Translations under genes and position numbers: made by a program
Assembly (NCBI GenBank): GCA_019449455.1
Contig: JAGRPO010000088.1
Location: forward strand, 459-64,458
Origin: Betaproteobacteria bacterium
GTDB taxonomy: Bacteria; Pseudomonadota; Gammaproteobacteria; Burkholderiales; Usitatibacteraceae
DNA length: 64,000 nt
Direction: 5' to 3'
Notes under the pieces: model-generated
Databases searched by the model: none
Seen by the model: the letters and a program-made list of their open reading frames with translations, nothing else
What the model was told of the DNA's origin: nothing
Shown: piece by piece, positions 1-64,000 of the stretch
How positions within the stretch are numbered: the stretch's first letter is position 1
Layout of the letters: each line of letters opens with the position of its first letter

Positions 1-360
1 CGTCGGCGTCCAGACCTTGGTCGCATTGAAGACCTTCGCGGGACGCGCTTTCGGCACCAACTCGCCGAGGGCCGCCTCCGCGTAGCCGTACATGGGGGAA
101 GAGTCGAGGAGCGTTCCGCCGCCCGCGAAGAATTCGCGCAGCACCGCCAGGCGCGAATCGCGTTGGGGGCCGGGCGCCACGTCGAAGGTAAGCCACGTCC
201 CCATGCCGACGGCGGGGATCGTCTCGCCGGTGCCGGGGATCGCGCGCTCGAGGATGGCCGCGGGGGCCGACCGGACATCGCCTGGCAGGACGGCGGCACC
301 GGCCAGGGCGGCGAGGCTCTTCAGGGCGCTACGGCGGCCGGCGCGGCTTTCGGTGCTCAT
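1..360 (-). CDS. Aldo/keto reductase, Tat-exported (partial; C-terminal part lies beyond the left edge)
   Basis: Not in the ORF track because it runs off the window. Reverse translation from the ATG at 358-360 gives MSTESRAGRRSALKSLAALAGAAVLPG...IPAVGMGTWLTF...LLDSSPMYGYAEAALGE. This is a twin-arginine signal followed by N-terminal aldo/keto-reductase-like motifs. Confidence 0.7.
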   Translation of the reverse strand, partial: MSTESRAGRRSALKSLAALAGAAVLPGDVRSAPAAILERAIPGTGETIPAVGMGTWLTFDVAPGPQRDSRLAVLREFFAGGGTLLDSSPMYGYAEAALGELVPKARPAKVFNATKVWTPT

Positions 361-442
361 TGGGGTTCCCTCCAGCGACGCTCCTCAGTTTGCGCCCGTC
401 GGGGTAGGATTGAGCCACTCACAACGAGGAGGAGCAAGGAAA

Positions 443-922
443 ATGATCGACCATCCGGTGGGCGACATCCTGAAGGGCAAGACAAGCCCCACCCTGCTTT
501 CCGTGGCCGCCACGGCCACCGTTTCCGAGGCTGTCGCCCTGATGGACGAAAAGGGCCTGGGCTCGGTCCTCGTCCGCGACGCGGCCGGCGCCATGGCCGG
601 AATCTTCACCGAGCGCGACGTCATGCGCCGCGTGGTGCGCCAGGGACGCGATCCCAGGACCACGCCCATGTCCGCGGTCATGACCCCCGATGTCCGCAAG
701 GTGCCGTCCACGGAGTCGGTCCTCGAGGTCCTTCGCCTCATGGTCGAGCACGGGTATCGGCACATGCTGGTGGCCGACGGCGGCAAGCCCGTGGGCGTGG
801 TGTCGATCCGGGACCTCATGCGCTGGCTCATCCTGCCGGATGCCCCCATCGCCCATGAGGGGCGCCGGGGCGAGATCCGCACGCGCGCGCTGGACGCGGT
901 GGAGACCCTGAAGCAGAGCTAG
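443..922 (+). CDS. CBS-domain pair protein
   Basis: Internal ATG at 443 of ORF 92..922, preceded by GAGGAGG (427-433). The sequence MIDHPVGDILK...GIFTERDVMRRV...VGVVSIRDLMRWL shows two CBS repeats. Confidence 0.85.
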   Translation: MIDHPVGDILKGKTSPTLLSVAATATVSEAVALMDEKGLGSVLVRDAAGAMAGIFTERDVMRRVVRQGRDPRTTPMSAVMTPDVRKVPSTESVLEVLRLMVEHGYRHMLVADGGKPVGVVSIRDLMRWLILPDAPIAHEGRRGEIRTRALDAVETLKQS

Positions 923-2091
923 GCGACGGGCGGGCCCCCGTGCCCGACGTTGCCGTCGTCGTCGCACGCCACGCGGTTGCGTCCTTCGCGCTTGGCGCGC
1001 AGGAGGGCCTGGTCGGCTCGGTTGATGAGGCCCTCGAGCGCCACGTGATCCTGCGCGACGCCGAGGCTCGCGGTGATCGAGAGTTCCCCGCCCGGCGACG
1101 GCACGGGCGTGGCGGCGATCAAGGCGCGCAGCTTTTCGGCCACGTCCGCCGCGACCTCCAGCGGGGTGCCGGGAAGAAGGACCACGAACTCCTCGCCGCC
1201 CCAGCGGCAACACACGTCGGACTTGCGCAGGCTCGCCTGGATGAGCCGGGCGATGTGCCGGATCGAAACGTCGCCCGCGGCGTGGCCGTGCGTGTCGTTG
1301 ATCTGCTTGAAGTGATCCAGGTCGAGGACCACGGCGGCAACCGCGAGCCCGTTGCGGCGGCAATATTCGAAAGGGGCGTTCGCCAGGTCGAGGAAGGCGC
1401 GCCGGTTGGCGAGCCCCGTCAGCAGGTCGGTGCTCGCCATGCGCTCGGCATCTTCCTTCGCCAGGCGCAGCTGGTAGGTCATCTCGAGGTTCTGCCGCAA
1501 GGTGTCCGAGATCACCCGCGTCGCGCGCAATGACGACCCGAGGAAGAGAATCACGCCGCCGCCGATGATGAATGCGGGCCGCTCCCCGGTGGCGAGCAGC
1601 CAGATCGTCGCCGGAAGCAGGACCGCCGCGAGGGTGGCGATGACCAGCCACCGGATGGCGGAATATGCCGCGAGCGCCGCGCCGGCCATGCCGATGAGGA
1701 CGAAAAGGATCATCACCTGGTGGAGCAGCGACTCCCTGGGCATCATCCACGCGCACCCGAATCCCCAGATCGCCGACGAGACCAGAAGGGTGACGACGTA
1801 GGGGCGTTCCCAGGCCAGAAGAGCGTCCCCTGCGGGAGCCTTCGTGTAATAAGCGCGAAAGAGGGCGATGCGGACGAACGAGGCTGCGGCGAGAGCCGTA
1901 AGCCACAAGAGAATCGCGGAGTGATCCACGGCAGGCCACAACAGGAGCGAGAGCAGGGTGGCCGCGGCGAGGCTCAGGAATACCGCCGGATAGGAAGACT
2001 CGTAAAGCAGCCTGATGCGGTCGGCCCGCACGCGGCTGGCCCACACGCCCCCGGCGGGGGTTCGAACTTGCCCGACTTCCATGATCGCCAC
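919..2091 (-). CDS. Membrane-anchored diguanylate cyclase (GGDEF domain with I-site)
   Basis: ORF 919..2091. The N-terminal half is multi-TM. The C-terminus carries RKSDVCCRWGGEEF (an RxxD I-site five residues upstream of GGEEF). The start is uncertain: GTG at 2091 or ATG at 2082. Confidence 0.9.
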   Translation of the reverse strand: MAIMEVGQVRTPAGGVWASRVRADRIRLLYESSYPAVFLSLAAATLLSLLLWPAVDHSAILLWLTALAAASFVRIALFRAYYTKAPAGDALLAWERPYVVTLLVSSAIWGFGCAWMMPRESLLHQVMILFVLIGMAGAALAAYSAIRWLVIATLAAVLLPATIWLLATGERPAFIIGGGVILFLGSSLRATRVISDTLRQNLEMTYQLRLAKEDAERMASTDLLTGLANRRAFLDLANAPFEYCRRNGLAVAAVVLDLDHFKQINDTHGHAAGDVSIRHIARLIQASLRKSDVCCRWGGEEFVVLLPGTPLEVAADVAEKLRALIAATPVPSPGGELSITASLGVAQDHVALEGLINRADQALLRAKREGRNRVACDDDGNVGHGGPPVA

Positions 2092-2229
2092 GATTCCTGG
2101 TTGCTCCGTCTCCGGGACTCACGCCCGGGTCGCTTTTCACCTTGAGAACGGAAACTAGCAGGAAGTCGGGAGCTTTTGGCCCAATGGTTGCAGGTGTAAA
2201 GGGATGGGGCGGGTTTCCGGACGGGGATT

Positions 2230-2257
2230 TTGCCGGGCACGCGCCCTTTGCTATAAT
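2230..2257 (+). promoter_or_regulatory. Sigma70-type promoter for tRNA-Arg
   Basis: TTGCCG (2230-2235), a 16-nt spacer, then TATAAT (2252-2257), ending 10 nt upstream of the tRNA 5' end. Confidence 0.55.
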
Positions 2258-2267
2258 TGCCGACTTC

Positions 2268-2344
2268 GCGCCCGTAGCTCAGTTGGATAGAGTACCTGGC
2301 TACGAACCAGGGGGTCGTGGGTTCGAATCCTGCCGGGCGCGCCA
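2268..2344 (+). tRNA. tRNA-Arg (anticodon ACG)
   Basis: GCGCCCGTAGCTCAGTTGGATAGAGTACCTGGCTACGAACCAGGGGGTCGTGGGTTCGAATCCTGCCGGGCGCGCCA. It folds as a cloverleaf with a 7-bp acceptor stem, anticodon loop CTACGAA, a GGTTCGAATCC T-arm and an encoded CCA. It closely resembles the E. coli Arg-ACG tRNA. Confidence 0.95.
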
Positions 2345-2351
2345 GTTGTAT

Positions 2352-2391
2352 GAAGGGGCCAGTCGAGAGACTGGCCCCTTTTCATTTCGTC
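2352..2391 (+). repeat. Direct repeat copy A (40 nt; includes the tRNA terminator)
   Basis: GAAGGGGCCAGTCGAGAGACTGGCCCCTTTTCATTTCGTC matches 3429-3468 at 34 of 40 positions (hand alignment). Confidence 0.8.
2354..2387 (+). terminator. Rho-independent terminator of tRNA-Arg
   Basis: Perfect 11-bp stem AGGGGCCAGTC / GACTGGCCCCT with loop GAGA, followed by TTTTCATTT. Confidence 0.85.
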
Positions 2392-2558
2392 CGCCTTCGG
2401 GCGGAAGCGGGCTCCTGCGCGACGCGGGCCGCGGCCTTGGCGGTCCTTTTCCCCGCTGATTGACGCAACTCACGATGCGCGCGCGGTAAAAGGGGCAAGC
2501 TGGAATCGCTTTCGTTCCGGTGTTTGCCGAGATGGGTGGCGACGAGGGAGGGGTTTCC

Positions 2559-3368
2559 ATGAAGCGCCTGCGATCCGTACTGCGTTTCATCGTGGCCATG
2601 CTGGCGATGTGCGTGGTTCCAGTCCACGGGGCGACCTGGGAGGATGCGAACGGACCTCACTCGACGGTTGTCGTCGCCGGTGCTGGCCCCGGGGGCAGGT
2701 ACTACATCCATCGCCCCAAGGCGCTCGGGGCCAATGCCCACCCCATCGCGGTCCTGTGCGTCGGGACGGGGTCGAATCCGAGGAACTACGATGCCCTCCT
2801 GGCCCAGCTGGCGTCGCACGGCGTCGTCGCGATTGCCGACACGGATCCCTACCAGGCGGACGGGTCCAAGGCCAGCGCAGCCGTGAACTGGCTTCTCGAC
2901 CAGCACGAGACGGCAGGAAGCGAGTACCACCAGAAGCTCATCTCCTCCCGCGTGCTTGCCATCGGACATTCGTCGGGTGGAAACGGGGCGATGATGGCTG
3001 CCACAGGCAACCGGAGGATCACGAGCATTCTCCTGTACGCGCCCGCTCTGGACTCGGCAAGACCAGCCGACCTGTCCGTCCCCACCTTCTACATCTCGGG
3101 CTCGCTCGATGCGACGGCGACTCCCGAATACGTGAAGACCCGATACCAGGAAACGTCGAAGGCGAATGCCTGGTACGGAGAAAACAGGAACCAGGGCCAC
3201 GTCGGGTTCGCGAGAAACCCGTCCGTCCAGCGCGTCACGAGGGCATGGGTATACGCCCACCTCCTGGGCGACACGGGGGCGGCGAGAGGATGCTTCTACG
3301 GCCCCGGCTGGGCATTCGGAAACGCATCCGAGTGGAAAGAAGCGCTGAAGAACAACAATGCACGCTGA
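2559..3368 (+). CDS. Secreted alpha/beta hydrolase (dienelactone hydrolase / cutinase-polyesterase-like fold)
   Basis: ATG at 2559 follows GGGAGG. Signal peptide MKRLRSVLRFIVAMLAMCVVPVHG. Nucleophile elbow GHSSGG. Candidate Asp in SGSLDATA and candidate His in NQGHVGF. Confidence 0.8.
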   Translation: MKRLRSVLRFIVAMLAMCVVPVHGATWEDANGPHSTVVVAGAGPGGRYYIHRPKALGANAHPIAVLCVGTGSNPRNYDALLAQLASHGVVAIADTDPYQADGSKASAAVNWLLDQHETAGSEYHQKLISSRVLAIGHSSGGNGAMMAATGNRRITSILLYAPALDSARPADLSVPTFYISGSLDATATPEYVKTRYQETSKANAWYGENRNQGHVGFARNPSVQRVTRAWVYAHLLGDTGAARGCFYGPGWAFGNASEWKEALKNNNAR

Positions 3369-3428
3369 TGCCACGGATGCGGATGCCGGGCCGGCAAGCC
3401 CTTGCTTCGATCAGGTGATCGGCGCAGC

Positions 3429-3468
3429 GAAGGGGCCACTCGGGAGACCGGCCTCTTTTGACTTCGTC
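3429..3468 (+). repeat. Direct repeat copy B (degenerate copy of the tRNA terminator region)
   Basis: GAAGGGGCCACTCGGGAGACCGGCCTCTTTTGACTTCGTC. It retains a 7-bp stem (one G-T pair) plus TTTT, so it probably also terminates the hydrolase transcript. Confidence 0.7.
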
Positions 3469-3475
3469 GGGGACG

Positions 3476-3934
3476 TCATTCCCGGAACTGCACGGCCAGC
3501 ATCTCCGCCCTCGCGCACGCCTGGCCTGCCGCGCTGAGCGACAGCGACACCTGCACCTTGCGTCCCTCGATGCCCCGAAGCACGCCCCTGACCTCGAGTT
3601 CCACGCCGATCGGCGTCGGGCGCAGGAAGTCCACCTTCAGCGATGCCGTGACGAATCGCATGAACTCTCCGTCGTCGCCGATTTCCCGGCCCGCGGCCCG
3701 GTAGGCGAAGGCCGCCGCCGATGCCGTTCCATGGCAATCGAGAAGGGAGGCGACCATGCCTCCGAAGACATGGCCGGGCACGCCACCGCTGAACTCGGGG
3801 CGCACCGTGAACCGTGCAACGGTCTCCTCCGCGTCCCAGTAGCTCTTGAGGTGATGACCCTGGGGGTTGCTCTTTCCGCAACCGTAGCAGTGGCTGAATC
3901 TCTCCGGATAGCAGTCCTGGAACGCGGTGGGCAT
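3476..3934 (-). CDS. PaaI/hotdog-fold thioesterase
   Basis: Internal ATG at 3934 (GGGAG upstream) of ORF 3476..4060. Motifs HCYGCGKSNPQGHHL and GGMVASLLDCHG are typical of the PaaI family. Confidence 0.8.
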   Translation of the reverse strand: MPTAFQDCYPERFSHCYGCGKSNPQGHHLKSYWDAEETVARFTVRPEFSGGVPGHVFGGMVASLLDCHGTASAAAFAYRAAGREIGDDGEFMRFVTASLKVDFLRPTPIGVELEVRGVLRGIEGRKVQVSLSLSAAGQACARAEMLAVQFRE

Positions 3935-3954
3935 TTCGACTCCCGCCGGCCCGT

Positions 3955-4275
3955 TCACTCGACGAGGATCTGCTGCGTCGGGTTGTCGACGATCACGGGG
4001 GTCTCCATGTACACGACCTGCGGGGGCGCGCCGTACTTCTCCGTGACGAAGGCCCGCCACGCGTCGGTGTACAGGGCCTCGGCATCCTGCCGGGACCGCC
4101 AGAGATAGACGCCGCCGGCGGTCATGCCGTCTTCGGCGAGGACGTAGTACTTGCGGATCAACCCGGGCTGCGACTGGTAGCGCGGCGCCGTGCCCTGGAA
4201 GATGGACCTGGCCTCATCGACCGTCAGGGGCTTTGGCAGTCGGAACGTGGCGATGGCGGTGATCATCCCGTTCAT
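3955..4275 (-). CDS. YdhR-like putative monooxygenase (dimeric alpha-beta barrel)
   Basis: ORF 3955..4275. ...PGLIRKYYVLAEDGMTAGGVYLWRSRQDAEALY... resembles E. coli YdhR (GGIYLF...ALAYL). Confidence 0.65.
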   Translation of the reverse strand: MNGMITAIATFRLPKPLTVDEARSIFQGTAPRYQSQPGLIRKYYVLAEDGMTAGGVYLWRSRQDAEALYTDAWRAFVTEKYGAPPQVVYMETPVIVDNPTQQILVE

Positions 4276-4662
4276 CTACTTCGCGGTCTTCTTCACGGCC
4301 TTTTTCGCCGCCGGCTTGCGGGACTTCTTCGCAACCTTCTTCACGGCTTTCCTGGCCGCCTTCGCTTTCGGGGGCTGCTTTCCCGAAGCCGTCTTCAGGG
4401 CCTGCTTCGCGGCCTTCCGCACCGCGGCGACCGCGCCGCCCACCGTGTCCTTGACGGACTTGACGGCGCTCTTCGCCGCTTTCCTCACCTTCTTCTCCAT
4501 CGGGCCTTGCTCGGCCGCCGTCTCGGCTTTCGACTTGTGACGCATGTCGGCGGCGTGGGCACGCTTGTAGGACTGGATGTCCTTGAACTGCCCGCTCTCG
4601 TCACGGACGGCATACAGCTTGGTACCGGTTCGGCTTCTCATCGTGGTGCGACGCGTGGCCAT
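4276..4662 (-). CDS. Histone H1-like Lys/Ala-rich basic protein
   Basis: ATG at 4662 follows AGGAGAG. The N-terminal globular part is MATRRTTMRSRTGTKLYAVRDESGQFKDIQSYKR. It is followed by a low-complexity tail, KKVRKAAKSAVKSVK...KAKAARKAVKKVAKKSRKPAAKKAVKKTAK. The stop abuts the start of the downstream gene. Confidence 0.7.
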   Translation of the reverse strand: MATRRTTMRSRTGTKLYAVRDESGQFKDIQSYKRAHAADMRHKSKAETAAEQGPMEKKVRKAAKSAVKSVKDTVGGAVAAVRKAAKQALKTASGKQPPKAKAARKAVKKVAKKSRKPAAKKAVKKTAK

Positions 4663-4745
4663 GGTCTCTCCTTTGCGGGATCGGGGTTGCGGCGATACAT
4701 CCTGGCCCATCGCCCCGATGATAGCTTGGCGCGGTCCGCCCGTGA

Positions 4746-4780
4746 GGAGGTGTAACGGGGAGCCTCCTCGTTACACCTCC
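4746..4780. repeat. Perfect 12-bp inverted repeat (hairpin or operator candidate)
   Basis: GGAGGTGTAACG (4746-4757), an 11-nt spacer, then CGTTACACCTCC (4769-4780). It lies in the divergent intergenic region between 4662 and 4893. Confidence 0.6.
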
Positions 4781-4892
4781 CGCACACCACTCACGAGCTG
4801 ATTCCCGTGGCGTTGATGGCAGTCAACATGGCGTCCGCCCGTTGGGATAAACATGGAACTTCAGGGCGGATCTCCAACGAAGGGAGGCTGTC

Positions 4893-5363
4893 ATGTCCAT
4901 CGCCAATCGGTTGCAGGACTACATCGCAGACCGGAAACTCACCTGGGATCCCGTGTCGCACCAGCCGAGCAGCTCGTGCATGGAGGCGGCGCACCTCGCC
5001 CACGTATCCCCTGATCGCGTGGCCAAGGCGGTCGTGCTCGAGGGCAATGCCGGATACCTGATGGCCGTGATCCCGGCCAACCAGCACCTGGACGTGGACG
5101 ATCTCGGCGAGGCCATCGCGGACGATCTCGCGCTCGTGAGCGAAGGCAAGCTGAAGGAGCTGTTCGCGGACTGCCAGCCGGGAGCGGTTCCGCCGGTCGG
5201 CGCGGCCTACGGGATCAACACGCTCTGGGACGAAAGTCTCGGCGGCAGGGCGGATGTGTACTTCGAGGGGGGCGACCACCAGACCCTCGTGCATATGAAC
5301 GGGACCGACTTCGGGGCGTTGATGCGCAAGGCGGCCACACGGCTTCCGGATAGCTGCCACTGA
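4893..5363 (+). CDS. YbaK/EbsC-type aminoacyl-tRNA deacylase domain protein
   Basis: ORF 4893..5363 with GGGAGG upstream. ...KAVVLEGNAGYLMAVIPANQHLD...GAVPPVG... is typical of the YbaK/ProX editing-domain family. Confidence 0.75.
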   Translation: MSIANRLQDYIADRKLTWDPVSHQPSSSCMEAAHLAHVSPDRVAKAVVLEGNAGYLMAVIPANQHLDVDDLGEAIADDLALVSEGKLKELFADCQPGAVPPVGAAYGINTLWDESLGGRADVYFEGGDHQTLVHMNGTDFGALMRKAATRLPDSCH

Positions 5364-5480
5364 GATTGCCTTCGCGACGTCGAGTCGCGGGGGAAGCGGC
5401 GGACCGGGGACAGGGGAGTCCGATCCTGCCCGGACGAGCGGGTACACTTGGCCGACCCTGGTCAAGGTGGCCTCGCGACA

Positions 5481-6443
5481 ATGAACCCGATCCCCGCACT
5501 GCTGTTGGTCCTCGCCCTGGGCGGCTGCGCCACGGCCGATCACCTCGCCGCCCCTGAAGCGCCGGATCCGGGGCGCCTGCCGTCCGCCCAACGGGTGGTG
5601 AGCGTGCCAGGCCTTCGTCCCTGCAACGATGGCGCGGGAAGCATGCTGAACATCGACCCGCGCCAGGCGGTCAATGTCCTGGTGCATGGCTGCAACGGCT
5701 CCGCCGGCAAGTTCCTGTCGCTGGCCGAAGTGCTCGCCTTTCATGGTCAGCAGACCGTGTGCTTCTCCTACGACGACCGCGCGAGCCTCATGGTGAGTTC
5801 GGGCCAGCTGGCCAGTGCCGTCGACACGCTCGCGGAGAGCCTCGAGAAGCCGCAGGTCACGGTGATCGGCCACAGCATGGGAGGGCTCATCGCACGCAAG
5901 GCGCTCGTCGGAGACCGCGCGGACCCCATCCGCAACGCGCAGATCGACCTTCAGCTGGTGACGGTCTCGGCGCCGTTCTCCGGCATCGCCGCGGCGCGGG
6001 GGTGCGCCATTCCGGCGCTGCGTGCCGCATCCCTGGGCCTCAACGATCTCGCCTGCTGGCTCGTCAGCGGCGACAACTGGTACGAGATCACGTTTGCGTC
6101 GAGTTTCATCCGGCAGCCCGGCAGTCTCGCCCGGCAGGTTCGCCGCCACCTGAAAGTCGTCACCGACGAGCGTGGCACTTGCCGCCGTCGCGACGAAACC
6201 GGCCAGTGCATCGAGGGCGACTACATCTTCAGCCTTGCCGAGCAGCGTTACCCGCCGGTCACCAATGCCCCCGGAACCAGGGACGTCGAAGTGCCGGCCG
6301 GGCACGTGGAAATCGTCGGCGAAGCCGGTGTCACTCCCCGCAAGCTGATCGCGGTATTCCAGCGCGAAGGCATCGTCCGCGTCACGCCTCCGGAACGGCA
6401 GTCGGCGTTCCAGGATCTGCTGGCGCAGCTCTACGGGCGATGA
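5481..6443 (+). CDS. Lipoprotein alpha/beta hydrolase (lipase/esterase-like)
   Basis: Internal ATG at 5481. Lipobox LVLALGGC. Nucleophile elbow GHSMGG. Confidence 0.8.
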   Translation: MNPIPALLLVLALGGCATADHLAAPEAPDPGRLPSAQRVVSVPGLRPCNDGAGSMLNIDPRQAVNVLVHGCNGSAGKFLSLAEVLAFHGQQTVCFSYDDRASLMVSSGQLASAVDTLAESLEKPQVTVIGHSMGGLIARKALVGDRADPIRNAQIDLQLVTVSAPFSGIAAARGCAIPALRAASLGLNDLACWLVSGDNWYEITFASSFIRQPGSLARQVRRHLKVVTDERGTCRRRDETGQCIEGDYIFSLAEQRYPPVTNAPGTRDVEVPAGHVEIVGEAGVTPRKLIAVFQREGIVRVTPPERQSAFQDLLAQLYGR

Positions 6444-6503
6444 GCCGGCAGGCAGGCCCTCCGCCGGGTTGACGACGCCCGTATCCGGGATGTAGTGTCC
6501 GCC

Positions 6504-6519
6504 TAGACCGATCGGTCTA
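6504..6519. promoter_or_regulatory. Perfect 16-bp palindrome; candidate TetR operator
   Basis: TAGACCGATCGGTCTA lies 49 nt upstream of the cupin ATG. The TetR gene is second in the same gene string. Confidence 0.5.
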
Positions 6520-6567
6520 TTCGAGGCTTGCGGACCAACGAGGGCGTTACCAACAGGAGGCACCAAC

Positions 6568-6954
6568 ATGCGAGTGGCGAAAGACGACGTGGACGTCCGG
6601 ATGGAGATTCCCGGCGCGGTGATCCGCCAGAAAAAGGAATTCGGCGACGCGAGCGGGTTCGGCAAGATCAGCGGCGAGTATTTCACGCTCTCGGCGGGTG
6701 TCGATACCACCCCGCTCTTCCAGGGCCTGGAAGGCAACCTCTGCCAGTGCCCCCACTGGGGCTTCGTCCTGCGCGGCCGGATCACCACGACCGATGCGAA
6801 GGGCGCGCAGGAGACGGTGAACGTGAACGACCTGTTCTACTGGCCGCCCGGGCACAACGTCAGGGTGGACGCCGACGCGGAGATCGTCATGTTCAGCCCG
6901 CAGCACGAGCACAGCCATGTGATCGATCACATGATCGGGAAGGTGGGGGGCTAG
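6568..6954 (+). CDS. Cupin-domain protein
   Basis: ORF 6568..6954 with AGGAGG upstream. ...CPHWGFVLRGRIT...YWPPGHNVRV... is cupin-like. Confidence 0.7.
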   Translation: MRVAKDDVDVRMEIPGAVIRQKKEFGDASGFGKISGEYFTLSAGVDTTPLFQGLEGNLCQCPHWGFVLRGRITTTDAKGAQETVNVNDLFYWPPGHNVRVDADAEIVMFSPQHEHSHVIDHMIGKVGG

Positions 6955-6995
6955 GTTTGCGGGGAGCGGCGCGGCTCGCTTCCGGGGAACCCGCA

Positions 6996-7580
6996 ATGCA
7001 CCCGGTGCATTCAACCAAGCAGCGCCTGCTCGATGCGGGGATAGCCATGCTCCTGAAGCATGGCTACCACGACCTGGGCATCCAGGCGCTGCTCGAAGCC
7101 ACGCAGACTCCGAAGGGTTCTTTCTACCACCACTTCCGGGACAAGGAGGACTTCGCGCTCCAGGCCGTGGACCAGTACATGCAGCATGTGCATGCGGGCC
7201 TCGACGCCTGCCTGGAGGACACGGGACGTCCCCCGCTGGAGCGGATGCGCAAGTTCTTCGAGATGACGCAGCAGAGCTACCGGAGGGAGGGTTACATGGG
7301 TTGCCTTCTGGGTGGGCTCGGGCAGGAACTGTCAGGCGTAAGCGAGGTGTTTCGGCGAAAGATCGAGGAGTGCTTTTCCGTCATCGCCAGGCGCATGGCC
7401 GTCTGCCTCGAGGAGGCGCGAGACAGGGGCGACATACCGGCCGATTCCAATACGCGGCGCATGGCGAGCCTGCTGGTGGACTGCTGGGAAGGGGCGGCAC
7501 TTCGCAGCCGGCTGCGGGGAAATGCCACGCCCCTGACGGCGATGCTCGACTTCTACTTCCAGTCGGCCGCCAGTCGTTGA
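6996..7580 (+). CDS. TetR/AcrR family transcriptional regulator
   Basis: Internal ATG at 6996 of ORF 6528..7580. KQRLLDAGIAMLLKHGYHDLGIQALLEATQTPKGSFYHHFRDKE is a canonical TetR HTH. Confidence 0.9.
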   Translation: MHPVHSTKQRLLDAGIAMLLKHGYHDLGIQALLEATQTPKGSFYHHFRDKEDFALQAVDQYMQHVHAGLDACLEDTGRPPLERMRKFFEMTQQSYRREGYMGCLLGGLGQELSGVSEVFRRKIEECFSVIARRMAVCLEEARDRGDIPADSNTRRMASLLVDCWEGAALRSRLRGNATPLTAMLDFYFQSAASR

Positions 7581-7591
7581 GAGGCTGCCGC

Positions 7592-7628
7592 GGGCCCCGG
7601 CGCCGAATTCGAGTCGACGCCGGGGCCC
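7592..7628 (+). terminator. GC-rich hairpin after the TetR gene (terminator-like, no T-tract)
   Basis: GGGCCCCGGCG (7592-7602) pairs with CGCCGGGGCCC (7618-7628). Confidence 0.35.
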
Positions 7629-7681
7629 CGCCACCCGCCTGCGATACACTTGAAGCGTCGAGGTGCGCAGCGGGAAGTGCG

Positions 7682-8257
7682 ATGAAATCGGCACTGGTTG
7701 TCTACGGCACGACGGAAGGCCAGACCCGCAAGATCGCGGAGTTCATCGCGAACGCATTGAAGGCGGGCGGCGTGAAAGTAGACCTCGTGGACAGCGCCGA
7801 CGAGCGCGCAGCCCTGGTCCAGCCGACCTACTCGGCCGCCATCGTATGCGGCTCCGTCCACCAGCTCCGCTACCAGGCTTCGCTGCTGCATTTCGTGAAG
7901 GACAACGCGGCGTGGCTCGCCGGGATTCCGGCCGCGTTCGTCGGCGTCAGCCTGACGGCGGCGCTGGAGGACGATGAGAGTCGGAGGGAACTGGAGGGGC
8001 TCGCGGAAGCGTTCTTCCGTGAAACCGGCTGGACGCCGGCGATCACTCGCCACGTGGCCGGTGCGCTGCGGTACACGCAATACGACTACTTCAAGCGGTT
8101 GGTCATGAAGCTGATCGCGAGGCACCAGGGCGGCGACACGGACACGTCGCGCGACCACGAGTACACCGACTGGGATGACCTGACCCGCTTTGTCGACGAG
8201 TTCCTGGCCGCCACTTCCCTGCGGGAGAGCGGTCACGGCGATCTGCGGCGATCCTGA
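7682..8257 (+). CDS. hemG: HemG-type long-chain flavodoxin (menaquinone-dependent protoporphyrinogen oxidase family)
   Basis: Internal ATG at 7682. MKSALVVYGTTEGQTRKIAEFIA...GALRYTQYDYFKRLVMKLIARHQGGDTDT...YTDWDDL aligns by eye with E. coli HemG, including the HemG-specific loop. Confidence 0.7.
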   Translation: MKSALVVYGTTEGQTRKIAEFIANALKAGGVKVDLVDSADERAALVQPTYSAAIVCGSVHQLRYQASLLHFVKDNAAWLAGIPAAFVGVSLTAALEDDESRRELEGLAEAFFRETGWTPAITRHVAGALRYTQYDYFKRLVMKLIARHQGGDTDTSRDHEYTDWDDLTRFVDEFLAATSLRESGHGDLRRS

Positions 8258-8294
8258 GTTGGAGCGTTCCGGTGGACGGTCGCAGGAGGAAGGC

Positions 8295-9983
8295 ATGACA
8301 GACAGGATCTGGCTCAAGAGCTACCCCGCCGGCGTGCCAGCCGAGATCGACGCCGACCAGTTCGACTCGATCGCGGACCTGCTGGACGGCCTGTTCGGCA
8401 AGTTCGCCGACAAGCCCGCCGTTCACAACCTCGGCCGCACGCTGAGCTACGCCGAACTGGAGCGCCTTTCGCGAGATTTCGCGGCCTTCCTGCAGGCCCT
8501 GCCGGGCATGGGCAAGGGCGACCGGGTCGCCATCATGTCGCCCAACCTGCTGCAGTACCCGGTGGCGCTGTTCGGCGTCCTGCGCGCCGGCATGACGGTG
8601 GTGAACGTCAATCCCCTGTACACGCCGCGCGAGCTGGAGCACCAGCTGAAGGACTCGGGCGCCAAGGCCATCGTCGTCATCGAGAATTTCGCCAGCGTCC
8701 TGCAGCAGGTGCTCGGGAAGACGCCGGTCGAGCACGTGATCACCACCCGGGTCGGGGACCTGTTGCCGGTCCCGAAGCGCTGGCTCGTCAATTTCGTGAT
8801 CAAGCGGGTGAAGAAGATGGTGCCCGCGTGGCGCATCGACGGCGCCATCGGCTTCCGGGAGGCGCTCGCGCGCGGCGCGGCGACCTCGCTCAGGCCCGTC
8901 GAGATGACTCGCGAGGACATCGCATTCCTGCAGTACACCGGCGGCACCACCGGCGTCTCGAAGGGCGCGATGCTGACCCACCGCAACTTCCTCGCCAATG
9001 TGGAACAGACGAGCACCTGGATCTCGGCCAGCTTCAGGGAAGGGGCCGAGATCGTCATCGCGCCGCTGCCCATGTACCACATCTTCTGCCTCACTTCGAC
9101 GCTGGCGTTCATGAAGTGGGGCAGCCTCATCGTGCTCATCACCAATCCGCGCGACCTGCCGGGACTGGTCGCGGAGCTTCGGCGCTGGAAGTTCAGCGGC
9201 ATGACGGCGGTCAACACCCTGTTCAACGGCCTGTTGAACACGCCCGGCTTCGACGGGCTCGACTTTTCCGCGCTGAAGGTGGCGGTCGGCGGCGGCGCGG
9301 CCGTGCAGAAGTCGGTCGCCGAGCGCTGGCGGCAGGTGACCGGACGCTACATCACCGAAGCCTACGGCCTGACGGAGGCTTCGCCGGGCGTCTGCGCCAA
9401 TCCGATGGAATCGCCCTGGAACGGCACCATCGGCCTGCCTTTCTCCTCCACCGACGTGTCGATCCGCGACGACGGCTTCGGGGAGCTGCCGGCATGGACG
9501 GGCGCGGGCGACATCGAGAAGCACACCGGCGAGATCTGCGTGCGCGGCCCGCAGGTGATGAAGGGCTACTGGATGAGCCCGGGCGAAACCGCCAAGGTGC
9601 TGCAGGACGGCTGGCTGAAGACGGGCGACGTCGGCTACATGAACGCCGAGGGGTACATCACCCTGACCGACCGCAAGAAGGAGATGATCCTGGTGTCGGG
9701 CTTCAAGGTCTTCCCGAACGAGATCGAGGCCGTGGTGGCCATGCACCCGGGCGTGCTCGAATGCGGGGTGGTGGGCGTGCCCGACGAGAAGTCGGGCGAA
9801 GCCGTGAAGGTGGTGATCGTGAGGAAGGACGCGGGCCTCACCGCGGAAGCCGTGATCGAGCACTGCAAGACGCTGCTGACCGGCTACAAGGTCCCGCGCC
9901 ACGTGGAGTTCCGCGACAACCTGCCGAAGTCCCCGATCGGAAAGGTCCTGCGGCGGGAACTGCGCGCCGCGCGGAAAGCGTAG
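8295..9983 (+). CDS. fadD: Long-chain-fatty-acid--CoA ligase
   Basis: ATG at 8295 follows GGAGGAAGG. MTDRIWLKSYPAGVP...LQYTGGTTGVSKGAMLTHRN...GYKVPRHVEFRDNLPKSPIGKVLRREL carries the AMP-binding and FadD motifs. Confidence 0.92.
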   Translation: MTDRIWLKSYPAGVPAEIDADQFDSIADLLDGLFGKFADKPAVHNLGRTLSYAELERLSRDFAAFLQALPGMGKGDRVAIMSPNLLQYPVALFGVLRAGMTVVNVNPLYTPRELEHQLKDSGAKAIVVIENFASVLQQVLGKTPVEHVITTRVGDLLPVPKRWLVNFVIKRVKKMVPAWRIDGAIGFREALARGAATSLRPVEMTREDIAFLQYTGGTTGVSKGAMLTHRNFLANVEQTSTWISASFREGAEIVIAPLPMYHIFCLTSTLAFMKWGSLIVLITNPRDLPGLVAELRRWKFSGMTAVNTLFNGLLNTPGFDGLDFSALKVAVGGGAAVQKSVAERWRQVTGRYITEAYGLTEASPGVCANPMESPWNGTIGLPFSSTDVSIRDDGFGELPAWTGAGDIEKHTGEICVRGPQVMKGYWMSPGETAKVLQDGWLKTGDVGYMNAEGYITLTDRKKEMILVSGFKVFPNEIEAVVAMHPGVLECGVVGVPDEKSGEAVKVVIVRKDAGLTAEAVIEHCKTLLTGYKVPRHVEFRDNLPKSPIGKVLRRELRAARKA

Positions 9984-10080
9984 CGCAATTGCGTTCGGTG
10001 CCGTACATACGCCATTCGCGGTTTCACGCATATTCGAGTCACGGTCGGCAATTCCCGCTGAATGACTGGGGGCGCACAAA

Positions 10081-10782
10081 GTGACAGTTCGGACTCGCGC
10101 TGCGAATCGGGTGCTGGCGAGCATCCCTGCAAGGGAATACAAGCGGCTCCAGGCCCAGCTCGAACCGGTCGCGTTGGAGTTCGGTCAGGTGCTCTACGAG
10201 CCGGGGAAGTCGATCCGGCACGTCTACTTCCCCCTCGACTGCCTGGTTTCGCTGCTCACCGCCGTCGACAAGCGCCGGACCCTCGAGGTCGGAATGGTGG
10301 GCAACGAGGGCATGGCGGGAATGCCGTTCATCCTCGGCATCGGCGTCTCCGGGGTTCGCGCCATCGTGCAGGGGGGTGGCAATGCGCTGCGCATGGCCTC
10401 GGCGCCCTTCCGCATCGAGTTCGACCGCAACAGGCCGCTGCGGGACGCGCTGTTCCGGTACACCTACGCGTTGATGGCGCAGATTTCGCAGACGGCCGCC
10501 TGCAACCGCTTTCACGAAACGGAAGCACGGCTGGCACGATGGCTGTTGATGACGCGCGACCGGGTCGAGTCGGACGAATTCCACCTGACCCACGAGTTCC
10601 TGGCGCATATGCTCGGATTGCGGCGCGAGGGCGTCACGGAGGCCGCCAGCGTCCTCAGGCGACGCAAACTGATCAGCTATAGCCGGGGCAAGGTCCGGAT
10701 CCTGGATGCAGGAGGGCTCAAGGCGTCGTCTTGCTCGTGCTACCAGATCGTGAAGAAGGTGTTCGACCGGGCGCAAGGCTGA
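10081..10782 (+). CDS. Crp/Fnr family transcriptional regulator
   Basis: ORF 10081..10782 with a GTG start. It has a cNMP-binding-like barrel plus the C-terminal HTH HEFLAHMLGLRREGVTEAASVLRRRKLI. There is no N-terminal Cys cluster. Confidence 0.85.
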   Translation: MTVRTRAANRVLASIPAREYKRLQAQLEPVALEFGQVLYEPGKSIRHVYFPLDCLVSLLTAVDKRRTLEVGMVGNEGMAGMPFILGIGVSGVRAIVQGGGNALRMASAPFRIEFDRNRPLRDALFRYTYALMAQISQTAACNRFHETEARLARWLLMTRDRVESDEFHLTHEFLAHMLGLRREGVTEAASVLRRRKLISYSRGKVRILDAGGLKASSCSCYQIVKKVFDRAQG

Positions 10783-10835
10783 TCCCGGCGCCGGCCCGCG
10801 ACTCGCGACTGGCGCCCGGGAACGAGGGAATCGGG

Positions 10836-11906
10836 CTACTTCGGGCGTGGACGCGACAGGCTCGGCTGCACCGCCTGCAGCCGGCCGGCGCGCAACTCGA
10901 CCACGGCCTTCGCCACCGCGCGCGCGACATTGCGCGCCTCCTCCTGGACGGACGTGTCCCGGTCCAGCGCTTCGTGACTCGTCGCGTATGGCTCGTAGTA
11001 CCCGATGTAGCGGTCCAGCCGCGATTGCGCGCCGGCGTCGATGAAGCCCATCCAGTCGAGCCAGTCCGACAGGGCGCGGCGCGACTCCTCGACGCCGGTC
11101 ACGTCGCCATGGACGATCAACCCGTAGGCGCGCCCGGCAAGGTGCTTCGGGTAATCCCATCCGGCCATCTCCAGGGCCTTGGCCTTGCCCGCCTTCTTGC
11201 CCGAGGTCGAGGTGGGGTCGGGATTGCCTCCGTCGGCGCACACCAGGCGGTCGATCATCAGCTTCAGGGGGCTTGGGCTCTGGTACCAGTAGACGGGGGA
11301 AACGATGATCACCGCGTGGGCGGCGGTCCAGCGCTCGTAGATCTCGGCCATCCAGTCGTTGGTCTGGTTGAGCGCGTGGTTGGGGTAGCAACTGCACGGC
11401 CAGTGGCACAACGGCATCGCCGTCGAAAGGCAGCCTTTGCACGGATGGATCTTCCGCCCGTATTCGGACGTGAGCAGGCTCAGGTCCAGCAGGTCGGGCT
11501 CGATCCCGGCCTGCTCCAGCTCTTCGCGGCAGAGCCCCAGCAGGCGGAACGTCTTGGATATCTCGCCCGGGCAGGTGCCGTCGTTTCGCGCCGAGCCGCA
11601 GATCAGCAGGACACGGGACGGGCTCGCCGGCTCGGCCCAGCGCCGCTGCGCTTCGGCGATGCGCTCCTTCGTGCCGATCCAGTCGGTGGACAGGTCGTAG
11701 TCCGGATCCGCATAGCCCGGGCCCGCCTTTTGCGTGAAGGGCGCCTTGCGGCCCTCCGTGTAGGCCTGCCAGGCGATCTCCTCCAGGCGCGCGAGGGAAG
11801 GGTCCTCGGCGCGAAACGCGGGATCGTGGAAGGACGCAAGAAAGCGGGCGCTGAACTGGGCGCGGTCGAGCGGGGCCGGAGCCTGGCCCTTGCGAATCTT
11901 GATCAT
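10836..11906 (-). CDS. Flavodoxin-like NAD(P)H-dependent FMN reductase family protein with a Cys-rich insert
   Basis: This is the 3' 356 codons of ORF 10836..13466. ATG at 11906 follows GGGAGG. Motifs: VLLICGSARNDGTCPGE and HPCKGCLSTAMPLCHWPCSC (a possible Fe-S or metal site). Confidence 0.75.
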   Translation of the reverse strand: MIKIRKGQAPAPLDRAQFSARFLASFHDPAFRAEDPSLARLEEIAWQAYTEGRKAPFTQKAGPGYADPDYDLSTDWIGTKERIAEAQRRWAEPASPSRVLLICGSARNDGTCPGEISKTFRLLGLCREELEQAGIEPDLLDLSLLTSEYGRKIHPCKGCLSTAMPLCHWPCSCYPNHALNQTNDWMAEIYERWTAAHAVIIVSPVYWYQSPSPLKLMIDRLVCADGGNPDPTSTSGKKAGKAKALEMAGWDYPKHLAGRAYGLIVHGDVTGVEESRRALSDWLDWMGFIDAGAQSRLDRYIGYYEPYATSHEALDRDTSVQEEARNVARAVAKAVVELRAGRLQAVQPSLSRPRPK

Positions 11907-12081
11907 GGTCGCCTCCCGGAATGCCGGGCCGCGCTGCCTGCGCGCCCGAAAGTGTCGTCCAAGCCGCCGGAGGCCGGCATCGCCACCGGAAGGCGATATT
12001 CCATCAGCCGCGAGTCGCCGTCCGTGCGAAACCGAACAGAACGGCTGCATTTCCCGGGGTGCCAGCCGTTCTTGGCCGGGA

Positions 12082-12122
12082 TTGACGCAGGTCACGCGAG
12101 CCCGGGCGATGCGCTCTAGATT
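12082..12122 (+). promoter_or_regulatory. Candidate class II Crp/Fnr-dependent promoter of sqr
   Basis: TTGACGCAGGTCAC (12082-12095; TTGAC-N4-GTCAc). A -10-like TAGATT (12117-12122) starts 28.5 nt from the box centre. Confidence 0.4.
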
Positions 12123-12167
12123 GAAGGACAATACCCTGGAGCGCATCGCGCGCGAGGAGCACTCGTC

Positions 12168-13439
12168 ATGGCACACGTCGTCATCATCGGCGCAGGCCTG
12201 GGCGGCATGCCCATGGCCTACGAAATGCAGGAGCAGCTGCGGCCCGGCGACAGGCTGACCGTCGTCGGCAACGGCCCCAATTTCCATTTCGTCCCATCCA
12301 ACCCCTGGGTCGCGGTGCGCTGGCGCAAGCGCAGCGAGATCGAGTTCCCGGCCGCGGAGTACCTCGGCAAGAAGGGCATCGCCTTCAATCCCGCGGGCGC
12401 GAAGCGGGTCCACCCCGAGAAGAACCAGGTCGAGCTGGGCGACGGCGCCATGCTCGACTACGACTACCTCGTCATTGCCACCGGGCCGAAGCTCGCCTTC
12501 GACGAGATCGAGGGCCTCGGTCCCGAAGGCCACACCCAGTCCGTCTGCCACGTCGACCACGCGGAACGGGCGGCGCTCGCGTGGGACGCGTTCGTGAACG
12601 AGCCGGGTCCCATCGTCGTGGGCGCGGTGCAGGGCGCCTCGTGCTTCGGCCCGGCCTACGAGTTCGCGTTCATCATGGAAACGGACCTGCGCCGGCGCAA
12701 GCTGCGCGACCGCGTGCCGATGACCTTCGTCACGTCGGAGCCCTACATCGGGCACCTGGGCCTGGGGGGCGTGGGCGACTCGAAGACGATGCTGGAGTCG
12801 GCGCTGCGCGACAAGCACATCAAGTGGATCTGCAACGCCAAGGTGACGAAGGTCGAGGCCGGCACGATGCACGTGACGGAGCACGACGAGGAGGGCAAGC
12901 CCAGGAAGGAGCACAAGCTGCCTTTCCGCTACTCGATGATGCTCCCGGCCTTCAAGGGCATCGACGCGGTGTTCGGGATCGAGGGCCTCACCAACCCGCG
13001 CGGGTTCATCCTGATCGACGCGAACCAGAGGAACCCGAGGTTCCGGAACATCTTCGCGGTGGGCGTGTGCGTGGCCATTCCGCCGGTCGAACCGACTCCA
13101 GTGCCGACCGGGGCTCCCAAGACGGGATTCATGATCGAGTCGATGGTGACCGCCGCCGCGCACAACATCCGCGCCGAGTTGGACGGCAAGGCCGGCGAGG
13201 AGAAGGCCACCTGGAACGCGGTGTGCCTCGCGGACATGGGCGACACGGGCATCGCGTTCGTCGCGCTGCCGCAGATCCCGCCGCGCAACGTGAACTGGTT
13301 CTCGGAAGGCAAGTGGGTCCACCTCGCCAAGATCGCCTTCGAGAAGTACTTCATCCGCAAGATGAAGCGGGGGACCTCGGAGCCGTTCTACGAGAAGCAG
13401 GTGATGAACATGCTGGGCATCACCAAGCTCAAGCGCTAG
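12168..13439 (+). CDS. sqr: Sulfide:quinone oxidoreductase
   Basis: ORF 12168..13439. MAHVVIIGAGLGGMP...FVPSNPWV...YDYLVIATGPKLAF...SVCHVDHAERA...CFGPAYEFA...PVPTGAPKTGFMIESM...WVHLAKIAFEKYFIRKMK is collinear with Acidithiobacillus ferrooxidans SQR as I remember it. Confidence 0.92.
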   Translation: MAHVVIIGAGLGGMPMAYEMQEQLRPGDRLTVVGNGPNFHFVPSNPWVAVRWRKRSEIEFPAAEYLGKKGIAFNPAGAKRVHPEKNQVELGDGAMLDYDYLVIATGPKLAFDEIEGLGPEGHTQSVCHVDHAERAALAWDAFVNEPGPIVVGAVQGASCFGPAYEFAFIMETDLRRRKLRDRVPMTFVTSEPYIGHLGLGGVGDSKTMLESALRDKHIKWICNAKVTKVEAGTMHVTEHDEEGKPRKEHKLPFRYSMMLPAFKGIDAVFGIEGLTNPRGFILIDANQRNPRFRNIFAVGVCVAIPPVEPTPVPTGAPKTGFMIESMVTAAAHNIRAELDGKAGEEKATWNAVCLADMGDTGIAFVALPQIPPRNVNWFSEGKWVHLAKIAFEKYFIRKMKRGTSEPFYEKQVMNMLGITKLKR

Positions 13440-13444
13440 GGCGC

Positions 13445-14356
13445 GTGCCGGTGAGCCGAAGGCCACGGATCGGCCTCGCGCTGGGCAGCGGCTCGGCGCG
13501 CGGCTGGTCGCAGATCGGCGTGATCCGCGTGCTCGAGCGGGCGGGCATCTCCCCGGAGATCGTCTGCGGCACCTCGATCGGCGCCCTTGTCGGCGCCGCT
13601 TATGCGGCCGGCGAGATCGAGCGGCTCCACGACTGGGTCAAGGGCCTGAGGTGGCAGGCCGTCGTCGGCATGGTCGACCTGAAGATGAACGGCGGCCTCA
13701 TCGAGGGCGGCAAGCTGGTCGAATTCTTCCGCGCGCATTTTCGCGACGAGGGCATCGCGCGGCTGCCGAAGGCCTTCGGTTGCGTGGCGACGGAGCTGGC
13801 GAGCGGGCGCGAGATCTGGCTGCGCGACGGCGCAGTGATCGACGCGGTGCGCGCCTCGATCGCGCTGCCCGGCCTCTTCACGCCGGTCGAGCGGGATGGG
13901 CGCCTGCTGGTCGACGGCGGGCTGGTGAACCCCGTTCCGGTGTCGCTGTGCCGCGCCATGGGCGCGGACATCGTCATCGCGGTCGACCTGAACTGGGATC
14001 TCATCGGCAGGCGCCACCGGGGGGCGGAGGAATCGAAGGCTCCGGGTCCCGGGGAAGCAGGCGGCATGTTCGCCTCCATGCTCGCGAAGCTGCGGGCGGC
14101 GCGGCGCCCCGGCGAAGTGCCGGCGGAGCCGTCGGACGCGCCATCGCTTCTGGAGGTGCTCTCCACCAGCCTCAACATCATGCAGGTGCGCATCACGCAA
14201 AGCCGGCTCGCCGGGGAGCCGGCGGACGCCATGATCCGCCCGAGGCTCGCCGGCATCGCCGCGATGGACTATCACCGCGCCGAGGCGGCGATCGCGGAGG
14301 GGGAGCGCGCCGCCGAGCGGTCGTTGCCGCTGATCATGGAGCTGTTCGAAAGCTGA
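13445..14356 (+). CDS. Patatin-like phospholipase (RssA-like)
   Basis: GTG at 13445 (or 13451) within ORF 12581..14356. GLALGSGSARG (oxyanion), GTSIGA (GxSxG) and DGGLVNPVP (catalytic Asp). Confidence 0.85.
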   Translation: MPVSRRPRIGLALGSGSARGWSQIGVIRVLERAGISPEIVCGTSIGALVGAAYAAGEIERLHDWVKGLRWQAVVGMVDLKMNGGLIEGGKLVEFFRAHFRDEGIARLPKAFGCVATELASGREIWLRDGAVIDAVRASIALPGLFTPVERDGRLLVDGGLVNPVPVSLCRAMGADIVIAVDLNWDLIGRRHRGAEESKAPGPGEAGGMFASMLAKLRAARRPGEVPAEPSDAPSLLEVLSTSLNIMQVRITQSRLAGEPADAMIRPRLAGIAAMDYHRAEAAIAEGERAAERSLPLIMELFES

Positions 14357-14400
14357 CGACGCGGAACCGGCCCCTCGCTGGCGGTTCCACCTCGTGGCGT

Positions 14401-15069
14401 CTATCCGGAGCGGCCGAGGCCGTCGGCGATCGCGGCGCCCGCTTGGAGGGCCAGGCGAAAGCGCCGGTCGAAGTCGCCGCCGTCGAACTTCCCGGGCGCC
14501 TCGAAGATCACGCGGCCCTGGTGCACGCGCAGGCTGAAGGGGCTGCGCACCACCCTGGCGATCTCGCCGGCCTCGCAGACGAGCCTTCGCACGGAGGCGG
14601 TCATGATGCGGAGCGCCCGCGGCTCGTCGTTGGTGGATACGAGGAAGTTCTCGTCGAAGGCGGGGTCGCCGAGGTCCACGAACGAACCGGCGGTGGCGAG
14701 CGCCCTTCGATCGCGGATTTCCATCTCGAACGACGGGTCGGCGATCTCGATGGCATAGCGTGTCCACGGGAAGGTGGTCTTGGTGCCGGTCCGGAACGTG
14801 CTCACCCGTGCCGGCCGTCCCGAGACGACCAGCTCGCCGACCGGCTCTCCCTCCCTGCCCGAAGTGCCGCCCGATGCGTGGACGAAGGCATCGAATCGCG
14901 CCCTCGCGCGCCGGTCCCCGCGGACCGAGAGCAGGAGGCCCGCGAGGAACAGGGAGGCGATCAGCGCGCCCGCCGCGAGGAGGGCGTACGCGGGATGGCG
15001 GCCGAGCCACTCGGCCGCGGCGCATGCGGTGGGATGGTCGGAGCAGGAGAAGAGGGCTTCGCGAGCCAT
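14401..15069 (-). CDS. Hypothetical membrane-anchored protein
   Basis: ORF 14401..15069. It has one N-terminal TM (AYALLAAGALIASLFLAGLLL). I recognise no motif. Confidence 0.5.
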   Translation of the reverse strand: MAREALFSCSDHPTACAAAEWLGRHPAYALLAAGALIASLFLAGLLLSVRGDRRARARFDAFVHASGGTSGREGEPVGELVVSGRPARVSTFRTGTKTTFPWTRYAIEIADPSFEMEIRDRRALATAGSFVDLGDPAFDENFLVSTNDEPRALRIMTASVRRLVCEAGEIARVVRSPFSLRVHQGRVIFEAPGKFDGGDFDRRFRLALQAGAAIADGLGRSG

Positions 15070-15290
15070 GTCGGGTCGTCGCGGCGTCTGGCATCGAAGG
15101 CAACGACACGCTGTTTACGTGGCGCCGCGTCCTCTGTCAATCGCGCGCCCCGCAATCCGAAATCGTCGCGCGGCGATCGGCGATTTCGGCTCGCGCCCCG
15201 GCGGCGCATCGGGTCTCATGGCCTCGCAGGATGACCGAAGGCCGCCCGCCGGCAGCCTTCCCTTCAATGACCCGAGATCGAGAGGTGACC

Positions 15291-15518
15291 GTGAGAACCA
15301 AACTTCGTTTCGCCGCGGCCTGTGCCGTCGCATCCGCCCTGTTCGCCGTCCCCGCCTTCGCCGCCGAAGGCACGCCCAAGCCGCCGGCGCCCGAGCGCAA
15401 GGCGAGCGCGCCCGAATCGCAGCAGGATCGCATGCGCCGCTGCAACGCGACGGCAAAGGAGAAGTCGTTGAAGGGCGACGACCGCCGCGCGTTCATGTCG
15501 GCCTGCCTCAAGGGCTAG
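15291..15518 (+). CDS. PsiF-repeat family secreted protein
   Basis: GTG at 15291 follows GAGAGG (alternative ATG at 15267). It has a signal peptide, then QQDRMRRCNATAKEKSLKGDDRRAFMSACLKG, which matches the E. coli PsiF repeat. Confidence 0.7.
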   Translation: MRTKLRFAAACAVASALFAVPAFAAEGTPKPPAPERKASAPESQQDRMRRCNATAKEKSLKGDDRRAFMSACLKG

Positions 15519-15560
15519 GCGGAATCGGGGACGTGTCCGCCGACGCGTCCCCGGTCGATG

Positions 15561-16916
15561 TCAGGGCTGCCGCGGCGCGGGGCGCGCGGCCTCCTCGCGC
15601 CCGAGCCAGCGCTTCAGCCAGCCGTCCGCGGCCCACACGAGCACGGCGAGGACGATCGCCGCCATGGCCCAGCGCAGGAGTCCCGCCACCGCCGCGGCAT
15701 CGATCGCGGGCAGCGGAAACTTCTTCAGGTCCGTCCACCGGTCCGCCATCCAGTGCCATCCCGTGTGCGCCACGAGGGCGGAGAGGACGATCGTGGCCGC
15801 GCGCTCGGGCACGGCCCGGAACAGCAGGTTCATCGCGGGGACGAGCACGGCGAGCACCGCCACCTGCCCCAGCTCGACGCCGACATTGAAGGCGACCAGC
15901 GAAGTCACGAGGTGCGCCCCGGCGAACTGCAGCGTCTCGCGCAGGGCGAAGGCGAAGCCGAAGCCGTGCACCAGGCCGAACGCGAAGGCGAGGATCCAGC
16001 GCCGGTGCGTGCTGCTGCCCACCACGTTCTCCAGCGCCATGCAGAAGATAGATGCCGCGATGAGCGTCTCGACCAGCGGCGGGAACCACAGCCCGCCGGG
16101 CGCGAGGCCGAAGGCGGCCGCCGCGAGCGTGATCGAGTGCGCGACGGTGAACGCGGTGGCGATGACGACCAGCGGCCGCAGCCTGCGAAACGGGATCACG
16201 AGGCAGGCGATGAAGAGCAGGTGATCCGTTCCGTCGAGGATGTGGAAGAAGCCCTCCTTCACGAAGCGCAGCGCCGCCTGGTGCCAGCGCGGGTCGAGGT
16301 GCACGAGGCCGGGGTCGCCGTGAAGCTCGAAGGCGCGCTCCTCGCCGCCGGGGGGCAGGAACCGCAGCGTCGTGAGGACCCGCAGCCCGAGCCGCGCGAG
16401 CCGGGGGTGGATGGAGAACTGCGCGCGGTCCGAGGCGATCGGGTACTCGAGCAGCACGTCGAGAAACTGGCTCTTCCAGTAGAGGTCCGTATCGGGCGGC
16501 ACCGGCGCGGCCCGCAGGTGCGCGAGCGCCTCCTCCCAGGAGGCGAACGACCGGTCGGAGGCGACGGACACGCGGGCCTCGGCGATGCCGGGATAGGGAA
16601 GGCTTCGCCCGTCCTCGTAGAGCGCGACGTTGTCGGCGAACCACAGCTTCGCCGCCACGCGCAGCGCCACATCCACGCGCGGCAGGTCGAGGTAGCCGGG
16701 CCCTCGCAAGGGCATGTCCACCTCGTTCATCGCGCCCAGCGGCACGCGCACCAGCAGATGCAGCCGCCCGCCGTCGGGCCGGACGAACGCCTGCACCGTC
16801 ACGTCGTTCGGGATGTCGTGCGCGCGCGCCGTCGGCGCAAGCGCGGGGAGGACCAGCGCGGCCAGGAGTGCGAGCACGCGCAGCGCCGCGAAGGCTGGCT
16901 GCGACTGTCCGGTCAT
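15561..16916 (-). CDS. HupE/UreJ family membrane protein with an N-terminal periplasmic domain
   Basis: ORF 15561..16916. It has a signal peptide and a periplasmic domain of about 200 aa, then EGFFHILDGTDHLLF and six TM segments typical of HupE/UreJ. Confidence 0.78.
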   Translation of the reverse strand: MTGQSQPAFAALRVLALLAALVLPALAPTARAHDIPNDVTVQAFVRPDGGRLHLLVRVPLGAMNEVDMPLRGPGYLDLPRVDVALRVAAKLWFADNVALYEDGRSLPYPGIAEARVSVASDRSFASWEEALAHLRAAPVPPDTDLYWKSQFLDVLLEYPIASDRAQFSIHPRLARLGLRVLTTLRFLPPGGEERAFELHGDPGLVHLDPRWHQAALRFVKEGFFHILDGTDHLLFIACLVIPFRRLRPLVVIATAFTVAHSITLAAAAFGLAPGGLWFPPLVETLIAASIFCMALENVVGSSTHRRWILAFAFGLVHGFGFAFALRETLQFAGAHLVTSLVAFNVGVELGQVAVLAVLVPAMNLLFRAVPERAATIVLSALVAHTGWHWMADRWTDLKKFPLPAIDAAAVAGLLRWAMAAIVLAVLVWAADGWLKRWLGREEAARPAPRQP

Positions 16917-16980
16917 CGGTCTTCCACCCGCTCGGTCCCCTTGCGCGCGACCCCGTGACCTTAATGGAACGCGCGGCGCG

Positions 16981-17010
16981 TTGCAAAGCGGAAGAGGCGC
17001 TGCCTAGAAT
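16981..17010 (+). promoter_or_regulatory. Sigma70-type promoter candidate for the NHL-repeat gene
   Basis: TTGCAA (16981-16986), an 18-nt spacer, then TAGAAT (17005-17010). Confidence 0.45.
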
Positions 17011-17092
17011 GGTCCGCACAAGAACCGGCCGGCACCATCGGCACACGCGTCCGCCCCACGGCGCCCGAGCGACTGCACGAGGAGGAAAACCC

Positions 17093-18262
17093 ATGAAGCT
17101 CACGCGACGCAGCGCCGTCACCGCCACGGCAGCCGCCCTGGTGGCGGGACTCGGCATCGGCCAGGCCGTTCTCCAGAACAAGGCGGATGCCCAGGGGCGC
17201 ACCGTGGAGGCGCCGAAATTCGAGGTCGACCCGCTCTGGCCCAAGCCGCTGCCCAACCACTGGGTGCTCGGCATGGCGATCGGCATCTGGGTCGACGACC
17301 AGGATCACGTCTGGATCGTCCACCGGGGCGCGGCGACCCTGCACAACAACGAGCGGGCGCTGGAGCTGAAGGTGGGCGAGTGCTGCGCGGCCGCCCCGCC
17401 CGTGCTGGTCTTCGACCCCGCGGGCAACCTCGTGCGTTCCTGGGGCGGGCCGGGCCAGGGCTACGAGTGGCCGGAGTCGAACCACGGCGTGCACGTCGAC
17501 TACAAGGGCAACGTCTGGATCGGCGGCAACGGGCCCAGGGACGCGCACATCCTGAAGTTCACCAAGGACGGCAAGTTCCTCATGCAGCTGGGCAGACTCG
17601 GCGGCAACAAGGGCAGCAACGACCCCGACAACTTCGGGCGCGTGGCCAAGATCTGGGTGGACCCGAAGACGAACGAGGCCTACGTCGCGGACGGCTACAG
17701 GAACAAGCGCGTGGCGGTGCTCGATGCCGACACGGGCAGGATGAAGCGCTACTGGGGCGCCTACGGCAACAAGCCCGACGACGCGGACCTCGGCAAGTAC
17801 GATCCCGGCGCGCCCCTGCCGAAGCAATTCCGCAATCCCGTGCACTGCGTCGAGCGCGCGAACGACGGCCTGGTCTACGTGTGCGACCGCCAGGCCGACC
17901 GCATCCAGGTGTTCAAGCCGGACGGCAGCTTCGTGAAGGAGGCGCAGTTCGCGAAGAACACGCTGGGCTCGGGCTCGACGTGGGATCTCGCTTTCTCGAA
18001 GGACGCGCAGCAGAAGTACCTCTACATCGCCGACGGGACCAACGAGGTCGTTCGCGTCGTCGTGCGGGAAACGCTGCGGGAGGTCACGAACTTCGGCGAC
18101 GGCGGCAGGCAGCCGGGGCAGTTCTACGGCGTGCACAGCATCGCCACGGACTCGAAGGGCAACATCTACACGACGGAAACCTACGAGGGCAAGCGCCTGC
18201 AGAAGTTCGTGCTCAAGGGCATGGCGCAGGTCGCCGCCGGCAACCAGGGCACCGTCTGGTAG
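17093..18262 (+). CDS. Tat-exported NHL-repeat beta-propeller protein
   Basis: ATG at 17093 follows GGAGGAAAA. Tat signal MKLTRRSAVTATAAALVAGLG. It contains repeated NHL-like blades (e.g. GQFYGVHSIATDSKGNIYTTE). Confidence 0.8.
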   Translation: MKLTRRSAVTATAAALVAGLGIGQAVLQNKADAQGRTVEAPKFEVDPLWPKPLPNHWVLGMAIGIWVDDQDHVWIVHRGAATLHNNERALELKVGECCAAAPPVLVFDPAGNLVRSWGGPGQGYEWPESNHGVHVDYKGNVWIGGNGPRDAHILKFTKDGKFLMQLGRLGGNKGSNDPDNFGRVAKIWVDPKTNEAYVADGYRNKRVAVLDADTGRMKRYWGAYGNKPDDADLGKYDPGAPLPKQFRNPVHCVERANDGLVYVCDRQADRIQVFKPDGSFVKEAQFAKNTLGSGSTWDLAFSKDAQQKYLYIADGTNEVVRVVVRETLREVTNFGDGGRQPGQFYGVHSIATDSKGNIYTTETYEGKRLQKFVLKGMAQVAAGNQGTVW

Positions 18263-18263
18263 T

Positions 18264-18300
18264 GGGGACGGTTCCCAGGAACCGTCCCCTTTTCGCTTTT
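18264..18300. terminator. Bidirectional intrinsic terminator / REP-like hairpin
   Basis: GGGGACGGTTCC-CAGG-AACCGTCCCC followed by TTTTCGCTTTT, between convergent genes. It shares the core GGGACGGTTCC with the 54053-54142 array. Confidence 0.75.
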
Positions 18301-18608
18301 CAGCCGGTGCTCCAGGCGCGCGGGCGCTTCATGCCCGCGATCTTGCAGGCCTGGCCGGGGTAGCCGTAGGGGAAGAGCTCGAAGAGGCGGTTGCGGGCGC
18401 CGGGGCCGAGGCGTTCCATGAGGTGCCAGATGACGAACCTCGCATCCGCGGTGATCTGGTGCTCCTCCCAGTAGCCGCGCATGAACCGGATCGCGTCCCA
18501 GTGGTCCGGTCCCAGTTCGATGCCTTCCTTGCGCGCAAGCGCCACCGCGACGTTCTCGGACCATTGGCTCGGGTCGACGAGATAGCCGTCGGCATCCAGA
18601 ACAGGCAT
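18300..18608 (-). CDS. DsrC/TusE family protein (atypical C-terminal arm)
   Basis: ATG at 18608 follows GGAAGG. MPVLDADGYLVDPSQWSE...HWDAIRFMRGYW...LFELFPYGYPGQACKIAGMKRPRAWSTG. Confidence 0.8.
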   Translation of the reverse strand: MPVLDADGYLVDPSQWSENVAVALARKEGIELGPDHWDAIRFMRGYWEEHQITADARFVIWHLMERLGPGARNRLFELFPYGYPGQACKIAGMKRPRAWSTG

Positions 18609-18723
18609 GTTGGATACACCTTCCATGGGCCAAATGGTAACGGATCGGGTTACTTCGTCAACCCCCCCCATCCGGGTTACCCCGGGAGGATTGGGCGAGG
18701 CCGGGCCCGGGGGGCGGGATGGG

Positions 18724-19857
18724 TCAGCCCAGCGGGTCCTCGCGGAACTTTTCCTGGATGCGCTCGATCTCGTCGCGCTGCCCGGCGAGGCCCTTCACGC
18801 ATTCCGCGTCGAGGTGCGTGCCCGCGAGCTGGTCGAGGATGGCGAAGGCCACGTCGTTCGTGTACGCGTCCTTGTAGGGGCGCTTGCTGGTGAGGGCGTC
18901 GAAGACGTCCGCCACCGCGACGATCCGCGCCTCCAGCGGGATGGCGTCGCCCGCGAGGCCGTAGGGATAGCCCCGGCCGTCGACGCGCTCGTGGTGCAGG
19001 AGGGCGATGTTCCTCACCACCTCGATGTCCGCGAGGGAGCCCAGCCCGAAATTGGTCAGCAGCTCGTCGATGATCGCCTGCCCGCGATTGGCGTGCGTGC
19101 GCATCACGTCCATCTCCTTGTCGGTGAGGCTGTCCGGCTTGAGCAGGATCGCGTCGGGGATGCCGATCTTCCCGATGTCGTGCAGCGGGGCGTAGGCCTG
19201 GATGCGCTCGATGTACTCGTCGTCGAGGTCGTGCCGCTCGGCGAGCGCGCGGGCGACGAGGCGGGCGTAGCGCGACATCCGGTCGAGATGGCTGCCCGTC
19301 TCGGTATCGCGGGCGTTCACGATGTGCCGCGCGCTCTCGAGGGCGGCCGAGAGGGTCCGCACCGCGGCGAGCTCCTGGACCACCAGCAGCGACACCAGGT
19401 GGCCGAAGATGTCGAGCTGCGCGAGGGCGGTCTCGGTGAACACGTCGGGCTCGCGGGAATTGAAGAACACGAACCCCAGGAACGCGCCGTTCGAGAAGAT
19501 GGGCATCGTGTAGCTCGCCGCGAAGCCGGAGCGGCCCAGGCGCCTCGAATGCTCGCTCTCCGCGCCCTCGAACGTGAGCATGTGCTGGATGACGCGCGGG
19601 TGCTTCTCCTCCAGGAGCCTGGCGAGCGACGGCACTTCGCCGAGCGGCGCCTGGTAATGGGGCAGGGGATCGTCGCCGTCGCTCGAGTGGACGAAGGTCT
19701 TGAGGAACGTGGTCTTCGGGTCGTAGATCGCGACCGCGATGCGGGCCACGAACGGCATGAAGGTGCGCACCGCCCAGTGGATCTCGCGGATCCGGGCGCG
19801 CAGCGACCCTTCGCCGTTGAGTGCCTGCAGCGCGTCGTGGTGTTCCGTTTCGGTCAT
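18724..19857 (-). CDS. GAF-like sensor / HD-GYP domain c-di-GMP phosphodiesterase
   Basis: ATG at 19857 overlaps the upstream stop (ATGA). Motifs: YAPLHDIGKIGIP (HD) and HHERVDGRGYPYGL (GYP). Confidence 0.88.
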   Translation of the reverse strand: MTETEHHDALQALNGEGSLRARIREIHWAVRTFMPFVARIAVAIYDPKTTFLKTFVHSSDGDDPLPHYQAPLGEVPSLARLLEEKHPRVIQHMLTFEGAESEHSRRLGRSGFAASYTMPIFSNGAFLGFVFFNSREPDVFTETALAQLDIFGHLVSLLVVQELAAVRTLSAALESARHIVNARDTETGSHLDRMSRYARLVARALAERHDLDDEYIERIQAYAPLHDIGKIGIPDAILLKPDSLTDKEMDVMRTHANRGQAIIDELLTNFGLGSLADIEVVRNIALLHHERVDGRGYPYGLAGDAIPLEARIVAVADVFDALTSKRPYKDAYTNDVAFAILDQLAGTHLDAECVKGLAGQRDEIERIQEKFREDPLG

Positions 19858-20507
19858 GTCGCCTTCGCGCGCGGCGGCGAGGGGGTGGGCTTGATCCCGA
19901 GCTTGTCGGCCGCCCGCACGAGGTCGGCCACCGATCGCACCGACATCTTCTCCATGATGCGGCCGCGGTGCACCTTGACCGTCTTTTCGGTGGTGCCGAT
20001 CTCGGCGGCGATCACCTTGTTGCGCTTGCCGGCGATCACGTGGGTGAGCACCTCGCGTTCGCGCGGCGTGAGCTCGCCGTATCGAAGCGCGATCTCGCGC
20101 TTGGTGACCTTGTCGCTGGAGGCGGCGCGCGCGCGCGCGATGGCGCGCGTGAGAGCGGCGAGCAGTGTGGCGGCCTCGACGGGCTTGAGCAGGAAGTCGA
20201 CGGCGCCGCGCTTCATCGAGGTGACCGCTCCCGGCACGTCGCCGTGCCCGGTGAGGAAGACCACGGCGATCTCCGGCCGCAGGGCCTGCAGGCGGGCATG
20301 CAGCTCGAGGCCGCTCTTGCCCGGGAGCCCGATGTCGAGCAGCGCGCACGACGGCCCCGTGATGCCCGGCAGGAACTCGAGGAACTCCTCCGCGGTGGCG
20401 AAGGCCTGCGGGTCGGCGCCCTCGGCGCGCAGCAGGCGCGTGATCGACGTGCGCACCGACGGGTCGTCGTCGATGATGAACAGGCTCACGCCCTCGGCGG
20501 CGATCAT
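19854..20507 (-). CDS. FixJ/LuxR-type response regulator
   Basis: ORF 19854..20507. REC domain (LFIIDDDPS...ALLDIGLPG...K) plus LuxR HTH (LTPREREVLTHVIAGKRNKVIAAEIGTTEKTVKVHR). ATGA overlap with the kinase gene. Confidence 0.92.
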   Translation of the reverse strand: MIAAEGVSLFIIDDDPSVRTSITRLLRAEGADPQAFATAEEFLEFLPGITGPSCALLDIGLPGKSGLELHARLQALRPEIAVVFLTGHGDVPGAVTSMKRGAVDFLLKPVEAATLLAALTRAIARARAASSDKVTKREIALRYGELTPREREVLTHVIAGKRNKVIAAEIGTTEKTVKVHRGRIMEKMSVRSVADLVRAADKLGIKPTPSPPRAKAT

Positions 20508-21673
20508 TTGGGGTCTTCTCCCGGCAGGTGGATGGTGAAGGTGAGGCCGCGGCCGGCATTGCGCTCCAGCTCGAGCCGCCCGCCGTGAGCTTCCACCAGC
20601 GAGCGCGTGACGAGGAGCCCCAGGCCGGTGCCGCGTGCCTTGGTCGTGTGGAATGTCCGCGTCATGCGGGCGAGGACTTCGTTGTCGGCGCCCGGGCCGC
20701 TGTCGGTCACGCGCACGCGCACGCCCCCGTCCTCGGGCTCGACCGCGACCACGAGCGCGCGCTCGACGCCGGCGGGGTTGCCTTCCATCGCCTCGATGGC
20801 GTTCACCACGAGGTTCAGGAGCGCCTGGTAGAGCTGGACGGGATCGGCCATCACGCGGCCCAGCGTCTTGCGCGCCAGGAGCTGCGTCCTGACGCCGGCG
20901 TGACGCAGGTGCGTGCGCGTGAAGTCGAGGACCTCGGAGGCGATGCGGGCCGCGTCCACGGCCTCCGCGGCCGCCGGCTGCTTGCGCACGAGGCGGTGCG
21001 CGCGAAGGATGATCTCGCCGGCGCGCCGCGCGTCGCCCGCGATCGCCTCCAGGGCTTCGCGGACCTCGGCCGCGTTGCCCGAGTCGAGAAAACGCAGCGC
21101 GGCCTCGGCGTTGGCGGTGATGGCCGCGAGCGGCTGGTTCACCTCGTGGGCCAGGGAGGCGCCGAGGGCCGCCACCGTGCGCACCCGCGAGGCATGGGCG
21201 ACCGTGTCCTGGAGGTCGTGCTCGCGCTCGCGGGTGAGGTGCAGCTCGGTCACGTCGGACTGCGTGCCCACGTGGTGCGTGACCTTTCCCGTCGCGTCCC
21301 GGATGGGCGCGATGCGCAGGAAGTTCCAGAACGGCGTGCCGTCCTTGCGGTAGTTGAGGATCTCGCCCTGGAAGACCTTTCCCTGCTGCAGCGCGATGGC
21401 CATCTGCTTGACGGTCTCGGGGTCGGTCCCGGGGCCTTGCACCATGCGGCAGTTGGTGCCCAGGATCTCGTCGGCGGTGTAGCCCACCAGCCGCTCGAAC
21501 GACGGGCTCACGTAGACGATGGGCGCGTCCGGCGTCGAGGCGTCCGAGATGACGATGCCGTCGTCGGCCACGTCGAGCGCGGCGGCCTTGAGCCAGGTGG
21601 CGACCTCGGGAGGGAGCGCCTTTGCCGCGACCCGGGAGGCGCGCTTCGGCACGGTCGGCTTGCGGGCGGCCAT
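20504..21673 (-). CDS. LOV-domain sensor histidine kinase (FixL-like transmitter)
   Basis: ORF 20504..21673. LOV core DGIVISDASTPDAPIVYVSPSFERLVGYTADEILGTNCRMVQGPGTDPETV...GEILNYRKDGTPFWNFLRIAPIRD...GTQSDVTE. H-box LAHEVNQPLAAI. C-terminal HATPase_c (GTGLGL). Confidence 0.88.
   Translation of the reverse strand: MAARKPTVPKRASRVAAKALPPEVATWLKAAALDVADDGIVISDASTPDAPIVYVSPSFERLVGYTADEILGTNCRMVQGPGTDPETVKQMAIALQQGKVFQGEILNYRKDGTPFWNFLRIAPIRDATGKVTHHVGTQSDVTELHLTREREHDLQDTVAHASRVRTVAALGASLAHEVNQPLAAITANAEAALRFLDSGNAAEVREALEAIAGDARRAGEIILRAHRLVRKQPAAAEAVDAARIASEVLDFTRTHLRHAGVRTQLLARKTLGRVMADPVQLYQALLNLVVNAIEAMEGNPAGVERALVVAVEPEDGGVRVRVTDSGPGADNEVLARMTRTFHTTKARGTGLGLLVTRSLVEAHGGRLELERNAGRGLTFTIHLPGEDPK
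21254..21574 (-). other. LOV (light-oxygen-voltage) PAS subdomain of the kinase; adduct-forming Cys codon at 21449-21451
   Basis: GTNCRMVQG corresponds to the canonical GxNCRFLQG. The reverse complement of 21441-21460 reads GGC ACC AAC TGC CGC ATG GT. Confidence 0.8.
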
Positions 21674-21684
21674 CGGTCGCGCGC

Positions 21685-22398
21685 CTAGCCGGTGTACGTG
21701 CGCAGGCGCTCGATGTCGGGCACCGACACCGAACGGCCTTCCATCACGATGAGGCCGGCGTCGGCCAGCTCGTGGAGGATGCGCGAGAAGTACTCCGGCG
21801 TGAGGTTCAGCCGCGAGGCCACGATCATCTTGTTGGCGGGAAGCGTCACGCTCGCCGAGCGGGCGGAGCCGTCGGAAAGCGTGTCGTCGCGCAGCAGGTA
21901 GCCGATCACGCGCTCCAGGCCCGAGCGCAGCGAATACGCCTCCACGTCACGGATGAGCTGGTGAAGCTTCCTCGACATGCCGGCCAGCAGCCGGCGGGCG
22001 AAGCGCGGGTCGCGCTCGATCTCGTCGAGGACCATGCTCTTCGAGACGTGCAGCAGCAGCGAATCCTTCAGCGTCTGCGCGGAGATGACGTAGGGCATGT
22101 CCATGAAGAGGATCGCCTCCCCGAACGAGATGCCGGGGCCCATGATCTCGATCACCTTCTCCGAGCCCTGCGGCGAGGTGACGAAGAGCTTCACCTGCCC
22201 GTAGAGGACGACGTGGAATCCCTCGCAGCGGTCGCCGCGCGAGAAGAGAGTCTCGCCCTTCATCGCGTAGATGCGGCGCGTGCCGCCCGCTATGCGCGCG
22301 ATCTCCTCGGGCGTCAGGTCGCTGAACAGCGGGAGGTTCACCAGGAACTGCTCGACCGGGATGTCCGGCCCGCGCGCGCGCGGCTCTCCGGTTTGCAT
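21685..22398 (-). CDS. Crp/Fnr family regulator, Dnr/NnrR-like (no Fe-S Cys motif)
   Basis: ORF 21685..22398. LPLFSDLTPEEIARIAGG...GISFGEAILF... is the effector barrel. The HTH is IVASRLNLTPEYFSRILHEL. It lies 11 nt upstream of the LOV kinase start and 51 nt downstream of the respiratory operon. Confidence 0.88.
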   Translation of the reverse strand: MQTGEPRARGPDIPVEQFLVNLPLFSDLTPEEIARIAGGTRRIYAMKGETLFSRGDRCEGFHVVLYGQVKLFVTSPQGSEKVIEIMGPGISFGEAILFMDMPYVISAQTLKDSLLLHVSKSMVLDEIERDPRFARRLLAGMSRKLHQLIRDVEAYSLRSGLERVIGYLLRDDTLSDGSARSASVTLPANKMIVASRLNLTPEYFSRILHELADAGLIVMEGRSVSVPDIERLRTYTG

Positions 22399-22449
22399 GA
22401 CGGTAGGGGCACTGGGCGTTGTGAGGGCCCATGATACCCCGGCCGGCGC

Positions 22450-23265
22450 TCACGACCCGACGGAAACGCGCCCGGGAAGGCCCGGGTCGGGCCGGGGGGC
22501 GGCCCGCGAGGAGAGCGCGGCGGCGATGGCCGCGCACAGCGCCGCCGAGGAAAGCAGGTTGTGCAGCCAGCGCGCCAGCGGCCAGCCGGAAGCGGCGACG
22601 GCGGCGAGGACCTGCGCCGCGATGAGCGCGACCGCCAGGCGGGCGGCGAGGCGCGCGCCCGGCGGCGGGGAGGCGCTGAACGCCAGCAGAGCCCATCCGG
22701 CGAGGCTCGCCCACGCGAGCGCGCGGTGGACGAGGGCGAGCGACGAGGGATCGGACGGCGGCGCGGTGGCGAGCACGCCGCCCGTCACCGTGGCGAGGGC
22801 GACGAGCGCGCTTGCCGCGACGAAGGGCGTCGCGAGGCGGCCGCGGGGGGCAAGCGCGGCGACCGCGAGGCCGGCCGACAAGGCGAGGAGGGTGAGGCCT
22901 CCGAGCAGGTTGGCGAGCATCACCGCGGGAGGCGCGGCGCCCGCCGAGCGCCGGCCGATGACCGCGAGCACCGCCACCAGCACGAGGACGGCGGCGGCCG
23001 CCACGCGGCGGCCGGGGCGCGCGGGGGCCTTCCACGCGACGGCGGCGATGAGGAGCGCGAGGACGGTCACGCCCATCGCCGCGACGCGATGGGCGAGCCG
23101 CACGGCATCGGAGAGCCCGAAACCGGTGCAGCCGCCGGCGGGGCAGGGCGCGGCCGCCAGCCGCAGCCAGGCGCTGGAGGCGACGACGACGAAGACGAGG
23201 GCGGCGCACGCCGCGGCCGACGCGACGAGCGCGCGGTCGTCCCGCGCGAGGCCGGGCAGGCTCAC
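22450..23265 (-). CDS. Polytopic membrane protein, weakly COX15/CtaA-like
   Basis: GTG at 23265 overlaps the upstream stop (GTGA). CPAGGC in the first loop, and AHRVAAMG / VHRALAWA helix motifs that recall the HR motifs of haem A synthase halves. Confidence 0.5.
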   Translation of the reverse strand: MSLPGLARDDRALVASAAACAALVFVVVASSAWLRLAAAPCPAGGCTGFGLSDAVRLAHRVAAMGVTVLALLIAAVAWKAPARPGRRVAAAAVLVLVAVLAVIGRRSAGAAPPAVMLANLLGGLTLLALSAGLAVAALAPRGRLATPFVAASALVALATVTGGVLATAPPSDPSSLALVHRALAWASLAGWALLAFSASPPPGARLAARLAVALIAAQVLAAVAASGWPLARWLHNLLSSAALCAAIAAALSSRAAPRPDPGLPGRVSVGS

Positions 23266-24683
23266 CGGACCCCGGCCGGGGCCCGCTGCCGGAGCGCGCC
23301 GATCACGACGATCACGAACGCGAGGCCGCCCAGGATGGCGACGAGGCCGCCCAGGCCCATCAGCGCCATGCCGGCCACCTCCTGGGACGTGCGCAGGACC
23401 TGCGCGGCGCCCGCCACCTTGCGCTCCACGCCGTAGCCGCCGGACCAGACCAGGCCCACGATGTGCGCGAGCTGCCCGCCGCCGTAGAGCCACGGCTGCC
23501 ACGCCGCCAGGCGGGACCGCGGCGCCGCGAAGCCCAGCTGCGGCAGCAGGTGGTAGGCGAGGCCCATGAAGGCGAGCGTCACGCCGACGATGCAGCCGTG
23601 GTAGTGCGCGGGGATCTTCACGTTGGGGCCGCTGATCGCGAACCCGATGAGGCCGCCGGCCGCGAAGAGCCCGATCGAGGCGGCGAGCGCGCCGAATATC
23701 GGGCGGCTGCGCCCGTCGAGCGCCGGCAGCCCGCGCATGGCCCAGAGCAACGCGAGCAGCACGGGCGGGATGGCGAGCCCGCCGCCGAATCGCATGAGCC
23801 ACGTCTGCAGCTTGTGGTGCTCGACCGACGCCACGGGGTGCGCGATGTAGATGGCAGGCGTCACGAGCACCGAGGCGAACGCGATGGTGAAGACGAGCAG
23901 CGTCACGCGCGGCGAGAGCGCCAGGCGCAGGCCCAGCGCCGAGGCGAGCCACAGCCAGCCCCCGAGCATGAGGAGCGTCCACGTGAACTGCAGCACGTGA
24001 CCGCCGCCCCAGAACAGCAGCTCGTAGTAGGCCTTGCGCTCGAGGTGCGGGGAGACGTCGAGGTACGACCAGCCGAACGCGGCCAGCGCGACGGCGGTCG
24101 CGGCCGCCGATCCCACGATGCCCCAGCGCAGCGCGGCCTCCCCGTCGAGGACGGATCCGGAGGACCGTGCCGCCCAGAACGTGCGTGCCACGGCGGCTGC
24201 CACGCCCGCGCCGATCGCGCCGAGCCCGCCGAGGAATACGGCGTTGTCGATGACCGGGATGTAATTGGCGAGCACCGGGACCGCGTGCCCCGCGAGAGGG
24301 GCGACGCACAGGGCGAGTGTCCCGGCCGCGCACAACGCGAGCGATGTCCAGCCCAGGGCGATGGCGCGCGAATCGCAGGCGAGGCTCCAGAGGACGCCGG
24401 CGAAGGCGAGGAACCACACCAGCACCGAGAGGTCGACGTGCGCGACGAGCGCCACCTGGAAGAAGTCCGCGACGGGAAACACCTCCTTCAGTCCGGGCGT
24501 GCGCGCGAGCACCAGCAGCAGCGAGAAGATGCCGGAGCCGACGAGGGCGGCGATGCCGAGCACCAGCCAGCCCGTGGCGAGCCGCGCGGAGGCGTCGCGC
24601 GCCACCGTGATCCCGTAGGCCGTGCCCCGGCCGGAACCCGCGGAGGATGCAGTGGGGAGATGAAGGGAGGGCAGGCTAGCCAT
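23262..24683 (-). CDS. Orphan haem-copper oxidase superfamily catalytic-subunit homologue (473 aa)
   Basis: ORF 23262..24683, 12-TM pattern. All six canonical His are present: LVAHVDL (helix II), LFWGGGHVLQF (helix VI), SVEHHKLQ (helix VII), IPAHYHGCIVG (helix X). There is no Tyr at His+4. The start overlaps the upstream gene by 8 nt. Confidence 0.8.
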   Translation of the reverse strand: MASLPSLHLPTASSAGSGRGTAYGITVARDASARLATGWLVLGIAALVGSGIFSLLLVLARTPGLKEVFPVADFFQVALVAHVDLSVLVWFLAFAGVLWSLACDSRAIALGWTSLALCAAGTLALCVAPLAGHAVPVLANYIPVIDNAVFLGGLGAIGAGVAAAVARTFWAARSSGSVLDGEAALRWGIVGSAAATAVALAAFGWSYLDVSPHLERKAYYELLFWGGGHVLQFTWTLLMLGGWLWLASALGLRLALSPRVTLLVFTIAFASVLVTPAIYIAHPVASVEHHKLQTWLMRFGGGLAIPPVLLALLWAMRGLPALDGRSRPIFGALAASIGLFAAGGLIGFAISGPNVKIPAHYHGCIVGVTLAFMGLAYHLLPQLGFAAPRSRLAAWQPWLYGGGQLAHIVGLVWSGGYGVERKVAGAAQVLRTSQEVAGMALMGLGGLVAILGGLAFVIVVIGALRQRAPAGVR

Positions 24684-26265
24684 GGTGCTTCTCCTGGCGT
24701 TTGGGTGGCAGGGTGTGGCGGGCCGCGCGCGGCCCCAGGCGGGAAAGCTCGGTGCGGAACGTGTCGAGTTCGACGCGCAGCGCGTCGAGATCGGTGAGCC
24801 CGGCGTGCGCGTACCGGACGCGCTCCCGCGGCACGCTCGAGCGCAGGGAGGGCTTGCGCCCGCCGTCCAGGCGGGCCGCGACGAGCGCGTCGCCCACGCG
24901 GAACTCGCAGTCGCCCTCCCGGCATCCCGCGACGAGCACGCCGTCGGCGCCCGCGCGAAGGGCGTATTCGACGAAGGAGGGAGGCACCATCGCGGCGCAC
25001 AGGAACTCGATCGCGGCCGTGGAGTGGCCCTCGAGGGACGCGACGCCGGCGCCCCAGCGGCAGCCGAACACCACGATGCGGGGGCCGCCCTCGAGCGCCG
25101 CCGCGCGCGCCTCGAGCCGCGCGCGCAGCCCGCCGATGGTCGCCGAGGGCATGTCGATGCCCGTGGCGAGCGCCTCGTCGCGGCGGAAAGGCGTCGAGGA
25201 CGGGCAGGCGCCGGTGCAGATGCCGCATCCCGCGCAGAGGTTCGCGTCGACCTGCGCCTGCCGGAGGTGCGGCCGGGCGTCGGTGCGCGGCACCATCACC
25301 ACGGCGTCGTAGGGGCAATCGGCGAAGCAGCGCGCGCAGCCGTTGCAGTTGGCGAGGTTCACGCGGGCCACCGGCGCGCGCGGCACGCGGGTGGCGTAGG
25401 GCAGCGCGGCGAGGCCGGCGAAGAACGCGGCGGTCGCCGCCCACAGGCCCTCGGGGCCGAGCCAGGCCATGGCCGGGTGCGGAAAGAGGTAGAACCAGTC
25501 GAGCGGGATCGTCGCGGGCAGCAGGCCGAGGTCGGCGGCGGGCATGAGCGAGACGGGCTTCGCGAGCGCGAGCGCCGCGAGCATCGCGGCCGTTCCCCAG
25601 GCAAGGGCGCGCGGCGGTTGGGTGCGCGCCGGGCTCACCCGCTGCACGTGGACCCACATCGCCGCGAGCATCGCTAGCGGCAGGCCGATGTGCAGGAAGA
25701 TGAGGAGCGAGAAGAAGCGGTCGTTCACCTGGTCGCCGGCGATGACGTTGCGGGTGAGCGCCCCGTCGAAGAACGGCAGCGCGTCGAGCCATTCGGTGGT
25801 CGCGGTGAGGCTCCATTGCGCGAGCTGGTCCCAGGGGAGCCAGTAGCCGCCGATGCCGGCGGCGAACATCAGGGCGAGCGCGAAGATGCCCGTGAGCCAG
25901 GCGAATCGCCTGAACGCGGCGTAGTGGCGGCGCGAGAGCTCGCGCACGAGATGCAGCGCCGTGACCGCCACGAGGGCGTCGGCGCTGTAGCGGTGCAGGG
26001 CGCGCGCGAACGCTCCCAGCGGCCAGGCGTTCCGGTCCATCGCGGCGAGGCTCTCGCGCGCGCCGGTGGCGCTGGTGTCGAAGCCGACGTAGATCCAGAT
26101 GCCGGAGGCGCAGCAGATCCAGAAGGAGAGGAAGCCGAGGGCGCCCAGGTGCCGCCACGGGTTCAGGCGCTGGCCGAAGGCGCGGTCGAAGAGCGCGTCC
26201 AGCCGCTCGACGATCGGGGCGGCGGGACCCGGCCCGGGAAGCGCGAAGGCGGCGGAAGCGTTCAT
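24676..26265 (-). CDS. Fusion protein: dihaem cytochrome b (bc-type N-domain) + 2x[4Fe-4S] ferredoxin + MvhD/FlpD-like domain
   Basis: ATG at 26265 within ORF 24676..26574. Cyt b His pairs: ALHRY...ALHLV and FLHIGLPL...WVHVQ, plus GYWLPWDQLA. Fe-S motifs CNGCARCFADCP and CAGCGICTGACP. MvhD-like motifs VVFGCRWG...LVAGCREGDCEF. Confidence 0.8.
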   Translation of the reverse strand: MNASAAFALPGPGPAAPIVERLDALFDRAFGQRLNPWRHLGALGFLSFWICCASGIWIYVGFDTSATGARESLAAMDRNAWPLGAFARALHRYSADALVAVTALHLVRELSRRHYAAFRRFAWLTGIFALALMFAAGIGGYWLPWDQLAQWSLTATTEWLDALPFFDGALTRNVIAGDQVNDRFFSLLIFLHIGLPLAMLAAMWVHVQRVSPARTQPPRALAWGTAAMLAALALAKPVSLMPAADLGLLPATIPLDWFYLFPHPAMAWLGPEGLWAATAAFFAGLAALPYATRVPRAPVARVNLANCNGCARCFADCPYDAVVMVPRTDARPHLRQAQVDANLCAGCGICTGACPSSTPFRRDEALATGIDMPSATIGGLRARLEARAAALEGGPRIVVFGCRWGAGVASLEGHSTAAIEFLCAAMVPPSFVEYALRAGADGVLVAGCREGDCEFRVGDALVAARLDGGRKPSLRSSVPRERVRYAHAGLTDLDALRVELDTFRTELSRLGPRAARHTLPPKRQEKHHG

Positions 26266-26294
26266 GGTCGTCCCGGCTCGTTCCTCGGCCGCGG

Positions 26295-26795
26295 CTAGCG
26301 GATGAGGATCCCGCCCTTGCCGGGCTCGAAGTCGATCACCAGCACGCGGCCGGGCTCGAGGCGCACCTGCTCCTCGCGCACGCGGTCGAACGTGCCCGCG
26401 GCATCGTCGGCGAGCGCCACGCGCAGCCGGTGCGTGCCGGCCGCCACGGGGATGCGCCGGTAGGCGACGGAGGCGCCGTCGCGCGAAAAGCCGGCGGGCT
26501 TCGCGACGATGTCGGCGACGGGGGCGCCGTCGAGCTCCACCTTCACGAGCACCGGGGCGCGCTCGCGGGGGCAATCCTCCGCGGCGCGCATGTTGGGGGC
26601 GAGCTTCGCGAGTTCCTCGGGCGTGCGCATGCGGCAGGCGACCTTGCGCTGTCCCGCGTGGTTGAGGGACAGGCGGATCAGCGCGTACCCCGGCGGCAGC
26701 GGCCTGAAGGCCGGCGCGGTCGAGAAGTAGCCGAGGGCGGCCGCGAAGGCGCCGTAGAGGAGGGCCTGGAGAACGTAACGGAAGGCGCGGTTCAC
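26295..26795 (-). CDS. Hypothetical single-TM protein of the operon
   Basis: GTG at 26795 overlaps the upstream stop (GTGA). N-terminal TM YVLQALLYGAFAAALGYF, then a soluble domain of about 130 aa with no motif I recognise. Confidence 0.55.
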   Translation of the reverse strand: MNRAFRYVLQALLYGAFAAALGYFSTAPAFRPLPPGYALIRLSLNHAGQRKVACRMRTPEELAKLAPNMRAAEDCPRERAPVLVKVELDGAPVADIVAKPAGFSRDGASVAYRRIPVAAGTHRLRVALADDAAGTFDRVREEQVRLEPGRVLVIDFEPGKGGILIR

Positions 26796-28729
26796 GGGCG
26801 GCCTCCCAGGCGCACGACGTCGGCGTCCCCGGCGTGGATGCGCGGCGCGAGCTTGAACGCGTCCGAGAAGCAGTCGTCGGGCGCGAGCCCCTGCTTGGCG
26901 AACGCCGGCTGCGCGGCCTCGACCATCTTCACCGAGCCGCACGCGTAGATGCGATGCCCCGCGAGGTCGGGATAGTCGGAGAGGATCGCCTCGTGGACGA
27001 GCCCGGTGCGGCCCTCCCACGCTTCCCCGGGCGCGGGGTCGGAGAGCACGGGCACGAAGCGGAAGTTCGGATGCTCCCTGGCCCAGCGCTCGGGGAGCTC
27101 GCGCAGGTACATGTCGGCGAGCGTGCGCGTGCCCCAGTAGAGCACCATGGGCCGCGTGATCCCGGCGTGGAACGCGTGCTCCACCATGCTCTTCACGGGC
27201 GCGAAGCCGGTCGCCCCCGCGACGAAGATCACGGGCTTGGCGCCGTCCTCGCGCAGGAAGAAGGAGCCCACGGGCCCCTCGAAGCGCACGCGGTCGCCGA
27301 CCTTCATGGCGGTGAAGACGTGCGTGGTGAAGCGGCCGCCCTGGATGGCCCGGATGTGCAGCTCGATGGGGCCTTGCTCGTGCGGGGCGGTGGCGAAGGA
27401 GAAGGCGCGCTTCTGGCCGTCGTCGAGGAGGATGTTGATGTACTGGCCGGCGTAGAACGGTGCCTTCCCGCCGCCCTCCACCTCGAGGCGCACGCGCATC
27501 ACGTCCTTCGCCAGGAGGTCGAGCGAGACGACGCGCGCCTCGTGCACGGCGACCGGGCGGGCCGCCTGCGCCGTGGGCTCGTACTCGATTTCCACGTCGG
27601 AGAGTGGCTTGGCCACGCAGGCGAGGACGCGCCCGGCCTCGCGGTCGGCGGCCGTGAGGGCGCTTTGCTGGTAGGCGCCCAGCGCCACCTCGCCGTGCAG
27701 CACCGTGCACTTGCACACGCCGCAGCCGCCGTTGCGGCAGTCGAAGGCCATGGGCAGGCCGTCCCTCAGGCACGCGTCGAGGAGCGACTCGTCCTCCTTC
27801 ACCGGGATGATGCGGTTGTCCGGATGGGCCAGGACATGGAAGGCGCGCAATTCGCGGCGCCCGAACTTCGGCGGCAGCCACGGCGCCATGACGGCGAGCA
27901 GCGTGAGTCCTCCCACGAGCAGCCACAGGGTGTCGGGCGACCAGCGGTAGAGCAGCGCGTAGGTCGGCATGTAGAACCAGTCGAACTCGATCGCGGCGGC
28001 CATCGTCGCGAGGTCGGCGGGCCCCTGGCTCAGGGCCGGCTTCACGACCGAGAGCACGACCATGGCCGCGCCCAGCGCGGCCATCAGCGGGTTCGGGGGC
28101 AGCGTCTTCGCCTGCGGCACGCGGTGGGTGTGGATCCACAGGAGCGCCAGCACGCCGAGCGGCAGCCCGATGTGGAGGAAGGAGAGCAGCGAGAAGAACC
28201 GGTCGTTCACGCTGTCCGCGACCAGGAAGTTGCGCATGAGCAGCCCGTTGAAGACCGGGAGCGCGTCGAACCACTCGGCGGTGGCCGTGACCGTGAACGC
28301 CGCGAGCTGGTCCCACGGCAGCATGTAGCCGTTGATGCCGGAGGCGTAGACGAGCCACAGCACGAGCACGCCGCTCACCCACGAGAACCAGCGGAACCCG
28401 CGGTGGCGGTCGAAGGCGAAGTGGCGCAGGAGGTGCAGCGCCATCGTGAGCACCATGCCGTCGGAGGCGTAGCGGTGCAGGCTTCGCATGATGCCCCCGG
28501 CCCACTTCTGCCCGTGCGTGAGCCGCTCGACCGACAGGTACGCCTCGGTGACGCTCGTGTCGAAGAAGGCGTAGAGGTAGAGCCCGCTCGCGACCACGAC
28601 CCAGAACAGCCAGTAGCTGATCGCCCCCAGGTGGTAGAGCGGGTTCAGGTGCTCGCCGAAGATCGCGTTGGCGGCCCGCTCGGCGAGAAGGAACAGGCGT
28701 TGGAGCAGTCGCTGCAGGAGCTTGAGCAT
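26792..28729 (-). CDS. Fusion protein: dihaem cytochrome b + plant-type [2Fe-2S] ferredoxin + FAD/NAD(P)H ferredoxin-reductase module
   Basis: ORF 26792..28729. Cyt b: SLHRY...ALHLL, GYMLPWDQLA, FLHIGLPL...WIHTH. [2Fe-2S]: CRNGGCGVCKC...LACVA. FNR module: RAFSFA (RxYS-type FAD site), VAGATGFAP (NAD(P)H site), YACGSVKM. Confidence 0.85.
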   Translation of the reverse strand: MLKLLQRLLQRLFLLAERAANAIFGEHLNPLYHLGAISYWLFWVVVASGLYLYAFFDTSVTEAYLSVERLTHGQKWAGGIMRSLHRYASDGMVLTMALHLLRHFAFDRHRGFRWFSWVSGVLVLWLVYASGINGYMLPWDQLAAFTVTATAEWFDALPVFNGLLMRNFLVADSVNDRFFSLLSFLHIGLPLGVLALLWIHTHRVPQAKTLPPNPLMAALGAAMVVLSVVKPALSQGPADLATMAAAIEFDWFYMPTYALLYRWSPDTLWLLVGGLTLLAVMAPWLPPKFGRRELRAFHVLAHPDNRIIPVKEDESLLDACLRDGLPMAFDCRNGGCGVCKCTVLHGEVALGAYQQSALTAADREAGRVLACVAKPLSDVEIEYEPTAQAARPVAVHEARVVSLDLLAKDVMRVRLEVEGGGKAPFYAGQYINILLDDGQKRAFSFATAPHEQGPIELHIRAIQGGRFTTHVFTAMKVGDRVRFEGPVGSFFLREDGAKPVIFVAGATGFAPVKSMVEHAFHAGITRPMVLYWGTRTLADMYLRELPERWAREHPNFRFVPVLSDPAPGEAWEGRTGLVHEAILSDYPDLAGHRIYACGSVKMVEAAQPAFAKQGLAPDDCFSDAFKLAPRIHAGDADVVRLGGRP

Positions 28730-28738
28730 GGGGGAGGT

Positions 28739-29575
28739 TCAGCCGGCGGCGCGCAGCCGGCGGCGGTGGCGTTGCCATTCGCGCAGCAGGTAGACGAGCG
28801 TGGTGAGGAGGATCGACAGGCCCGCGAGGATCTCGATCACCACGCCGTAGTCCAGGCGGTACCGGCCGGTGCGCGGATCGTAGACGGTGCACAGCAGGCG
28901 AACGCGGTCGACGATGTTGGCGAGGCTCGCCGCGGGCAGGGGCGCGTCGGTGAGGAGCGCCTTCAGCGGGCCCACGAGCATCGACATCTCGAAGTTCTCG
29001 CCGTAGACCTGCGCGGCCACGCGGCCGTTCGCGTCGAGGAGCGTCACCTGCGTGAGGTGGTCGAAGCCGCCGGCGGAGGCGGCGTAGCTGAAGCCCAGCT
29101 CGCGCGTGATCGCCTCCACCACCCCGGCCTCGGGGCTGAGGAAGTGCCAGTCGCGGCGGTCGATGCCCTGCTGGCGGGCGAAGGCGCGCATCGCCTCGGG
29201 CGTGTCGTAGGGGTAGTTGAAGCCGATGGTGGCCAGGGAGTAGCGCCCCGGGCCCAGCGCGCGGTCGGCCTCGGCGACGGCCTTGGCCAGGAAACGCGTG
29301 GTGGTGGGGCAGACCTGCGAGCAGCCGGTGTAGACGAAGCTCACCAGCACCGGCCGGCCGCGAAGCTGCGACAGGCGGAAGGGACTCCCGTCACCGGCCC
29401 GGAAGGCGTGGTCGCCCACCGGGGTGCCGATGGCGCGCTGGCTGCGGTCGAGGGCCGCGTCCGGCTCCAGGGTGGCGCCCTCGGGCGCTGCTCGCGCCTG
29501 CACAGCGCCGAGGACTGCCCCGAAGCAGAGCGCGGCCGCCGTCAGCAGCCAGCGCGGTCGGCATCCGTTGCCCAT
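28739..29575 (-). CDS. SCO1/SenC copper chaperone with an extra C-terminal TM segment
   Basis: ATG at 29575 within ORF 28739..30337. Signal/anchor, then thioredoxin-fold motif FVYTGCSQVCPTT (CxxxC) and a conserved His in GFDHLTQV. Confidence 0.88.
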   Translation of the reverse strand: MGNGCRPRWLLTAAALCFGAVLGAVQARAAPEGATLEPDAALDRSQRAIGTPVGDHAFRAGDGSPFRLSQLRGRPVLVSFVYTGCSQVCPTTTRFLAKAVAEADRALGPGRYSLATIGFNYPYDTPEAMRAFARQQGIDRRDWHFLSPEAGVVEAITRELGFSYAASAGGFDHLTQVTLLDANGRVAAQVYGENFEMSMLVGPLKALLTDAPLPAASLANIVDRVRLLCTVYDPRTGRYRLDYGVVIEILAGLSILLTTLVYLLREWQRHRRRLRAAG

Positions 29576-29580
29576 GCGGG

Positions 29581-30480
29581 CTAGCCTCGCCAGGCCGCGT
29601 CCGCGATCACGCCGATGAGAAGTAGCGAGAGCTGGGCGAGCGAGGCGTGGAAACTGCGCATCGCGGTGGCGCGCGAAGGATCCCTGGCAAGGCGGGCCGC
29701 GGCCCGCAGGAAGAGGAAGCCCCCCGCGATCGCGCCTGCGGCATAGAGCGGACCCAGGCCGAAGGCGAGCGGAAGGAACGAGGAGAAGACGAGGACGACG
29801 GTGCCGGCGAGGACCGCGCGTGCCGCGCGGGCGTCGCCGACGACGACCGGCAGCATCGGCACGCCGGCGGCCCGGTAGTCGTCGTGGTAGGCGATGGCGA
29901 GGCTCCAGAAATGCGGCGGGGTCCACAGGAACAGGACCCACGCGAGCGACGCGGCGACGGGGCCGACCTCGCCCGGCGCGACGCTCGTGGCGCCGGCGAG
30001 CACCGCGAAGCTGCCCGCGAGCCCGCCGATCACGATGTTCATCCAGGTGCGCCGCTTGAGGACGACGGTGTAGACGACGCCGTAGAAGAAGGCGCCCAGG
30101 AACACGAACAGGGCGGCCACCGGGTTCACCGCGACGGCCGTCGCGCAGACGGCGAGCGCCAGCATCAGGCCGATCACGCCCAGCCAGAACGGCCCGTGCG
30201 TGAGCCGGCCGGTGACGAACGCCCGGTGGCGCGTGCGCCCCATGCGCGCGTCGAGGTCGCGCTCGACGTACTGGTTGAACGCGCCGGCCGAAGCGGACGC
30301 GGCGATGACGCAGGCCACCAGCAGGGCGATCTGCCACGCGCCCGCCGCCTGCCGGCCGGGGACCGCGAGGGCTCCCGCGAGCGCGGTGAGCCCGATCGCG
30401 AACCCGATGCGCAGCTTGAACAGGTCGAAGAACAACCTCACCTGGTCGCGCATCGGGCCTGCATGTCCATCTTCGCTCAT
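29581..30480 (-). CDS. ctaB: Protohaem IX farnesyltransferase (haem O synthase)
   Basis: ATG at 30480 within ORF 29581..31944. NQYVERDLDARMGRTRHR (UbiA-type motif) and LFLWTPPHFWSLA. Confidence 0.9.
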   Translation of the reverse strand: MSEDGHAGPMRDQVRLFFDLFKLRIGFAIGLTALAGALAVPGRQAAGAWQIALLVACVIAASASAGAFNQYVERDLDARMGRTRHRAFVTGRLTHGPFWLGVIGLMLALAVCATAVAVNPVAALFVFLGAFFYGVVYTVVLKRRTWMNIVIGGLAGSFAVLAGATSVAPGEVGPVAASLAWVLFLWTPPHFWSLAIAYHDDYRAAGVPMLPVVVGDARAARAVLAGTVVLVFSSFLPLAFGLGPLYAAGAIAGGFLFLRAAARLARDPSRATAMRSFHASLAQLSLLLIGVIADAAWRG

Positions 30481-30506
30481 GGCGGTCTCCCGGTCGGTCG
30501 GTTGGG

Positions 30507-32228
30507 CTACTTGAGCGGCCAGACGGTCGACAGGTACTTCCAGTTCACGAAGTAGTAGAGGATGAACGACGTGAGGAAGATCATCGCCAGCACGAAGGTG
30601 CCCGGCGCCACGAACCCGCCGATGCCGATGGAGCCGTGGCCCGACGGGGCGGCGGCGACCGGTACCGGCGCGGGCGCCATGCCCTGGCGGACCGGGACGT
30701 GCTTGAAGTCCGGCGTCTGGATCTTCTTGCCGAAGAACACGGAGCCCACGGTGATGGCGAGGTACATCCCGCCGCCGATGACCGCGGCGATGCCCGAGAC
30801 CGCCATGATGCCCATCATGAGATAGGCGGTGCCGGGGAACTCGTGCGGCAGGATCGCGCCCGAGAACGCCATGTCCCAGTGCCGGCGCGGCACGCCCAGC
30901 GTCCCGGCGCCCATCATGAACACCGAGAAGGAGCACATGCCGAGGCCGTAGACATAGGGCTGCCACTTCGCCATGCCCGGGAACATGACCTCGCGCCGGA
31001 AGAGCGTCGGGATGAGGAAGTAGGTGAGCGCCATGAACGCGAGCGTGGTGCCCACGACGACCGTCGCGTGGAAGTGGCCGGGCACGTAGATCGTGTTGTG
31101 GATGATGAGGTTCAGCTGCTCCGTGCCCATCATCACGCCCGAGATGCCGCCCAGGAAGCCGAAGCCCACGAGCGAGATGAACATCCCCGAGAAGCTCGGG
31201 TTGCCCCAGGGGGCCTTGCGCAGCCACTCGAAGAAGCCCTTGTTGAAGCCCTTCTCGCGCTGCGCCACCTCGATCGCGCCCGGCACCGTGAGGCCGTGCA
31301 CCATGGAGGCGAGCACCGCGAGGTACATGGCGTAGCTGGTGTTGAAGATCTTCCAGTTGGAGGTGAGGCCGGGGTCGGCGAGCAGGTGGTGGGCGCTCGC
31401 GAGCTGCAGGAAGAGGATGTAGAGGACGAAGGCGGTCCGGCTCACCTTCTCGCTCATCGGCTTCGCGCCGAAGACGATGGCGGCGATCGCGTACCACACC
31501 GACACGTGGGCCGCGACGTTGATCTGCTGCGAGGAGTGCCCGAACGCCCACCAGACGGTGCGGTACATGAGGGAGTCGATGTGCGACACCAGGCCCACGG
31601 ACCAGAGGAAGGTGGGGATCAGGATGATCGCGCCCGCGGCGATGGTGAAGACGGCGATGATCGCGGCGGTGACGGCCCCGAAGGTCACCAGCGGGATCGA
31701 GCCGTTGTAGGTCTTCTCCGCCTTGCCGACGACCAGCGTGCCGAAGAACACGAAGCAGGCGACGAGCGCGCCCACGGCGAAGAGGATGAGCCCGAGGTAG
31801 AAGAGCGGGTGCGCCCCCATCGGCACGTAGGAGGTGAACATCACGCTGGAGTCGCCCTTGAACACGGCGAAGTTGTTCGTGAGCGCGCCGACGATCATGA
31901 GCCAGAAGGCGACCCAGGCCACCTTCGGCGTCGCGAGCCGGCACTTGAGGAGCGTGGAGGCGGCGAAGTAGAGCACCGCGATCTCGAAGAAGATGATCCA
32001 GAAGACGAGCATGTCCAGCCCGTGCGCGGTGAGCGCGAGGTAGAACCAGTCGGGCGGCAGCAGCTTCACGGCGGGCCAGCGCGTGAGCGTGACCAGGAGC
32101 GCGAGGACTCCGCCCACGAGGAGGGAGACCACCCCCGCGACGGCGTTCCAGCGGATGAGCTTCTCGGCCGGCTCGTGGAAGACGAGGCCGGAGGACGGGC
32201 AGGTGCGGAAATTGCGATTGACGGCCAT
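30507..32228 (-). CDS. Haem-copper oxidase subunit I, B-family-like, lacking the cross-link Tyr
   Basis: ORF 30507..32228. TAHGLDMLVFW (helix II His), WWAFGHSSQQINV (CuB His; His+4 is Gln, not Tyr), ASAHHLLADPG (HH), VPGHFHATVVVG (HxH). Confidence 0.9.
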   Translation of the reverse strand: MAVNRNFRTCPSSGLVFHEPAEKLIRWNAVAGVVSLLVGGVLALLVTLTRWPAVKLLPPDWFYLALTAHGLDMLVFWIIFFEIAVLYFAASTLLKCRLATPKVAWVAFWLMIVGALTNNFAVFKGDSSVMFTSYVPMGAHPLFYLGLILFAVGALVACFVFFGTLVVGKAEKTYNGSIPLVTFGAVTAAIIAVFTIAAGAIILIPTFLWSVGLVSHIDSLMYRTVWWAFGHSSQQINVAAHVSVWYAIAAIVFGAKPMSEKVSRTAFVLYILFLQLASAHHLLADPGLTSNWKIFNTSYAMYLAVLASMVHGLTVPGAIEVAQREKGFNKGFFEWLRKAPWGNPSFSGMFISLVGFGFLGGISGVMMGTEQLNLIIHNTIYVPGHFHATVVVGTTLAFMALTYFLIPTLFRREVMFPGMAKWQPYVYGLGMCSFSVFMMGAGTLGVPRRHWDMAFSGAILPHEFPGTAYLMMGIMAVSGIAAVIGGGMYLAITVGSVFFGKKIQTPDFKHVPVRQGMAPAPVPVAAAPSGHGSIGIGGFVAPGTFVLAMIFLTSFILYYFVNWKYLSTVWPLK

Positions 32229-32238
32229 GGCGGTCTCC

Positions 32239-32793
32239 CTACCCTTTCTTCGGCTTGACGACGTAGAGCTTGCTCGCCATCGTGTGGTGGTTGATGCCGC
32301 AGTACTCGTTGCAGATGATCGAGTACGTGCCTTCCTTCGTCGGCGTGAGCGTCACGACGTGCTCGTAGCCGGGGTGGATCTGGATGTTGATGTTCTCGGG
32401 CTGCAGCGAGAAGCCGTGCAGCCAGTCGGTCGACATGATGTGCAGGCGGTAGGTCTGCCCTTCCTCGAGCTCGAGGACGGGCCAGAACTGCCAGAGGCGG
32501 GCGACGAGATAGACGTCGCTGCCGGGCACCGGATGCACCACGGGGATGTTCTGCTCGGTGACGGTGCGCACCGTGTGCTTGTCGACCATCGCCTGCGCCT
32601 TGGCGAGGTAGGCCTCGGGCGTGGTGCGGTAGGCCTCGTTGGAGAGGTTCTGCTTACCGTAGACGTGCCAGTACGGCATCATGAAGAACATCACCATGCA
32701 CCAGACGAAGGCGATGACGATCCAGGTGCCTTCGACGCGGTCCAGGGGCTGCTTCCACCAGAGTCGTTCGGCAGGGGGTTGTATGGCGCTCAT
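32239..32793 (-). CDS. Haem-copper oxidase subunit II with an intact CuA site
   Basis: ORF 32239..32793. It has one TM and then a cupredoxin domain with DWLHGFSL and CNEYCGINHHTM (CxExCGxxHxxM). Confidence 0.85.
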   Translation of the reverse strand: MSAIQPPAERLWWKQPLDRVEGTWIVIAFVWCMVMFFMMPYWHVYGKQNLSNEAYRTTPEAYLAKAQAMVDKHTVRTVTEQNIPVVHPVPGSDVYLVARLWQFWPVLELEEGQTYRLHIMSTDWLHGFSLQPENINIQIHPGYEHVVTLTPTKEGTYSIICNEYCGINHHTMASKLYVVKPKKG

Positions 32794-32817
32794 GTCGGCC
32801 TCGCGGGGTAGGAGTTC

Positions 32818-33000
32818 TTATTTGGCGATCGGAATGCCGACGATCTCCATCACGCCCCAGACGATGTACAGGACGGTGGGCATCGCGACGCCGAGGAACA
32901 GCAGGAGGAACGGGTTGTCGATCAGCTGCTGCATCATCGGGACCGGCTCGTCGTGCATGTCGTCGTCCGCCGGGGCGGGCGAGGCGGGTACCTGACTCAT
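32818..33000 (-). CDS. Small single-TM peptide, first gene of the operon (possible subunit IIa-like accessory)
   Basis: ATG at 33000 follows AGGAGGAG. MSQVPASPAPADDDMHDEPVPMMQQLIDNPFLLLFLGVAMPTVLYIVWGVMEIVGIPIAK. Confidence 0.5.
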   Translation of the reverse strand: MSQVPASPAPADDDMHDEPVPMMQQLIDNPFLLLFLGVAMPTVLYIVWGVMEIVGIPIAK

Positions 33001-33054
33001 GGGGTCTCCTCCTGGAATGGGGGGCGGGCCGCGGGGGCGACACGTCACGCAGGT

Positions 33055-33096
33055 ATGCTAGGCAGCCGGCCCGGGGAAAAAATTGAACCCGTTCAA
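33055..33096 (-). promoter_or_regulatory. Candidate class II Crp/Fnr(Dnr)-dependent promoter of the respiratory operon
   Basis: Perfect palindrome TTGAAC-CC-GTTCAA (33083-33096; TTGA-N6-TCAA core). On the minus strand the -10-like TAGCAT (33060 to 33055) begins 29.5 nt from the box centre, i.e. the classical -41.5 geometry. Confidence 0.5.
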
Positions 33097-33150
33097 GAAA
33101 AGCCGCTTTGGACCCCGGTGCCGTGGCAGATCGCCCGTCCGGCCGCTAAC

Positions 33151-34221
33151 ATGGAGCCCGTGAACGCCACCATGATCGATTCGTCCCCGGCGGCCACCGC
33201 CGCGGCTGCCCCGGCCGCCGGCCGCCGCGCCGTAGCGGCCTGGCTCCTCGCCTGCTGTGCCCTCGTCTTCGCCATGGTCGTCGTGGGCGGGGCCACGCGG
33301 CTCACCCACTCCGGCCTGTCCATCGTCGAGTGGCAGCCCCTGGTGGGAGCCCTCCCGCCGCTGAACGACGCGCAATGGGCCGAGACCTTCGGGAAGTACC
33401 AGCTCACGCCCGAGTTCAGGCTGCGCAACCACGACATGGACGTCGAGGGGTTCAAGACGATCTTCTGGTGGGAGTACTTCCACCGCCTCCTCGGCCGGCT
33501 CATCGGCGTGGCGTTCCTCGTGCCGTTCCTCTATTTCTGGCTTCGCGGGCGGCTCGACCGGCCGCTCGGGTGGAAGCTCGCCGGCATCTTCGCGCTGGGC
33601 GGGCTCCAGGGCGGGATGGGCTGGTACATGGTGAAGAGCGGCCTCGTGGCCGACCCGCAGGTGAGCCAGTTCCGGCTCACGGCGCACCTGGGGCTGGCGC
33701 TCCTCATCCACGCGGCCATGTTCTGGGTGGCGCACGAGATCCTCAGGCCCGCGCCCTCGGGCGCGCCGGCGGGCCTTCGCCGCGCGGGGCTCGCCTTCGC
33801 CGCCGTCGTCTTCGCGATGGCGCTCACCGGCGGCCTGGTCGCCGGCATCCGCGCCGGCTTCGCCTACAACACCTGGCCGCTCATGAACGGCCACTGGGTG
33901 CCGCCGGAGATCCTGATGATCGAGCCGTGGTGGCGCAACTTCGGCTACAACATGGCCACGGTTCAGTTCGTGCACCGGACGCTCGCGATCGTCGTCCTGG
34001 CCGGCGCCTGTTTCCTCGCCTGGCGCGTCTTCGCCACGCGCGCGGCGGGCACGCAGGCGCGCCTGGCCGCGGGAACGCTCGCCGCGGTCACCCTGCTGCA
34101 GGTGGCGCTCGGCATCGCGACGCTGCTGATGGCGGTCCCCGTCGGCCTGGGCACCGCGCACCAGGGCGGCGCCGTGGTCGTCCTCACCGCCGCCCTCTGG
34201 CTCGCCCGGGCCCTGCGCTGA
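33151..34221 (+). CDS. ctaA: Haem A synthase (COX15/CtaA type)
   Basis: ATG at 33151 within ORF 32953..34221. GGATRLTHSGLSIVEWQP, FWWEYFHRLLGR, VQFVHRTLA and GTAHQGGA are typical COX15 motifs. Confidence 0.88.
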   Translation: MEPVNATMIDSSPAATAAAAPAAGRRAVAAWLLACCALVFAMVVVGGATRLTHSGLSIVEWQPLVGALPPLNDAQWAETFGKYQLTPEFRLRNHDMDVEGFKTIFWWEYFHRLLGRLIGVAFLVPFLYFWLRGRLDRPLGWKLAGIFALGGLQGGMGWYMVKSGLVADPQVSQFRLTAHLGLALLIHAAMFWVAHEILRPAPSGAPAGLRRAGLAFAAVVFAMALTGGLVAGIRAGFAYNTWPLMNGHWVPPEILMIEPWWRNFGYNMATVQFVHRTLAIVVLAGACFLAWRVFATRAAGTQARLAAGTLAAVTLLQVALGIATLLMAVPVGLGTAHQGGAVVVLTAALWLARALR

Positions 34222-34248
34222 CCCCGGGACCCCGCCGGCTGGCGCCCG

Positions 34249-34818
34249 TCAGGGCTTCAGCGGGCAGTTCTTCACGCGCGGGCAGGCTTCGTCGTGGCGG
34301 TGCGCGATCGAGATGGCGATGGCCTTCGACCGCGAGGGATCGACGGTGCCCATCAGCTCGGCGAGCTCGACGCTTTCGCGCTCGAGGTGGCGGCGCATGC
34401 GCGCGAGGAAGTCGGCCGAGGTGCCGCCGGGAAAGGCCACCAGGACGCCGCCCGCGAGGGCGAGCAGCGGGATGCGAAGCGCATGCCACAGCTCGGCCAG
34501 CTCGCGGTGCTCCACGAGGAGCGAGGAGACGAGCTCGAAGGACTGGCCGCGGTGGGCCGGCGAGTCGGAGGCGGCGAGGACCGCCGGGAAGATGTCCGTT
34601 TCCTCGTCGACCACGTGCACGTTGATCGCCTCGTCGATCTCCGCGACCAGCGCGCCGGCGCGACCGGACAGGCCGGCGGGCGGCGGGGTCGGGACGGCGG
34701 CGAGCTCGGACGCGAGCGCCTCCAGGCGATCGAGCAGCCCGGCAATGCAGCGGTGGCACTGCCCGAGCGAATCGCGCGGGGACGTAACGCCGGTCTGTTC
34801 GGACTGCGGATCTGGCAT
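34249..34818 (-). CDS. Hemerythrin-like (HHE cation-binding) domain protein
   Basis: ATG at 34818 follows GGAGGG. Spaced His/Glu motifs: CHRCIAGLLDRLE, NVHVVDEETDIFP, LVEHRELAELWH, RRHLERE. The assignment is tentative. Confidence 0.5.
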   Translation of the reverse strand: MPDPQSEQTGVTSPRDSLGQCHRCIAGLLDRLEALASELAAVPTPPPAGLSGRAGALVAEIDEAINVHVVDEETDIFPAVLAASDSPAHRGQSFELVSSLLVEHRELAELWHALRIPLLALAGGVLVAFPGGTSADFLARMRRHLERESVELAELMGTVDPSRSKAIAISIAHRHDEACPRVKNCPLKP

Positions 34819-34841
34819 CGGCCCTCCGGAAGCGAGGACCA

Positions 34842-34883
34842 AGACTACCGGGACGGGCGCCGCGGCAATTTAAAGAAGATCAA
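34842..34883 (-). promoter_or_regulatory. Weak Crp/Fnr-like half-site promoter candidate for the hemerythrin-like gene
   Basis: TTAAAGAAGATCAA (34870-34883; only the right half ATCAA is canonical). The minus-strand -10-like TAGTCT (34847 to 34842) begins 29.5 nt from the centre. It shares the TCAAGAAAA flank with the 33083 box. Confidence 0.25.
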
Positions 34884-34916
34884 GAAAACGGCAATGCGGC
34901 CCGACCGGCGGGGCGA

Positions 34917-35651
34917 TCAGGCGAGGTGAAGCCCGCCGTCGAGGCCCAGGGTCTCGCCGGTCATGAATCCCGCCAGCGGGGAGACGAGAAAGCGCACGGC
35001 GTGCGCGAATTCCTCGGGCTCGCCGAAGCGTCCCGCCGGAAGCGCGGCGAGCACCTGGCGCCGCTGCGCCTCGGTGAGGTGGTCGGTCGCGGAGGGCGAG
35101 CGCATGAAGGTCGGGGCGATGGCGTTGACGGTGACGCCGCGGGAGGCGACCTCGCGGGCCAGCGCCTCGGTGAGCGAAGCCACGGCGCCCGAGGCTGCCG
35201 CGTCCGCGGTCCCGCGCGGGGCCGCGCTCGCGCGATGCCCGCCCACGTTCACGATGCGGCCCCAGCCGCGCGTCGTCATTTCGGGAAGCACCGCGCGCGA
35301 CCACAGGAAGGTGCCGTCGAGGCGCGCGCCGAGGACGCGGCGCCAGGCGGTCATGTCCGTGGCGGCGATCGCCGAGTCGGTGGAGGCGCCAGCCGCGTTC
35401 ACGAGGATGTCCACCGGCCCCAGGTCGGCGCGCACGCGCTCGTGCGCGGCGCGAACGGCCTGGGTGTCCGTGACGTCGGCCGCGACGACGATGCGCTCGC
35501 CGCGCAGGAATCTCGACAGCGTGTCCAGGCGCAGCGCGTCGAGGTCCACGAGCGCCACGCGGGCGCCATCCTCGAGGAGGGCGCGCACGGCCGCCAGCCC
35601 GAGGGCGCCGGCTCCGCCGGTCACCACCGCCACCTTGCCCCGGATCGTCAT
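34917..35651 (-). CDS. Short-chain dehydrogenase/reductase (FabG-like)
   Basis: ORF 34917..35651. VAVVTGGAGALG (TGxxxGxG), NAAG, and a predicted catalytic Ser/Tyr/Lys region. Confidence 0.88.
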   Translation of the reverse strand: MTIRGKVAVVTGGAGALGLAAVRALLEDGARVALVDLDALRLDTLSRFLRGERIVVAADVTDTQAVRAAHERVRADLGPVDILVNAAGASTDSAIAATDMTAWRRVLGARLDGTFLWSRAVLPEMTTRGWGRIVNVGGHRASAAPRGTADAAASGAVASLTEALAREVASRGVTVNAIAPTFMRSPSATDHLTEAQRRQVLAALPAGRFGEPEEFAHAVRFLVSPLAGFMTGETLGLDGGLHLA

Positions 35652-35667
35652 GGTCGCTTCTTCTCCT

Positions 35668-36348
35668 TCATCGCCCCGCCGGGCGCCACGGCGCGAGGAG
35701 TTCCGCCAGGCCGTCCCAGCAGATCTGCACGCCGATGCACAGCAGGATGAACGCCGAAAGCCGCAGGAAGACCGCCGTCCCCGATGCGCCCAGGAGCCGC
35801 ACGAGGTGCGAGGCGTAGCGATAGGCGAGCCAGATGGCCACCGAGGCGATCCAGATCCCGATGAGCAGCCCCGCCGACGTGGTGAACAGGGGCACGCCCC
35901 GCTTGGGCAGGCTCGCGCCCAGCGTGATGGCGATCGAAATGGAGCCCGGGCCCACCGTGATGGGGAACGAGAGGGGATAGAAGGCGTGCCCGGCGACTTC
36001 GTGCGCCGGCGTGAGCCGGGTGGAACCCGGCGCGTCGCTGCCCGCGCCGCCCTCGGCGGCGAGCAGTCGCCAGGCCGTGGCCGCCACGAGCAGCCCGCCG
36101 CCCACGCGCACCACCGGAAGCGAGATGTCGAAGAAAGCCAGCACGTGCGTGCCGACGAACGCCGCGGCCACGAGGAGCACGAGGCAGTTGAGGCCGACTC
36201 TGCGCGCCATGCCCCGTCGCGCGTCCTCGGCCATGCCGCCCGTGAGCGCGAGGAAGATCGGCGCGTTTCCCGGCGGATTGGTGATGGGAAGCAGCGCGGC
36301 GAGCGTCACCAGCGCGGTCCGGGCGATCGTGGCGAGCTCGGTCTCCAA
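35668..36348 (-). CDS. MarC/UPF0056 family integral membrane protein
   Basis: ORF 35668..36348 with a TTG start codon. LLPITNPPGNAPIFL is the family signature. Confidence 0.78.
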   Translation of the reverse strand: METELATIARTALVTLAALLPITNPPGNAPIFLALTGGMAEDARRGMARRVGLNCLVLLVAAAFVGTHVLAFFDISLPVVRVGGGLLVAATAWRLLAAEGGAGSDAPGSTRLTPAHEVAGHAFYPLSFPITVGPGSISIAITLGASLPKRGVPLFTTSAGLLIGIWIASVAIWLAYRYASHLVRLLGASGTAVFLRLSAFILLCIGVQICWDGLAELLAPWRPAGR

Positions 36349-36357
36349 GGGCGGCCG

Positions 36358-36816
36358 TCAGCTCGTGCAGTCGAGGTAGATCGTGCGGTGCTCGTAGGCG
36401 GACGCGGTCTTCGCGATCGTCCCGCACACGTAGGTCACCTCGAGCTGCTTGCGGTCGCCCGGCGCCGGGTCGCCGCACATCGCGTTGGAGATCTCGAAGG
36501 AGGCGGTGCGCCTGCCGTTCACGCGGCGCGCGACCCAGCGCGTCGCGTCGCAGCTCTTCGCGGAAGTGCCGTAGTACGCGGTGGACACCGTGATCGGGCC
36601 GGTGGGCCGCGGCGGGGCGGGAGCGGCCGCCGGCGGCGGCGGGGGGCGCCGGCCTTCGTCGAGCGCCTTGCGGTATCCCGCGGCGAAGCCGTCGTCGTAG
36701 CCGCGGCGATAGCCGTCGCGGTAGTCGCTGCGGTTCTCCTGCGATTCCTCGCCGTCGATGGCGAAGGCGGGCGTGCCCAGGGCGACGAAAAGGGCCAGGG
36801 CTAGGCAGTGGCGCAT
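36358..36816 (-). CDS. Secreted hypothetical protein
   Basis: ATG at 36816 within ORF 36358..37707. It has a signal peptide MRHCLALALFVALGTPAFA, a Pro-rich linker, and a Cys-containing C-terminal domain. It overlaps the upstream gene by 16 nt. Confidence 0.55.
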   Translation of the reverse strand: MRHCLALALFVALGTPAFAIDGEESQENRSDYRDGYRRGYDDGFAAGYRKALDEGRRPPPPPAAAPAPPRPTGPITVSTAYYGTSAKSCDATRWVARRVNGRRTASFEISNAMCGDPAPGDRKQLEVTYVCGTIAKTASAYEHRTIYLDCTS

Positions 36817-37628
36817 GGGGTGTTCTCCAGGACGGGGGAAGGGCGGCCTGTCGCCTTGCGGCTGCGGCATGCGGCGAGGAAGGCGTCGAGCAGGGGCTTG
36901 CCGTCGAGCAGCTCGGCGTCGGACGGATTCATGAACTCGGGATGCCACTGCACGCCCGCCACGAAGCTCGGCCCGGCCCAGCGCACGGCCTCGACGACGC
37001 CGTCGGGCTCGCTCAACGCCTCGATGACGAGGTCGCGGCCGAGCGTCTTCACGGCCTGGTGGTGGATGGTGTTGATTCGCGCGAGCCCCGTGCGCGGGTA
37101 CAGGCGGGAGAGCCAGCCCCCCTCGACCACGCGCATGGCATGGAAGTTGTCCTCGTAGCGCCGGTCGCACCGGTGCAGGACGGATTCGCCCACCTGGGTG
37201 GCGATGTCCTGGTAGAGCGTGCCCCCGAAGGCGACGTTGATGAGCTGGCTGCCCCGGCAGATGCCGAAGACGGGCTTGCCCTGGCGCACGAATTCCTCGA
37301 AGAGCCTGATCTCGTAGCGGTCGCGGACGCGGTCGCCGGACCACTCCGGGTTGAGCGGCGCCTCGCCGTAGGTTTCCGGGGCGATGTCGGCGCCGCCCTG
37401 CAGCACCAGGCCGTCGAGCGCGTCCACGTAGTCCTTCTTCGAGATCCTGGACGGATGGTGCGGGGAGGCGATGCTCAGCGCCGGGACCATGAAGGCGAGC
37501 ACCTGGCCCGACATCACCCAGCTCGCCACCGATTGCTCGAGGTACTGGACGCTCTTCGTGGGCATGAAGAAGCGGCGGGGATCGGGATAGAGCAGCCGCG
37601 CCGATATTCCGATTTTCAGCGGTTCCAT
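36801..37628 (-). CDS. Class I glutamine amidotransferase / peptidase C26 (PuuD-like gamma-glutamyl hydrolase)
   Basis: ORF 36801..37628. GKPVFGICRGSQLINVAFGG (nucleophile Cys) and GVQWHPEF (catalytic His). Confidence 0.85.
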   Translation of the reverse strand: MEPLKIGISARLLYPDPRRFFMPTKSVQYLEQSVASWVMSGQVLAFMVPALSIASPHHPSRISKKDYVDALDGLVLQGGADIAPETYGEAPLNPEWSGDRVRDRYEIRLFEEFVRQGKPVFGICRGSQLINVAFGGTLYQDIATQVGESVLHRCDRRYEDNFHAMRVVEGGWLSRLYPRTGLARINTIHHQAVKTLGRDLVIEALSEPDGVVEAVRWAGPSFVAGVQWHPEFMNPSDAELLDGKPLLDAFLAACRSRKATGRPSPVLENTPCATA

Positions 37629-37776
37629 CTTCGTATTCCTCCCTCTTCCTCGGGGAGAGGGGCGCCGTAACTATATCCCGTCGCCGCCATCCCCGCCGCG
37701 CGCCCACCTGTTGACCTATGACAGGAACGCCTCGCGCAGCCCGGCTACATTGGGAGCGTAACCTCCTGTTTTCGCC

Positions 37777-39714
37777 ATGGAAAAGTCACGCATTGTCGAG
37801 GCACTGGGCGAAGAAGGGCTGCGCCTGCCCGCACTCCTGAACGACGCGCTCGCGGCGAACGACCGCGCCAAGTACCTCTTCACCGTGCTCCAGGTCGCGC
37901 GGGGCCATGCGGACCACCCCGGAGGGCCCGCGCCGGAACTGCGCGCCGAGCGCGAGGCCGCCGGCCTGACTGCCGCCGGCTTCGACGAGGTTGCCGCGCT
38001 GGCGACCAGGGTCGGCGAGGACCGCTATTTCATGCCCGGGGTCGAGCGGCTGTGCGCGCGCCTGCACGCGGAAGTCGACGCGATGCTCGCGCCGCTCCAG
38101 GCATCGGGAGACGAGGCCGACGGGTTCGACGGGCGGCGCGCGCGGCTGGCCGCGCAGCCGTGGTGCGGCGAGGACGACCAGATCAGCGCGGAACAGATCG
38201 CCTCGCTCACCGCGGGCGGCCGGGAAGGCGCCGACACCGTCCACCGGCTCGTGATGGACATGCACAAGGCCCTGAACGGGCTGCAGGCGCGCATCGCGTC
38301 GGAGGCGATCGATGGCGCCCACGCCTACGGGATGGCGCAGGGGGACCGGGCGCTCGTGGCGGCGTTCATGCGGGGCGTGAACCGCACCGCTGCCCTGAAG
38401 CTCGACCACCCCGGCCTCGGCACGACCGCCACGCGGTCGGGCGCGAAGCTGGTGATCCAGAACGACATCGGGACGACCGAGGCGCACGTCCTCGTGGTGC
38501 ACGTCGAGGGCGGCCGCGTGACCCTCACGTACACCGACGTTCACATGCAGCGGCTCCTTTTCTTCCAGAGCCTCTTCGATGCGTGGCGCGTGGACTGGCA
38601 GGACACCCTCTCGCGCACCGACCGCACGATGGAGGACGGCGTCTACCACCTCTGCATCGGCTCCTACGCGGCCGCGGGCGCGGCCGAGCTGGAGGAGTAC
38701 CTCGCGTTCCTCGGCTCCCGCCTCGTCTTCCTCATCGACTGGAACCGCGCCCGCAAGCGCCTGCGACTGCTGCTGCCGAAGAAGGACCTGATGGATCTCC
38801 TCAAGTGGACGGCCGACAACGACCACGGGCACATGGCCTTCCTGCGCGCGGGCGGGGAGCAGATGATCTTCGACTCCCTCGCTTTCGTGTCGCGCGCGCC
38901 CGCCTCCTTCGGCGCCCGGCTGGACGACGTGCTGGGGCGCGCGGCGGCGGTGAACTTCATGCGCTACGTGATGCGGACCTGCGCGCAGGGCCTGATCGGC
39001 GGCCGCCCGGAGGGCCTCATCCGCGACGAGGTCCGCGCCGAGCTGGTGAGCTACTTCCGCTCGGCGCAGGAGAGCGTTCTCGACGTCGCGGCCGAGCACG
39101 CCGCGTTCGCCCTCGAGATCGCCTCCGGCATACGCGACGCGCTGGTGAACGCCGGCACGCCCTCGGCGGGCGAGGCGATCGCCCGCAACGCGCAGCGCGC
39201 GAAGGCGTGGGAGCACCGCGCCGACGATCTCGTCAACGCGGCGCGCGCGCAGGCGAGGCATTCGGAGCGCGCGCAGTCCTACCGCGACCTGATCGAGGTG
39301 GCCGACGACATCGTGGACGAGCTCGAGGAGGCCGCGTTCCACCTCGCGCTCGTGCCCCGCGACGCCGACGGCGATTCGCTGTGCGCGGCGCTGCGTCCCC
39401 TGGCCGCGCTCGCGGTCGAGAGCGTCCAGGAGTATCTCAAGGCGGTGGAGACCGCGCGCACGCTGCACCGCGGCAGCCCCCGGGAGGACACGCAGGATTT
39501 CCTCGAGGCCATCCACCGGATCATGACGCTGGAGCGGCGAAGCGACGAGATCCATCGCGCGGCCAAGACCCTGGTTCCGTCCCGGTCCGGAAGCTACGGC
39601 GCCCTCTTCGGCTTCATCGAGTGCGCGGGAAATCTCGAGGCGGCGATCGACGCGCTGATGCACACCGCGCTGCACCTGCGCGACGCGGTGCTGGGCGAGC
39701 TGGTGGTGCAGTGA
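37777..39714 (+). CDS. 645-aa protein: unknown N-terminal region of about 430 aa + DUF47/PhoU-like helical C-terminal domain
   Basis: ORF 37777..39714. The C-terminus has WEHRADDLVNAAR...YRDLIEVADDIVDELEEAAFHL and IMTLERRSDEIHRAAKTL (two E..aD.i repeats as in DUF47/PhoU). Confidence 0.65.
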   Translation: MEKSRIVEALGEEGLRLPALLNDALAANDRAKYLFTVLQVARGHADHPGGPAPELRAEREAAGLTAAGFDEVAALATRVGEDRYFMPGVERLCARLHAEVDAMLAPLQASGDEADGFDGRRARLAAQPWCGEDDQISAEQIASLTAGGREGADTVHRLVMDMHKALNGLQARIASEAIDGAHAYGMAQGDRALVAAFMRGVNRTAALKLDHPGLGTTATRSGAKLVIQNDIGTTEAHVLVVHVEGGRVTLTYTDVHMQRLLFFQSLFDAWRVDWQDTLSRTDRTMEDGVYHLCIGSYAAAGAAELEEYLAFLGSRLVFLIDWNRARKRLRLLLPKKDLMDLLKWTADNDHGHMAFLRAGGEQMIFDSLAFVSRAPASFGARLDDVLGRAAAVNFMRYVMRTCAQGLIGGRPEGLIRDEVRAELVSYFRSAQESVLDVAAEHAAFALEIASGIRDALVNAGTPSAGEAIARNAQRAKAWEHRADDLVNAARAQARHSERAQSYRDLIEVADDIVDELEEAAFHLALVPRDADGDSLCAALRPLAALAVESVQEYLKAVETARTLHRGSPREDTQDFLEAIHRIMTLERRSDEIHRAAKTLVPSRSGSYGALFGFIECAGNLEAAIDALMHTALHLRDAVLGELVVQ

Positions 39715-41336
39715 GCACGGTCGACGGCGCCTGCCCGGTCTTCGGGATCGGCATCGCGAAAGCCGGCACGGGAACGGGTGGCCTCGACCAGATGGGCTCG
39801 AAGGCCTTCAACCTGCAACGCATGGTGGCCGCCGGGCTTCCGGTGCCGCAGGCCTACGTGCTGGGAACCGGGTGGTGCGGGATGCACCAGCGCGATCCCG
39901 GCGCAACGCGGCAGGCGCTTCACGACGCGCTGGGCGAGTGGACGCGCCGCCTCGAGCAGGCCTGCGGGCTCGCCTTCGGCGGCGAGAGGAGGCCGCTCCT
40001 CGTCTCGGTGCGCTCGGGAGCGCCGGCGTCGATGCCGGGGATGATGGACACCGTGCTCAACGTCGGGCTGTGCGACCGCGCCGTGCGGGGCCTGCTGCGC
40101 CTCTCCGGCAACCCGCGACTCGCATGGGACTCGTACCGGCGACTCGTGCAGCAGTATGCCCAGGTCGTGCACGGCGCCAGGGGCGGCGCGTTCGACGAGA
40201 TCGCCGCCGCCGCCGTGGCGCAGGCGGGCGCGCAGGGCGTCCGCGAGCTCGACTTCGAGAGCCTCGCCAGGCTCGCCGCCGACAGCCTCGACCTGTTCGC
40301 CGACATCACCGGGGCGCCCTTCCCGCAGGACCCGCGCGAGCAGCTCGAGGCCGCGACGGTTGCGGTGCTCGACTCGTGGCGCTCGGCGCGCGCCACGGAA
40401 TACCGCCGCCTGCACGGCATCGCCGACGCCATGGGGACGGCGGTGACGGTGCAGCGCATGGTCTTCGGCAACGCCGGCGGAACCTCGGGCTCCGGCGTGG
40501 GGTTCACGCGCGATCCGGCCACCGGCGAAAACCGCCTCTACCTCGATTTCCTCTTCAACGCGCAGGGCGAGGACGTGGTGTCCGGGCGCCACGCCGTCAC
40601 CGACACGGCCCGGCTGCCCATGGCGCTGCCCGAAGTCGCCCAGCGACTCGAGGAATTGCGCCACGCACTCGAGTCCACGTTCGGCGACGCGCAGGAGTTC
40701 GAGTTCACCGTGCAGGACGGGCGGCTCTACCTGCTGCAGACGCGCACCGCCAAGCGCACGCCGTGGGCGGCGCTGCGGATCGCGGTGGAGCAGGTGCGCG
40801 AGGGCATCGCCACGCCCGCCCAGGCGCTCGCGCGCCTCGAAGGCATCGACCTCGCGGCCATCGAGCGCCGCCGCGTGGCCGACGAAGGCGAGGCGGCGCT
40901 CGCCAGCGCCGTGCCGGCGAGCATCGGCCTCGCGGTGGGGGCGATCGCGCTCGACACGAAGACCTGCGTGCGGCTCGCCGGCGAGGGCCGTCCGGCCATC
41001 CTGGTGCGCAACGACACGAGCACGGAGGACATCGCCGGCATCGCCGCCGCGAGCGGCGTCCTCACGGCGCGCGGCGGCCGGACCTCGCACGCGGCCGTCG
41101 TCGCGCGCCACATGGGAAAGGTCTGCCTCGTGGGCTGCGCCACGCTGCGGATCGACGAGAAGGCGCGCACGATCACCTTCGGCGGGGCGACGCGGCGCGA
41201 GGGCGAGACCATCTGCCTCGATGCGGAGAACGGGCGGGTCCTCGACGGCGAGCCCGAGGTGGTCGTCGAGCGCCCCGAGGGACTGCTCTCGGAGGTGGCG
41301 CGCTGGCGGGCCGGCTCGCCGTCAGTCCCGGCGTGA
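39711..41336 (+). CDS. Truncated pyruvate,phosphate dikinase-like protein (ATP-grasp nucleotide domain + swivel phospho-His domain; no PEP/pyruvate TIM barrel)
   Basis: GTG at 39711 overlaps the upstream stop (GTGA), in frame with ORF 38052..41336. LLVSVRSGAPASMPGMMDTVLNVGL, FPQDPREQL, GTAVTVQRMVFGN, NAQGEDVVSG, LYLLQTRTAKRT, TARGGRTSHAAVVARHMGK (His codon 41088-41090). The protein ends about 80 aa after the His. Confidence 0.85.
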   Translation: MSTVDGACPVFGIGIAKAGTGTGGLDQMGSKAFNLQRMVAAGLPVPQAYVLGTGWCGMHQRDPGATRQALHDALGEWTRRLEQACGLAFGGERRPLLVSVRSGAPASMPGMMDTVLNVGLCDRAVRGLLRLSGNPRLAWDSYRRLVQQYAQVVHGARGGAFDEIAAAAVAQAGAQGVRELDFESLARLAADSLDLFADITGAPFPQDPREQLEAATVAVLDSWRSARATEYRRLHGIADAMGTAVTVQRMVFGNAGGTSGSGVGFTRDPATGENRLYLDFLFNAQGEDVVSGRHAVTDTARLPMALPEVAQRLEELRHALESTFGDAQEFEFTVQDGRLYLLQTRTAKRTPWAALRIAVEQVREGIATPAQALARLEGIDLAAIERRRVADEGEAALASAVPASIGLAVGAIALDTKTCVRLAGEGRPAILVRNDTSTEDIAGIAAASGVLTARGGRTSHAAVVARHMGKVCLVGCATLRIDEKARTITFGGATRREGETICLDAENGRVLDGEPEVVVERPEGLLSEVARWRAGSPSVPA

Positions 41337-41364
41337 CCCCCGCGGGGTCGCGCCGCAATGCGGG

Positions 41365-44127
41365 TCAGTCCCAGGCCGGGGACAGGCACTTCGAGGTCCG
41401 GCGTGCCAGCACCGCCTGGAAATTCCGGACCGAGTCGCGCATGACCGGGGAGCGGCCGTCGTGGCAGGTGAGGCAGGCGCCCACGCGCAGGATCCGGCGC
41501 TGCTCCTCGACCGCGAAGGGCCGGGCGTCGTCGCGCGTCGAGACCATGCCGTCGCGCGCCCCGAGAAACGCAATCCATGCGTCGGCTGGAAGGCCATCGG
41601 CGGGCAGGCGGGGCGAGGAGGGCGTGAAGCGCCAGCGGCCCCCGGAGGGCGTCGGCCCGTAGCGCAGGTCGCCGCGGCCGTATCCGATCGCCACGGGATC
41701 GTTGTGGCAGGATTCGCAGGAGCGCGCCTCGCGCCGCGTGGTGTGCGGCTCGATGGGCGCGTAGAGCCTGCGGAACACCGTGCCCGCCGGGCGCCCGGGC
41801 TGTGCCGGCCGGTCGACGGTCAGGATCATGCCGGGCACGAACGTTTCGACCATGTCCCGGCCCGCACCGCCAGGCGATTGGCGACGCGCGACGCCGAGGG
41901 TCGGAAGGTCCGCGACGAACGGCCCGGACTTCTCGACCCATTCGCCGCGGACCTCGGCGCCGTCGATCCAGTCCCAGGCCGTTCCCGCCGCGTCGAACGA
42001 CGTGTGGCACGTGGAGCAACGCGGAGCCCATGCGGAGTGACAACTGCCGCACGAGAGACGCGCGTGTCCCCGGCCCTCCACGCAGACGCGGGCCGTGGGC
42101 TTGAGCGCGAGCCGTTCGCCGGTGCGCTTGCGCACCATGGCGGGCCGCCCCTCGGGATCGATCACGACGTTGACCAGCGCGTCGCCCTTCGCTGTCCGTC
42201 CGTGGCGGCTTGCGGCGGGCCCGGGCCAGGCGCGGATCGCAAGGATGCGCCGCGACTCGGGGTCGAGGGCGGACGAAGGCAACGTGGGCAGGCTCGCGCC
42301 CGCCGGCGCATGGCAGTCCGCGCAGGCGACCCTGAGCTGCCCGCTCTTGGTCGCGTGCGCCACGCCGTCTCCCATGACCTCGGCCGACGTGTGGCAGTCG
42401 ATGCAGTCGAGGCCGCGCTGGTGGTGGATGTCGGGGGTCACGCGCTCGAACACGCGGTCGCCCTCGACGACCCGATATCCCGCCGACAGCGGCCGCGCCG
42501 GGTCCGCCGCCTGCGCGGGCGGCTCGTTCATCTCGTGCCAGCCCTCGTAGCTCGTCGCGATGCGGCCGGATCGGCTGTGGCAACCGAAGCACTGGCCGTT
42601 TCCGATGTCGAGCGAGAGAGCCGGGTGCACCGTCGGCGCATCGGGCGTTCCGCCTTCCTTCTGGCGCTGGTAGCGGCGCAGCGCTTCGAGCGCCGCCGGG
42701 CCGTAGACGAGGTGGCAGGCATTGCAGCCGCCGCCCCTCGTGCCCTCGTCGTTCGGGCCGAGCGTCTCCTTCGCCGCGCCGAGATGGCACAACGCGCAAA
42801 GCTGGCGCAGGTGCGTGTCCGCCGCCGATCGGCCGAGCTGGCGGACATGGACGGGGGCGCGCGCGTCCCCGGGGGCCTCCTCCCCGAAGACCTTCCGGTC
42901 GACTCGCACGATCCCGCTCATGGTGGCCATGACCGACCGCTCGACCCTCGCGACGACGGATGCATGGCACGAGCTCTGGCCGCATCGGCCCTGTGCGGTC
43001 GCCATGTTGCCCGGTATCACGTCCATGCCGGCGTGCGCCCTTGCCTTGTCGAGAGTCAGCCCATCGCCGCCGTGGCACGACATGCAGCCGATGGCTTCCG
43101 GCCGGTGCGAATTGCCCAGGCCCGTGACGCCGCGATGGCACGCGAGGCACCCCTCGGGCCGGCCCATCGCGACGGGAAGCGGCACGGGCACTTCCGGCGT
43201 TGCCGCGAAGACGAAACCGGCGCGCGGATTGCCGGCCCCGGCCGGCCACCCCGGCGAGAACGCCCAGTTCTCTCCGCGCGCGAACGCCCCGACCGCGCAC
43301 AGGCCCGCATAGATCACCGCGACGGCGAGCAACGCGACCTTCGTCCCCGCCGCCCGGGCCGGCCGGATCTCGCGCACGGCGTAGAGGGCGCCCACGGCGA
43401 CGACCCCGCCCAGCACGACCGCGAGCGGCCACGCGGTCCAGTGCAGGATCTCCTGCAAGCCGAGGAAATACCACGGCCCCTTGAGAACGGGATCCCGACC
43501 GTCGTGCAGGCCCGGCGACAGGAAGAGCGAAAGGACGCCGGTGCACAGCGTGACGGCCACGAGCGCCGCCGTGCGCGGCCATACCCGTCGCGCGTGCTCG
43601 ATGACGAACAGCCAGACGACGATCGTCGCCGTCGCGGCATGCTGCACGTAGATCAACTCGAGCCGCTCGGCCGCTCCGAACAACAGCGTCGCCAGCAGCG
43701 GGCCGAGGAGCGGCACCTGGGTCGTCGCTTCGGTCACGATGCGAAGCGCCTGGCGGGCGTCCGCATCGCCGCGGAGCAGGAACCCCGACAGCATGATGAA
43801 GGCGAGGAGCGGCAGGGTCAGCGCGAGGCGAAGCCAGATGCCGCGGGGCACGCGCCGCTCGACCGGCGCCCGCAGGCGGTCCCACACGTGCGCGAGGGTG
43901 AGCAACAGGCATGCCTGGGCGGCCAAGTAGTGCAGGTTGCGGTAAAAGACCGCCGCGGGATTTGCCAGGAGCATGGCGGCGATGGACCCGTACCCGTCGG
44001 CCGGGTCGTAGGGCACCGCGACCGCCACGCCCGACACGGCCGCGATGACGAAGGCCGCGGTGGCGAGATCGCCGAGGGTGCCCCACCGCGACATGACGAT
44101 GGAGGACGCCTGGCTACGAGGAGGCAC
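41365..44127 (-). CDS. Fusion protein: cytochrome b6/subunit IV-like membrane domain + multihaem (about 12 sites) cytochrome c
   Basis: ORF 41365..44127 (GTG start; alternative ATG at 44094). Cyt b: NLHYL-(13)-AHVW, VQHAAT-(14)-EHARR, GPWYFLGLQEILH. There are eleven CxxCH motifs (CLACH, CMSCH, CALCH, CNACH, CFGCH, CIDCH, CADCH, CGSCH, CSTCH, CESCH, CLTCH) plus one CGQSSCH. Confidence 0.85.
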   Translation of the reverse strand: MPPRSQASSIVMSRWGTLGDLATAAFVIAAVSGVAVAVPYDPADGYGSIAAMLLANPAAVFYRNLHYLAAQACLLLTLAHVWDRLRAPVERRVPRGIWLRLALTLPLLAFIMLSGFLLRGDADARQALRIVTEATTQVPLLGPLLATLLFGAAERLELIYVQHAATATIVVWLFVIEHARRVWPRTAALVAVTLCTGVLSLFLSPGLHDGRDPVLKGPWYFLGLQEILHWTAWPLAVVLGGVVAVGALYAVREIRPARAAGTKVALLAVAVIYAGLCAVGAFARGENWAFSPGWPAGAGNPRAGFVFAATPEVPVPLPVAMGRPEGCLACHRGVTGLGNSHRPEAIGCMSCHGGDGLTLDKARAHAGMDVIPGNMATAQGRCGQSSCHASVVARVERSVMATMSGIVRVDRKVFGEEAPGDARAPVHVRQLGRSAADTHLRQLCALCHLGAAKETLGPNDEGTRGGGCNACHLVYGPAALEALRRYQRQKEGGTPDAPTVHPALSLDIGNGQCFGCHSRSGRIATSYEGWHEMNEPPAQAADPARPLSAGYRVVEGDRVFERVTPDIHHQRGLDCIDCHTSAEVMGDGVAHATKSGQLRVACADCHAPAGASLPTLPSSALDPESRRILAIRAWPGPAASRHGRTAKGDALVNVVIDPEGRPAMVRKRTGERLALKPTARVCVEGRGHARLSCGSCHSAWAPRCSTCHTSFDAAGTAWDWIDGAEVRGEWVEKSGPFVADLPTLGVARRQSPGGAGRDMVETFVPGMILTVDRPAQPGRPAGTVFRRLYAPIEPHTTRREARSCESCHNDPVAIGYGRGDLRYGPTPSGGRWRFTPSSPRLPADGLPADAWIAFLGARDGMVSTRDDARPFAVEEQRRILRVGACLTCHDGRSPVMRDSVRNFQAVLARRTSKCLSPAWD

Positions 44128-44533
44128 GGGCGATCCATCCTCCGGAAGCCGGGTCGGGCTCGATGCGCATCGGTGCGAGCGATCGCGTCGCCGGGCCGGC
44201 GGCGACGCTGCCGTCGGCGCGATAGCGCGACCCGTGGCATGGGCAGACCACTTCGTCGCCGACCACGCGCTCGATCCGGCAGCCGAGGTGGGTGCAGCGC
44301 CCCGAAAACGCGCGCGGGGCCCCGTCGCCGCCCCGGTAGACGATCGCGCCGTCGATGATGGAGAGCCCCATGGCGGCGTCGGCCGGGATGGACACCGCGC
44401 CGGGAGGCCGGCGGGACTGCTCGCGCCGAAGCAGGGACACGAGCAAGCCGGCGAGCGGGAGGCCGGCCACGATCGCGAGGGCCCGCCTGAAAAACCTTCG
44501 CCGAGACGCCGAGTTCGCGAGCCGGAAGCTCAT
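44114..44533 (-). CDS. Rieske [2Fe-2S] protein, Tat-exported
   Basis: ATG at 44533 within ORF 44114..45619. Tat signal SRRRFFRRALAIVAGL. CTHLGC ... CPCHGS boxes. Confidence 0.88.
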   Translation of the reverse strand: MSFRLANSASRRRFFRRALAIVAGLPLAGLLVSLLRREQSRRPPGAVSIPADAAMGLSIIDGAIVYRGGDGAPRAFSGRCTHLGCRIERVVGDEVVCPCHGSRYRADGSVAAGPATRSLAPMRIEPDPASGGWIARASS

Positions 44534-44722
44534 GGAATGCCTGACCACCACGCGGGCCCGGGGCGGACCAGCCGGTATTCTACGCCGGCGTCGCGCGGGG
44601 ACCGGCGATGGCCGGGCACGATGCAGCGCAGCAATGCGCGTGCCCTCGGTCGCGTGCCATACTGCGCCGGTCAAGCCCCGGATCGACACGGGGCGACATC
44701 CCGAAACCCGGAGGAGACCATC

Positions 44723-45661
44723 ATGAACCGCAGGATTTCCCTTGCGATGGCTGTTGCCGCAGCCCTCGCCGCCGGCGCCGCGCAGGCGCAAACGATCCGC
44801 CTGATGACCGGCCCGCAGGGCGGCGTCTGGGTGCCGCTTGGCGGGTCCCTCAAGAACATGTGGGAGAAGGCCATCCCCGGCCTGCAGGTGCAGACGATGC
44901 CCGGCGCCGGCATCGCCAACGTGCGCGGCGTGGACGAGGGCAAGGCCGACGTGGGCTTCGGCAACAGCATCACGTCCGTGGACGGCGTGGCCGGGCGCGC
45001 CCCGTTCCCGCACAAGGTGACGAAGGCCTGCCAGCTGGCGAACCTCTATCCCCAGTACTTCCAGGTGGTGGCGCTCGCGGCGAGCGGCATCAACGGCATC
45101 GCGGATCTCAAGGGCAAGAGCATCGCCGTGCAGCCGAAGGGCAACACGGCCGAGCTCATCTCGCAGCAGATCCTGCAGGCGGTGGGCCTGAGCTACCAGA
45201 GCGCCAAGGTGAGCTTCGTGAACAGCTACACGGATGCCGCGGCGCTGCTCAAGGACGGCCACGCGCAGGTCTTCACGCTGGGCACGACCATTCCCGCCTC
45301 CTCGATCATGGACGTGGCGGCCGGGCGCGACATCAAGATGGTGCCCGTGACCGACGAGATCGTCGCCGCGATGCGCAAGATGAACCCCGGCTACACCAAG
45401 GGCGCGATCAAGGCCGGCACCTACCCGAAGCAGGACAACGACGTGCCCGCGATCGTCTACTCGGCCCACCTCGTCGTCTCGTGCAGCCTGCCCGAGCAGA
45501 CCGTGTACCAGATGACGAAGGCGATGGCCGCCAACGTGGCCGACATGGCCGCGATCAACAAGGCGATGGCCTCGCTCACGCCGAAGATGATGGCCGAGGA
45601 CATCGGCGTGCCGTTCCACCCCGGCGCGGTGAAGTTCTACAAGGAAGTGGGGGCGATGTAG
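44723..45661 (+). CDS. TAXI-family TRAP transporter solute-binding protein
   Basis: ATG at 44723 follows GGAGGAG. It has a signal peptide, and TGPQGGVWVPLGG...NVRGVDEGKADVGFGN...HPGAVKFYKE is typical of TAXI receptors. Confidence 0.88.
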   Translation: MNRRISLAMAVAAALAAGAAQAQTIRLMTGPQGGVWVPLGGSLKNMWEKAIPGLQVQTMPGAGIANVRGVDEGKADVGFGNSITSVDGVAGRAPFPHKVTKACQLANLYPQYFQVVALAASGINGIADLKGKSIAVQPKGNTAELISQQILQAVGLSYQSAKVSFVNSYTDAAALLKDGHAQVFTLGTTIPASSIMDVAAGRDIKMVPVTDEIVAAMRKMNPGYTKGAIKAGTYPKQDNDVPAIVYSAHLVVSCSLPEQTVYQMTKAMAANVADMAAINKAMASLTPKMMAEDIGVPFHPGAVKFYKEVGAM

Positions 45662-45686
45662 GGCCGGCCGCGCGAGCCGGGGAGCG

Positions 45687-47540
45687 GTGACTGTGGAGAA
45701 GGCGCTTCGCTGGACGACGGGCGGCGTCGCGATCGCGATGTCGCTCTACCACATGTGGTTCGCCGCCATGCCGCCGCCGGAGGCGATGATCTTCCGCGGC
45801 ACGCACCTGCTCTTCGCGCTCGTCCTCGTCTTCCTGCTCGTCCCCGCCGGGGGCCGCGACGGCCCCCGGCGCCTCCTCTGGCTCGATCTCGCCCTCATCG
45901 CCGCGGCGGCGGCGGCGATCGGCTACATCTTCGCGAACTACCAGTACATCGTTAACCGCATCATCTACATCGACGACCTCGGCGCCTGGGACAAGGCGAT
46001 GGCGGTCGTCACGGTCCTCGTCGTCCTCGACGCCTCCCGGCGCGTGATCGGCTGGGCCCTGCCCGCGACCGCGCTCGTGTTCCTCGGTTACGCGGTGTTC
46101 TACTCGGGCATCAAGATGCAGGTGCTGCTGGAGCAGATGTACCTCTCCACCGACGGCATCTTCGGCTCCACGCTGGGCGTTTCCGCCTCCTACGTGATCG
46201 TCTTCGTGCTCTTCGGCGCGTTCATGGAGCGAAGCGGCACGGGGCGCCTCTTCATGGACTTCGCGCTCTCGCTCACCGGCGCCCAGGCCGGCGGGCCGGG
46301 CAAGGTCGCCATCGTGAGCTCGAGCCTCTTCGGCACGATCTCCGGCAGCGCCGTCGCCAACGTGATGGTCGACGGCCCCATCACCATCCCGCTCATGAAG
46401 AAGACCGGCTTCCGGCCGCCGTTCGCCGCGGCGGTGGAGGCGAGCGCCTCGACGGGCGGCCAGATCATGCCCCCGATCATGGGCGCGGCCGCCTTCGTCA
46501 TGGCCGAGTACCTCGCGGTGAGCTACTTCCAGGTCACCGTCTGGGCGTGGATCCCGGCGATGCTCTTCTACGTTGCGCTCTTCTTCGCGGTCCACTTCGA
46601 GGCCAAGCGCGTGGGCCTGGTGGGCGTGCCGCGGGCTGACCTGCCGCGGCTCGGCACCGTCATGCGCGAGCGCGGCCACCTCTTCATTCCCATCTTCATC
46701 GTGCTGGGCGGGATGGCGATGTCCTACAGCGCGCCGCTGTGCGCCCTGGCGGGCACCATCGCGACGCTTCCCGTCGCGCTGCTGCGCCGAAGCACGCGGG
46801 AGGGGATCTCGTGGCGCACGGTCGTCGAGGCGCTGGAGGGCGGCGCCCGCGACGCGCTCGCGGTGGCGATGGCCTGCGCCTGCGCCGGCATCGTGATCGG
46901 CGTGATCTCGCTCACGGGGCTGGGCATCACCTTCACGCAGATCGTGATCGCGCTGGCCCAGAACAGCCTCATCCTGGCTCTCGTCCTCACGGCGATGGCC
47001 GGGATCGTCCTCGGCATGGGCATGCCCACGACGCCGGCCTATATCGTCATGGTGTCGCTCCTGGTGCCGGCCCTCATCAAGCTCGGCGTCGCCACCCCGG
47101 CCGCGCACATGTTCGCGTTCTACTTCGCGGTCCTCTCGGCGATCACGCCGCCGGTGGCGCTCGCGGTCTTCGCCGCCGCCGCGCTCGCCAAGGCGAACAT
47201 GTGGCGCGCCGGCCTCGAGTCGGTGCGCATCGCGGCCGCGGGCTTCATCGTGCCCTTCATGTTCGTCTACGAGCCGGCCCTGCTCGCCATCGGCGACTGG
47301 GGGGACATCGCGCTCGCGGCGGCCACGGCGACGGTGGGCGTGATGGCGCTCGCGGCCTCGCTGTACGGCTACCTGCTTGCCCCGCTCGCCCTCTGGCAGC
47401 GCGTGGCCCTCGGCGCGGCGGCGTTCCTGCTCATCAAGCCGGGCGTCGTCACCGACGTCATGGGGCTCGGCATTCTAGGACTGGTGGCGGCCTTGCAGTG
47501 GGCCGCGTCCCGGCGCCGGCCCGTCGCCGACCACGCCTGA
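45687..47540 (+). CDS. TRAP transporter fused 4TM/12TM permease (TAXI type)
   Basis: ORF 45687..47540 with a GTG start. It is a large polytopic protein directly downstream of the TAXI receptor. ...SSSLFGTISGSAVANV...TGGQIMPPIMGAAAF... Confidence 0.88.
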   Translation: MTVEKALRWTTGGVAIAMSLYHMWFAAMPPPEAMIFRGTHLLFALVLVFLLVPAGGRDGPRRLLWLDLALIAAAAAAIGYIFANYQYIVNRIIYIDDLGAWDKAMAVVTVLVVLDASRRVIGWALPATALVFLGYAVFYSGIKMQVLLEQMYLSTDGIFGSTLGVSASYVIVFVLFGAFMERSGTGRLFMDFALSLTGAQAGGPGKVAIVSSSLFGTISGSAVANVMVDGPITIPLMKKTGFRPPFAAAVEASASTGGQIMPPIMGAAAFVMAEYLAVSYFQVTVWAWIPAMLFYVALFFAVHFEAKRVGLVGVPRADLPRLGTVMRERGHLFIPIFIVLGGMAMSYSAPLCALAGTIATLPVALLRRSTREGISWRTVVEALEGGARDALAVAMACACAGIVIGVISLTGLGITFTQIVIALAQNSLILALVLTAMAGIVLGMGMPTTPAYIVMVSLLVPALIKLGVATPAAHMFAFYFAVLSAITPPVALAVFAAAALAKANMWRAGLESVRIAAAGFIVPFMFVYEPALLAIGDWGDIALAAATATVGVMALAASLYGYLLAPLALWQRVALGAAAFLLIKPGVVTDVMGLGILGLVAALQWAASRRRPVADHA

Positions 47541-47571
47541 ACCGGCCGCGCGGGGGCGTCGCCGGAACCGG

Positions 47572-49278
47572 CTACTTGGACCCGGGGGCCAGGTCGCCCT
47601 TCGAGAAGGCGCCCGTCGTTTCGCCCGCCACCGAGCCCGAGCGCAGGCGGCTCTTGCGCAGCTGCCCAGCCTGCTCGAGGATGGGGTAGGCGGTCGAGCA
47701 GAAGAACGAGTTGATGCGGCGCATGTCGCTGATGATGTCCAGGTGCAGCGAGCTGGTCTCGATGGACTGCACGGACTGGTCGGACAGGCGGTCGAGGTGC
47801 TGGGCCGCGTAGGAGCGCTCGAGGTCGCGGAACTTCTCCTTCTCCGCGAGCAGCATCTGGGCGGTCTTCACGTCGCCGGTGAGGAAGACCGAAAGCCCCA
47901 GGCGCAGGTTCGCGACGAGCTTGGCGTGCAGGTCGCAGAGCTCCTTCATCCCGGCATCCGAGAACGAGAGCTTGTGGGCGATCTTCTTGTCCTTGATGTC
48001 CTGGAGGATGCGCTCGATCACGTCGCCCACGTGCTCCAGGTTGATCGTGAGCGAGATGATCTCGGCCCAGCGGCGGCCGTCCTTCTCGTCGAGCGCCTCG
48101 CGGCTGATCTGCGTGAGGTAGAGCTTCACCGCGGTGTAGAGGCGGTCCACGTCGTCGTCCAGGCGGATGAGCTCCTCGACGCGCTTGTCGTCGTTGGTGC
48201 GCAGCACCTCGATCAGGCCGTTGAGCATCTGCTCGATGGTGTCGCCGATGCGAAGCGTCTCGCGCGCGGCGTTGGCGAGCGCCAGGGTCGGGGTCTCCAG
48301 CGCCAGGCTGTCCAGGTGGCGCGGCTCGGCCACCTGCACGCCGCCGGCGCCGCTCGCCACCGGGAACCACTTCTCGACGAGGCGCGCGATGGCGTCGGTG
48401 AGGAAGATGAAGCCCAGCGCGAGCGCCACGTTGAAGGCCACGTGGAAGTGAAGCACCTGCCGGCGCGGGTCCGGGTCCAGCTGCGCGATGCCCTGCATGA
48501 CCAGCGGCAGCGCCAGGGAGAAGACGACGCAGCCGGCGAGCTTGAAGGAGAGATTGCCCAGCGCCACGCGCCGCCCGGCCCCGGGCGTGCCCAGGGTCGC
48601 CACCAGCCCGATGAGGCCGCTGCCAAGGTTGGCGCCCAGCACCAGGCACATCGCCACCGGGACGGAGATCACGTGCGCGGCCGCGAGGGTGGCCGTGAGC
48701 AGCACCACCGCGAGGCTCGACCACGAGAACACGGTGAAGACGGCCCCGATCAGCATGTCGAGCATCGGGTCGCCGGAAAGGGAGCCGAAGAGCACCTTGG
48801 TGCCCGCGGAGGCGACGATGGGCCGGGTCGCCTCCTGGGTGAGCTGCAGCGCGAGGATGATGAGGCCCAGCCCGATGGACACCCGGCCCAGCTGCCCGGC
48901 CCTGGTGTTCTTGCGCGACAGGAAGAAGATCACCCCGAAGAAGATCGCGAGCGGCGAGAGCCATGACAGGTCGAGCGAGAACACCTGCGCCATGAGCGCG
49001 GTGCCCACGTCGGCGCCCAGCATGATGGCGAGCGCGGGGGCGAGCGCGATGAGGTTCTGGGAGACGAAGGAGCTGGTGATGAGCGCCGTGGCGCTCGACG
49101 ACTGCACGAGGCCGGTGACGCCCAGCCCCGCCATGAAGGCCGATCCGCGATTCGTGACGCTCTTCGACAGGACGCGGCGCAGGCTCGCGCCGTAGACGCG
49201 CAGGATCCCCGTGCGGACGATGTGCGTGCCCCACACGAGGAGCGCCACGCTGGCGAAAAGGTTGAGGAGCGTCTGCAC
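47572..49278 (-). CDS. Na/Pi cotransporter family protein with a C-terminal PhoU-like domain (YjbB/NptA-like)
   Basis: GTG at 49278 within ORF 47572..49458. VQTLLNLFASVALLVWGTHIVRTGILRVYGASLRRVL aligns with the E. coli YjbB N-terminus. QSSSAT repeat motif. Confidence 0.85.
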   Translation of the reverse strand: MQTLLNLFASVALLVWGTHIVRTGILRVYGASLRRVLSKSVTNRGSAFMAGLGVTGLVQSSSATALITSSFVSQNLIALAPALAIMLGADVGTALMAQVFSLDLSWLSPLAIFFGVIFFLSRKNTRAGQLGRVSIGLGLIILALQLTQEATRPIVASAGTKVLFGSLSGDPMLDMLIGAVFTVFSWSSLAVVLLTATLAAAHVISVPVAMCLVLGANLGSGLIGLVATLGTPGAGRRVALGNLSFKLAGCVVFSLALPLVMQGIAQLDPDPRRQVLHFHVAFNVALALGFIFLTDAIARLVEKWFPVASGAGGVQVAEPRHLDSLALETPTLALANAARETLRIGDTIEQMLNGLIEVLRTNDDKRVEELIRLDDDVDRLYTAVKLYLTQISREALDEKDGRRWAEIISLTINLEHVGDVIERILQDIKDKKIAHKLSFSDAGMKELCDLHAKLVANLRLGLSVFLTGDVKTAQMLLAEKEKFRDLERSYAAQHLDRLSDQSVQSIETSSLHLDIISDMRRINSFFCSTAYPILEQAGQLRKSRLRSGSVAGETTGAFSKGDLAPGSK

Positions 49279-49475
49279 TGCGGTCGATCGAGACTCCCGC
49301 GGCACTCGTGCCGCCGGGGGAAAGGTCACCTCGCTTTGGCTGGCCGCAAGGGGCCCGCAAGCGGCGATTATGACAGTTTCGTGTCGGGCGCGGCGCGAGC
49401 GGATGGCCGCGCCGGCGCGAGGGCGACGATAATGGGCGGCGCCCCGCGTCCGGGGCACTTTCGAAGGGAGACGGC

Positions 49476-50594
<1,119 letters not shown>

Positions 50595-50598
50595 AGCG

Positions 50599-51129
50599 AT
50601 GACCTCGCACCTCGCCGACCTGCCTGCCTCCGCGTGGGTCGCCCGCTGGACCGGACTCATTCGCCCGGGCGGGGAGGTGCTCGACCTCGCCTGCGGGTCG
50701 GGGCGCCACGCGCGCTACCTCGCGGCTCACGGCTTCGAGGTCACCGCCGTCGACCGCGATCCGGGGCTCTTCCCCGACCCGCCGGCCGGGGTGACGCTCG
50801 TGGGGGCGGACCTCGAGGCGGGGCCGTGGCCCTTCGCGGACCGGCGCTTCGACGCGGTCGTCGTGGCCAACTACCTGCACCGGCCGCTGTTTCCGCTCCT
50901 CCTGGAATCCCTGGAGCCCGGCGGTGTCCTGGTCTACGAGACATTCGCCCGCGGCAACGAGCGTTTCGGCAAGCCCTCGAATCCGGACTTCCTGCTGGCC
51001 CCCGGCGAGCTCCTCGAGGCGGTGCGCGGCAGGCTCCGCGTGGTGGCCTACGAGGACCTCGTGGTCACCGCGCCGCGCCCGGCCGCGATCCAGCGGCTCT
51101 GCGCCCGGCGCGAGGATCCTGCCATCTAG
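50599..51129 (+). CDS. Class I SAM-dependent methyltransferase
   Basis: ATG at 50599 within ORF 50557..51129. [16 protein letters not shown] (motif I) and GGVLVYETF. Confidence 0.8.
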
Positions 51130-51195
51130 GGGGACGATGCGAGGGGGGAATGCGGTAAAATCTCGGTCTTTCGACCGCCCCACGGCCCCGCAACC

Positions 51196-52074
51196 ATGCT
51201 CACCGGCAGCCTAGTCGCAATCGTCACGCCCATGCAGGCGGACGGAGCGCTCGACATTCCCGGCTTCAAGGCTCTCCTCGACTGGCACATCGCCGAAGGC
51301 ACCGACGGCATCGTCGTGGTCGGCACGACGGGCGAGTCGCCCACGGTGGACGTGGACGAGCACTGCCTGCTCATCAGGACGGCCGTGGAGCACTGCAAGG
51401 GCCGCATCCCGATCATCGCGGGCACGGGCGGCAACTCCACGCGCGAGGCGATCGAGCTCACGAAATTCGCCAGGGACGTCGGCGCGAACTATTCGCTCTC
51501 GGTGGTGCCGTACTACAACAAGCCTTCGCAGGAAGGGTTGTACCGGCATTTCAAGGCCATCGCGGAGGCGGTGGACATCCCGATGATCCTCTACAACGTC
51601 CCCGGGCGGACGGTCGCGGACATGGCCACCGACACGACGCTGCGGCTCGCGCAGGTGCCGGGAATCGTGGGCATCAAGGACGCCACCGCCAACCTCGACC
51701 GCGGCGCGGACCTGCTGCGCCGCAAGCCCGCGCAGTTCGCCGTGTACTCCGGCGACGACGCCACGGCGCTGCCCTACATCCTGCTCGGCGCCCACGGCGA
51801 CATCTCCGTCACCGCCAACGTGGCGCCGCGCGCCATGCACGAGATGTGCGCGGCCGCGCTCGCCGGGGACGCAGGGAAGGCCATTGCCCTCAACCAGCGC
51901 CTCATGGGGCTGCACCAGAAGCTCTTCGTCGAGGCCAATCCCATCCCCGTGAAATGGGCGCTGGCGCGCATGGGGCGCATCGGCGAGGGAATCCGCCTGC
52001 CGCTCACGCCGCTCGCGCCCGCCTTCCACGAAACCGTCACCGGGGCGCTCCGCGAAGCGGGCTGCCTCTCCTGA
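51196..52074 (+). CDS. dapA: 4-hydroxy-tetrahydrodipicolinate synthase
   Basis: ORF 51196..52074. [10 protein letters not shown]...[13 protein letters not shown]...[13 protein letters not shown]...ILYNVPGRT...GIKDAT. Confidence 0.95.
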
Positions 52075-52088
52075 ACCGGACCCAATCC

Positions 52089-53255
52089 ATGAAACGTTTC
52101 CTGCCGCTCGCCCTCGTCCTCGCCTCGCTCGTCCTCGCCTCCGGATGCTCGATCTTCAAGACCGAGGAGCAGCAGCGCATCGCGCGCACGCGTGAACGCC
52201 CGCTCGAGATGCCGCCGGACCTCACGGCCCCGGTCATCGACGATCGCTACGCGGTCCCCGACCCCCGCGCCTCCACCAGCTTCTCGCAGTACAGCAAGGA
52301 CAGGACCGGCACCCCCTCGGGCACGCCGATCGCCGGGCCCGCGTCCTCGGTGCTGCCCGCCGTGTCGAACGCGCGCATCGACCGCGGCGGCGACCAGCGC
52401 TGGATCGTCGCCAAGGCCGATCCCGCGCAGGTGTGGCCGATCGTGCGCGATTTCTGGCAGGACATCGGGTTCTCGATCGCCCGCGAGACGCCGGAGTCCG
52501 GGATACTCGAAACCAACTGGCGCGACACGCGCGCCAACGTCGAGACGACGGGGATTCGCGGCGTGATCAACCGTGCGTTGCCCGGCATGTTCTCCACCGG
52601 CGAGCGCGACCGCTTCCGCACGCGCATCGAGCGCGGCGCGGAGCCGGGCACGACGGAGATCTACGTGAGCCATCGCGGCCTCGAGGAAGTCTTCACCTCG
52701 GCCACGCAGGACTCGACGCGCTGGCAGCCTCGCGGCACCGGCACCGACCGCGATCTCGAGGCCGAGATGCTGGGCCGCCTGCTGGTGAAGCTCGGCGCGC
52801 CGGCGAGGAAGGCCGCGCCCGCGACGGAAGGATTGCCCGCTGCCGCCGGCTCCGTCATGGCGTCCGCTTCCCCCGTCGCGGCCAACGCGTCGATGCAGAA
52901 AGGCGGCGCGGGGCCGCTCGTCGTGAACGACGGCTTCGACCGCGCCTGGCGCAGGGTGGGCCTCGCGCTGGACCGGACCGGATTCACGGTCGAGGACCGC
53001 GACCGTTCCAAGGGCACGTTCTTCGTTCGCTACATCGACCCGGACGCGCAGGCCGCGGACTCGGGACAGGGCTTCCTCGACAAGCTCGCCTTCTGGCGCC
53101 CGGCCGCGAAAGCGAGCCAGCCGCAATACCGCGTGCTGGTGACCGACGCCGGCGGCGGGCTGTCGCACGTGGCGGTGCAGACGGCGAAGGGCGAGCCGGA
53201 CACGTCGGCCACGGCGAAAAGGATCCTCGCGCTCCTGTTCGAGCAGCTGAAGTAG
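52089..53255 (+). CDS. bamC: Outer membrane protein assembly factor BamC (NlpB) lipoprotein
   Basis: ATG at 52089 within ORF 51846..53255. Lipobox LVLASGC. It sits in the conserved position immediately after dapA. ...GILETNWRD..., FFVRYIDP... Confidence 0.78.
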   Translation: MKRFLPLALVLASLVLASGCSIFKTEEQQRIARTRERPLEMPPDLTAPVIDDRYAVPDPRASTSFSQYSKDRTGTPSGTPIAGPASSVLPAVSNARIDRGGDQRWIVAKADPAQVWPIVRDFWQDIGFSIARETPESGILETNWRDTRANVETTGIRGVINRALPGMFSTGERDRFRTRIERGAEPGTTEIYVSHRGLEEVFTSATQDSTRWQPRGTGTDRDLEAEMLGRLLVKLGAPARKAAPATEGLPAAAGSVMASASPVAANASMQKGGAGPLVVNDGFDRAWRRVGLALDRTGFTVEDRDRSKGTFFVRYIDPDAQAADSGQGFLDKLAFWRPAAKASQPQYRVLVTDAGGGLSHVAVQTAKGEPDTSATAKRILALLFEQLK

Positions 53256-53272
53256 CGGGAGCGCCCGCACGC

Positions 53273-54040
53273 ATGGCGCTGCGCTTCGCCTCCCTCGGGA
53301 GCGGCAGTTCCGGCAACGGGCTGGTCGTCGAACGGGGCAGGACCCGCGTCCTCCTGGACTGCGGATTCACGCTGGGCGACACGGCCTTCCGGCTGGGCAG
53401 GCTCGGGCTCGTCCCCGGCGACCTCGCGGCGATCCTCGTGACGCACGAGCATACGGATCACCTCGGCGGTGTCGCGCGCTTCGCCCGCCGCCACGCCATT
53501 CCCGTCCATCTCACGCGCGGCACCGCGCTATCGCTTCCGCTCGATTTCCCCGCGAGCCTCGTGCGGTTCGTCGATCCGCACGCGGCCTTCGAGGTGGACG
53601 AGCTGCTCGTGGACCCTTTCCCGGTACCCCACGACGCGAGGGAGCCCGTGCAGTACGCGTTTTCCGACGGCGATGCGCGGCTCGCGGTGGTGACGGACCT
53701 GGGCATGTCCACGCCGCACGTCGAGGAGAAGCTGACCGGTTGCGACGCGCTGGTGCTCGAGTGCAACCATGACGCGGGCCTGCTCGAACGCGGTTCGTAC
53801 CCGCGCAGCCTCAAGGACCGCATCGGGGGCCGTTTCGGCCACCTGGACAACGCGGCGGCCGCGGCGATCGTCGCCCGCATCGACTGCTCGGGCCTGGAGC
53901 ACATCCTCGCCGCCCACCTCTCCAAGGAGAACAACCGGCCGGAGCTCGCGGTGCAGGCGCTGGCGGGGGCCCTGGGGTGCGAGGCATCCTGGATCGGGGT
54001 TTCCACCCAGGACGAGGGCTTCGCCTGGCGCGGCGTGTGA
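53273..54040 (+). CDS. MBL-fold metallo-hydrolase
   Basis: ATG at 53273 within ORF 52433..54040. LLDCG...VTHEHTDHLGG (HxHxDH) ...HLS. Confidence 0.85.
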   Translation: MALRFASLGSGSSGNGLVVERGRTRVLLDCGFTLGDTAFRLGRLGLVPGDLAAILVTHEHTDHLGGVARFARRHAIPVHLTRGTALSLPLDFPASLVRFVDPHAAFEVDELLVDPFPVPHDAREPVQYAFSDGDARLAVVTDLGMSTPHVEEKLTGCDALVLECNHDAGLLERGSYPRSLKDRIGGRFGHLDNAAAAAIVARIDCSGLEHILAAHLSKENNRPELAVQALAGALGCEASWIGVSTQDEGFAWRGV

Positions 54041-54049
54041 GGGGGGACT

Positions 54050-54149
54050 AAAGGGACGGTTCCGGAGCTTTTTAAAAGGGACGGTTCCGGAGACATGTTT
54101 TAAAGGGGACGGTTCCGGAGACATGTCTCCGAAACCGTCCCCTTTAAAA
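54050..54149. repeat. REP/iteron-like array: three direct copies and one inverted copy of GGGACGGTTCCGGAG
   Basis: Direct copies lie at 54053-54067, 54078-54092 and 54106-54120. The inverted copy CTCCGAAACCGTCCCC is at 54127-54142. Copy 3 and the inverted copy form a 26-bp-arm palindrome (54098-54149, one mismatch) centred on ACATGT. Confidence 0.8.
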
Positions 54150-54150
54150 C

Positions 54151-54180
54151 AAAAAGCCGGCCCAAGGGCCGGCTTTTCTG
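54151..54180. terminator. Bidirectional intrinsic terminator
   Basis: AAAAA-GCCGGCCC-aa-GGGCCGGC-TTTTCTG, between convergent genes. Confidence 0.7.
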
Positions 54181-54196
54181 TTGCCGAGAAGCGCGA

Positions 54197-54433
54197 TTAC
54201 TTCTTGGGGGCTTCGGCGGGCTTCGCGTCGGCCTTCGGGGCTTCGGCGGGCTTGGCGGCATCGGCCGGGGCGCCAGCGGCGGGCGCGGCGACCGGGGCTT
54301 CGGCGGGCTTCGGGGCCTCGACGGGCTTCGGCGCTTCGACCTTCGGGGCGGGCGCGGGGGCCGGCGCTTCGGTTTTTCCGCAGGCAACGACGCCGGCGGC
54401 GAGGAGGGCAGCGAGGAGGTAGGAAATCTTCAT
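54197..54433 (-). CDS. Small lipoprotein with an Ala/Pro/Lys-rich repeat tail
   Basis: ATG at 54433 within ORF 54197..54517. Lipobox LLAAGVVAC, followed by repeated (K)PAEAP / EAPKP units. Confidence 0.6.
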   Translation of the reverse strand: MKISYLLAALLAAGVVACGKTEAPAPAPAPKVEAPKPVEAPKPAEAPVAAPAAGAPADAAKPAEAPKADAKPAEAPKK

Positions 54434-54602
54434 TTTCTGGGATCCTTGAGGACTGGGTGTCGGTGGAGTTTTGCTCGCGGTCAGGGCGCCGGCGGATTGC
54501 TGCGATGCAAGATGCAACCGACGCCTTCCCGAACGAACGCAAAATCATACCATCGGCCGCCATCCCGTGGAAGGGGCCAAAAGCCGGAAAAACCCTGTTA
54601 GT

Positions 54603-55109
54603 TCAAAGGCCGAGGGTGGACGAGCCGATGGCCGGCTCGGACAGTTCCCAGATCTCCTCGAAGCGGTCGCGCAGGGGCGAGGCGTCCTGCGGGGAGTGCA
54701 GTGCAACAATGGCGCGGGACTGGTCGTGATGCTGCAGGTGCCAGACGCTGTGGTCGTCGGCGACGACGAACGGATCCGTCGCGTTGCGCGCCTGCCCGAC
54801 GGTGCGGTGGATCGCGATGGAGCCGGGGAGCTGCCGCAGCAGGGCGATGAGGCGCGGCTCGTGGCGCTCGAGGTGCTCGGGCTCGTGCAGCGCGATCCTC
54901 AGGCGATGCGCCCGCCCGGCCAGCAGGAAGCGGCGGATCCTCTCGATGCGGGCGACGTCGCCGTATCCGCGCTGCTCGAGGTTGTAGTCGAAGATGCAGA
55001 GCATCTTCTGCGCGGCGCCGACCACCTCGTCGATGGCCGCCTTCGACTCCGCCAGCCCCGACAGCTGCCGGTAGGTGGCCTTCGATTCCGCGTTTCCGGG
55101 CGTGCTCAT
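54603..55109 (-). CDS. Hypothetical protein (168 aa), translationally coupled to the RoxA-like gene
   Basis: ATG at 55109 overlaps the upstream stop (ATGA). It lies within ORF 54603..56372. I recognise no motif. Confidence 0.55.
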   Translation of the reverse strand: MSTPGNAESKATYRQLSGLAESKAAIDEVVGAAQKMLCIFDYNLEQRGYGDVARIERIRRFLLAGRAHRLRIALHEPEHLERHEPRLIALLRQLPGSIAIHRTVGQARNATDPFVVADDHSVWHLQHHDQSRAIVALHSPQDASPLRDRFEEIWELSEPAIGSSTLGL

Positions 55110-56281
55110 GCTTGCTTCTCCTCGCCCAGGTGGAGCAGGCCCCGGGCGTGCCAGACGTGTGCCAGATCCACGAATGATGATGGCGCGCCGGCCATCGAGG
55201 CAAGAGTGCGCGAGTCGGCGAGCCGGCGCAACCACGCCGCGCAGGCCCCGCGCGCGGCGACCGCCTCCCCGTTGAGGAAGAACGATCCCCGCGCGTAGAG
55301 CAGGCGGGCCCGGCGGTCGAGAACCAGCCCGCGCCGCGCGGCCGCCGCCTCGAAGCGCGCGCGCGGCAGCCTGCGTGCGGGCGGCGTGAAGTAGACGTGC
55401 GCCTTGGGCTCGGACAGGAACCGGCCCGCGAATTCGAGGGCGTCGCCCCGGCCCCAGCGGATGCGATCGAGCGTGCGCGCGACGTGCGCGACGAGCGCCG
55501 GCGGGATGCGTCCCGGCGAGCGCGACTGCCGCAGGCCCGGGTCGGCGTAGCGGCCCGCGAGGTCCATGCGTTCGCCGAGGTAGTCGAGGAATCCGGCGCC
55601 GAGTTCCGCGTCCGATGGCGCGCGGAACCCCACCGACCAGGTGAGGCATTGCGTTTCGGCCACTCCGTGGTGCGCCACGCCGGGCGGGAGGTAGAGCATG
55701 TCGCCGGGCTCGAGGACCCATTCCTCCTCGGGCTCGAAGCGCGCGAGGATCCGCAGGTCGAGGCCCGGGACGAAGGCGAGGTCCGACTGGCGGGAGACCT
55801 GCCAGCGCCTGCGGCCCATGCCCTGGATGAGGAACACGTCGTAGGAGTCGACGTGCGGCCCCACGGTGCCGCCGGGAACCGCGTAGCTCACCATGAGATC
55901 GTCGACGCGCGCGTGCGGAACGAATGCGAATCGTGCCAGGAGCGCGGCCGCGCGGTCGCTGAAGTGGTTGGTGTCCTGGACGAGCACGGTCCAGTTCCGG
56001 CCCGGACGGCGCGCGAGCTCCGCGCGGCTGAACGGGCCGTGGCGCACGTCCCAGTGGCGTCCGGCGCGCCGCACCACGCGCGATTCGGCGTCGGGAGAGC
56101 ACGCGAGGTCCAGCACCTCCCGGGCGGAAAGCGGGTCCACGAAAGCGGGGAAGGCGCCCCGCACGAGCAGGGGGCGCTTCTGCCAGTGCTCGCGCAGGAA
56201 TCGCCCGGTGGCCATCGGCCCCGGAAAGCGCGCGCCCTGCGAATGCCACCGCCCGTCGGCGGGCCCGCCCTTGCGCCTCAT
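55106..56281 (-). CDS. JmjC/cupin-4 ribosomal oxygenase (RoxA/YcfD-like)
   Basis: ORF 55106..56317. FLREHWQKRPLLVRGAF...LVQDTNH...DDLMVSYAVPGGTVGPHVDSYDVFLIQGMGRRRW...PGDMLYLPPGVAHHG...WSVGFRAP is collinear with E. coli YcfD. The start is uncertain: ATG at 56281 or 56215. The GTG at 56317 was rejected. Confidence 0.8.
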   Translation of the reverse strand: MRRKGGPADGRWHSQGARFPGPMATGRFLREHWQKRPLLVRGAFPAFVDPLSAREVLDLACSPDAESRVVRRAGRHWDVRHGPFSRAELARRPGRNWTVLVQDTNHFSDRAAALLARFAFVPHARVDDLMVSYAVPGGTVGPHVDSYDVFLIQGMGRRRWQVSRQSDLAFVPGLDLRILARFEPEEEWVLEPGDMLYLPPGVAHHGVAETQCLTWSVGFRAPSDAELGAGFLDYLGERMDLAGRYADPGLRQSRSPGRIPPALVAHVARTLDRIRWGRGDALEFAGRFLSEPKAHVYFTPPARRLPRARFEAAAARRGLVLDRRARLLYARGSFFLNGEAVAARGACAAWLRRLADSRTLASMAGAPSSFVDLAHVWHARGLLHLGEEKQA

Positions 56282-56319
56282 GAAATCCGCTAGAATCGTT
56301 TCGAGTCCCGAGGACACAC

Positions 56320-56799
56320 ATGTTACAGGTTGGACACCCTGCCCCGTCGTTCACGCTTCCGGACGCGAGCATGGAGATGATGCAGCTCTCCAGCTTCCGC
56401 GGAAAGAAGAACGTCGTGCTCTATTTCTACCCGCGCGACGGCACGCCGGGCTGCACCATCCAGGCAGTCGACTTCAGCGACCGCGAACAGGAATTCGCCA
56501 GGCTCGACACGGTCATCTTCGGCATCTCGCGCGACGACGTTCTCTCGCACGCCGCGTTCCGGGACGAGCAGGGCCTGTCGGTGCAGCTCCTCGCGGACAC
56601 CGACGCCATCGTGTGCCGCAAGTACGACGTGATCGAGAAGAAGGTGATCGACGGGCGTCCCCGCGAGAGCCTCACGCGCTCGACCTTCATCATCGACAAG
56701 AAGGGGATCCTGCGCCACATCCTGCGCGACGTGAGCCCGAAGGACCATGCCGACGAGGTGCTGAAAAAGGTGAAGGCCCTCAATGGCCGCGCGGATTGA
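56320..56799 (+). CDS. bcp: Thiol peroxidase / peroxiredoxin Bcp
   Basis: ORF 56320..56799. GHPAPSFTLPD...VVLYFYPRDGTPGCT. Confidence 0.92.
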   Translation: MLQVGHPAPSFTLPDASMEMMQLSSFRGKKNVVLYFYPRDGTPGCTIQAVDFSDREQEFARLDTVIFGISRDDVLSHAAFRDEQGLSVQLLADTDAIVCRKYDVIEKKVIDGRPRESLTRSTFIIDKKGILRHILRDVSPKDHADEVLKKVKALNGRAD

Positions 56800-57283
56800 C
56801 GCGGGCACCGTCGTCACGATCGCCTACGAGCTTCGCGACGTCGAGGGTGCGCTCCTCGACGAGGCCGGCGCGACGGTGGCCTACCTGCACGGCGGCTTCG
56901 GCGGGATCTTTCCCAAGGTCGAGGCGGCGCTCGAGGGACATGGCCCCGGCCACGAGGTCACGCTCTCGCTGGAGCCCGAGGACGCCTTCGGCGAATACGA
57001 GCCCGAGCTCCTGCGCGTCGAGCCGCGCGAAGCCTTCCCCGAGGTGCTCCAGGTCGGCATGCGCTTCGAGGGCGTTCCCGGGGGAGAGCCCTCCGACGAC
57101 CCGTACATCTACACCGTGACCGACATCGCGGACGAGCAGGTGGTGGTGGACGGCAACCACCCGCTCGCAGGCGAGCGCGTGTGGTTCAAGTGCACGGTGA
57201 CGCAGGTGCGCCCCGCCTCGCAGGAGGAGCTTCTGCACGGCCACGCGCACGGCGAGCACGCTCCGGAGAGCGACGAAGGCTAG
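56783..57283 (+). CDS. slyD: FKBP-type peptidyl-prolyl isomerase, SlyD-like (His-rich tail)
   Basis: ORF 56783..57283. VVTIAYELRD...PEDAFGEY...VVVDGNHPLAGERVWFKCTV...HGHAHGEH. Confidence 0.82.
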   Translation: MAARIDAGTVVTIAYELRDVEGALLDEAGATVAYLHGGFGGIFPKVEAALEGHGPGHEVTLSLEPEDAFGEYEPELLRVEPREAFPEVLQVGMRFEGVPGGEPSDDPYIYTVTDIADEQVVVDGNHPLAGERVWFKCTVTQVRPASQEELLHGHAHGEHAPESDEG

Positions 57284-58254
57284 CCGCCCGACCGGACCTC
57301 GGTTTGCGGTTCGGCCCGGAACAGCTTCTTTTCGTTCGGGTCGACGGTGATGCGGACCCACCCGGTCACGGGACTGCCGAAGGTCTCGACGCGCAACACG
57401 TTCTCCACGCGATTGCCGTAACCGTCGCGGAACGGCCGGTCCGCGCGGAAGGAGTGCGTGTCCCCGTGCGCGAAGAGCACGGGCTTCGCCAGGCGCAATG
57501 CCCCCGCGGCCACCTGCGCCAGCAGCGCGTCGTAGACCTTGTCGCGGCTCCCTACCCAGGGGTTGGCGTGCGCGGCCAGCACCAGGCCCCGGCGGTCCGC
57601 GCCCTCGGCGAGGCGGATCGCACGCTCGACCCAGTCGCGATTGGCTGCGGCGCGGCAGCGCTGCTCCGCATCGCTCGCCGCGTCGAAGCCGCGGTTGTCG
57701 TTGCTGCCCACGACGTGGACCGTCGCGAACACCACGCCGTTCTTCGTCCACATCGCGTTCTCCGGCAGGCCGGGGCAGCGGCATGCCGTGCCCTCGCGCT
57801 CGGCGCACGCCTCCTGGCGGGCGAGCGGCAGGCGCGAGCGGCCGAGGGACCACGCGCCGGAAAAGAACACCTGGCGAAGCCTCGCGAGACGCTCGAGGGG
57901 ATCCATCTTCCCGTTGGAATCGCGCCGGCAGTCCGTCCAGTCGTTGTCGCCGGGCGTGAGGACGAGCGCATGGCGCGAGCGATCGAGGCGGGCCCTTGCG
58001 TCCGCGTACCGCTCGTCCGCGCACGGCGAGTCGCCGCCGGCCTTGAAGTCGCCCACGTGCAGGATGAAGGCGAGCGGCTCCGCGCCCATCGCGGCGAGCA
58101 TCGCGTCGAACTCCATGGCCTCGCGCTCGCCGTAGGGCGAATCGCCCGTCACGGCGAAGGAAAACGATTCCGGATGGGGCGGCTTCGAGGCGCAGCCGGC
58201 AAGGGCGAGCGCGGCGAGGGCGGCGGCGAGGAAAGGGCGGACGCGGGAGCTCAC
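57280..58254 (-). CDS. Lipoprotein metallophosphoesterase
   Basis: GTG at 58254 overlaps the mutS stop (GTGA). It is the last 324 codons of ORF 57280..60414. Lipobox LALAGC. Motifs GDSPYG, HVGDF, GDNDW, GSNDN and HGDTH. Confidence 0.75.
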
Positions 58255-60821
58255 GAGTCCAGGCGCCGCTTGAGGCGGTAGAGCGCCTCGAGCGCCTCGC
58301 GGGGCGAAAGCGCATCGGGGTCGAGGTCGGCGAGCGCCTCGAGCACGGGGTGCGGCTCGGGTTCCGTCGCAGCCGCGGGCGCCGCGAAGAGGTCGGCCTG
58401 AGCGCCGCCGGAGCGCAGGTGCGTCTCGAGCTCCGCGAGGTGCCTGCGCGCCACGCGCACGATCTCCTTCGGGATCCCCGCGAGGTGGGCCACGTGGATG
58501 CCGTAGGACTTGTCTGCGGGCCCGGGCTCGAGGCGATGCAGGAACACGATGCGATCCTTGTGCTCGACCGCGTCCAGGTGCACGTTCGCGATGTTGGGCA
58601 GCTCCGCCGCGAGTTGCGTGAGCTCGAAGTAGTGCGTCGCGAAGAGCGCGTAGCAGCGCACGCGCTCCGCGAGGTGCCGCGCGATGGCGTACGCGAGCGC
58701 GAGGCCGTCGAAGGTGGACGTCCCGCGCCCGATCTCGTCGACCAGCACGAGGCTCCTCGGCGTGGCGTTGTTGAGGATCGCGGCGGCCTCGGTCATCTCC
58801 ACCATGAAGGTCGAGCGGCCGCCGGCCAGGTCGTCGGAGGCGCCGATGCGGGTGAAGATGCGGTCGACGGGGCCCAGGGTCGCGGCGGCGGCGGGAACGA
58901 ACGAGCCGCAATAGGCGAGCAGCGCGATCTGGGCGACCTGGCGCATGTAGGTCGACTTGCCGCCCATGTTGGGGCCGGTAATGAGGAGGAGCTGGCGCGA
59001 GCGCGAAAGCATCGTGTCGTTGGGGATGAAGTCCTCGACCTGGCTCTCGACCACGAGGTGGCGCCCGCCGGCGATCTCGATCACGTCCTCGCCGGTGAAG
59101 GCGGGGCGCGTGAGCCGCAGCGCCTGCGCCGATGCGGCCAGCGCGGCCAGCGCATCGAGCTCGGCGGCGGCATCCGCGATCTCCTGCAGGCGAGCCAGCC
59201 GCCCCTGGAGGCGCGCGAGGAGCGCCTCGTAGAGTTCGCGCTCCCGCGCGAGCGCCCGGTCCCCGGCGGCCAGGGCCTTGTCCTCGAAGGCCTTGAGCTC
59301 GGGCGTGATGAAGCGCTCGGCATTCTTCATCGTCTGCCGCCGGCGGTAGTCGGGCGGGACCTTCTCGAGCTGGCCCTGCGTCACCTCGATGAAGAAGCCG
59401 TGCACCTTGTTGAATTCCACGCGCAGGTTGGCGATGCCCGTGCGTTCGCGCTCGCGCTTCTCCATCTCCATCAGGAACGACCCGCAGTCGCCCTGGATCG
59501 CGCGCAGCTCGTCGAGCTCCCGGTCGAAGCCGTCCGCGATCACGCCGCCCTCGCGCACGACGGCGGCGGGCTCGTCCCGGAGCGTGGCGTCCAGGTCCGC
59601 GTGGATGTCGTCGGCGGGGGCGAGCGGCACGGCGAGGCGATCGAGGGCCGGCGCGCCGGCCGACGACAGGATCGCGTGCAGGGCGGGCAGGGTGGCGAGC
59701 GTGTCCCGGAGGCCGGCCAGGTCGCGCGGCCGGGCGCTGCCGAGCGCCACGCGGGCCGCGATGCGCTCCACGTCCGACCAGCCCGAGAGGGCGCGCGCGA
59801 TGTCCGGATGGCGCACGCGGGAATTGGCGGCCACGAGGGCCTCGATGCCGTCGTGGCGTCCCGCGAGGACGGCCGTGTCGCGCAGCGGGTGGTGCAGCCA
59901 GTGGCGCAGCCGCCGGCTGCCCATGGCGCTCGCGCAGCGGTCCAGGAGCGAGGCGAGCGTCGGGGCGTCCGCGCCCGAAAGCGTCTCGCTGATCTCGAGG
60001 TTGCGGCGGGTGTGCGCGTCCATCTGCACGAACTCGCTCTCGCGCTCGACGGCGAGGCCCGTGACGTGGGGAAGCGCCGATTGCTGCGTGTGCCGCGCGT
60101 AGGCGAGCAGCGCCCCCGCCGCGCCGAGCGCCGCCGCGAGGCCCTCCACGCCGTAGCCCGAGAGATCGACGGTGCCGAACTGGCGCGCGAACTCGCGCGC
60201 CGCGGAGGACGGGTCGAACTGCCACGACTCGATGCGCTTCACGGGCGCGTTGGCGCGCGTCGCGGGCGGATCGAAATCGTCGGGGACGAGGAGCTCGGCG
60301 GGTTGCAGGCGCTCGAGCTCGGCGGCGAGGCGCGAGGCCGGCACCTCCGTGACGCGAAGCCGGCCGCTCGCGAGCGAAAGCCAGGCGAGGCCGGCGGTGC
60401 GCTCCAGCACGCACGCGGCGACGAGGAGGCTCTCCTTCGTGGCGGCCAGCAGCGCCGAATCGGTGAGGGTTCCCGGGGTGACGACGCGCACCACCTTGCG
60501 CTCCACCGGGCCCTTCGAGGTCGCCGGGTCGCCCACCTGCTCGCAGATGGCCACCGACTCGCCCAGCTTCACCAGCTTCGCGAGGTACTGCTCGATCGCG
60601 TGGAAAGGCACGCCCGCCATGCGGATGGGTTGCCCCGCGGACGCCCCGCGCGTGGTGAGCGTGATGTCGAGCAGCTTGGCGGCGCGCTCGGCGTCGGCAT
60701 GGAAGAGCTCGTAGAAGTCCCCCATGCGATAGAACAGCAGCATGTCGGGGTACCCCGCCTTCAGGGCGAGGTACTGCTGCATCATGGGGGTGTGGCCTTC
60801 ATTCCCCTTCGGGGCGGCCAT
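58251..60821 (-). CDS. mutS: DNA mismatch repair protein MutS
   Basis: ORF 58251..60839 (TTG at 60839; ATG at 60821 preferred). HTPMMQQYL...GDFYELF...[13 protein letters not shown]...[12 protein letters not shown]. Confidence 0.95.
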
Positions 60822-60996
60822 GTCCTTGTTCTTGCTCAAGATGCGATTCTCTGCGGGAACCGTCGGGGGTCGACGGCGGTGCCTGTTTCGCGGGCCATGG
60901 GAGCGAAATGTATCCCATATGCAGCCCGGTCCGCATGACGGGAATGCTTGCGGATCGACGGCGTGACGTCGACGAACGGCGAGCCCTGCAGGCGAG

Positions 60997-62265
60997 TCAG
61001 GGCGCGGGCGGCCCGTTGTAGCGCAGGATCACGAAATCGTCGCCGCCCCCGGCCACGCTCGCCATGGTGGACAGCTGCCGGCGAGCGGAGGCGCTCCCGC
61101 GAACCTCCGCGTCGAGGAAGACGAGCGTCCAGGTGAAGATGTCGTCGGTCGAGGCCACGTCGAAGCCGTGCCTGACGCCGCCCAGTGCGACGAGCTCGCG
61201 CGTTCCGGCGAGCCTCCGGAGGCCCTGCTCCGTCATGAAGAGAGGCGCCGAGGTATCCGCGGTGCCGCCGATCGCCAGGTAGGGAAGCGTGACCTCGTCG
61301 AGCCCGTGCCCGTCGCGCCCGAATGCCGGCAGGTACGGCTGCCCGAAGTAGGGCACGTAGCCGACGGCCGCCTTGAGGCGGGGATCGTCCGTCACCCGGG
61401 TCCATGACAGTCCCGAGGAGGTGGTGAGCCCGGCGCCACGCATCAGCAGCATCGACTCGCCGCCCATGCTCGCCCCGAAGCCGCCGATGCGCGTCGCGTC
61501 GATGTGGTCGCGCCACTGCGGATGCGCGAGCACCAGGTCGATCGAGGCGGACAGCGAAAGCGGCCGCAACGCCTGGAGCGCCGTGAAATTCTCGAGGCGA
61601 GCCAGGACCCTCACGGCGTCGCCGAAGTCGTCCACCTTGAGGTTGGAGAAGCGCGGGTCGCCATGGAACGGGGCGAGGACGACGTAGCCGTGGCTCGCCA
61701 TCACGGATATCACGGCCAGGTAATCGTTGGAGAGCGGGCTGCCGGCGTAGCCGTGGGAGAAGACCAGCATCGGATAGCGTGCCGCATCGTCGGCGAAGAG
61801 CGGGGGCTGCGATCCGGTCTGCATGCGTGGAACGACCTTGCCCGTGGGCAATGCATAGTCCGGACGCGGGTTGCCGTCGAGGGTGGGATAGCACGCCACC
61901 ACGACGAAGGCGACCTGCTGTCCCGCAAATCGCCCGTAGAGAGTGGCGTTCGCGGGCGCCACCACGTGCGCGGTGAGCGTATTCGCGGGGTCGGCCAGCA
62001 AGTCCGTGGCGTAGCGTGGGGTGCCGCCGGCCGACGCGAGGCCTTCCCAGTAGTCCTGGACATCGTCGCCGGGAACGACCCTGCCGAAATCCTGCACCAC
62101 GTTGCTGCATGCGACCTTGAAGGGACCGGGGATCGGGAGAGGCTGAACGATTGCCGTGGGTACGGGTTCGTCCGTCGAGCCGCCGCCGCCACCACCGCAG
62201 CCGGCGATCGCCAGCGTCACGCCGGACAGCAGCGCAGTCAATCCTCGATGAACCGCAAGACTCAT
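60997..62265 (-). CDS. Lipoprotein alpha/beta hydrolase (PAF-acetylhydrolase / dienelactone hydrolase-like)
   Basis: ORF 60997..62265 with GGAGG upstream. Lipobox LAIAGC followed by a Gly run. [12 protein letters not shown] and GFGASMGG (nucleophile elbow). Confidence 0.75.
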
Positions 62266-62481
62266 GGTTGCCTCCGTCTCGACCCAGGATCCAGAATGAA
62301 GACACGGGACACGGCGGTCTGTTCGTTAGCGTACATCGCCGGCGACCAGGCCGGGCTTCGTCCGGCCGGCAACATGCGCCGGGGTTCGCGGGGCGACGGG
62401 CCCGCGCTTTGCGCGCGCGCAAGCGGCGCCCCCGGGGTCGCGACGTATAATCGGCCGCGTTCCCCTGCCGTCCGGAAGCCG

Positions 62482-63414
62482 ATGCCCGCCAATCCCGCTG
62501 CGCAACACGACGACATATCGCCCGGCTCGCTGCGTGCGTGGGCCGTCGCCGTTCGCCCGAAGACGCTCCCGATCGCGGCCATTCCTGTGGTCGTCGGCAC
62601 GTCGCTCGCGTGGATGCACGGGGCGGCCATCCTCCCCTGGGTCGCCGCGCTCGCCTTCGTGGCCTCGATCATCATGCAGGTCATCACCAACCTCCAGAAC
62701 GACGTCGGCTACACGGCGCGCGGGCTCGAGACGGGCCTGCGCGTGGGCCTGCCGCGCGCCACGGCGAAGGGATGGCTCACACCCGCGGAAGTCCGGCGCG
62801 CGATCGCGGTCGCCATCGCGGGCGCCACGCTCGTCGGAACGCCGCTCGCGTTGCACGCGGGGCCGGCGGTGGCCGGGATCGGGGTGGCGTCGGTCCTCGC
62901 GGCGCTCTCCTACATGGGCGGGCCGCGCCCCATCGCGTACACGCCCTTCGGCGAGCTCGCGGTGTTCGTGTTCTTCGGGCTGGTGGCGGTGCTGGGCACC
63001 TACCTCCTGCACGCCGGTGCCGGCGGGCCGACGGTGTGGCTCGCGGCGATCGCGATCGGCTTGCACGCGGCGGCGGTCCTCGTCGTCAACAACCATCGCG
63101 ACGCGGATCACGACCGCCGCACGGGGCGGCGCACGTTCGCGGCGACGTTCGGCAAGGACGCCTCCGCCGCGCTCTATGCCGCCACGCTGTGGACGCCCTT
63201 CGCCATCGTGTCGCTCATGGCCGTCGCGGACGCCCGCCCCGGCCTCGCGGCGCCGCTCCTGCTCCTGCCGATGGCGTGGCGACTTCAGCGCGATTTCGCG
63301 AACCTGCCCCCCGGCCCCGCCTTCAACTTCATCCTGTTCCGCACGGTGAAGCTCGAGCTCTTCTTCGGCGCCGCCTTGTCGGCGGGCGCGGCGCTGCAAC
63401 GCCTCGCGTCCTGA
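62482..63414 (+). CDS. menA: 1,4-dihydroxy-2-naphthoate polyprenyltransferase (UbiA superfamily)
   Basis: ATG at 62482 within ORF 61504..63414. WAVAVRPKTLP..., NLQNDVGY (NxxxD), VNNHRDADHDRRTGRRT (second Asp-rich motif). Confidence 0.78.
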   Translation: MPANPAAQHDDISPGSLRAWAVAVRPKTLPIAAIPVVVGTSLAWMHGAAILPWVAALAFVASIIMQVITNLQNDVGYTARGLETGLRVGLPRATAKGWLTPAEVRRAIAVAIAGATLVGTPLALHAGPAVAGIGVASVLAALSYMGGPRPIAYTPFGELAVFVFFGLVAVLGTYLLHAGAGGPTVWLAAIAIGLHAAAVLVVNNHRDADHDRRTGRRTFAATFGKDASAALYAATLWTPFAIVSLMAVADARPGLAAPLLLLPMAWRLQRDFANLPPGPAFNFILFRTVKLELFFGAALSAGAALQRLAS

Positions 63415-63476
63415 GGCACGGGGCATACGTCACGCGACGGCTTGCCGGATCCGGGCAGGCGGCGCGCCCGCCGACG

Positions 63477-64000
63477 TCAGGACCGGGTGCCGATCGCCTG
63501 CAGCAGCGGCGAGAATACCTTGGGGTTGGCCGCGACGATGCGGCCGCCTTCGAGGAATCCCTCTCCACCCTCGAAATCCCCGACCATGCCCCCGGCCTCG
63601 CGCACGAGAAGCGCGCCCCCGGCCATGTCCCAGGGCGACAAGCCCATCTCCCAGAAGCCGTCGAGGCGCCCGGCAGCGACCCAGGCGAGGTCGAGTGCCG
63701 CCGCGCCGGGCCGGCGAACGCCGGCGACGCGGCGCGTGACCTCGCCGAACATGCGCAGGTATTCGTCGAAGTGCGCGAACTCGCGAAACGGGAAACCCGT
63801 GCCGATGAGCGCCTCGTCGAGCCTGTCGGCCGCGCTCACGCGGATGCGGCGGTCGTTCATGAAGGCGCCCGCGCCGCGCGTGGCCGTGAAGAGCTCGTTG
63901 CGGTTGGGGTCGTAGACGACGGCCTGCTGCAGCACGCCCTTGTGCTTGAGGGCGATCGACACGCAGTACTGCGGGAAGCCGTGCAGGAAGTTGGTGGTGC
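63477..64000 (-). CDS. suhB: Inositol monophosphatase family protein (partial; N-terminus beyond the right edge)
   Basis: ORF 63477..63962 continues in frame to the window edge. ...LGTGFPF..., [23 protein letters not shown] and [17 protein letters not shown] are IMPase motifs. Confidence 0.85.

What the first reader, a model, noticed from the sequence alone, without database searches (positions are those of the whole stretch)
18724..21673. Blue-light LOV histidine kinase - FixJ-type regulator - HD-GYP phosphodiesterase operon
The kinase sensor domain is a canonical LOV domain. It carries GTNCRMVQG with the flavin-adduct Cys codon at 21449-21451, plus NYRKDGTPFWN and QSDVTE. It is attached to a FixL-like transmitter. 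The three genes overlap by ATGA at 20504-20507 and 19854-19857, so they are translationally coupled. The output gene is a GAF-like/HD-GYP enzyme, which predicts a light-to-c-di-GMP-turnover pathway. The module lies 11 nt downstream of a Dnr-like regulator gene and on the same strand as the respiratory operon. This hints at light control of, or co-regulation with, that system in a presumably non-phototrophic bacterium.
Basis: partly seen in the sequence, partly recalled or inferred. Interest (0 to 1): 0.6.

Follow-up and report, generated by a model that had tools for sequence, protein, structure and literature searches.

The report
Blue-light LOV kinase beside NO-reductase operon
A soil and sediment betaproteobacterium (Usitatibacteraceae) carries a real blue-light (LOV) sensor kinase with a FixJ-type gene regulator, encoded at the tail of a nitric-oxide-reductase operon; the parts are known kinds, but coupling a light sensor to nitric-oxide respiration genes has not been described.

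Summary
Three co-oriented minus-strand genes encode a LOV-HisKA-HATPase kinase (20504-21673), a REC-GerE FixJ-type regulator (19854-20507) and a GAF-HD-GYP enzyme (18724-19857). The ATGA overlaps and the Cys codon at 21449-21451 are as stated.

The kinase is a natural counterpart of the engineered photoreceptor YF1. YF1 (PDB 4gcz) is its best full-length sequence and fold match, and the sensor-to-His linker has the same length, 38 residues, in all 109 orthologues. The flavin-contact residues and the adduct Cys are almost invariant in 105 orthologues. The clade differs from the consensus by NCRMVQ and by Ala in place of the second phosphate-binding Arg.

The HD-GYP has every catalytic ligand, but it has no receiver domain. 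It is missing from 4 of 10 related lineages, and its nearest outside relatives are stand-alone genes. The constant unit is kinase plus FixJ. In 11 of 13 lineages this unit sits behind a Dnr/FixK-like regulator and an eNOR nitric-oxide-reductase operon.

The most likely logic is a FixL-FixJ-FixK-type transcriptional cascade with light replacing O2, probably with a kinase that is active in the dark. It is a new member of known kinds in a new genomic context. Interest is moderate.

The parts
20504..21673 (-). LOV-HisKA-HATPase sensor histidine kinase, 389 aa, cytoplasmic
   Evidence: Pfam finds PAS_9, HisKA and HATPase_c. phmmer's best hit is YF1 (4gcz), E=2.5e-68 over residues 31-387. The AF2 model has Foldseek top hit 4gcz, E=1.8e-31.
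21245..21583 (-). LOV core (residues 31-143). It holds the adduct Cys75 (codon 21449-21451), R76, Q79, N107, N117 and Q138, plus the clade-specific M77, V78 and A92.
   Evidence: Alignments to YtvA, PpSB2 and the Meiothermus LOV (9vf8). Conservation in 105 orthologues: C 104/105; R76, Q79, N107, N117 and Q138 105/105; M77 101/105; V78 100/105; A92 96/105.
21146..21250 (-). Predicted J-alpha/coiled-coil linker (D-V-T-E to the H-box), ending at the phospho-accepting His176 (codon 21146-21148)
   Evidence: The model shows a continuous helix over residues 142-198. There is no gap against YF1 in the linker. The Q138->H176 distance is 38 residues in 109/109 orthologues.
19854..20507 (-). FixJ/NarL-type response regulator (REC plus GerE HTH), 217 aa. 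Acceptor Asp58 (codon 20334-20336), D13/D14, T86 and K108.
   Evidence: Pfam Response_reg E=2e-22 and GerE E=2e-18. NCBIfam FixJ E=4e-53 (180 bits, cutoff 255). The gene follows the kinase in 13/13 lineages.
18724..19857 (-). GAF-HD-GYP phosphodiesterase of the PmGH type, 377 aa. HD at H226/D227 (19177-19182) and GYP at residues 296-298 (18964-18972).
   Evidence: Pfam HD_5 E=5e-34 and GAF E=1e-5. phmmer to PmGH (4mcw) E=1.4e-36. Foldseek gives full-length 4mcw, E=6e-17. The ligands are conserved in 118 homologues.
21685..22398 (-). Crp/Fnr-family regulator without an N-terminal Cys cluster (Dnr/FixK/FtrB-like). It ends 11 nt upstream of the kinase gene.
   Evidence: Pfam cNMP_binding plus HTH_Crp_2. 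The best NCBIfam model is FtrB, E=5e-33, below cutoff. It lies upstream of the kinase in 11/13 lineages.
22427..22440 (-). Conserved GG(G/T)TATCATGGG element (TATCAT at 22431-22436) in the 51-nt gap before the crp-like gene. It is a candidate activator-dependent internal promoter -10 element.
   Evidence: Alignment of 12 orthologous intergenic regions: 11 carry TATCAT and one (L092) carries TATGAT, while the flanks vary. There is no -35 consensus, and the consensus scan did not call this site.
22450..33002 (-). Upstream eNOR-type nitric-oxide-reductase operon (CuA subunit II, subunit I, haem O synthase, SCO1, two cytochrome b fusion proteins, a copper-site-less HCO paralogue and a CtaA-like protein). 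This is context, not part of the sensor module.
   Evidence: Pfam finds COX2, COX1, SCO1, Cytochrome_B fusions and a weak COX1. Subunit I has GHSSQQ with no cross-link Tyr, and subunit II has CNEYCGINHHTM.
33083..33096 (.). FNR/Dnr-type palindrome TTGAACCCGTTCAA between the eNOR operon and the divergent ctaA gene
   Evidence: It is one of only 2 exact TTGA-N6-TCAA sites in 64 kb, where 0.1 are expected.
18634..18661 (-). Sigma-70-like promoter TTGACG-16-TACCAT in front of the dsrC/tusE gene. It marks the likely 3' limit of the transcription unit.
   Evidence: It is the only consensus promoter hit in 18200-23400.

Best explanation
The locus encodes a cytoplasmic blue-light two-component system.

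Proposed mechanism:
- A homodimeric LOV histidine kinase binds a flavin.
- On blue light it forms the Cys75-flavin adduct.
- The change passes through a coiled-coil linker to the DHp/CA transmitter, which switches between kinase and phosphatase activity toward His176 and Asp58 of the co-translated FixJ-type regulator.
- The output is transcriptional, through the regulator's GerE helix-turn-helix.

Inferences:
- The linker has exactly the length of YF1 and FixL. The kinase is therefore predicted to be active in the dark and to become a phosphatase in the light.
- The system forms a FixL-FixJ-FixK-like cascade in which light replaces O2. Its likely targets are the adjacent Dnr/FixK-like regulator gene, which has a conserved promoter-like element with no -35, and, through that regulator, the eNOR nitric-oxide-reductase and haem-a genes.
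- The GAF-HD-GYP is a catalytically competent cyclic-dinucleotide phosphodiesterase of the PmGH type. It is co-expressed with the system in many but not all lineages and is gated by its own unknown GAF ligand. Light could affect c-di-GMP only through its expression level.

Shown here: the domain identities, the residue conservation, the linker length and the synteny. Inferred: flavin binding and the photocycle, the sign of the light response, and the target promoters.
For: LOV identity:
- Best PDB sequence hits are YF1, the SB2F1 LOV-FixL chimeras, and then dozens of LOV domains. The fold search gives the same order.
- NCBIfam LOV-type models (YtvA family, blue-light-activated kinase) hit residues 28-162 at about E=1e-37.
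- The adduct Cys and the flavin-contact residues R76, Q79, N107, N117 and Q138 are conserved in 104-105 of 105 orthologues. This argues for selection on photochemistry.

Transmitter and linker:
- The transmitter aligns to FixL without gaps, and the H-box reads LAHEVNQPL.
- The Q-to-His spacing is 38 residues in 109/109 orthologues, the same as in YF1. In YF1, 7n linkers give light-repressed kinase activity (PMC6798134).

Regulator:
- It has REC plus GerE, its best model is FixJ, and all acceptor-site residues are present (and the sequence).
- The kinase-regulator ATGA overlap is present in every locus where both gene ends were read.

Context:
- Synteny with the Crp-family gene and the eNOR operon holds in 11/13 lineages.
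- A conserved TATCAT element lies before the crp-like gene, and an FNR-type box lies at the operon head.

HD-GYP:
- It matches PmGH over its full length, with the eight metal ligands, the E-T-G motif, and D183/K225 equivalents.
Against: - No experiment or spectrum exists for any member of this clade.
- Three flavin-pocket positions deviate from the consensus: M77, V78 and A92, the last replacing the second phosphate-binding Arg. Among 149 diverse LOV representatives the M-V pair was not seen outside this clade. Cofactor affinity or photocycle kinetics could therefore be unusual.
- The sign of the light response is extrapolated from an engineered chimera.
- No FixJ-type binding site was identified.
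- The TATCAT element was not called by the promoter scan and could have another role.
- In two lineages (L095/L096 and L097) the kinase-regulator pair occurs without the Crp gene or the eNOR genes. The system is therefore not exclusively tied to eNOR.
- The RNA data gave only a few short contigs inside the kinase gene, so there is no evidence on operon structure.
- The organism's habitats (sediment, soil, groundwater) are mostly dark.
Confidence: 0.7

Rival explanations
1. The HD-GYP is the dedicated output, so blue light directly controls c-di-GMP hydrolysis through this three-gene module.
For: The three genes are co-oriented with ATGA overlaps in the window. The HD-GYP follows the regulator directly in 5 of 10 lineages. 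The enzyme looks fully active. In lineages that lack it, other c-di-GMP or sensor genes sometimes sit nearby, such as the GAF-PAS-GGDEF-EAL gene in L085. The window also has a GGDEF gene at 919-2091.
Against: The HD-GYP has no receiver domain; its N-terminus is a GAF fold like that of PmGH. It is missing from 4 of 10 lineages and displaced in one. Its ~60%-identical relatives are stand-alone genes elsewhere. The regulator carries its own DNA-binding output domain. HD-GYP enzymes of this kind can also hydrolyse 3'3'-cGAMP (PDB 5z7c hit), so even the substrate is not settled.
Confidence: 0.15
2. The LOV domain acts mainly as a flavin redox or oxygen sensor that reports respiratory or NO stress. 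This would resemble NifL-type PAS-FAD domains, or the redox-sensitive behaviour reported for some LOV kinases (recalled from my own knowledge, not checked here). Light would be irrelevant or secondary in these mostly dark habitats.
For: The module sits in a respiratory NO-reductase operon next to a Dnr-like regulator. The organism is found in sediment, soil and groundwater. The NifL model also hits the domain, at E=1e-36. The altered phosphate-binding site (A92) could change the cofactor or its potential.
Against: The adduct-forming Cys is not needed for redox sensing, yet it is kept in 104/105 orthologues. So is the whole LOV signature, including Q138 and the D-V-T-E exit motif. NifL-type domains lack this motif (PMC8017926).
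Confidence: 0.12
3. The sensor domain is a degenerate LOV that no longer binds flavin. It serves only as a PAS dimerisation module, or binds another ligand.
For: It carries three substitutions at consensus positions (F->M, L->V, R->A). The M-V combination was not found in other LOV representatives.
Against: The substitutions are conservative (M and V) or possibly compensated: a clade-specific basic residue, K/R89, is present in 103/105 orthologues one helical turn before A92 (the compensation is inference). All other flavin contacts are invariant. The domain is the most conserved part of the protein. Degenerate domains usually lose the Cys first.
Confidence: 0.03

Closest known systems
YF1 (engineered YtvA-LOV::FixL kinase, PDB 4gcz) and the SB2F1 chimeras (PDB 8a3u and related entries)
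   Same: Both have the LOV-J-alpha coiled coil-DHp-CA architecture. This is the best full-length sequence match (E=2.5e-68) and fold match (E=1.8e-31). The spacing from the LOV Gln to the phospho-His is identical at 38 residues, and both pair with a FixJ-type partner.
   Different: The kinase here is natural, not engineered. It is about 38% identical to YF1. The LOV motif reads NCRMVQ, with Ala at the second phosphate-binding Arg position. Its light response has not been tested.
FixL-FixJ-FixK(2)-NnrR cascade of rhizobia and the FixLJ-FixK-FtrB cascade of Caulobacter (recalled from established literature, not re-read here)
   Same: Both have a FixL-type transmitter, a FixJ-type regulator, and a Crp/Fnr-family regulator lacking the Cys cluster. 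In both, the neighbouring or downstream genes encode haem-copper respiratory or NO-reducing enzymes. The FixL, FixJ and FtrB NCBIfam models are among the best hits, though all fall below their equivalog cutoffs.
   Different: The sensor is a LOV flavin domain, not a haem-binding PAS domain, so the input would be light rather than O2. The gene order is crp-kinase-regulator in one unit. The target enzyme is eNOR, not cbb3 or cNOR.
Natural bacterial LOV histidine kinases: Brucella LOV-HK (PDB 6ph4), Erythrobacter EL346 (PDB 4r3a), Caulobacter LovK, and the Meiothermus ruber Mrub_1259 LOV kinase (PDB 9vf7)
   Same: All have a Cys-bearing LOV sensor that controls a histidine kinase in a non-phototroph. 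The LOV domain here is 46-47% identical to the Meiothermus domain.
   Different: In the fold search, EL346 and Brucella LOV-HK rank far below the FixL-based chimeras (E about 1e-17 to 1e-19, against 1e-28 to 1e-31). From my own knowledge, not checked here: most studied natural LOV kinases belong to the HWE/HisKA_2 group and signal to single-domain or PhyR-type regulators. This one has a HisKA FixL-type transmitter and a DNA-binding FixJ-type partner.
PmGH, the GAF-HD-GYP c-di-GMP phosphodiesterase of Persephonella marina (PDB 4mcw)
   Same: The two-domain architecture and the length are the same. All eight tri-iron ligands are present, as are the E-T-G subgroup motif, the catalytic D/K pair and the GYP motif.
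   Different: Identity is about 26-35%. The GAF ligand is unknown in both. Here the gene is often fused into a light-sensor operon.

Membership tests
LOV photosensor domains | PAS fold with the GXNCRFLQG motif containing the adduct-forming Cys | tested here: met
   The motif is GTNCRMVQG with Cys75. Two positions deviate (F->M, L->V). Variants at these positions occur in other LOV representatives, though rarely.
LOV photosensor domains | Conserved flavin-contact residues (YtvA R63, Q66, R79, N94, N104, Q123) | tested here: inconclusive
   Five of the six are present and invariant: R76, Q79, N107, N117 and Q138. The R79 equivalent is Ala92 in 96/105 orthologues, with a basic residue at position 89 in 103/105.
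LOV photosensor domains | Flavin binding and a reversible blue-light photocycle | not testable with these tools
   This needs purified protein and spectroscopy.
FixL-type (HisKA) sensor histidine kinases | DHp H-box with the phospho-accepting His, plus a CA domain with the N and G boxes | tested here: met
   The H-box reads LAHEVNQPL (H176). HATPase_c scores E=4e-23. The transmitter aligns without gaps to the FixL part of YF1. The NCBIfam FixL equivalog model scores 172 bits, below its 850-bit cutoff, as expected because the haem-PAS part is absent.
FixL (oxygen sensor) proper | Haem-binding PAS domain | tested here: not met
   The only sensor domain is a LOV domain, and no second PAS domain is present.
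FixJ/NarL-type response regulators | Receiver domain with the acidic pocket, acceptor Asp, Thr and Lys, plus a C-terminal GerE/LuxR HTH | tested here: met
   D13/D14, D58, T86 and K108 are present. Response_reg scores E=2e-22 and GerE E=2e-18. The FixJ equivalog scores 180 bits against a cutoff of 255, so this is a family member rather than a FixJ orthologue.
HD-GYP phosphodiesterases (PmGH GAF-HD-GYP family) | HD motif, HHExxDGxGYP motif and the eight metal ligands of PmGH | tested here: met
   E186, H190, H226, D227, H255, H288, H289 and D317 are present, along with D184/K230 and G296-Y297-P298. All are invariant or nearly so in 24-118 homologues.
HD-GYP phosphodiesterases (PmGH GAF-HD-GYP family) | N-terminal GAF fold joined to the catalytic domain by a long helix | tested here: met
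   The AF2 model has a beta-sheet domain over residues 37-134 followed by a helix over 142-181. The Foldseek top hit is full-length 4mcw, followed by phytochrome GAF domains. The Pfam GAF hit is weak.
RpfG-type (REC-HD-GYP) response regulators | Receiver domain fused to HD-GYP, allowing direct phosphorelay control | tested here: not met
   No Response_reg hit was found in the HD-GYP protein.

The most novel reading that the evidence does not exclude
A natural kinase of the YF1 type, active in the dark, uses blue light as a cue for surface or depth. Possibly it integrates light with flavin redox state. Through a FixJ -> Dnr/FixK-like cascade it gates expression of an eNOR nitric-oxide reductase and its photosensitive haem-a biogenesis. 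If so, aerobic denitrification and N2O output by abundant soil and sediment Usitatibacteraceae would be light-regulated.
Probability: 0.3. Interest if true: 0.65.

Novelty: new member of a known kind. Interest (0 to 1): 0.42.

Why it matters
- LOV histidine kinases, FixJ-type regulators and GAF-HD-GYP enzymes are each well known, so the parts are ordinary.
- The new element is the conserved placement of a light sensor behind a Dnr-like regulator at the end of an eNOR nitric-oxide-reductase operon, in an uncultured but widespread soil, sediment and groundwater lineage. This gives a concrete, testable hypothesis that light controls NO reduction, and hence N2O production, in non-phototrophs.
- The kinase is also a natural analogue of the optogenetic tool YF1, with the same linker register but a divergent flavin pocket (NCRMVQ, Ala for the second phosphate Arg). 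That makes it a useful comparison for LOV photocycle tuning and for linker-register rules derived from engineered proteins.

Tried and rejected
1. The genome-contig scan with the orthologue alignment failed. I replaced it with a metagenome DNA-pattern scan for GTNCRMVQGPGTD (17 loci) and with exact-protein look-ups.
2. The exhaustive representative search with the LOV domain was dominated by multi-PAS giants. I used it only to tally motif variants. The C+17 tally for the second Arg is confounded by loop indels, so I did not rely on it.
3. RNA evidence for co-transcription was inconclusive. The RNA runs held only a few 151-189-nt near-identical contigs inside the kinase gene (X23), and the rest came from relatives.
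4. The consensus promoter and terminator scan found nothing between 22450 and 18724. The two terminator-like hits are on the opposite strand.
5. I looked for an FNR-type box near the crp-like and kinase genes and found none. The only nearby exact site is at the operon head.
6. I considered a bilin- or haem-binding GAF in the HD-GYP. There is no Cys in the GAF part and no conserved His/Cys pattern, so I did not pursue it.
I therefore could not check the rest of the genome for phototrophy genes, other photoreceptors or the c-di-GMP inventory.


Full report
**Observation**

The three minus-strand ORFs exist exactly as described:
- the kinase at 20504-21673 (389 aa);
- the regulator at 19854-20507 (217 aa);
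- a third gene at 18724-19857 (377 aa).

The minus-strand sequence shows the TGC codon for Cys75 at 21449-21451 inside GTNCRMVQG. It shows both ATGA stop/start overlaps. It also shows an 11-nt gap between the TAG of the upstream Crp-family gene (21685-22398) and the kinase ATG.

Pfam gives these domain hits:
- kinase: PAS_9, HisKA and HATPase_c;
- regulator: Response_reg and GerE;
- third protein: weak GAF and strong HD_5;
- upstream gene: cNMP_binding and HTH_Crp_2.

**The kinase**

The best solved-structure relative is YF1 (4gcz), the engineered fusion of the B. subtilis YtvA LOV domain to the B. diazoefficiens FixL transmitter. It scores E=2.5e-68 over residues 31-387. The Pseudomonas SB2-LOV::FixL chimeras come next, followed by dozens of isolated LOV domains. 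These include the Meiothermus ruber kinase LOV domain at E=4e-37.

An AlphaFold model (pLDDT 75) has the expected PAS core. It also has a single uninterrupted helix from residue 142 to 198 that runs into the DHp domain. Foldseek again ranks 4gcz first, at E=1.8e-31.

The alignment to YF1 has no gap between the LOV Gln and the H-box. Gln138 to His176 is 38 residues, the same as Gln123 to His161 in YF1. This spacing holds in all 109 orthologues, and in distant LOV kinases where both motifs could be located. In YF1, linkers of 7n residues give light-repressed net kinase activity and 7n+1 linkers invert the response (PMC6798134). By analogy only, this kinase is predicted to be active in the dark and a phosphatase in blue light.

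**Is the LOV domain functional?**

In an alignment of 105 orthologues at 68-98% identity, several positions are essentially fixed:
- Cys75 is kept in 104 of 105.
- Arg76, Gln79, Asn107, Asn117 and Gln138 are kept in all 105.

The LOV core is the most conserved part of the protein.

The clade departs from the consensus at three pocket positions:
- Met77 for Phe (101/105);
- Val78 for Leu (100/105);
- Ala92 for the second FMN-phosphate Arg, YtvA R79 (96/105).

The three LOV sequences displayed residue by residue all have Arg at that last position. A basic residue at position 89, one helical turn earlier, is present in 103/105 orthologues and could compensate. That compensation is inference.

Among 149 diverse representatives from an exhaustive search, NCRFLQ made up 123 of 136 motif instances. 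Met, Val, Ile or Leu at the Phe position is rare but present, and the M-V pair was not seen outside this clade. I therefore rate LOV membership as met on the fold, motif and Cys criteria. It is inconclusive on the full flavin-contact set and untestable here for the photocycle.

**The regulator**

It has the acidic pocket (D13/D14), the acceptor Asp58, Thr86 and Lys108, and a GerE-type helix-turn-helix. The FixJ NCBIfam model is its best hit (E=4e-53) but scores below the equivalog cutoff. It is therefore a FixJ-family regulator, not a FixJ orthologue. It follows the kinase in 13 of 13 dereplicated lineages. The ATGA overlap is present wherever both gene ends were read.

**The HD-GYP**

It aligns to PmGH (4mcw) from residue 118 to 372, at E=1.4e-36. 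Its AlphaFold model (pLDDT 72) matches full-length PmGH best, at E=6e-17 over 373 columns. The N-terminal domain also matches phytochrome GAF domains.

The eight tri-iron ligands defined by mutagenesis in PmGH are E185, H189, H221, D222, H250, H276, H277 and D305 (PMC4159591). They correspond here to E186, H190, H226, D227, H255, H288, H289 and D317. The catalytic D184/K230 pair, the E-T-G subgroup motif and G296-Y297-P298 are also present. All are invariant or nearly so in 118 homologues.

However, three findings argue against it being the direct output:
- It has no receiver domain.
- Its ~60%-identical relatives are stand-alone genes in unrelated neighbourhoods.
- Downstream of the regulator it is directly present in 5 of 10 informative lineages, separated by an MscS gene in one (L097), and absent in four (L004/L089, L085, L096 and L101).

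A direct light-to-c-di-GMP pathway is therefore not supported. Co-expression is the only visible link. The hit to a cGAMP-specific HD-GYP (5z7c) means that even the substrate is not certain.

**Context**

The orthologues come from Usitatibacteraceae/Burkholiales metagenome-assembled genomes. Near-identical DNA occurs in freshwater-sediment, soil and groundwater metagenomes.

Upstream on the same strand lies a long respiratory operon:
- CuA subunit II;
- a haem-copper subunit I;
- SCO1;
- two cytochrome b fusion proteins;
- a weak COX1 paralogue;
- a membrane protein with no Pfam hit.

Related loci also carry a UbiA-type haem O synthase in the same operon.

Earlier notes of this scan assign the operon to the eNOR nitric-oxide-reductase family. 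I checked this partly. Subunit I reads WAFGHSSQQ, with no cross-link Tyr, and subunit II keeps CNEYCGINHHTM. The literature reports that eNOR contains haem a. It also reports that eNOR needs microoxic conditions for expression (PMC11214002).

An exact FNR/Dnr-type palindrome, TTGAACCCGTTCAA, sits at 33083-33096 at the operon head. Only 2 such sites occur in 64 kb, against 0.1 expected. The recognition helix of the Crp-family protein carries the E--SR pattern (TPEYFSRIL; read from the sequence).

The Crp-family gene precedes the kinase in 11 of 13 lineages. In L097 the kinase-regulator pair instead lies divergent from the COX15/CtaA haem A synthase gene. That locus has no eNOR or Crp genes.

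The 51-nt gap before the crp-like gene contains a TATCAT element (22431-22436). It is present in 11 of 12 loci, and L092 reads TATGAT. The surrounding bases vary and there is no -35 match. I read this as a candidate activator-dependent internal promoter for crp-kinase-regulator-(HD-GYP), but the consensus scan did not call it. The only consensus promoter in the region precedes the downstream dsrC/tusE gene.

**Mechanism proposed**

The arrangement has four parts: a FixL-type transmitter, a FixJ-type regulator, a Cys-less Crp/Fnr regulator, and a haem-copper NO-reducing enzyme. It mirrors the logic of the rhizobial FixLJ-FixK2-NnrR cascade (established knowledge, not re-read here), with a LOV domain where FixL has its haem-PAS domain.

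The most likely reading is that light, sensed by flavin-Cys adduct formation, sets the phosphorylation state of the FixJ-type regulator. The regulator in turn tunes transcription of the crp-like unit and, directly or through the Crp-family protein, the eNOR and haem-a genes. A kinase active in the dark would fit a depth or burial cue for an organism living at oxic-anoxic interfaces. Avoiding photosensitisation by haem intermediates is another possible rationale. Both are speculation.

I weighed and ranked lower three alternatives:
- a direct HD-GYP output;
- a redox-only flavin sensor;
- a degenerate PAS domain.

**Comparison and novelty**

LOV histidine kinases are the commonest bacterial LOV architecture (my own knowledge). 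GAF-HD-GYP is a named family (bioRxiv 10.1101/2021.11.05.467447). Full-text searches found no paper linking a LOV kinase to denitrification or NOR genes. The 2026 preprint on the eNOR operon does not mention the kinase. A first-reader note from another genome of this scan reports the same LOV motif beside an NO/O2 cluster, in line with my synteny result.

I classify the finding as a new member of known kinds in a new and conserved genomic context. Interest is moderate.

**Limits**

- One large scan was wasted.
- The RNA evidence was uninformative.
- Nothing about photochemistry, the sign of the response or the target promoters has been measured.

Noticed in passing
window 22427-22440 (-): A GG(G/T)TATCATGGG element sits in the short gap between the CtaA-like gene and the crp-like gene. 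It is conserved in 11 of 12 orthologous loci (one reads TATGAT) while the neighbouring bases vary. It looks like a -10 element with no -35.
   Followed up: partly
L097 1-7800: One related lineage has the LOV kinase and regulator divergent from a COX15/CtaA haem A synthase gene, followed by MarC. It has no eNOR operon or crp gene between them, and an MscS-type channel gene lies between the regulator and the HD-GYP. The sensor pair can therefore persist without eNOR.
   Followed up: partly
L004 11832-14126; L096 2046-5237; L085 18-2915: Where the HD-GYP is missing, other genes converge on the regulator gene: a large hybrid PAS histidine kinase with a receiver (L004 and L096), or a GAF-PAS-GGDEF-EAL protein (L085).
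   Followed up: no
window 18300-18626 (-): A DsrC/TusE-family sulfur-relay gene lies about 100 nt downstream of the HD-GYP and has its own consensus-like promoter (TTGACG-16-TACCAT). It recurs near the cluster in related loci, together with rhodanese and PsiF-repeat genes.
   Followed up: no
window 919-2091 (-): A GGDEF diguanylate-cyclase gene (E=9e-42) with an N-terminal half that has no Pfam hit. It shows that the genome makes c-di-GMP.
   Followed up: no
window 34249-34842 (-): A hemerythrin-domain protein is encoded just beyond the ctaA gene that is divergent from the eNOR operon. It is a possible O2/NO-binding accessory.
   Followed up: no
window 32818-33002 (-): A small ORF of about 60 aa (starting ATGAGTCAGGTACCC...) lies between the FNR-type box and the eNOR subunit II gene. 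It may be the true first gene of the operon.
   Followed up: no
window 20570-21154: An oligo-dT RNA-seq run labelled as a food-fermentation metagenome (X23) holds three 151-189-nt contigs with 0-1 mismatches to the kinase gene. This is an odd source for this organism, and the contigs may be carried-over DNA.
   Followed up: no

Follow-up and report, generated by a model that had tools for sequence, protein, structure and literature searches.

What is a ten-gene operon for that encodes two HCO subunits together with two cytochrome b fusion proteins, and is it new? The first-pass annotation of this locus had proposed an undescribed system. That label has to be given up, as g1–g5 belong to the eNOR family and a May 2026 preprint reports this operon in full from Ferrigenium straubiae, with the two cytochrome b fusions and also the second HCO, which it names the "eNOR scaffold protein" (10.64898/2026.01.22.701106). 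Judged from its sequence, the locus is an operon for eNOR, a known type of nitric-oxide reductase, with cofactor-assembly genes, extended by four conserved predicted membrane redox genes that may feed eNOR electrons from the cell interior.

Within the window, the 64,000-nucleotide stretch of DNA that was analysed, ten minus-strand ORFs run from position 33000 to 22450 (g1–g10; Table 1). The measured intergenic distances from g1 to g10 (24, 10, 26, 5, 9, -4, 29, -8 and -4 nt) agree exactly with the gaps and overlaps described earlier, and the ten-gene content was borne out by ORF layout and domain matches. No terminator-like sites were found in the gaps between the ten genes. In a coding screen of the whole window (~70% GC; threshold GC3 ≥ 0.82), seven of the ten passed, with third-position GC of 0.88–0.99; the g1 peptide is smaller than the size cut-off of this screen, and the GC3 values for g4, g5, g7 and g10 are those of ORFs extended far upstream, which did not pass. 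For g7, g8 and g10 the start codon is a predicted one. Searches of Pfam and NCBIfam returned zero family matches for g1, g7 and g10.

Table 1. Operon genes and flanking features, in window coordinates.
Feature	Position	Strand	Basis or remark
g1: 60-aa single-TM peptide, putative small eNOR subunit	32818..33000	-	predicted subunit role
g2: CuA cupredoxin with a single TM helix, eNOR subunit II	32239..32793	-	COX2 PF00116, E 5e-7
g3: eNOR subunit I (HCO1)	30507..32228	-	COX1 PF00115, E 1.5e-66
g4: haem O synthase (CtaB/CyoE)	29581..30480	-	TIGR01473, 245 bits vs cut-off 210 (NCBIfam)
g5: SCO1/SenC copper chaperone, TM helices at N and C termini	28739..29575	-	PF02630, E 1.1e-10
g6: cytochrome b (6 TM, 2 haems)-[2Fe-2S] plant-type ferredoxin-FAD/NAD(P)H reductase fusion	26792..28729	-	Pfam
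g7: 166-aa protein, one TM helix and predicted beta-sandwich domain	26295..26795	-	obligate partner of g8
g8: cytochrome b (6 TM, 2 haems)-2x[4Fe-4S]-MvhD/FlpD-like [2Fe-2S] fusion	24676..26265	-	Pfam
g9: HCO2, 12-TM HCO subunit I paralogue, altered metal site	23262..24683	-	COX1 PF00115, E 3.9e-15
g10: divergent, shortened CtaA-like membrane protein	22450..23265	-	hhalign vs CtaA family
Predicted FNR/Dnr-type box TTGAACCCGTTCAA	33083..33096	.	g1/ctaA divergent promoter region, read from sequence
Crp/Fnr-family regulator, downstream of operon	21685..22398	-	cNMP_binding + HTH_Crp_2
Canonical haem A synthase CtaA, divergent	33151..34221	+	PF02628, E 1.7e-109; start codon read from sequence
Hemerythrin-domain protein	34249..34842	-	PF01814, E 7.5e-10

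By homology and diagnostic residues, g1–g3 encode the eNOR enzyme, consisting of a small peptide, a CuA subunit II and a Gln-for-Tyr subunit I. We make this assignment because Gln235 of g3 occupies the cross-link Tyr position, a substitution diagnostic of eNOR (PMC8756737 Table A4), because a CuA subunit adjoins, and because the nearest relatives are B-family enzymes (best solved relatives 7deg, 2.8e-52, and T. thermophilus ba3, ~1e-46). Conserved residues of g3 include H69, H231 followed by SSQQ, H280/H281, H385/H387 and R448/R449. The earlier observation that neither HCO has a Tyr at His+4 was correct (Q235 in HCO1, F233 in HCO2). Subunit II carries the full CuA motif (H126, C161, C165, H169, M172), and the g1 peptide, with its conserved motif DNPFxLLF...WG, lies immediately 5' of subunit II in 38 of 40 fully informative loci. 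On the same kind of evidence, g4, g5 (CxxxC at residues 85-89), g10 and the divergent ctaA provide eNOR's haem A-type cofactor and copper. A local hhalign comparison with the CtaA family upheld g10 as a divergent CtaA paralogue (98.2% probability, E 3.6e-14). The His of CtaA's TM2, TM6 and TM8 all have aligned His counterparts in g10, which has Asn for the TM4 His and lacks the large outer loop. NO reduction by the eNOR of Rhodothermus marinus was proven biochemically in 2024 (PMC11214002).

The distribution of the remaining genes bears on what they serve. Each of our co-occurrence samples consists of the best 80 matches of a scan and has limited phylogenetic breadth. The first covers genomes close to this operon, where the 40 fully informative loci contain eNOR I/II, SCO1 and g7 in every case, g8 in 39 and g6 in 37; the related clusters show two gene orders. 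The second covers 80 metagenome loci around g8, and among these best matches eNOR lies upstream of g8 in 37/37 informative loci, g7 directly follows g8 in 60/60, HCO2 is near g8 in 4/39 (35/39 without it), and g6 was found in 0/80. Within the sampled loci g6 is confined to those bearing HCO2 and is present in one of eight distant HCO2 loci, and HCO2 itself occurs without any cytochrome b fusion at three loci (L082, L084, L085). The expected co-occurrence of the fusions with HCO2 thus stood for g6 and failed for g8, which together with g7 tracks eNOR. Nor are the fusions the "only plausible donors" of HCO2 as had been suggested, given that g8–g7 follow eNOR and HCO2 exists without fusions; HCO1, having its own CuA subunit, is the likelier electron acceptor. 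Co-occurrence thereby marks g8 and g7 as a widespread accessory pair, apparently dedicated to eNOR, and HCO2 and g6 as probable further add-ons in this beta/gammaproteobacterial lineage.

These accessory genes are not needed by eNOR, since no such genes were found with the Thermus megaplasmid eNOR and the R. marinus eNOR, with two subunits, is active when given artificial donors (PMC11214002). In F. straubiae, all these operon genes have 4-7-fold more transcripts during denitrifying growth than during microoxic growth, and the proteins were detected, with accessory transcripts and proteins several- to ~100-fold below eNOR I/II (10.64898/2026.01.22.701106 SI), which argues against a 1:1 complex.

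Both fusions keep the haem and Fe-S ligands of the proposed relay. In g6 (Cytochrome_B + Fer2 + FAD_binding_6 + NAD_binding_1 in Pfam; nearest solved relative cytochrome b6, E 7e-22), the haem ligands H85/H99/H186/H200, a PEWY-like DWFY at 250-253, Cys 331/336/339/371, RAFS at 441 and GATGFAP at 505 are all kept in 63 homologues. In g8 (Cytochrome_B, two 4Fe-4S motifs and FlpD/MvhD), H91/H105/H192/H206, DWFY at 256 and Cys 307/310/313/317, 344/347/350/354 and 402/423/448/453 are invariant even in distant homologues. With all four haem His and all Fe-S Cys conserved, the transmembrane haem wire suggested earlier appears reasonable. Because b6 homology gives six TM helices, the soluble modules should lie on the side of the N terminus, which is cytoplasmic in bc1 and b6f; the proposed cytoplasmic orientation of the FAD and Fe-S modules is therefore supported as a prediction. 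A quinone site is suggested by the conserved PEWY-like motif in both proteins, and it would open electron routes other than the wire. For g7 no relatives were found in Pfam or PDB; C54 and C75 are invariant, H46, M69 and H122 near-invariant, and a low-confidence model places ~8 strands beside the TM helix.

HCO2 (g9) is related to eNOR I (hhalign, 99.8% probability, 26% identity), and its AF2 model (pLDDT 85) has ba3 subunit I as top fold match (TM-score 0.71). Residues H82, H229, Q232, H360, H362 and R421-K422 are invariant across the family. Both haem sites are kept, and the three-His metal site is replaced by His/Glu/His, with E288-H289 where the canonical HH pair stands. Family-wide, a single metal-site His out of three is invariant, so that HCO2 does not qualify as the standard catalytic subunit it had been taken for; the eNOR-linked clade retains the second metal-site His with an acidic or His neighbour (E/D/H-H). 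HCO2 also occurs naturally fused to cytochrome b (P0086/P0241) and, in one lineage, to haem O synthase (P0365).

Our preferred reading, to which we assign a probability of roughly 0.45, is an eNOR-type respiratory NO reductase operon whose fusions act as di-haem wires, carrying cytoplasmic electrons outward to eNOR and/or HCO2. Each fusion would be a six-helix, b6-like cytochrome b with two stacked haems spanning the membrane and its Fe-S/flavin module in the cytoplasm. Electrons would enter g6 from NAD(P)H and pass through FAD and [2Fe-2S] to two b haems and the outer face, and would enter g8 from a low-potential donor, passing through two [4Fe-4S] and the MvhD cluster to its own pair of b haems and the same face. 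From there they would reach eNOR via CuA, perhaps through g7, and/or the haems of HCO2, a haem-binding paralogue that would dock on the cytochrome b domain as a second reaction site or an eNOR assembly scaffold. If true, this would be a route of NO reduction independent of bc1 and cytochrome c. We favour the outward direction because, by our own reasoning, redox potential and membrane potential both favour outward flow. The natural cytochrome b-HCO2 fusion, the 8-nt g8/g9 overlap, the NO-gene neighbours, the FNR-type box and the denitrifying expression in F. straubiae speak for such wires; the weak positive-inside signal for the side of the membrane on which the g7 domain lies and the failure to find an obvious cytoplasmic donor for g8 speak against them.

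An unlikely alternative, though the best of the others, is maturation: a non-catalytic HCO2 would hold haem during synthesis or insertion, much as NifEN serves nitrogenase, and the fusions would supply electrons for CtaA-type haem A synthesis, permitting eNOR assembly at very low oxygen. Yeast Cox15 likewise requires ferredoxin and ferredoxin reductase. Against this reading, no HCO paralogue is known to serve as a chaperone. HCO2 lies ≤ 10 kb from an HCO subunit I in every sampled locus, including an A-type oxidase cluster (L085), and is usually accompanied by haem O synthase, CtaA or SCO1 genes; however, the g8–g7 pair accompanies eNOR in most loci without HCO2, and just 3 of the 80 loci in the best-80 g8-side sample showed a CtaA homologue near g8. 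The haem O synthase fusion, the 4-nt overlap of g9 with CtaA-like g10 and the recurrence of two CtaA paralogues in clusters are consistent with maturation, as is the family's loss of the three-His site with its haem ligands kept, whereas the E/D/H-H retained in the eNOR-linked clade would be needless for a mere haem holder. Also in its favour are the sub-stoichiometric expression in F. straubiae and the term "scaffold" (10.64898/2026.01.22.701106), as well as the haem A-type cofactors of eNOR and the O2 requirement of CtaA (PMC11214002).

We consider it improbable that, as the first-pass annotation proposed, HCO2 reduces NO or some other small oxidant as a catalyst in its own right and the two fusions exist to feed it cytoplasmic electrons. 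HCO2 does keep its two haem sites, H229, Q232 and the propionate-binding Arg-Lys pair, and its His/Glu/His site recalls NOR-type metal sites, but the presence of a single family-wide invariant metal-site ligand argues against this model. It lacks a dedicated subunit II, and the cytochrome b-HCO2 fusion and the confinement of g6 to sampled HCO2 loci would fit direct electron delivery; against this stand the 35/39 loci where g8 and g7 accompany eNOR without HCO2, the three loci with HCO2 and no fusion, and the constant proximity of HCO2 to a canonical HCO in the sampled loci, which suggests dependence.

Least probable is reverse or bifurcating flow, in which quinol oxidised at the PEWY-like site would send one electron to a high-potential NO reductase and the other inward through the b haems, Fe-S and FAD to NAD(P)+ or ferredoxin. 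Analogous proposals exist for the Rieske/cytochrome b complexes of anammox. Burkholderiales and their relatives, to which most sampled hosts belong (Rhodoferax, Ramlibacter, Rhizobacter), are mostly heterotrophs without need for reverse flow, which counts against it. This flow has been proposed before (10.64898/2026.01.22.701106), and the DWFY motif, the b6-type architecture of both fusions and several lithoautotrophic hosts needing reverse electron flow (Ferrigenium, Sulfuricaulis) fit it, but the operon encodes neither a Rieske protein nor another acceptor proven to be of high potential and, by our own reasoning, the inward direction opposes both the membrane potential and a ~400 mV redox span.

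The surroundings of the operon support the NO/low-oxygen setting claimed earlier, and the framing features reported then (divergent canonical ctaA, hemerythrin-domain gene, Crp/Fnr regulator and FNR-type box) are all present. Of 51 related loci, 19 carry TTGA-N6-TCAA upstream of g1 at a distance of ≤ 300 nt, with a chance expectation, by our own estimate, of < 0.001 per locus, and a homologue of the Crp/Fnr regulator flanks the cluster in 18/40 loci. The operon is probably under an FNR/Dnr-type regulator. Genes for nirS, NosR, NnrS and haem d1 adjoin related clusters. Hemerythrin genes recur within four of these clusters (L083, L084, L088, L089).

In sequence terms, this locus combines an eNOR and its maturation genes with two conserved cytochrome b fusions, predicted to be di-haem proteins with their soluble modules in the cytoplasm, and with a putatively haem-binding paralogue of the haem-copper oxidase (HCO) subunit I. 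The ten minus-strand genes of the first-pass annotation (here g1 to g10, in operon order) are real and lie where it had placed them, with successive start-to-stop distances of 24, 10, 26, 5, 9, -4, 29, -8 and -4 nt, and we found no terminator-like sites between them. Of the ten, seven were scored at their true coordinates in a coding screen and passed it, with a third-position GC of 0.88-0.99. Pfam/NCBIfam-type searches of the operon products bore out the domains proposed for them: CuA subunit II for g2, COX1 for g3 (E 1.5e-66), haem O synthase for g4 (scoring above the curated cut-off), SCO1 for g5, Cytochrome_B, Fer2, FAD_binding_6 and NAD_binding_1 for g6, Cytochrome_B, 2x[4Fe-4S] and FlpD/MvhD for g8, and a weak COX1 match for g9 (E 3.9e-15). 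The 60-aa (g1), 166-aa (g7) and 271-aa (g10) products matched no family in these searches.

The best solved relatives of g3, the first subunit I of the operon (HCO1), are B-family oxidases (7deg, 2.8e-52; Thermus ba3, ~1e-46). HCO1 retains six of six canonical His ligands (H69, H231, H280/H281 and H385/H387), and the motif after the first metal-site His reads GH231-S-S-Q-Q235, so that Gln occupies the cross-link Tyr position (His+4) of oxidases; the Tyr already noted as missing there is replaced by Q235. Gln at this position is a published eNOR diagnostic (PMC8756737 Table A4), and GHSSQQ is also found in the subunit I homologues of four related loci (L083, L084, L087 and L089). The adjoining g2 carries a CuA-type H...CxExCxxxHxxM motif. 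All matches in the HCO1 homologue search were >82% identical, and distant eNORs were sampled via plasmid records and a g8-side scan. Rhodothermus marinus eNOR, which has been proven to reduce NO and has no activity towards O2, has haem A-type cofactors and a CuA-type subunit II, and was purified as a two-subunit complex and assayed with artificial donors (Murali et al., 2024, PMC11214002). The eNOR family shares with g1 to g5 a B-family-like subunit I with Gln at the Tyr position and a CuA-type subunit II, and with this locus genes for CtaA and haem O synthase, placed within the operon or next to it, and a denitrification, low-oxygen context; this locus adds g6 to g9, whereas the characterised R. 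marinus enzyme has two subunits (PMC11214002). Together, the HCO1 residues, its relatives and the R. marinus enzyme identify the small peptide, subunits II and I, haem O synthase, SCO1 and two CtaA-type genes as a predicted eNOR of the ordinary kind with its maturation genes. One of the CtaA-type genes, g10, aligned with CtaA at an hhalign probability of 98.2% with no direct Pfam match and keeps three of the four conserved His that serve the two haem sites of CtaA, the TM4 His being changed to Asn; we assign its product as a putative divergent CtaA paralogue. On a Thermus thermophilus plasmid (L090 8983-10668; NZ_LR027520.1), the HxH motif of an eNOR-type subunit I with GHGAQQ has its second His changed to Lys, a His/Lys haem ligation of the kind described in PMC11214002. 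This megaplasmid eNOR lies beside nirS and a nirK / multicopper oxidase gene and is without accessory genes.

The cytochrome b domains of g6 and g8 are 45% identical to each other, and their closest solved relative is cytochrome b6 (E 7e-22). Each has four conserved haem His with bc-type spacing, and both carry an xDWFY motif (not PEWY) after the fifth helix, followed by a sixth helix; we read this motif as the probable counterpart of the subunit IV PEWY loop. Conservation extends to all Fe-S Cys and to the flavin (RxFS) and nucleotide (GxTGxAP) motifs. In bc1 and b6f, the N-terminal side of cytochrome b is the cytoplasm. With six helices, the N terminus and the C-terminal modules of g6 and g8 would be on one side of the membrane, and homology-based topology and hydropathy predict that the FAD/Fe-S modules face the cytoplasm, as had been proposed. 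The fusions resemble cytochrome b6 plus subunit IV of b6f, or bc1 cytochrome b, in the four His and their spacing, a GYxLPWxQ-like helix C and a PEWY-like ef loop. In contrast to these complexes, they lack helices G and H, they carry cytoplasmic Fe-S/flavin domains where the inner-side quinone site sits, and we found neither a Rieske protein nor a cytochrome c1/f in the ten-gene operon and the flanking genes that were examined.

A comparison with NADPH oxidase, made in the first-pass annotation, stands as working logic: as in NADPH oxidase, ferric reductase and MsrQ, g6 would pass electrons from NAD(P)H and FAD through two stacked b haems to an outer-face acceptor. Family membership does not follow, as g6 had no Ferric_reduct match in Pfam, Cytochrome_B and Cytochrom_B_N_2 being assigned instead; its haem domain is unrelated and it has an extra [2Fe-2S], so the likeness is one of analogy. 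In the di-haem succinate:menaquinone/fumarate reductases of Bacillus subtilis and Wolinella succinogenes, cytoplasmic flavin/Fe-S centres are wired via two b haems to an outer-face site. The g6 and g8 fusions differ from these in having a non-homologous anchor, other substrates and a haem-copper enzyme as proposed partner.

The g9 product, the second subunit I-like protein (HCO2), aligned with the eNOR subunit I family at an hhalign probability of 99.8% and 26% identity. Its AF2 model (pLDDT 85, pTM 0.88) adopts the 12-TM subunit I fold and has ba3 subunit I as its nearest match (TM-score 0.71), qNOR scoring far below it; a profile search against solved structures gave no match at E <= 0.01, and the ba3 placement comes from fold comparison only. 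We rejected NOD, cNOR and qNOR as relatives, as qNOR fell far below the B family in the fold search and the best sequence relative was the eNOR subunit of the same operon. In the alignment, H82 and H362 correspond to the ligands of the low-spin haem and H360 to that of the high-spin haem, R421-K422 align with the haem-propionate-binding Arg pair and H229 with the first metal-site His. E288-H289 replaces the canonical HH pair, and F233 is found at the His+4 position, which was rightly said to lack the cross-link Tyr. In a family alignment of 123 sequences (the window protein and 122 diverse representatives), H82, H360 and H362 were each present in at least 120, and the haem ligands, H229, Q232 and R421-K422 were essentially invariant over the 122 representatives. 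Glu is found at position 288 in 59/123 sequences and His at position 289 in 34/123, and members beside an eNOR have E-H, D-H, H-H or R-H as the 288-289 pair. A link between the E-H motif and the presence of a cytochrome b partner was tested and dismissed, as no such link was seen. Given haem ligands that are kept family-wide, HCO2 would almost certainly bind two haems.

HCO2 had been taken for a standard catalytic HCO subunit, which our results do not uphold. It lacks the three-His CuB/FeB site of catalytic HCOs, it has neither the oxidase cross-link Tyr nor the fourth Glu ligand of cNOR/qNOR at His+4 (Q232 being conserved), and we found no electron-entry subunit for it (CuA, cytochrome c or fused domain), nor, in agreement with the earlier reading, an adjoining subunit II. 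HCO2 is outside the HCO families named in PMC11214002. Of these, gNOR has an Asp for one metal-site His, is equipped with a cupredoxin subunit II and is found in taxa of sulfidic habitats (PMC11214002). HCO2 is like gNOR in having a carboxylate (Glu288) for one metal-site His and no Tyr, but unlike it in having no subunit II, in its constant place beside another HCO in the sampled loci and in its 26% identity to eNOR subunit I. One scan found the HCO2 family in at least 584 species genomes; the family formed 789 clusters at E <= 1e-30, and no plasmid-borne relatives were found.

HCO2 homologues also occur in extended forms. In other lineages HCO2 is fused to a cytochrome b domain (P0086/P0241), and at L081 8239-10527 (GCA_044229235.1) a 762-aa protein has a third cytochrome b domain joined directly to HCO2, in a locus that also has separate g6 and g8 genes, with g6 apparently split in two ORFs and nirS adjoining. 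One homologue (P0365) is a natural fusion of HCO2 and haem O synthase with an amino-acid composition that suggests a low-GC organism, and the fusion is a sign that HCO2 is linked to the handling of haem O/A. Four homologues from as many 50%-identity clusters (P0251, P0302, P0323 and P0363) add one extra TM helix and a TPR-like domain, and their helix VII is without the E-H pair.

The 166-aa g7 product has one N-terminal helix and a predicted beta-sandwich (single-sequence model, low confidence, pLDDT 61), with C54 and C75 invariant and H46, M69 and H122 near-invariant. We found no g7 relatives in Pfam and the PDB, and the fold matches of its model were generic beta-sandwiches, none below E 1e-3. 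The idea of a hidden CuA- or Rieske-type subunit was dropped because g7 has no relatives, no similarity to CuA subunit II (hhalign probability 0.15%) and a weak model with generic fold matches; the Rieske CxH...CxxH motif is absent from it.

We compared related clusters in three samples. Sample A comprised the best 80 genome loci by similarity to HCO2, from Burkholderiales and relatives, Usitatibacteraceae, Casimicrobiaceae, Steroidobacteraceae and Lysobacterales. In the 40 of these with full flanks, eNOR I/II, SCO1 and g7 were each present at 40/40 loci, g8 at 39/40 and g6 at 37/40, in two gene orders (g5-g6-g7-g8-g9 and g5-g8-g7-g9-g6). Sample B held eight genomic contexts of distant HCO2 members; all eight had an HCO subunit I within 10 kb of HCO2, which was eNOR-type (GHSSQQ) where checked in three and an A-type GHPEVY oxidase at L085. 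Here g8 was present in 5/8 and g6 in 1/8, and the HCO2 loci L082, L084 and L085 had no cytochrome b fusion. Sample C comprised the best 80 metagenome loci from the g8-side scan, seeded with an alphaproteobacterial plasmid copy, and, with a breadth limited like that of sample A to the best 80 matches, it had eNOR I upstream of g8 at 37/37 loci, g7 directly after g8 at 60/60, HCO2 at 4/39 and g6 at 0/80. These counts support a layered picture for the sampled loci, in which eNOR can stand alone, g8-g7 would be a widespread pair dedicated to eNOR, HCO2 a further add-on always near an HCO, and g6 an element observed only at loci with HCO2. The g7 gene travels with g8, not with HCO2. This analysis shows that the proteobacterial eNOR clusters among the sampled loci nearly always carry a cytochrome b-Fe-S fusion and a small partner protein, and that a larger add-on, the HCO paralogue with the cytochrome b-ferredoxin-FNR fusion, occurs in hundreds of species.

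Some clusters showed other neighbours. At L084 5203-8601 and L088 6674-10392, HCO2 is transcribed divergently from eNOR and is preceded by a hemerythrin gene, a gene for a secreted ~170-aa protein unrelated to g7 and a second SCO1-like gene, the last of which hints at a need of HCO2 or a partner for the handling of copper or thiol redox state. In a Sulfuricaulis MAG (L083 10604-13038), HCO2 is directly followed by two genes of the NIR_SIR type (sirohaem nitrite/sulfite reductase-like), which lie before NosR and nirS.

The only literature mention of the accessory genes that we found was a May 2026 preprint on Ferrigenium straubiae (Becker et al., 10.64898/2026.01.22.701106). The system can therefore no longer be called undescribed, as its enzyme core is the known eNOR and its accessory module is already noted in print, uncharacterised; the wide conservation and modular structure of that module are new here. 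The F. straubiae KS operon has the same set of genes (eNOR II and I, haem O synthase, Sco1, cyt b-FeS-FAD-NAD, a hypothetical protein, a COX1-like "eNOR scaffold protein" and cyt b-FeS) but in another order and with a PerM gene inserted (10.64898/2026.01.22.701106). The preprint terms the cytochrome b fusions "rather unusual", whereas they are the rule in the proteobacterial eNOR clusters sampled here, where g8-g7 and g6-HCO2 act as separable sub-modules. In its supplementary tables, denitrifying growth at 28 °C gave ~13,000 TPM for eNOR II, ~2,300 for eNOR I, ~550 for cyt b-FNR, ~315 for the HCO2 homologue and ~70 for cyt b-FeS; transcripts of all listed genes were several-fold higher than under microoxic growth, and all four proteins were detected (10.64898/2026.01.22.701106).

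We suggest that the two fusions conduct electrons across the membrane. Through g6, electrons would move from NAD(P)H to FAD, [2Fe-2S] and the inner, then the outer b haem; through g8, they would move from a donor via its Fe-S clusters to the inner, then the outer b haem. The acceptor for g8-g7 would be the CuA of eNOR, perhaps via g7, and that for g6 would be HCO2. Outward flow through the fusions is favoured because the redox span and the membrane potential both favour that direction. The original wire model thus keeps its transmembrane logic and exchanges HCO2 for eNOR as the main acceptor, and its interpretation as a whole is partly supported. In a bolder reading, the accessory genes would form a new respiratory module, a Rieske-less b6-type cytochrome b with cytoplasmic Fe-S/flavin domains as dedicated partner of a haem-copper NO reductase, working either as a direct NAD(P)H:NO oxidoreductase supercomplex or as a quinol-bifurcating device in which the reduction of NO is coupled to that of NAD(P)+/ferredoxin, and HCO2 would be a new catalytic HCO family with a haem and a His/Glu/His non-haem metal site. 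We give this reading a probability of about one in four.

A role in maturation, in which HCO2 would serve as haem scaffold and the fusions would reduce CtaA-type enzymes, is favoured both by the low abundance of the accessory genes' products in Ferrigenium and by P0365, where HCO2 is fused to haem O synthase. However, g8-g7 follows eNOR irrespective of HCO2 and a CtaA homologue was detected near g8 in just 3 of the 80 sample C loci, both of which favour electron supply, and we consider a maturation role unlikely. That HCO2 is an independent reductase, as originally modelled, seems to us rather improbable. Reverse or bifurcating electron flow, which the preprint frames as a quinol:NAD+ oxidoreductase in a supercomplex with eNOR (10.64898/2026.01.22.701106), is the most doubtful of these alternatives.

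eNOR is among the commonest NO reductases in environmental data, and is thus a source of the greenhouse gas N2O. If the accessory proteins wire cytoplasmic reductant to eNOR, a new branch would have to be added to models of how denitrification moves electrons and conserves energy, one that would concern wastewater, groundwater and iron-oxidising communities. Cultured hosts include Usitatibacter palustris, Noviherbaspirillum sp. ST 5-3, Quisquiliibacterium transsilvanicum DSM 29781 and the Ferrigenium enrichment culture KS.

The flanks of the operon are as first described, with a divergent canonical ctaA, a hemerythrin-domain gene and a Crp/Fnr regulator. The PAS kinase and LuxR-type response regulator that follow the Crp/Fnr gene may form a two-component system by which the cluster senses oxygen or redox state; of the related loci, only the closest (L001-L003 and L062) keep the PAS kinase behind the operon. 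The promoter box of this operon escaped a strict TTGATNNNNATCAA search, and across loci the FNR box was counted in the relaxed form TTGA-N6-TCAA, which was present upstream of g1 in 19 of 51 loci. This frequency appears to fit NO and low-oxygen control, and the nirS, NosR, NnrS and haem d1 genes that neighbour related clusters fit such control as well.

Features of the window that flank, precede or belong to the operon, and a further cytochrome b fusion
Feature	Position	Strand	Remark
HupE/UreJ-type membrane protein	15561-16916	-	few kb 3' of operon
DsrC-like protein	18300-18671	-	few kb 3' of operon
PAS-domain histidine kinase and LuxR-type response regulator	19854-21673	-	after Crp/Fnr gene
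SCO1 (g5)	28739-29575	-	N-terminal anchor and second hydrophobic helix at C terminus
FNR-type box TTGAACCCGTTCAA	33083-33096		read by eye from sequence
920-aa ORF, N-terminal cytochrome b domain and multihaem cytochrome c7/c3-like motifs	41365-44127	-	

The 920-aa ORF is a further cytochrome b fusion in the same genome, in a position unrelated to the operon. Within the operon, the C-terminal helix of g5 spans approximately residues 241-265 and is followed by an Arg-rich tail, which is unusual for SCO1.

Follow-up and report, generated by a model that had tools for sequence, protein, structure and literature searches.

A relative of eNOR subunit I that appears to lack the copper site, encoded in a conserved eNOR and haem A operon

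The window, by which we mean the whole 64,000-nucleotide stretch of betaproteobacterial DNA analysed here, contains a strongly conserved eNOR/haem A operon. Its gene order is eNOR subunit II, eNOR subunit I, haem o synthase, SCO1, a cytochrome b-2Fe2S-FAD-NAD protein, a 166-aa protein, a cytochrome b-4Fe4S-MvhD protein, a homologue of haem-copper oxidase (HCO) subunit I and a CtaA-like protein. Gene 8, the HCO-like gene, is our subject and is called the target below. The operon and its flanking genes are as follows.

32953-34221, plus strand: haem a synthase CtaA/COX15, divergent from the operon (PF02628, 366 bits)
32239-32793, minus strand: eNOR subunit II, 184 aa (PF00116; complete CuA motif H...CNEYCGINHHTM)
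30507-32228, minus strand: eNOR subunit I, 573 aa (PF00115, 226 bits; GHSSQQ, HH pair intact)
29581-30480, minus strand: haem o synthase, CtaB/CyoE (TIGR01473, 241 bits, cut-off 210)
28739-29575, minus strand: SCO1/SenC copper chaperone (PF02630)
26792-28729, minus strand: fusion of cytochrome b (N-terminal type), [2Fe-2S], FAD and NAD(P)H domains, 645 aa (Pfam)
26295-26795, minus strand: 166-aa protein, N-terminal TM helix and beta-sandwich (third-position GC; no Pfam family)
24676-26265, minus strand: dihaem cytochrome b (N-terminal type) with 2x[4Fe-4S] and MvhD/FlpD (Pfam)
23262-24683, minus strand: target HCO-like gene, 473 aa, ATG start (open reading frame and translation)
22450-23265, minus strand: divergent CtaA/COX15-like polytopic membrane protein, 271 aa, GTG start
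21685-22398, minus strand: Crp/FNR-family regulator (Pfam, NCBIfam)
20504-21673, following the Crp/FNR-family regulator: PAS histidine kinase (Pfam, NCBIfam)

The best PDB matches of the eNOR subunit I are B-family enzymes (7deg, 2.8e-52; ba3, ~1e-46), and Gln at the active-site Tyr position is the eNOR signature (PMC8756737 Table A4). The initial annotation had described the target as an orphan with no subunit II. It does have none of its own, the only COX2 gene of the operon being the one that adjoins eNOR subunit I, but it is no orphan: a complete eNOR-type HCO, with subunit I and a CuA-bearing subunit II, lies 6-9 kb upstream in the same operon.

The neighbours on either side are closely joined to the target. 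Its start was correctly placed inside the 3′ end of the cytochrome b-4Fe4S-MvhD gene (ATG at 24683-24681, TAG at 24678-24676, an 8-nt overlap), to which it is translationally coupled; the His pairs of the upstream protein are conserved. At the other end the target stop overlaps the start of the CtaA-like gene as GTGA. The product of the latter has a sub-threshold match only in Pfam, and BLASTP relates it (E 2e-11, 35% identity) to a COX15-CtaA-annotated gene of a relative's locus, L081. No FNR box (TTGAT-N4-ATCAA, at most one mismatch) was found near the operon.

The 473-codon reading frame at 23262-24683 is as initially called and lies on the minus strand; the plus-strand translation of this interval is nonsense. 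Third-position GC is 0.95, and we therefore regard the target as a real gene. Pfam search places PF00115 on residues 36-442 (56.1 bits, cut-off 34.8), and an AF2 model (pLDDT 86.6, pTM 0.89) has 12 TM helices. Foldseek aligns this model with subunit I of ba3, cbb3, bo3 and aa3 (TM 0.63-0.74), ba3 giving the best structural sequence identity (20-22%, TM ~0.7). On these profile and model comparisons the target is a diverged HCO subunit I homologue with the 12-helix fold, in agreement with the earlier description of a 12-TM core, and the four motifs quoted there (LVAHVDL, LFWGGGHVLQF, SVEHHKLQ and IPAHYHGCIVG) all occur in the translation.

Sequence search finds more than 5388 homologues, with 794 clusters at 50% identity and E<=1e-30; a family profile retrieves 1717 clusters at 50% identity without drawing in canonical HCOs. 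Full-length intact homologues number in the thousands, from at least 592 species, and some 40 positions are invariant or nearly so. By these searches the family is large and discrete.

We judged its affinity to known families by profile scores (HMM, hhalign). The broad-family HMM gives 100-135 bits to eNOR subunits, 50-61 to ba3, 37-39 to the Aquifex B-type enzyme and at most 8.5 to A-type enzymes. Among solved HCO structures it matches only the B-family (ba3 and Aquifex 7deg), with ba3 covered at full length (E 5e-16); hhalign to A-type reaches E 3e-5 over helices IX-XII only. Reaching ba3 in the PDB search required the diverse family profile, since phmmer and a close-family HMM matched no HCO among PDB sequences. 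No cNOR, qNOR or cbb3 chain in the PDB matched the family HMM at E<=10, and the target has neither a NorC-like gene nor an N-terminal extension. By profile score, then, eNOR subunit I is the nearest relative of the family, ba3 comes next and A-type barely registers; the family may have arisen from an eNOR (B-type) subunit I. The ‘N2O reductase’ family and NOD of Murali et al., which are cNOR/qNOR-related, were considered as its home and ruled out because the target family matches only B-type structures.

The residues that bear on cofactor binding were mapped by alignment with ba3 and eNOR.

24438-24440, minus strand: His82 codon, helix II; predicted low-spin haem axial ligand, aligned with ba3 H72 and eNOR H69
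23985-23999, minus strand: H229-V-L-Q232-F233, helix VI; aligned with ba3 H233/V236/Y237 and eNOR H231/Q234/Q235
23847-23852, minus strand: Ile278-Tyr279, end of helix VII; aligned with the canonical CuB His-His pair
23814-23822, minus strand: Glu288-His289-His290, N-terminus of helix VIII, periplasmic side (AF2 helix boundaries)
23598-23606, minus strand: H360-Y361-H362, helix X; aligned with ba3 H384/H386
23418-23423, minus strand: Arg421-Lys422, loop XI-XII; aligned with ba3 R449/R450, the haem-propionate-binding Arg pair

The only canonical His residues invariant across the family are H82 (131/132 representatives), H229 (132/132) and H360 and H362 (129/132 each). Aligned as they are, H82 and H362 make up a predicted bis-His low-spin haem site and H360 a predicted high-spin haem ligand, leaving H229 most likely as the sole remaining CuB-type ligand. 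The propionate anchors are also kept (R421 in 126/132, K422 in 127/132). E221, W225, H229 and Q232, which lie distal to the high-spin haem, are near-invariant, the last in 131/132 representatives. The initial annotation had noted Gln at His+3 and Phe at His+4, with no cross-link Tyr; translation and residue map bear this out as Q232 and F233, the latter replacing the Tyr (Gln in eNOR). Across family representatives His+4 is Phe in 76% and Tyr in 9%.

That annotation also counted all six His ligands as present, with low-spin haem, high-spin haem and a CuB/FeB-type site retained. Its haem part agrees with the alignment of H82, H360 and H362; its metal-site part most likely fails. Compared by hhalign with eNOR and ba3, the broad family profile aligns without gaps (Prob 99.9, E 1.3e-35) and puts the HH pair at I278-Y279, with the EHH triplet of the target opposite eNOR N-W-K. 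HMMER with the diverse family profile against ba3 (PDB) likewise puts HH at I278-Y279. In the AF2 model EHH forms the first turn of helix VIII, and the canonical HH, going by the bovine helix limits, lies about 8 residues before the start of that helix. Since the HH pair falls on I278-Y279, retention of a CuB/FeB site is unsupported; a wrong His ligand assignment, the outcome that the initial annotation had named as counting against it, is what the best-supported alignments return.

Conservation points the same way. Among 194 close relatives position 288 is Glu in 98%, position 289 His in 99% and position 290 His in 45%, but the constraint on E288 and H289 is confined to the Burkholderiales subfamily. 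Among 131 diverse representatives 63% have no His at all around 288-290 and only 6 have HH; position 289 is His in 27% of family representatives and position 290 in 7%. On alignments, helix boundaries and conservation together, EHH most likely lies away from the high-spin haem, and SVEHHKLQ is most likely a chance HH dipeptide some 10 residues past the true position. With E288 and H289 at ~98% in Burkholderiales, a metal site specific to that subfamily may exist there.

These results make it improbable that the target founds a new catalytic HCO family, six-His and CuB/FeB-bearing, working as a single subunit supplied by the cytochrome b-FeS-MvhD protein. Such a family would account for the HH dipeptide and for its conserved E288 and H289 in Burkholderiales, and hhalign with close relatives does pair the target HH with the HH of eNOR/ba3. 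That pairing, however, needs a 10-residue insertion in helix VII and scores much worse than the gap-free diverse profile, so that we rejected it; the helix VIII position of EHH and the scarcity of His at 290 stand against it as well.

The proton pathway is altered too. The ba3 K-channel residues Y244/Y248/S309/T312/T315 align with L240/L244/I305/V308/A311 of the target, which by this alignment retains no polar residue of the B-type K channel. With two of the three CuB/FeB His, the Tyr/Gln position and the K channel lost, the target, as aligned, falls outside the conventional haem-copper reductases of O2 or NO. Could it be a copy of eNOR subunit I that has lost its function and is decaying? Loss of CuB ligands, of the Tyr/Gln position and of the proton channel would suit decay, but the conservation data contradict it: the thousands of intact homologues in at least 592 species with their ~40 constrained residues, together with third-position GC, conserved synteny and detection of a homologue in a proteome (Ferrigenium; bioRxiv 10.64898/2026.01.22.701106), leave this reading hardly tenable.

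The initial annotation found no obvious fit to the A, B or C oxygen reductases or to cNOR/qNOR, and we concur, as the CuB pair, Tyr, K channel and a redox-active subunit II are absent and cNOR and qNOR go unmatched. The nearest comparison is eNOR subunit I, which shares fold, haem ligands, Arg-pair position and operon with the target, as well as a Gln at His+3 (eNOR Q234, target Q232). The target differs from it in lacking two of the three FeB/CuB His (I278/Y279 instead), in having Phe for the diagnostic Gln at the Tyr position, in lacking K-channel residues and a CuA subunit II of its own, and in being ~100 residues shorter. eNOR itself is B-family-derived, with Gln at the Tyr position and an intact three-His metal site (PMC8756737 Table A4; PMC11214002), and the Rhodothermus marinus eNOR is a characterised enzyme (PMC11214002). 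The Thermus thermophilus ba3 oxidase (PDB 1EHK/3S8F) has a CuB His pair, a His-Tyr cross-link, a K channel and subunits II/IIa, none of which the target has. In O2-reducing HCOs a redox-active Tyr is cross-linked to the helix VI His, standing at His+4 in the A and B families and coming from helix VII in the C family. Where cNOR and qNOR carry Glu at His+4 as fourth FeB ligand, the target carries Phe, and its Tyr279, aligned with a CuB His, is not at the C-family Tyr position. Among B-family-derived HCOs the proposed NOR called gNOR shares with the target a missing Tyr and a three-His site that is not intact; as described in PMC11214002, one active-site His is changed to Asp there and a cupredoxin-fold subunit II is kept, whereas the target has lost two (to Ile and Tyr) and its 166-aa neighbour has no cupredoxin similarity. 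More generally gNOR, sNOR, bNOR and nNOR are set apart, by their descriptions, with Asp, Asn, Asn and Glu at the Tyr position and a cupredoxin subunit II, against Phe and no cupredoxin partner in the target. A literature search for HCO relatives without CuB returned nothing relevant.

The 166-aa protein is encoded beside the target gene in 73 of the 80 genome loci. Its single TM helix and beta-sandwich (AF2 pLDDT 87) resemble the topology of a subunit II, and the sandwich is predicted to be periplasmic because positive residues precede the TM helix. Foldseek against PDB folds gave nothing significant and no cupredoxin match; the best hits (E 1.7e-3, TM<=0.42) are unrelated beta-sandwiches, and we rejected the idea of a degenerate subunit II. 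All 829 homologues are annotated hypothetical, yet H44, C52, M67 and C73 (alignment A3 positions) are invariant.

The operon is present in at least 592 species genomes, and a target-type gene was found in almost every eNOR operon examined, its position in the eNOR-CtaB-SCO1 operon being fixed in ~60 of 80 genome loci, as in the majority of those from metagenomes. Adjacency to the cytochrome b-4Fe4S-MvhD gene is conserved in relatives. The cytochrome b-2Fe2S-FAD-NAD gene is kept in Burkholderiales loci, up- or downstream of the target, and missing from many gammaproteobacterial loci. Some distant members have no COX2 gene within 10 kb. In distant loci L082, L084, L088-90, L110, L160 and L170 CtaA is the sole neighbour, and in L085 and L086 a CtaB-CtaA pair stands beside an aa3-type cluster; CtaA alone among the neighbours recurs in every class of context. 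Natural fusions join the HCO-like protein to cytochrome b (P0121, P0511), to TPR repeats and, on one contig only, to haem o synthase (CtaB). Those with cytochrome b corroborate the partnership of the target with the cytochrome b-FeS-MvhD protein. Hemerythrin, nirS and nosR also occur among the neighbouring genes of relatives.

Such neighbours raise the possibility, unlikely but deserving weight, of an active small-molecule reductase. Its copper-less site would consist of the high-spin haem with distal His229, Gln232 and Tyr279, to which the Burkholderiales subfamily may add a 2-His-1-Glu metal site, and the dihaem cytochrome b-FeS-MvhD and cytochrome b-2Fe2S-FAD-NAD(P)H proteins would supply it from the cytoplasm. 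Such a membrane NAD(P)H:NO (or O2/peroxide) oxidoreductase would shield eNOR, Fe-S clusters and haem A synthesis against NO/O2. The near-invariant distal residues, the retained haem ligands and propionate anchors, the obligatory and sometimes fused cytochrome b partner, the NAD(P)H-FAD-2Fe2S module that the operon also encodes, the nearby hemerythrin, nirS and nosR genes and the downstream Crp/FNR and PAS-kinase regulators all accord with it; a myoglobin model with a 2-His-1-Glu non-haem iron site reduces NO (reference 42 of PMC11214002). Many members, however, adjoin CtaA alone, with no cytochrome b or FNR partner, a conserved cytoplasmic proton pathway is absent, E288/H289 are not conserved family-wide, and a complete eNOR is already at hand in the operon for NO.

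The constant presence of CtaA suggests another reading, quite improbable in our estimate, in which the target with its cytochrome b-FeS partners is the oxidising module of an O2-sparing or O2-independent route to haem A(s). It would bind haem O or haem A from CtaB/CtaA and either withdraw the electrons of methyl-to-formyl oxidation or give CtaA activated oxygen or reductant, so that eNOR could mature under denitrifying, near-anoxic conditions. Besides CtaA in every context class, the translationally coupled CtaA-like gene of the window and the fusion to haem o synthase speak for it. So does a paradox noted in the literature, namely that the haem A which eNOR requires is synthesised with O2, whereas the enzyme itself is produced under anoxic conditions (PMC11214002 section 6; bioRxiv 10.64898/2026.01.22.701106). 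The route is wholly inferential, however, and the CtaB fusion is confined to its single contig. The same neighbourhood would be expected if the target merely uses haem A. We know of no chemistry of this kind for the HCO fold.

The family has already been noticed and labelled. In a 2026 preprint by Becker et al. (bioRxiv 10.64898/2026.01.22.701106), whose authors include an HCO specialist, a homologous gene of Ferrigenium straubiae (IMG gene 2878407321, COX1-like ‘hypothetical’, KEGG K02274) is named ‘eNOR scaffold protein’. According to that text it is very common in eNOR operons, its function is called unknown by the authors, and its product is found under denitrifying conditions, where its proteome score is 28.0, against 31.6 for eNOR; the description there contains no active-site analysis. 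The Ferrigenium operon has the gene set of the window (eNOR II, eNOR I, haem o synthase, sco1, cytochrome b-FeS-FAD-NADH, cytochrome b-FeS/‘hydrogenase delta subunit’ and the COX1-like gene), except that PerM lies between genes there and a CtaA-like gene lies downstream of the target here. By gene set and description the target most probably belongs to this ‘eNOR scaffold protein’ family.

The explanation we prefer, with about an even chance of being right, is that the target is an eNOR-I-derived, copper-site-less but redox-active two-haem accessory of the eNOR/haem A system. Its partners in the membrane would be the dihaem cytochrome b-4Fe4S-MvhD protein, the 166-aa protein and the CtaA/CtaB-type enzymes. 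The cytochrome b-4Fe4S-MvhD protein would exchange electrons between target and cytoplasm, and the target would help eNOR, an enzyme that contains haem A(s), to mature; it would handle haem A, insert it or assist in making it. Turnover of a respiratory substrate by the target itself is improbable. This accessory role is favoured by the fixed operon position, the CtaA/CtaB neighbours, the GTGA-coupled CtaA-like gene, the fusions and the Ferrigenium proteome; the near-invariant H229, Q232, E221 and W225 on the distal haem side argue against it, and the dedicated electron-transfer partners (cytochrome b-FeS-MvhD, cytochrome b-FNR) are more enzyme-like than a passive chaperone would call for. The proximity of CtaA, moreover, may mean no more than that the target requires haem A for a cofactor of its own.

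Functionally, the target may be likened to haem a insertion and assembly factors, that is, to Surf1/Shy1, the CtaA-CtaB complex and SCO1. As with these, its gene stands among genes for haem A biosynthesis and copper chaperones, its proteome score is below that of the enzyme, and its TPR-fused variants suggest a protein-protein scaffold. In sequence and fold, however, these factors are unrelated to it, and they are small, whereas the target is a 12-TM, subunit-I-like, putative haem protein with electron-transfer partners of its own. Because known haem a insertion factors of the Surf1 type are small and unrelated, a 12-TM haem chaperone would be, to our knowledge, without precedent, a further point against the accessory role.

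With the CuB/FeB site, the proton channel and the Tyr/Gln position all lost, metagenomic surveys should leave genes of the target family out of their tallies of oxidases and NORs. The matter has weight because eNOR is a recently validated, widespread N2O source and may conserve energy. The ‘scaffold’ label now resolves into testable hypotheses, either a role in handling haem A or a haem enzyme supplied from the cytoplasm. Should the target be needed for eNOR maturation, it would offer a marker and a handle for studies of aerobic or microoxic denitrification and would bear on haem A supply when oxygen is limiting. Were it part of an O2-sparing or O2-independent haem A(s) route, it would explain how an enzyme of anaerobic respiration comes by a cofactor that depends on O2.

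The HCO-like gene, which encodes a homologue of subunit I of the haem-copper oxidases (HCOs), is a 473-codon ORF running from ATG to stop at 23262-24683 on the minus strand. Its third-position GC is 0.95, regional GC is ~72%, and the frame plot shows it as one in a run of minus-strand genes. The initial annotation had located this ORF and called it an orphan; what it observed is partly confirmed and what it concluded partly supported. Gene calling in the window, using GC3, Pfam and NCBIfam, places the gene not alone but in an array with eNOR (a nitric-oxide reductase derived from B-family HCOs), haem o synthase, SCO1 and cytochrome b genes.

Genes of the array in order of transcription, then genes upstream of it
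32239-32793, minus strand: first, COX2-like subunit with a complete CuA motif
30507-32228, minus strand: second, COX1, 573 aa
29581-30480, minus strand: third, haem o synthase
28739-29575, minus strand: fourth, SCO1
26792-28729, minus strand: fifth, cyt b + 2Fe-2S + FAD + NAD protein
26295-26795, minus strand: sixth, 166-aa protein without family
24676-26265, minus strand: seventh, cyt b + 2x4Fe-4S + MvhD protein
23262-24683, minus strand: eighth, the HCO-like gene
22450-23265, minus strand: ninth, 271-aa membrane protein
21685-22398, minus strand: tenth, Crp/FNR regulator
20504-21673, minus strand: eleventh, PAS histidine kinase
18724-20559, minus strand: twelfth, GAF-HD protein
32953-34221, plus strand: upstream of the array, CtaA, divergently transcribed
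34249-34842, minus strand: upstream of the array, hemerythrin gene

The start codon of the HCO-like gene (24683-24681) and the TAG stop of the gene before it (24678-24676) lie in an 8-nt overlap, and its own stop codon lies inside a GTGA overlap with the next start; translation is coupled on both sides. The next gene (22450-23265) appears to be a divergent CtaA/COX15-like gene below the Pfam threshold, with 35% identity (E 2e-11) to a COX15-CtaA-annotated gene of a related locus. A CtaA-like gene follows in only a subset of loci, and others have two tandem CtaA genes. Three regulatory genes (18724-22398, minus strand) lie downstream of the operon; they encode a regulator of the Crp/FNR family, a PAS (FixL/LOV-like) histidine kinase and a GAF-HD(-GYP-like) protein. 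A search around the operon revealed no consensus FNR box.

The 573-aa COX1 is related to the B family: in the PDB it matches 7deg best (2.8e-52) and then the Thermus thermophilus ba3 oxidase (about 1e-46). It carries GHSSQQ, with Gln at the position of the cross-link Tyr, and an intact HH pair; the active-site Gln is an eNOR signature (PMC8756737 Table A4; PMC11214002). With the full CuA motif of subunit II, 30507-32793 (minus strand) thus holds a complete eNOR, which together with haem o synthase, SCO1 and the divergent CtaA makes the organism a likely eNOR-type NO reducer. The scanned window ORFs include no nir, nos or nar genes.

The same operon has been described in Ferrigenium straubiae in a 2026 bioRxiv preprint (10.64898/2026.01.22.701106), which lists eNOR II, eNOR I, heme o synthase, sco1, a 'Cytbc1CCC-like protein 1' (cyt b, Fe-S, FAD, NADH) and a 'Cytbc1CCC-like protein 2' annotated as hydrogenase delta subunit. 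Its gene 2878407321, hypothetical in IMG and cox subunit I in KEGG, was named 'eNOR scaffold protein ... of unknown function' and said to be very common in eNOR operons; all the listed operon proteins were detected in the proteome, the scaffold with a lower score (28.0) than eNOR (31.6). [quoted passage not shown] Our gene appears to be a new member of a named but uncharacterised family.

The protein matches PF00115 end to end (56 bits, cut-off 34.8) and no NCBIfam model. Its AlphaFold2 model, built from a 28-sequence alignment, has twelve long helices (pLDDT 86.6, pTM 0.89), and the top Foldseek matches in the PDB are all HCO subunit I chains (TM ~0.63-0.74), the highest identity being to Thermus ba3 (20-22%). 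Residues are given here in true numbering; in the protein alignment and the model, which lack Met1, numbers are one lower.

The four motifs quoted in the initial annotation are present, as H82 (LVAHVDL), H229-V-L-Q232-F233, E288-H289-H290 and H360-Y361-H362. In every sequence set, H82, H229, H360 and H362 show little or no variation. The annotation's claim of six His ligands, including H289-H290 as the CuB pair, does find one alignment in its favour: when a profile restricted to close relatives (Neff 2.3) is aligned to eNOR and ba3, it pairs H289-H290 with the canonical HH, but only through a ~10-residue insertion in helix VII. A diverse profile of 132 representatives (Neff 4.8) gives a far stronger match (Prob 99.9, E 1.3e-35, 431 columns), essentially gap-free from helix VI through helix VIII, in which eNOR 'ASAHHLLADPGLTSNWK' is paired with 'TPAIYIAH-PVASVEHH', and an independent 40-sequence HMMER profile places ba3 in the same register. 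Here ba3 H282/H283 and eNOR H280/H281 correspond to I278/Y279. The model limits helix VI to 216-249, VII to 258-281 (kink at 274) and VIII to 287-318, so that EHH is predicted on the first turn of helix VIII; bovine helix limits, which we take to place the canonical HH ~20 residues into helix VII and ~8 before helix VIII, also indicate 278/279. Conservation agrees: of 194 close relatives, 45% have His and 40% Arg at position 290, and among 131 diverse representatives the nine residues before T294 contain no His in 63% and HH in only six. The assignment of H289-H290 is most probably wrong, a well-supported reading short of proof, and a six-ligand binuclear site is improbable.

Other active-site residues were mapped from ba3 through eNOR to the HCO-like protein.

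Residue mapping (ba3; eNOR; HCO-like protein; family)
Cross-link position: ba3 Y237; eNOR Q235; F233; Phe in 76%
His+3: ba3 V236; eNOR Q234; Q232; 131/132
K channel: ba3 Y244, Y248, S309, T312, T315; L240, L244, I305, V308, A311
Propionate anchors: ba3 R449/R450; eNOR R448/R449; R421/K422; 126/132 and 127/132

By these alignments the haem ligands are retained, and the CuB pair, the Tyr and the K channel are missing. W225, E221, N140-Y141, T294, M297, Y361 and Q396 are also near-invariant. Taken together, the protein looks like a haem-binding, copper-site-less derivative without a proton channel and with a strongly constrained distal pocket. That it is a dead paralogue, as the lost sites might suggest, is hardly credible beside such conservation.

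With the broad family HMM, eNOR subunits reach 100-135 bits (the window eNOR 133), ba3 reaches 50-61, the B-type oxidase of Aquifex 37-39 and A-type subunits no more than 8.5; no cbb3, cNOR or qNOR chain matched at E<=1​0. With four A-type sequences, hhalign aligned helices IX-XII only (E 3e-5). Gln at His+3, common to eNOR and the family, also links the two, and the family probably descended from an eNOR-like subunit I.

More than 5388 homologues occur in a 5.8-billion-protein collection, and when 1.84 billion cluster representatives were searched with a profile, 1717 clusters matched at E<=1e-3, 794 of them at E<=1e-30; by these searches the family appears discrete, without merging into canonical HCOs. 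At least 592 species genomes carry it (scan of one genome per species), four cultured strains among them. Cultured carriers are Ramlibacter cellulosilyticus USB13, Noviherbaspirillum sp. ST 5-3, Quisquiliibacterium transsilvanicum DSM 29781 and Piscinibacter caeni MQ-18. In tblastn searches with the window's proteins, 80 of these carrier loci showed the same gene set, with eNOR within reach in ~60 and the 166-aa and cyt b-MvhD genes adjacent in 73-79. Two gene orders occur, cytbFNR-166aa-cytbMvhD-target and cytbMvhD-166aa-target-cytbFNR, where cytbFNR is the cyt b + 2Fe-2S + FAD + NAD(P)H protein.

Three classes of neighbourhood emerge from eighty metagenome loci and ten contexts of more distant members: eNOR II/I-(CtaB)-SCO1-cytbMvhD-(hemerythrin)-166aa-target, sometimes adjoining nirS/nosR; an isolated divergent CtaA<->target pair lacking any eNOR within 10 kb (loci L082, L084, L088-90, L110, L160, L170); and an HCO-like gene adjoining CtaB-CtaA beside an aa3-type cluster (L085, L086). 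An oxygen-sparing route to haem A, which the pairing with CtaA might recall, is very doubtful as the protein's purpose. Hemerythrin-domain genes recur in or beside the cluster (window 34249-34842, minus strand; L081, L083, L168, L169), in some loci between the cyt b-MvhD and 166-aa genes; presumably they resemble the NorA/DnrN/YtfE-type di-iron proteins that accompany other NOR genes. In Sulfuricaulis-type loci (L081 11604-14038, L083 11677-14014) the HCO-like gene is followed immediately by two NIR_SIR (sulfite/nitrite reductase-like) genes in tandem, and then by NosR and nirS clusters.

Both cyt b fusion proteins of the operon retain the two His pairs of dihaem cytochrome b. The product of 26792-28729 (minus strand) is an unusual 645-aa fusion in which a dihaem cytochrome b of the N-terminal type is joined to plant-type 2Fe-2S, FAD and NAD(P)H domains; in principle it could act as a wire that carries electrons from cytoplasmic NAD(P)H through the membrane. 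For its counterpart the Ferrigenium preprint (10.64898/2026.01.22.701106) speculates on a quinol:NAD+ oxidoreductase. It is kept in Burkholderiales eNOR operons, absent from many gammaproteobacterial ones, and largely limited to the Burkholderiales subset of loci. Another cytochrome b fusion in the window, a 920-aa ORF with a putative start (41365-44127, minus strand), joins an N-terminal cytochrome b domain to multihaem cytochrome c (c7/c3-like) motifs.

The 166-aa protein, whose gene is almost always immediately upstream of the HCO-like gene, consists of a TM helix and a beta-sandwich (AF2 pLDDT 87), with no Pfam family, no significant fold match for its model and no cupredoxin similarity. 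Its H-x7-C-x14-M-x5-C segment is extremely conserved (S-L-x-H-A-G-x-R-K-x-x-C-R-x-R-x-x-E-E-L-A-K-L-A-P-N-M-R-A-x-x-x-C-P-R-E-R), and the His/Cys/Met/Cys set may be a metal or disulfide site.

Natural fusions occur in the family representatives P0121/P0511, P0244, P0131, P0181, P0206 and P0241, in which the HCO-like domain follows a cytochrome b or precedes either a haem o synthase or TPR repeats (CcmH/CycH-like). The cyt b(N) fusion has two members of identical length on different contigs (P0121/P0511) and the TPR fusions form four separate 50% clusters; the haem o synthase fusion (TIGR01473, 250 bits) is weaker evidence because it occurs on one contig only. From such Rosetta stones we infer that the HCO-like protein associates physically with a cytochrome b, is linked to the biosynthesis of haem O/A and has an element of protein-protein scaffolding.

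We propose that the protein binds two haems, probably of A type because of its companion genes, and that the cyt b-FeS-MvhD protein would pass electrons between it and the cytoplasm, with the cyt b-FNR protein adding an NAD(P)H route in Burkholderiales. The HCO-like protein would be an accessory to the haem-A-dependent eNOR, most likely helping to supply or insert haem A(s) or to assemble eNOR, a reading to which we give about an even chance. The main rival is a genuine haem enzyme of non-canonical type, which would use cytoplasmic reductant to reduce NO, O2 or peroxide; with the constrained pocket on one side and the missing proton channel on the other, we consider it rather unlikely.

New here are the correction of the ligand assignment, the absence of the proton channel, the closeness to eNOR subunit I and the family-wide associations with CtaA/CtaB, cyt b and TPR. 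Users of databases should beware that genes of this family are mis-annotated as cbb3 oxidases. The gene was already flagged in the literature, yet it encodes a very widespread eNOR-linked protein, whose function is now more sharply testable.
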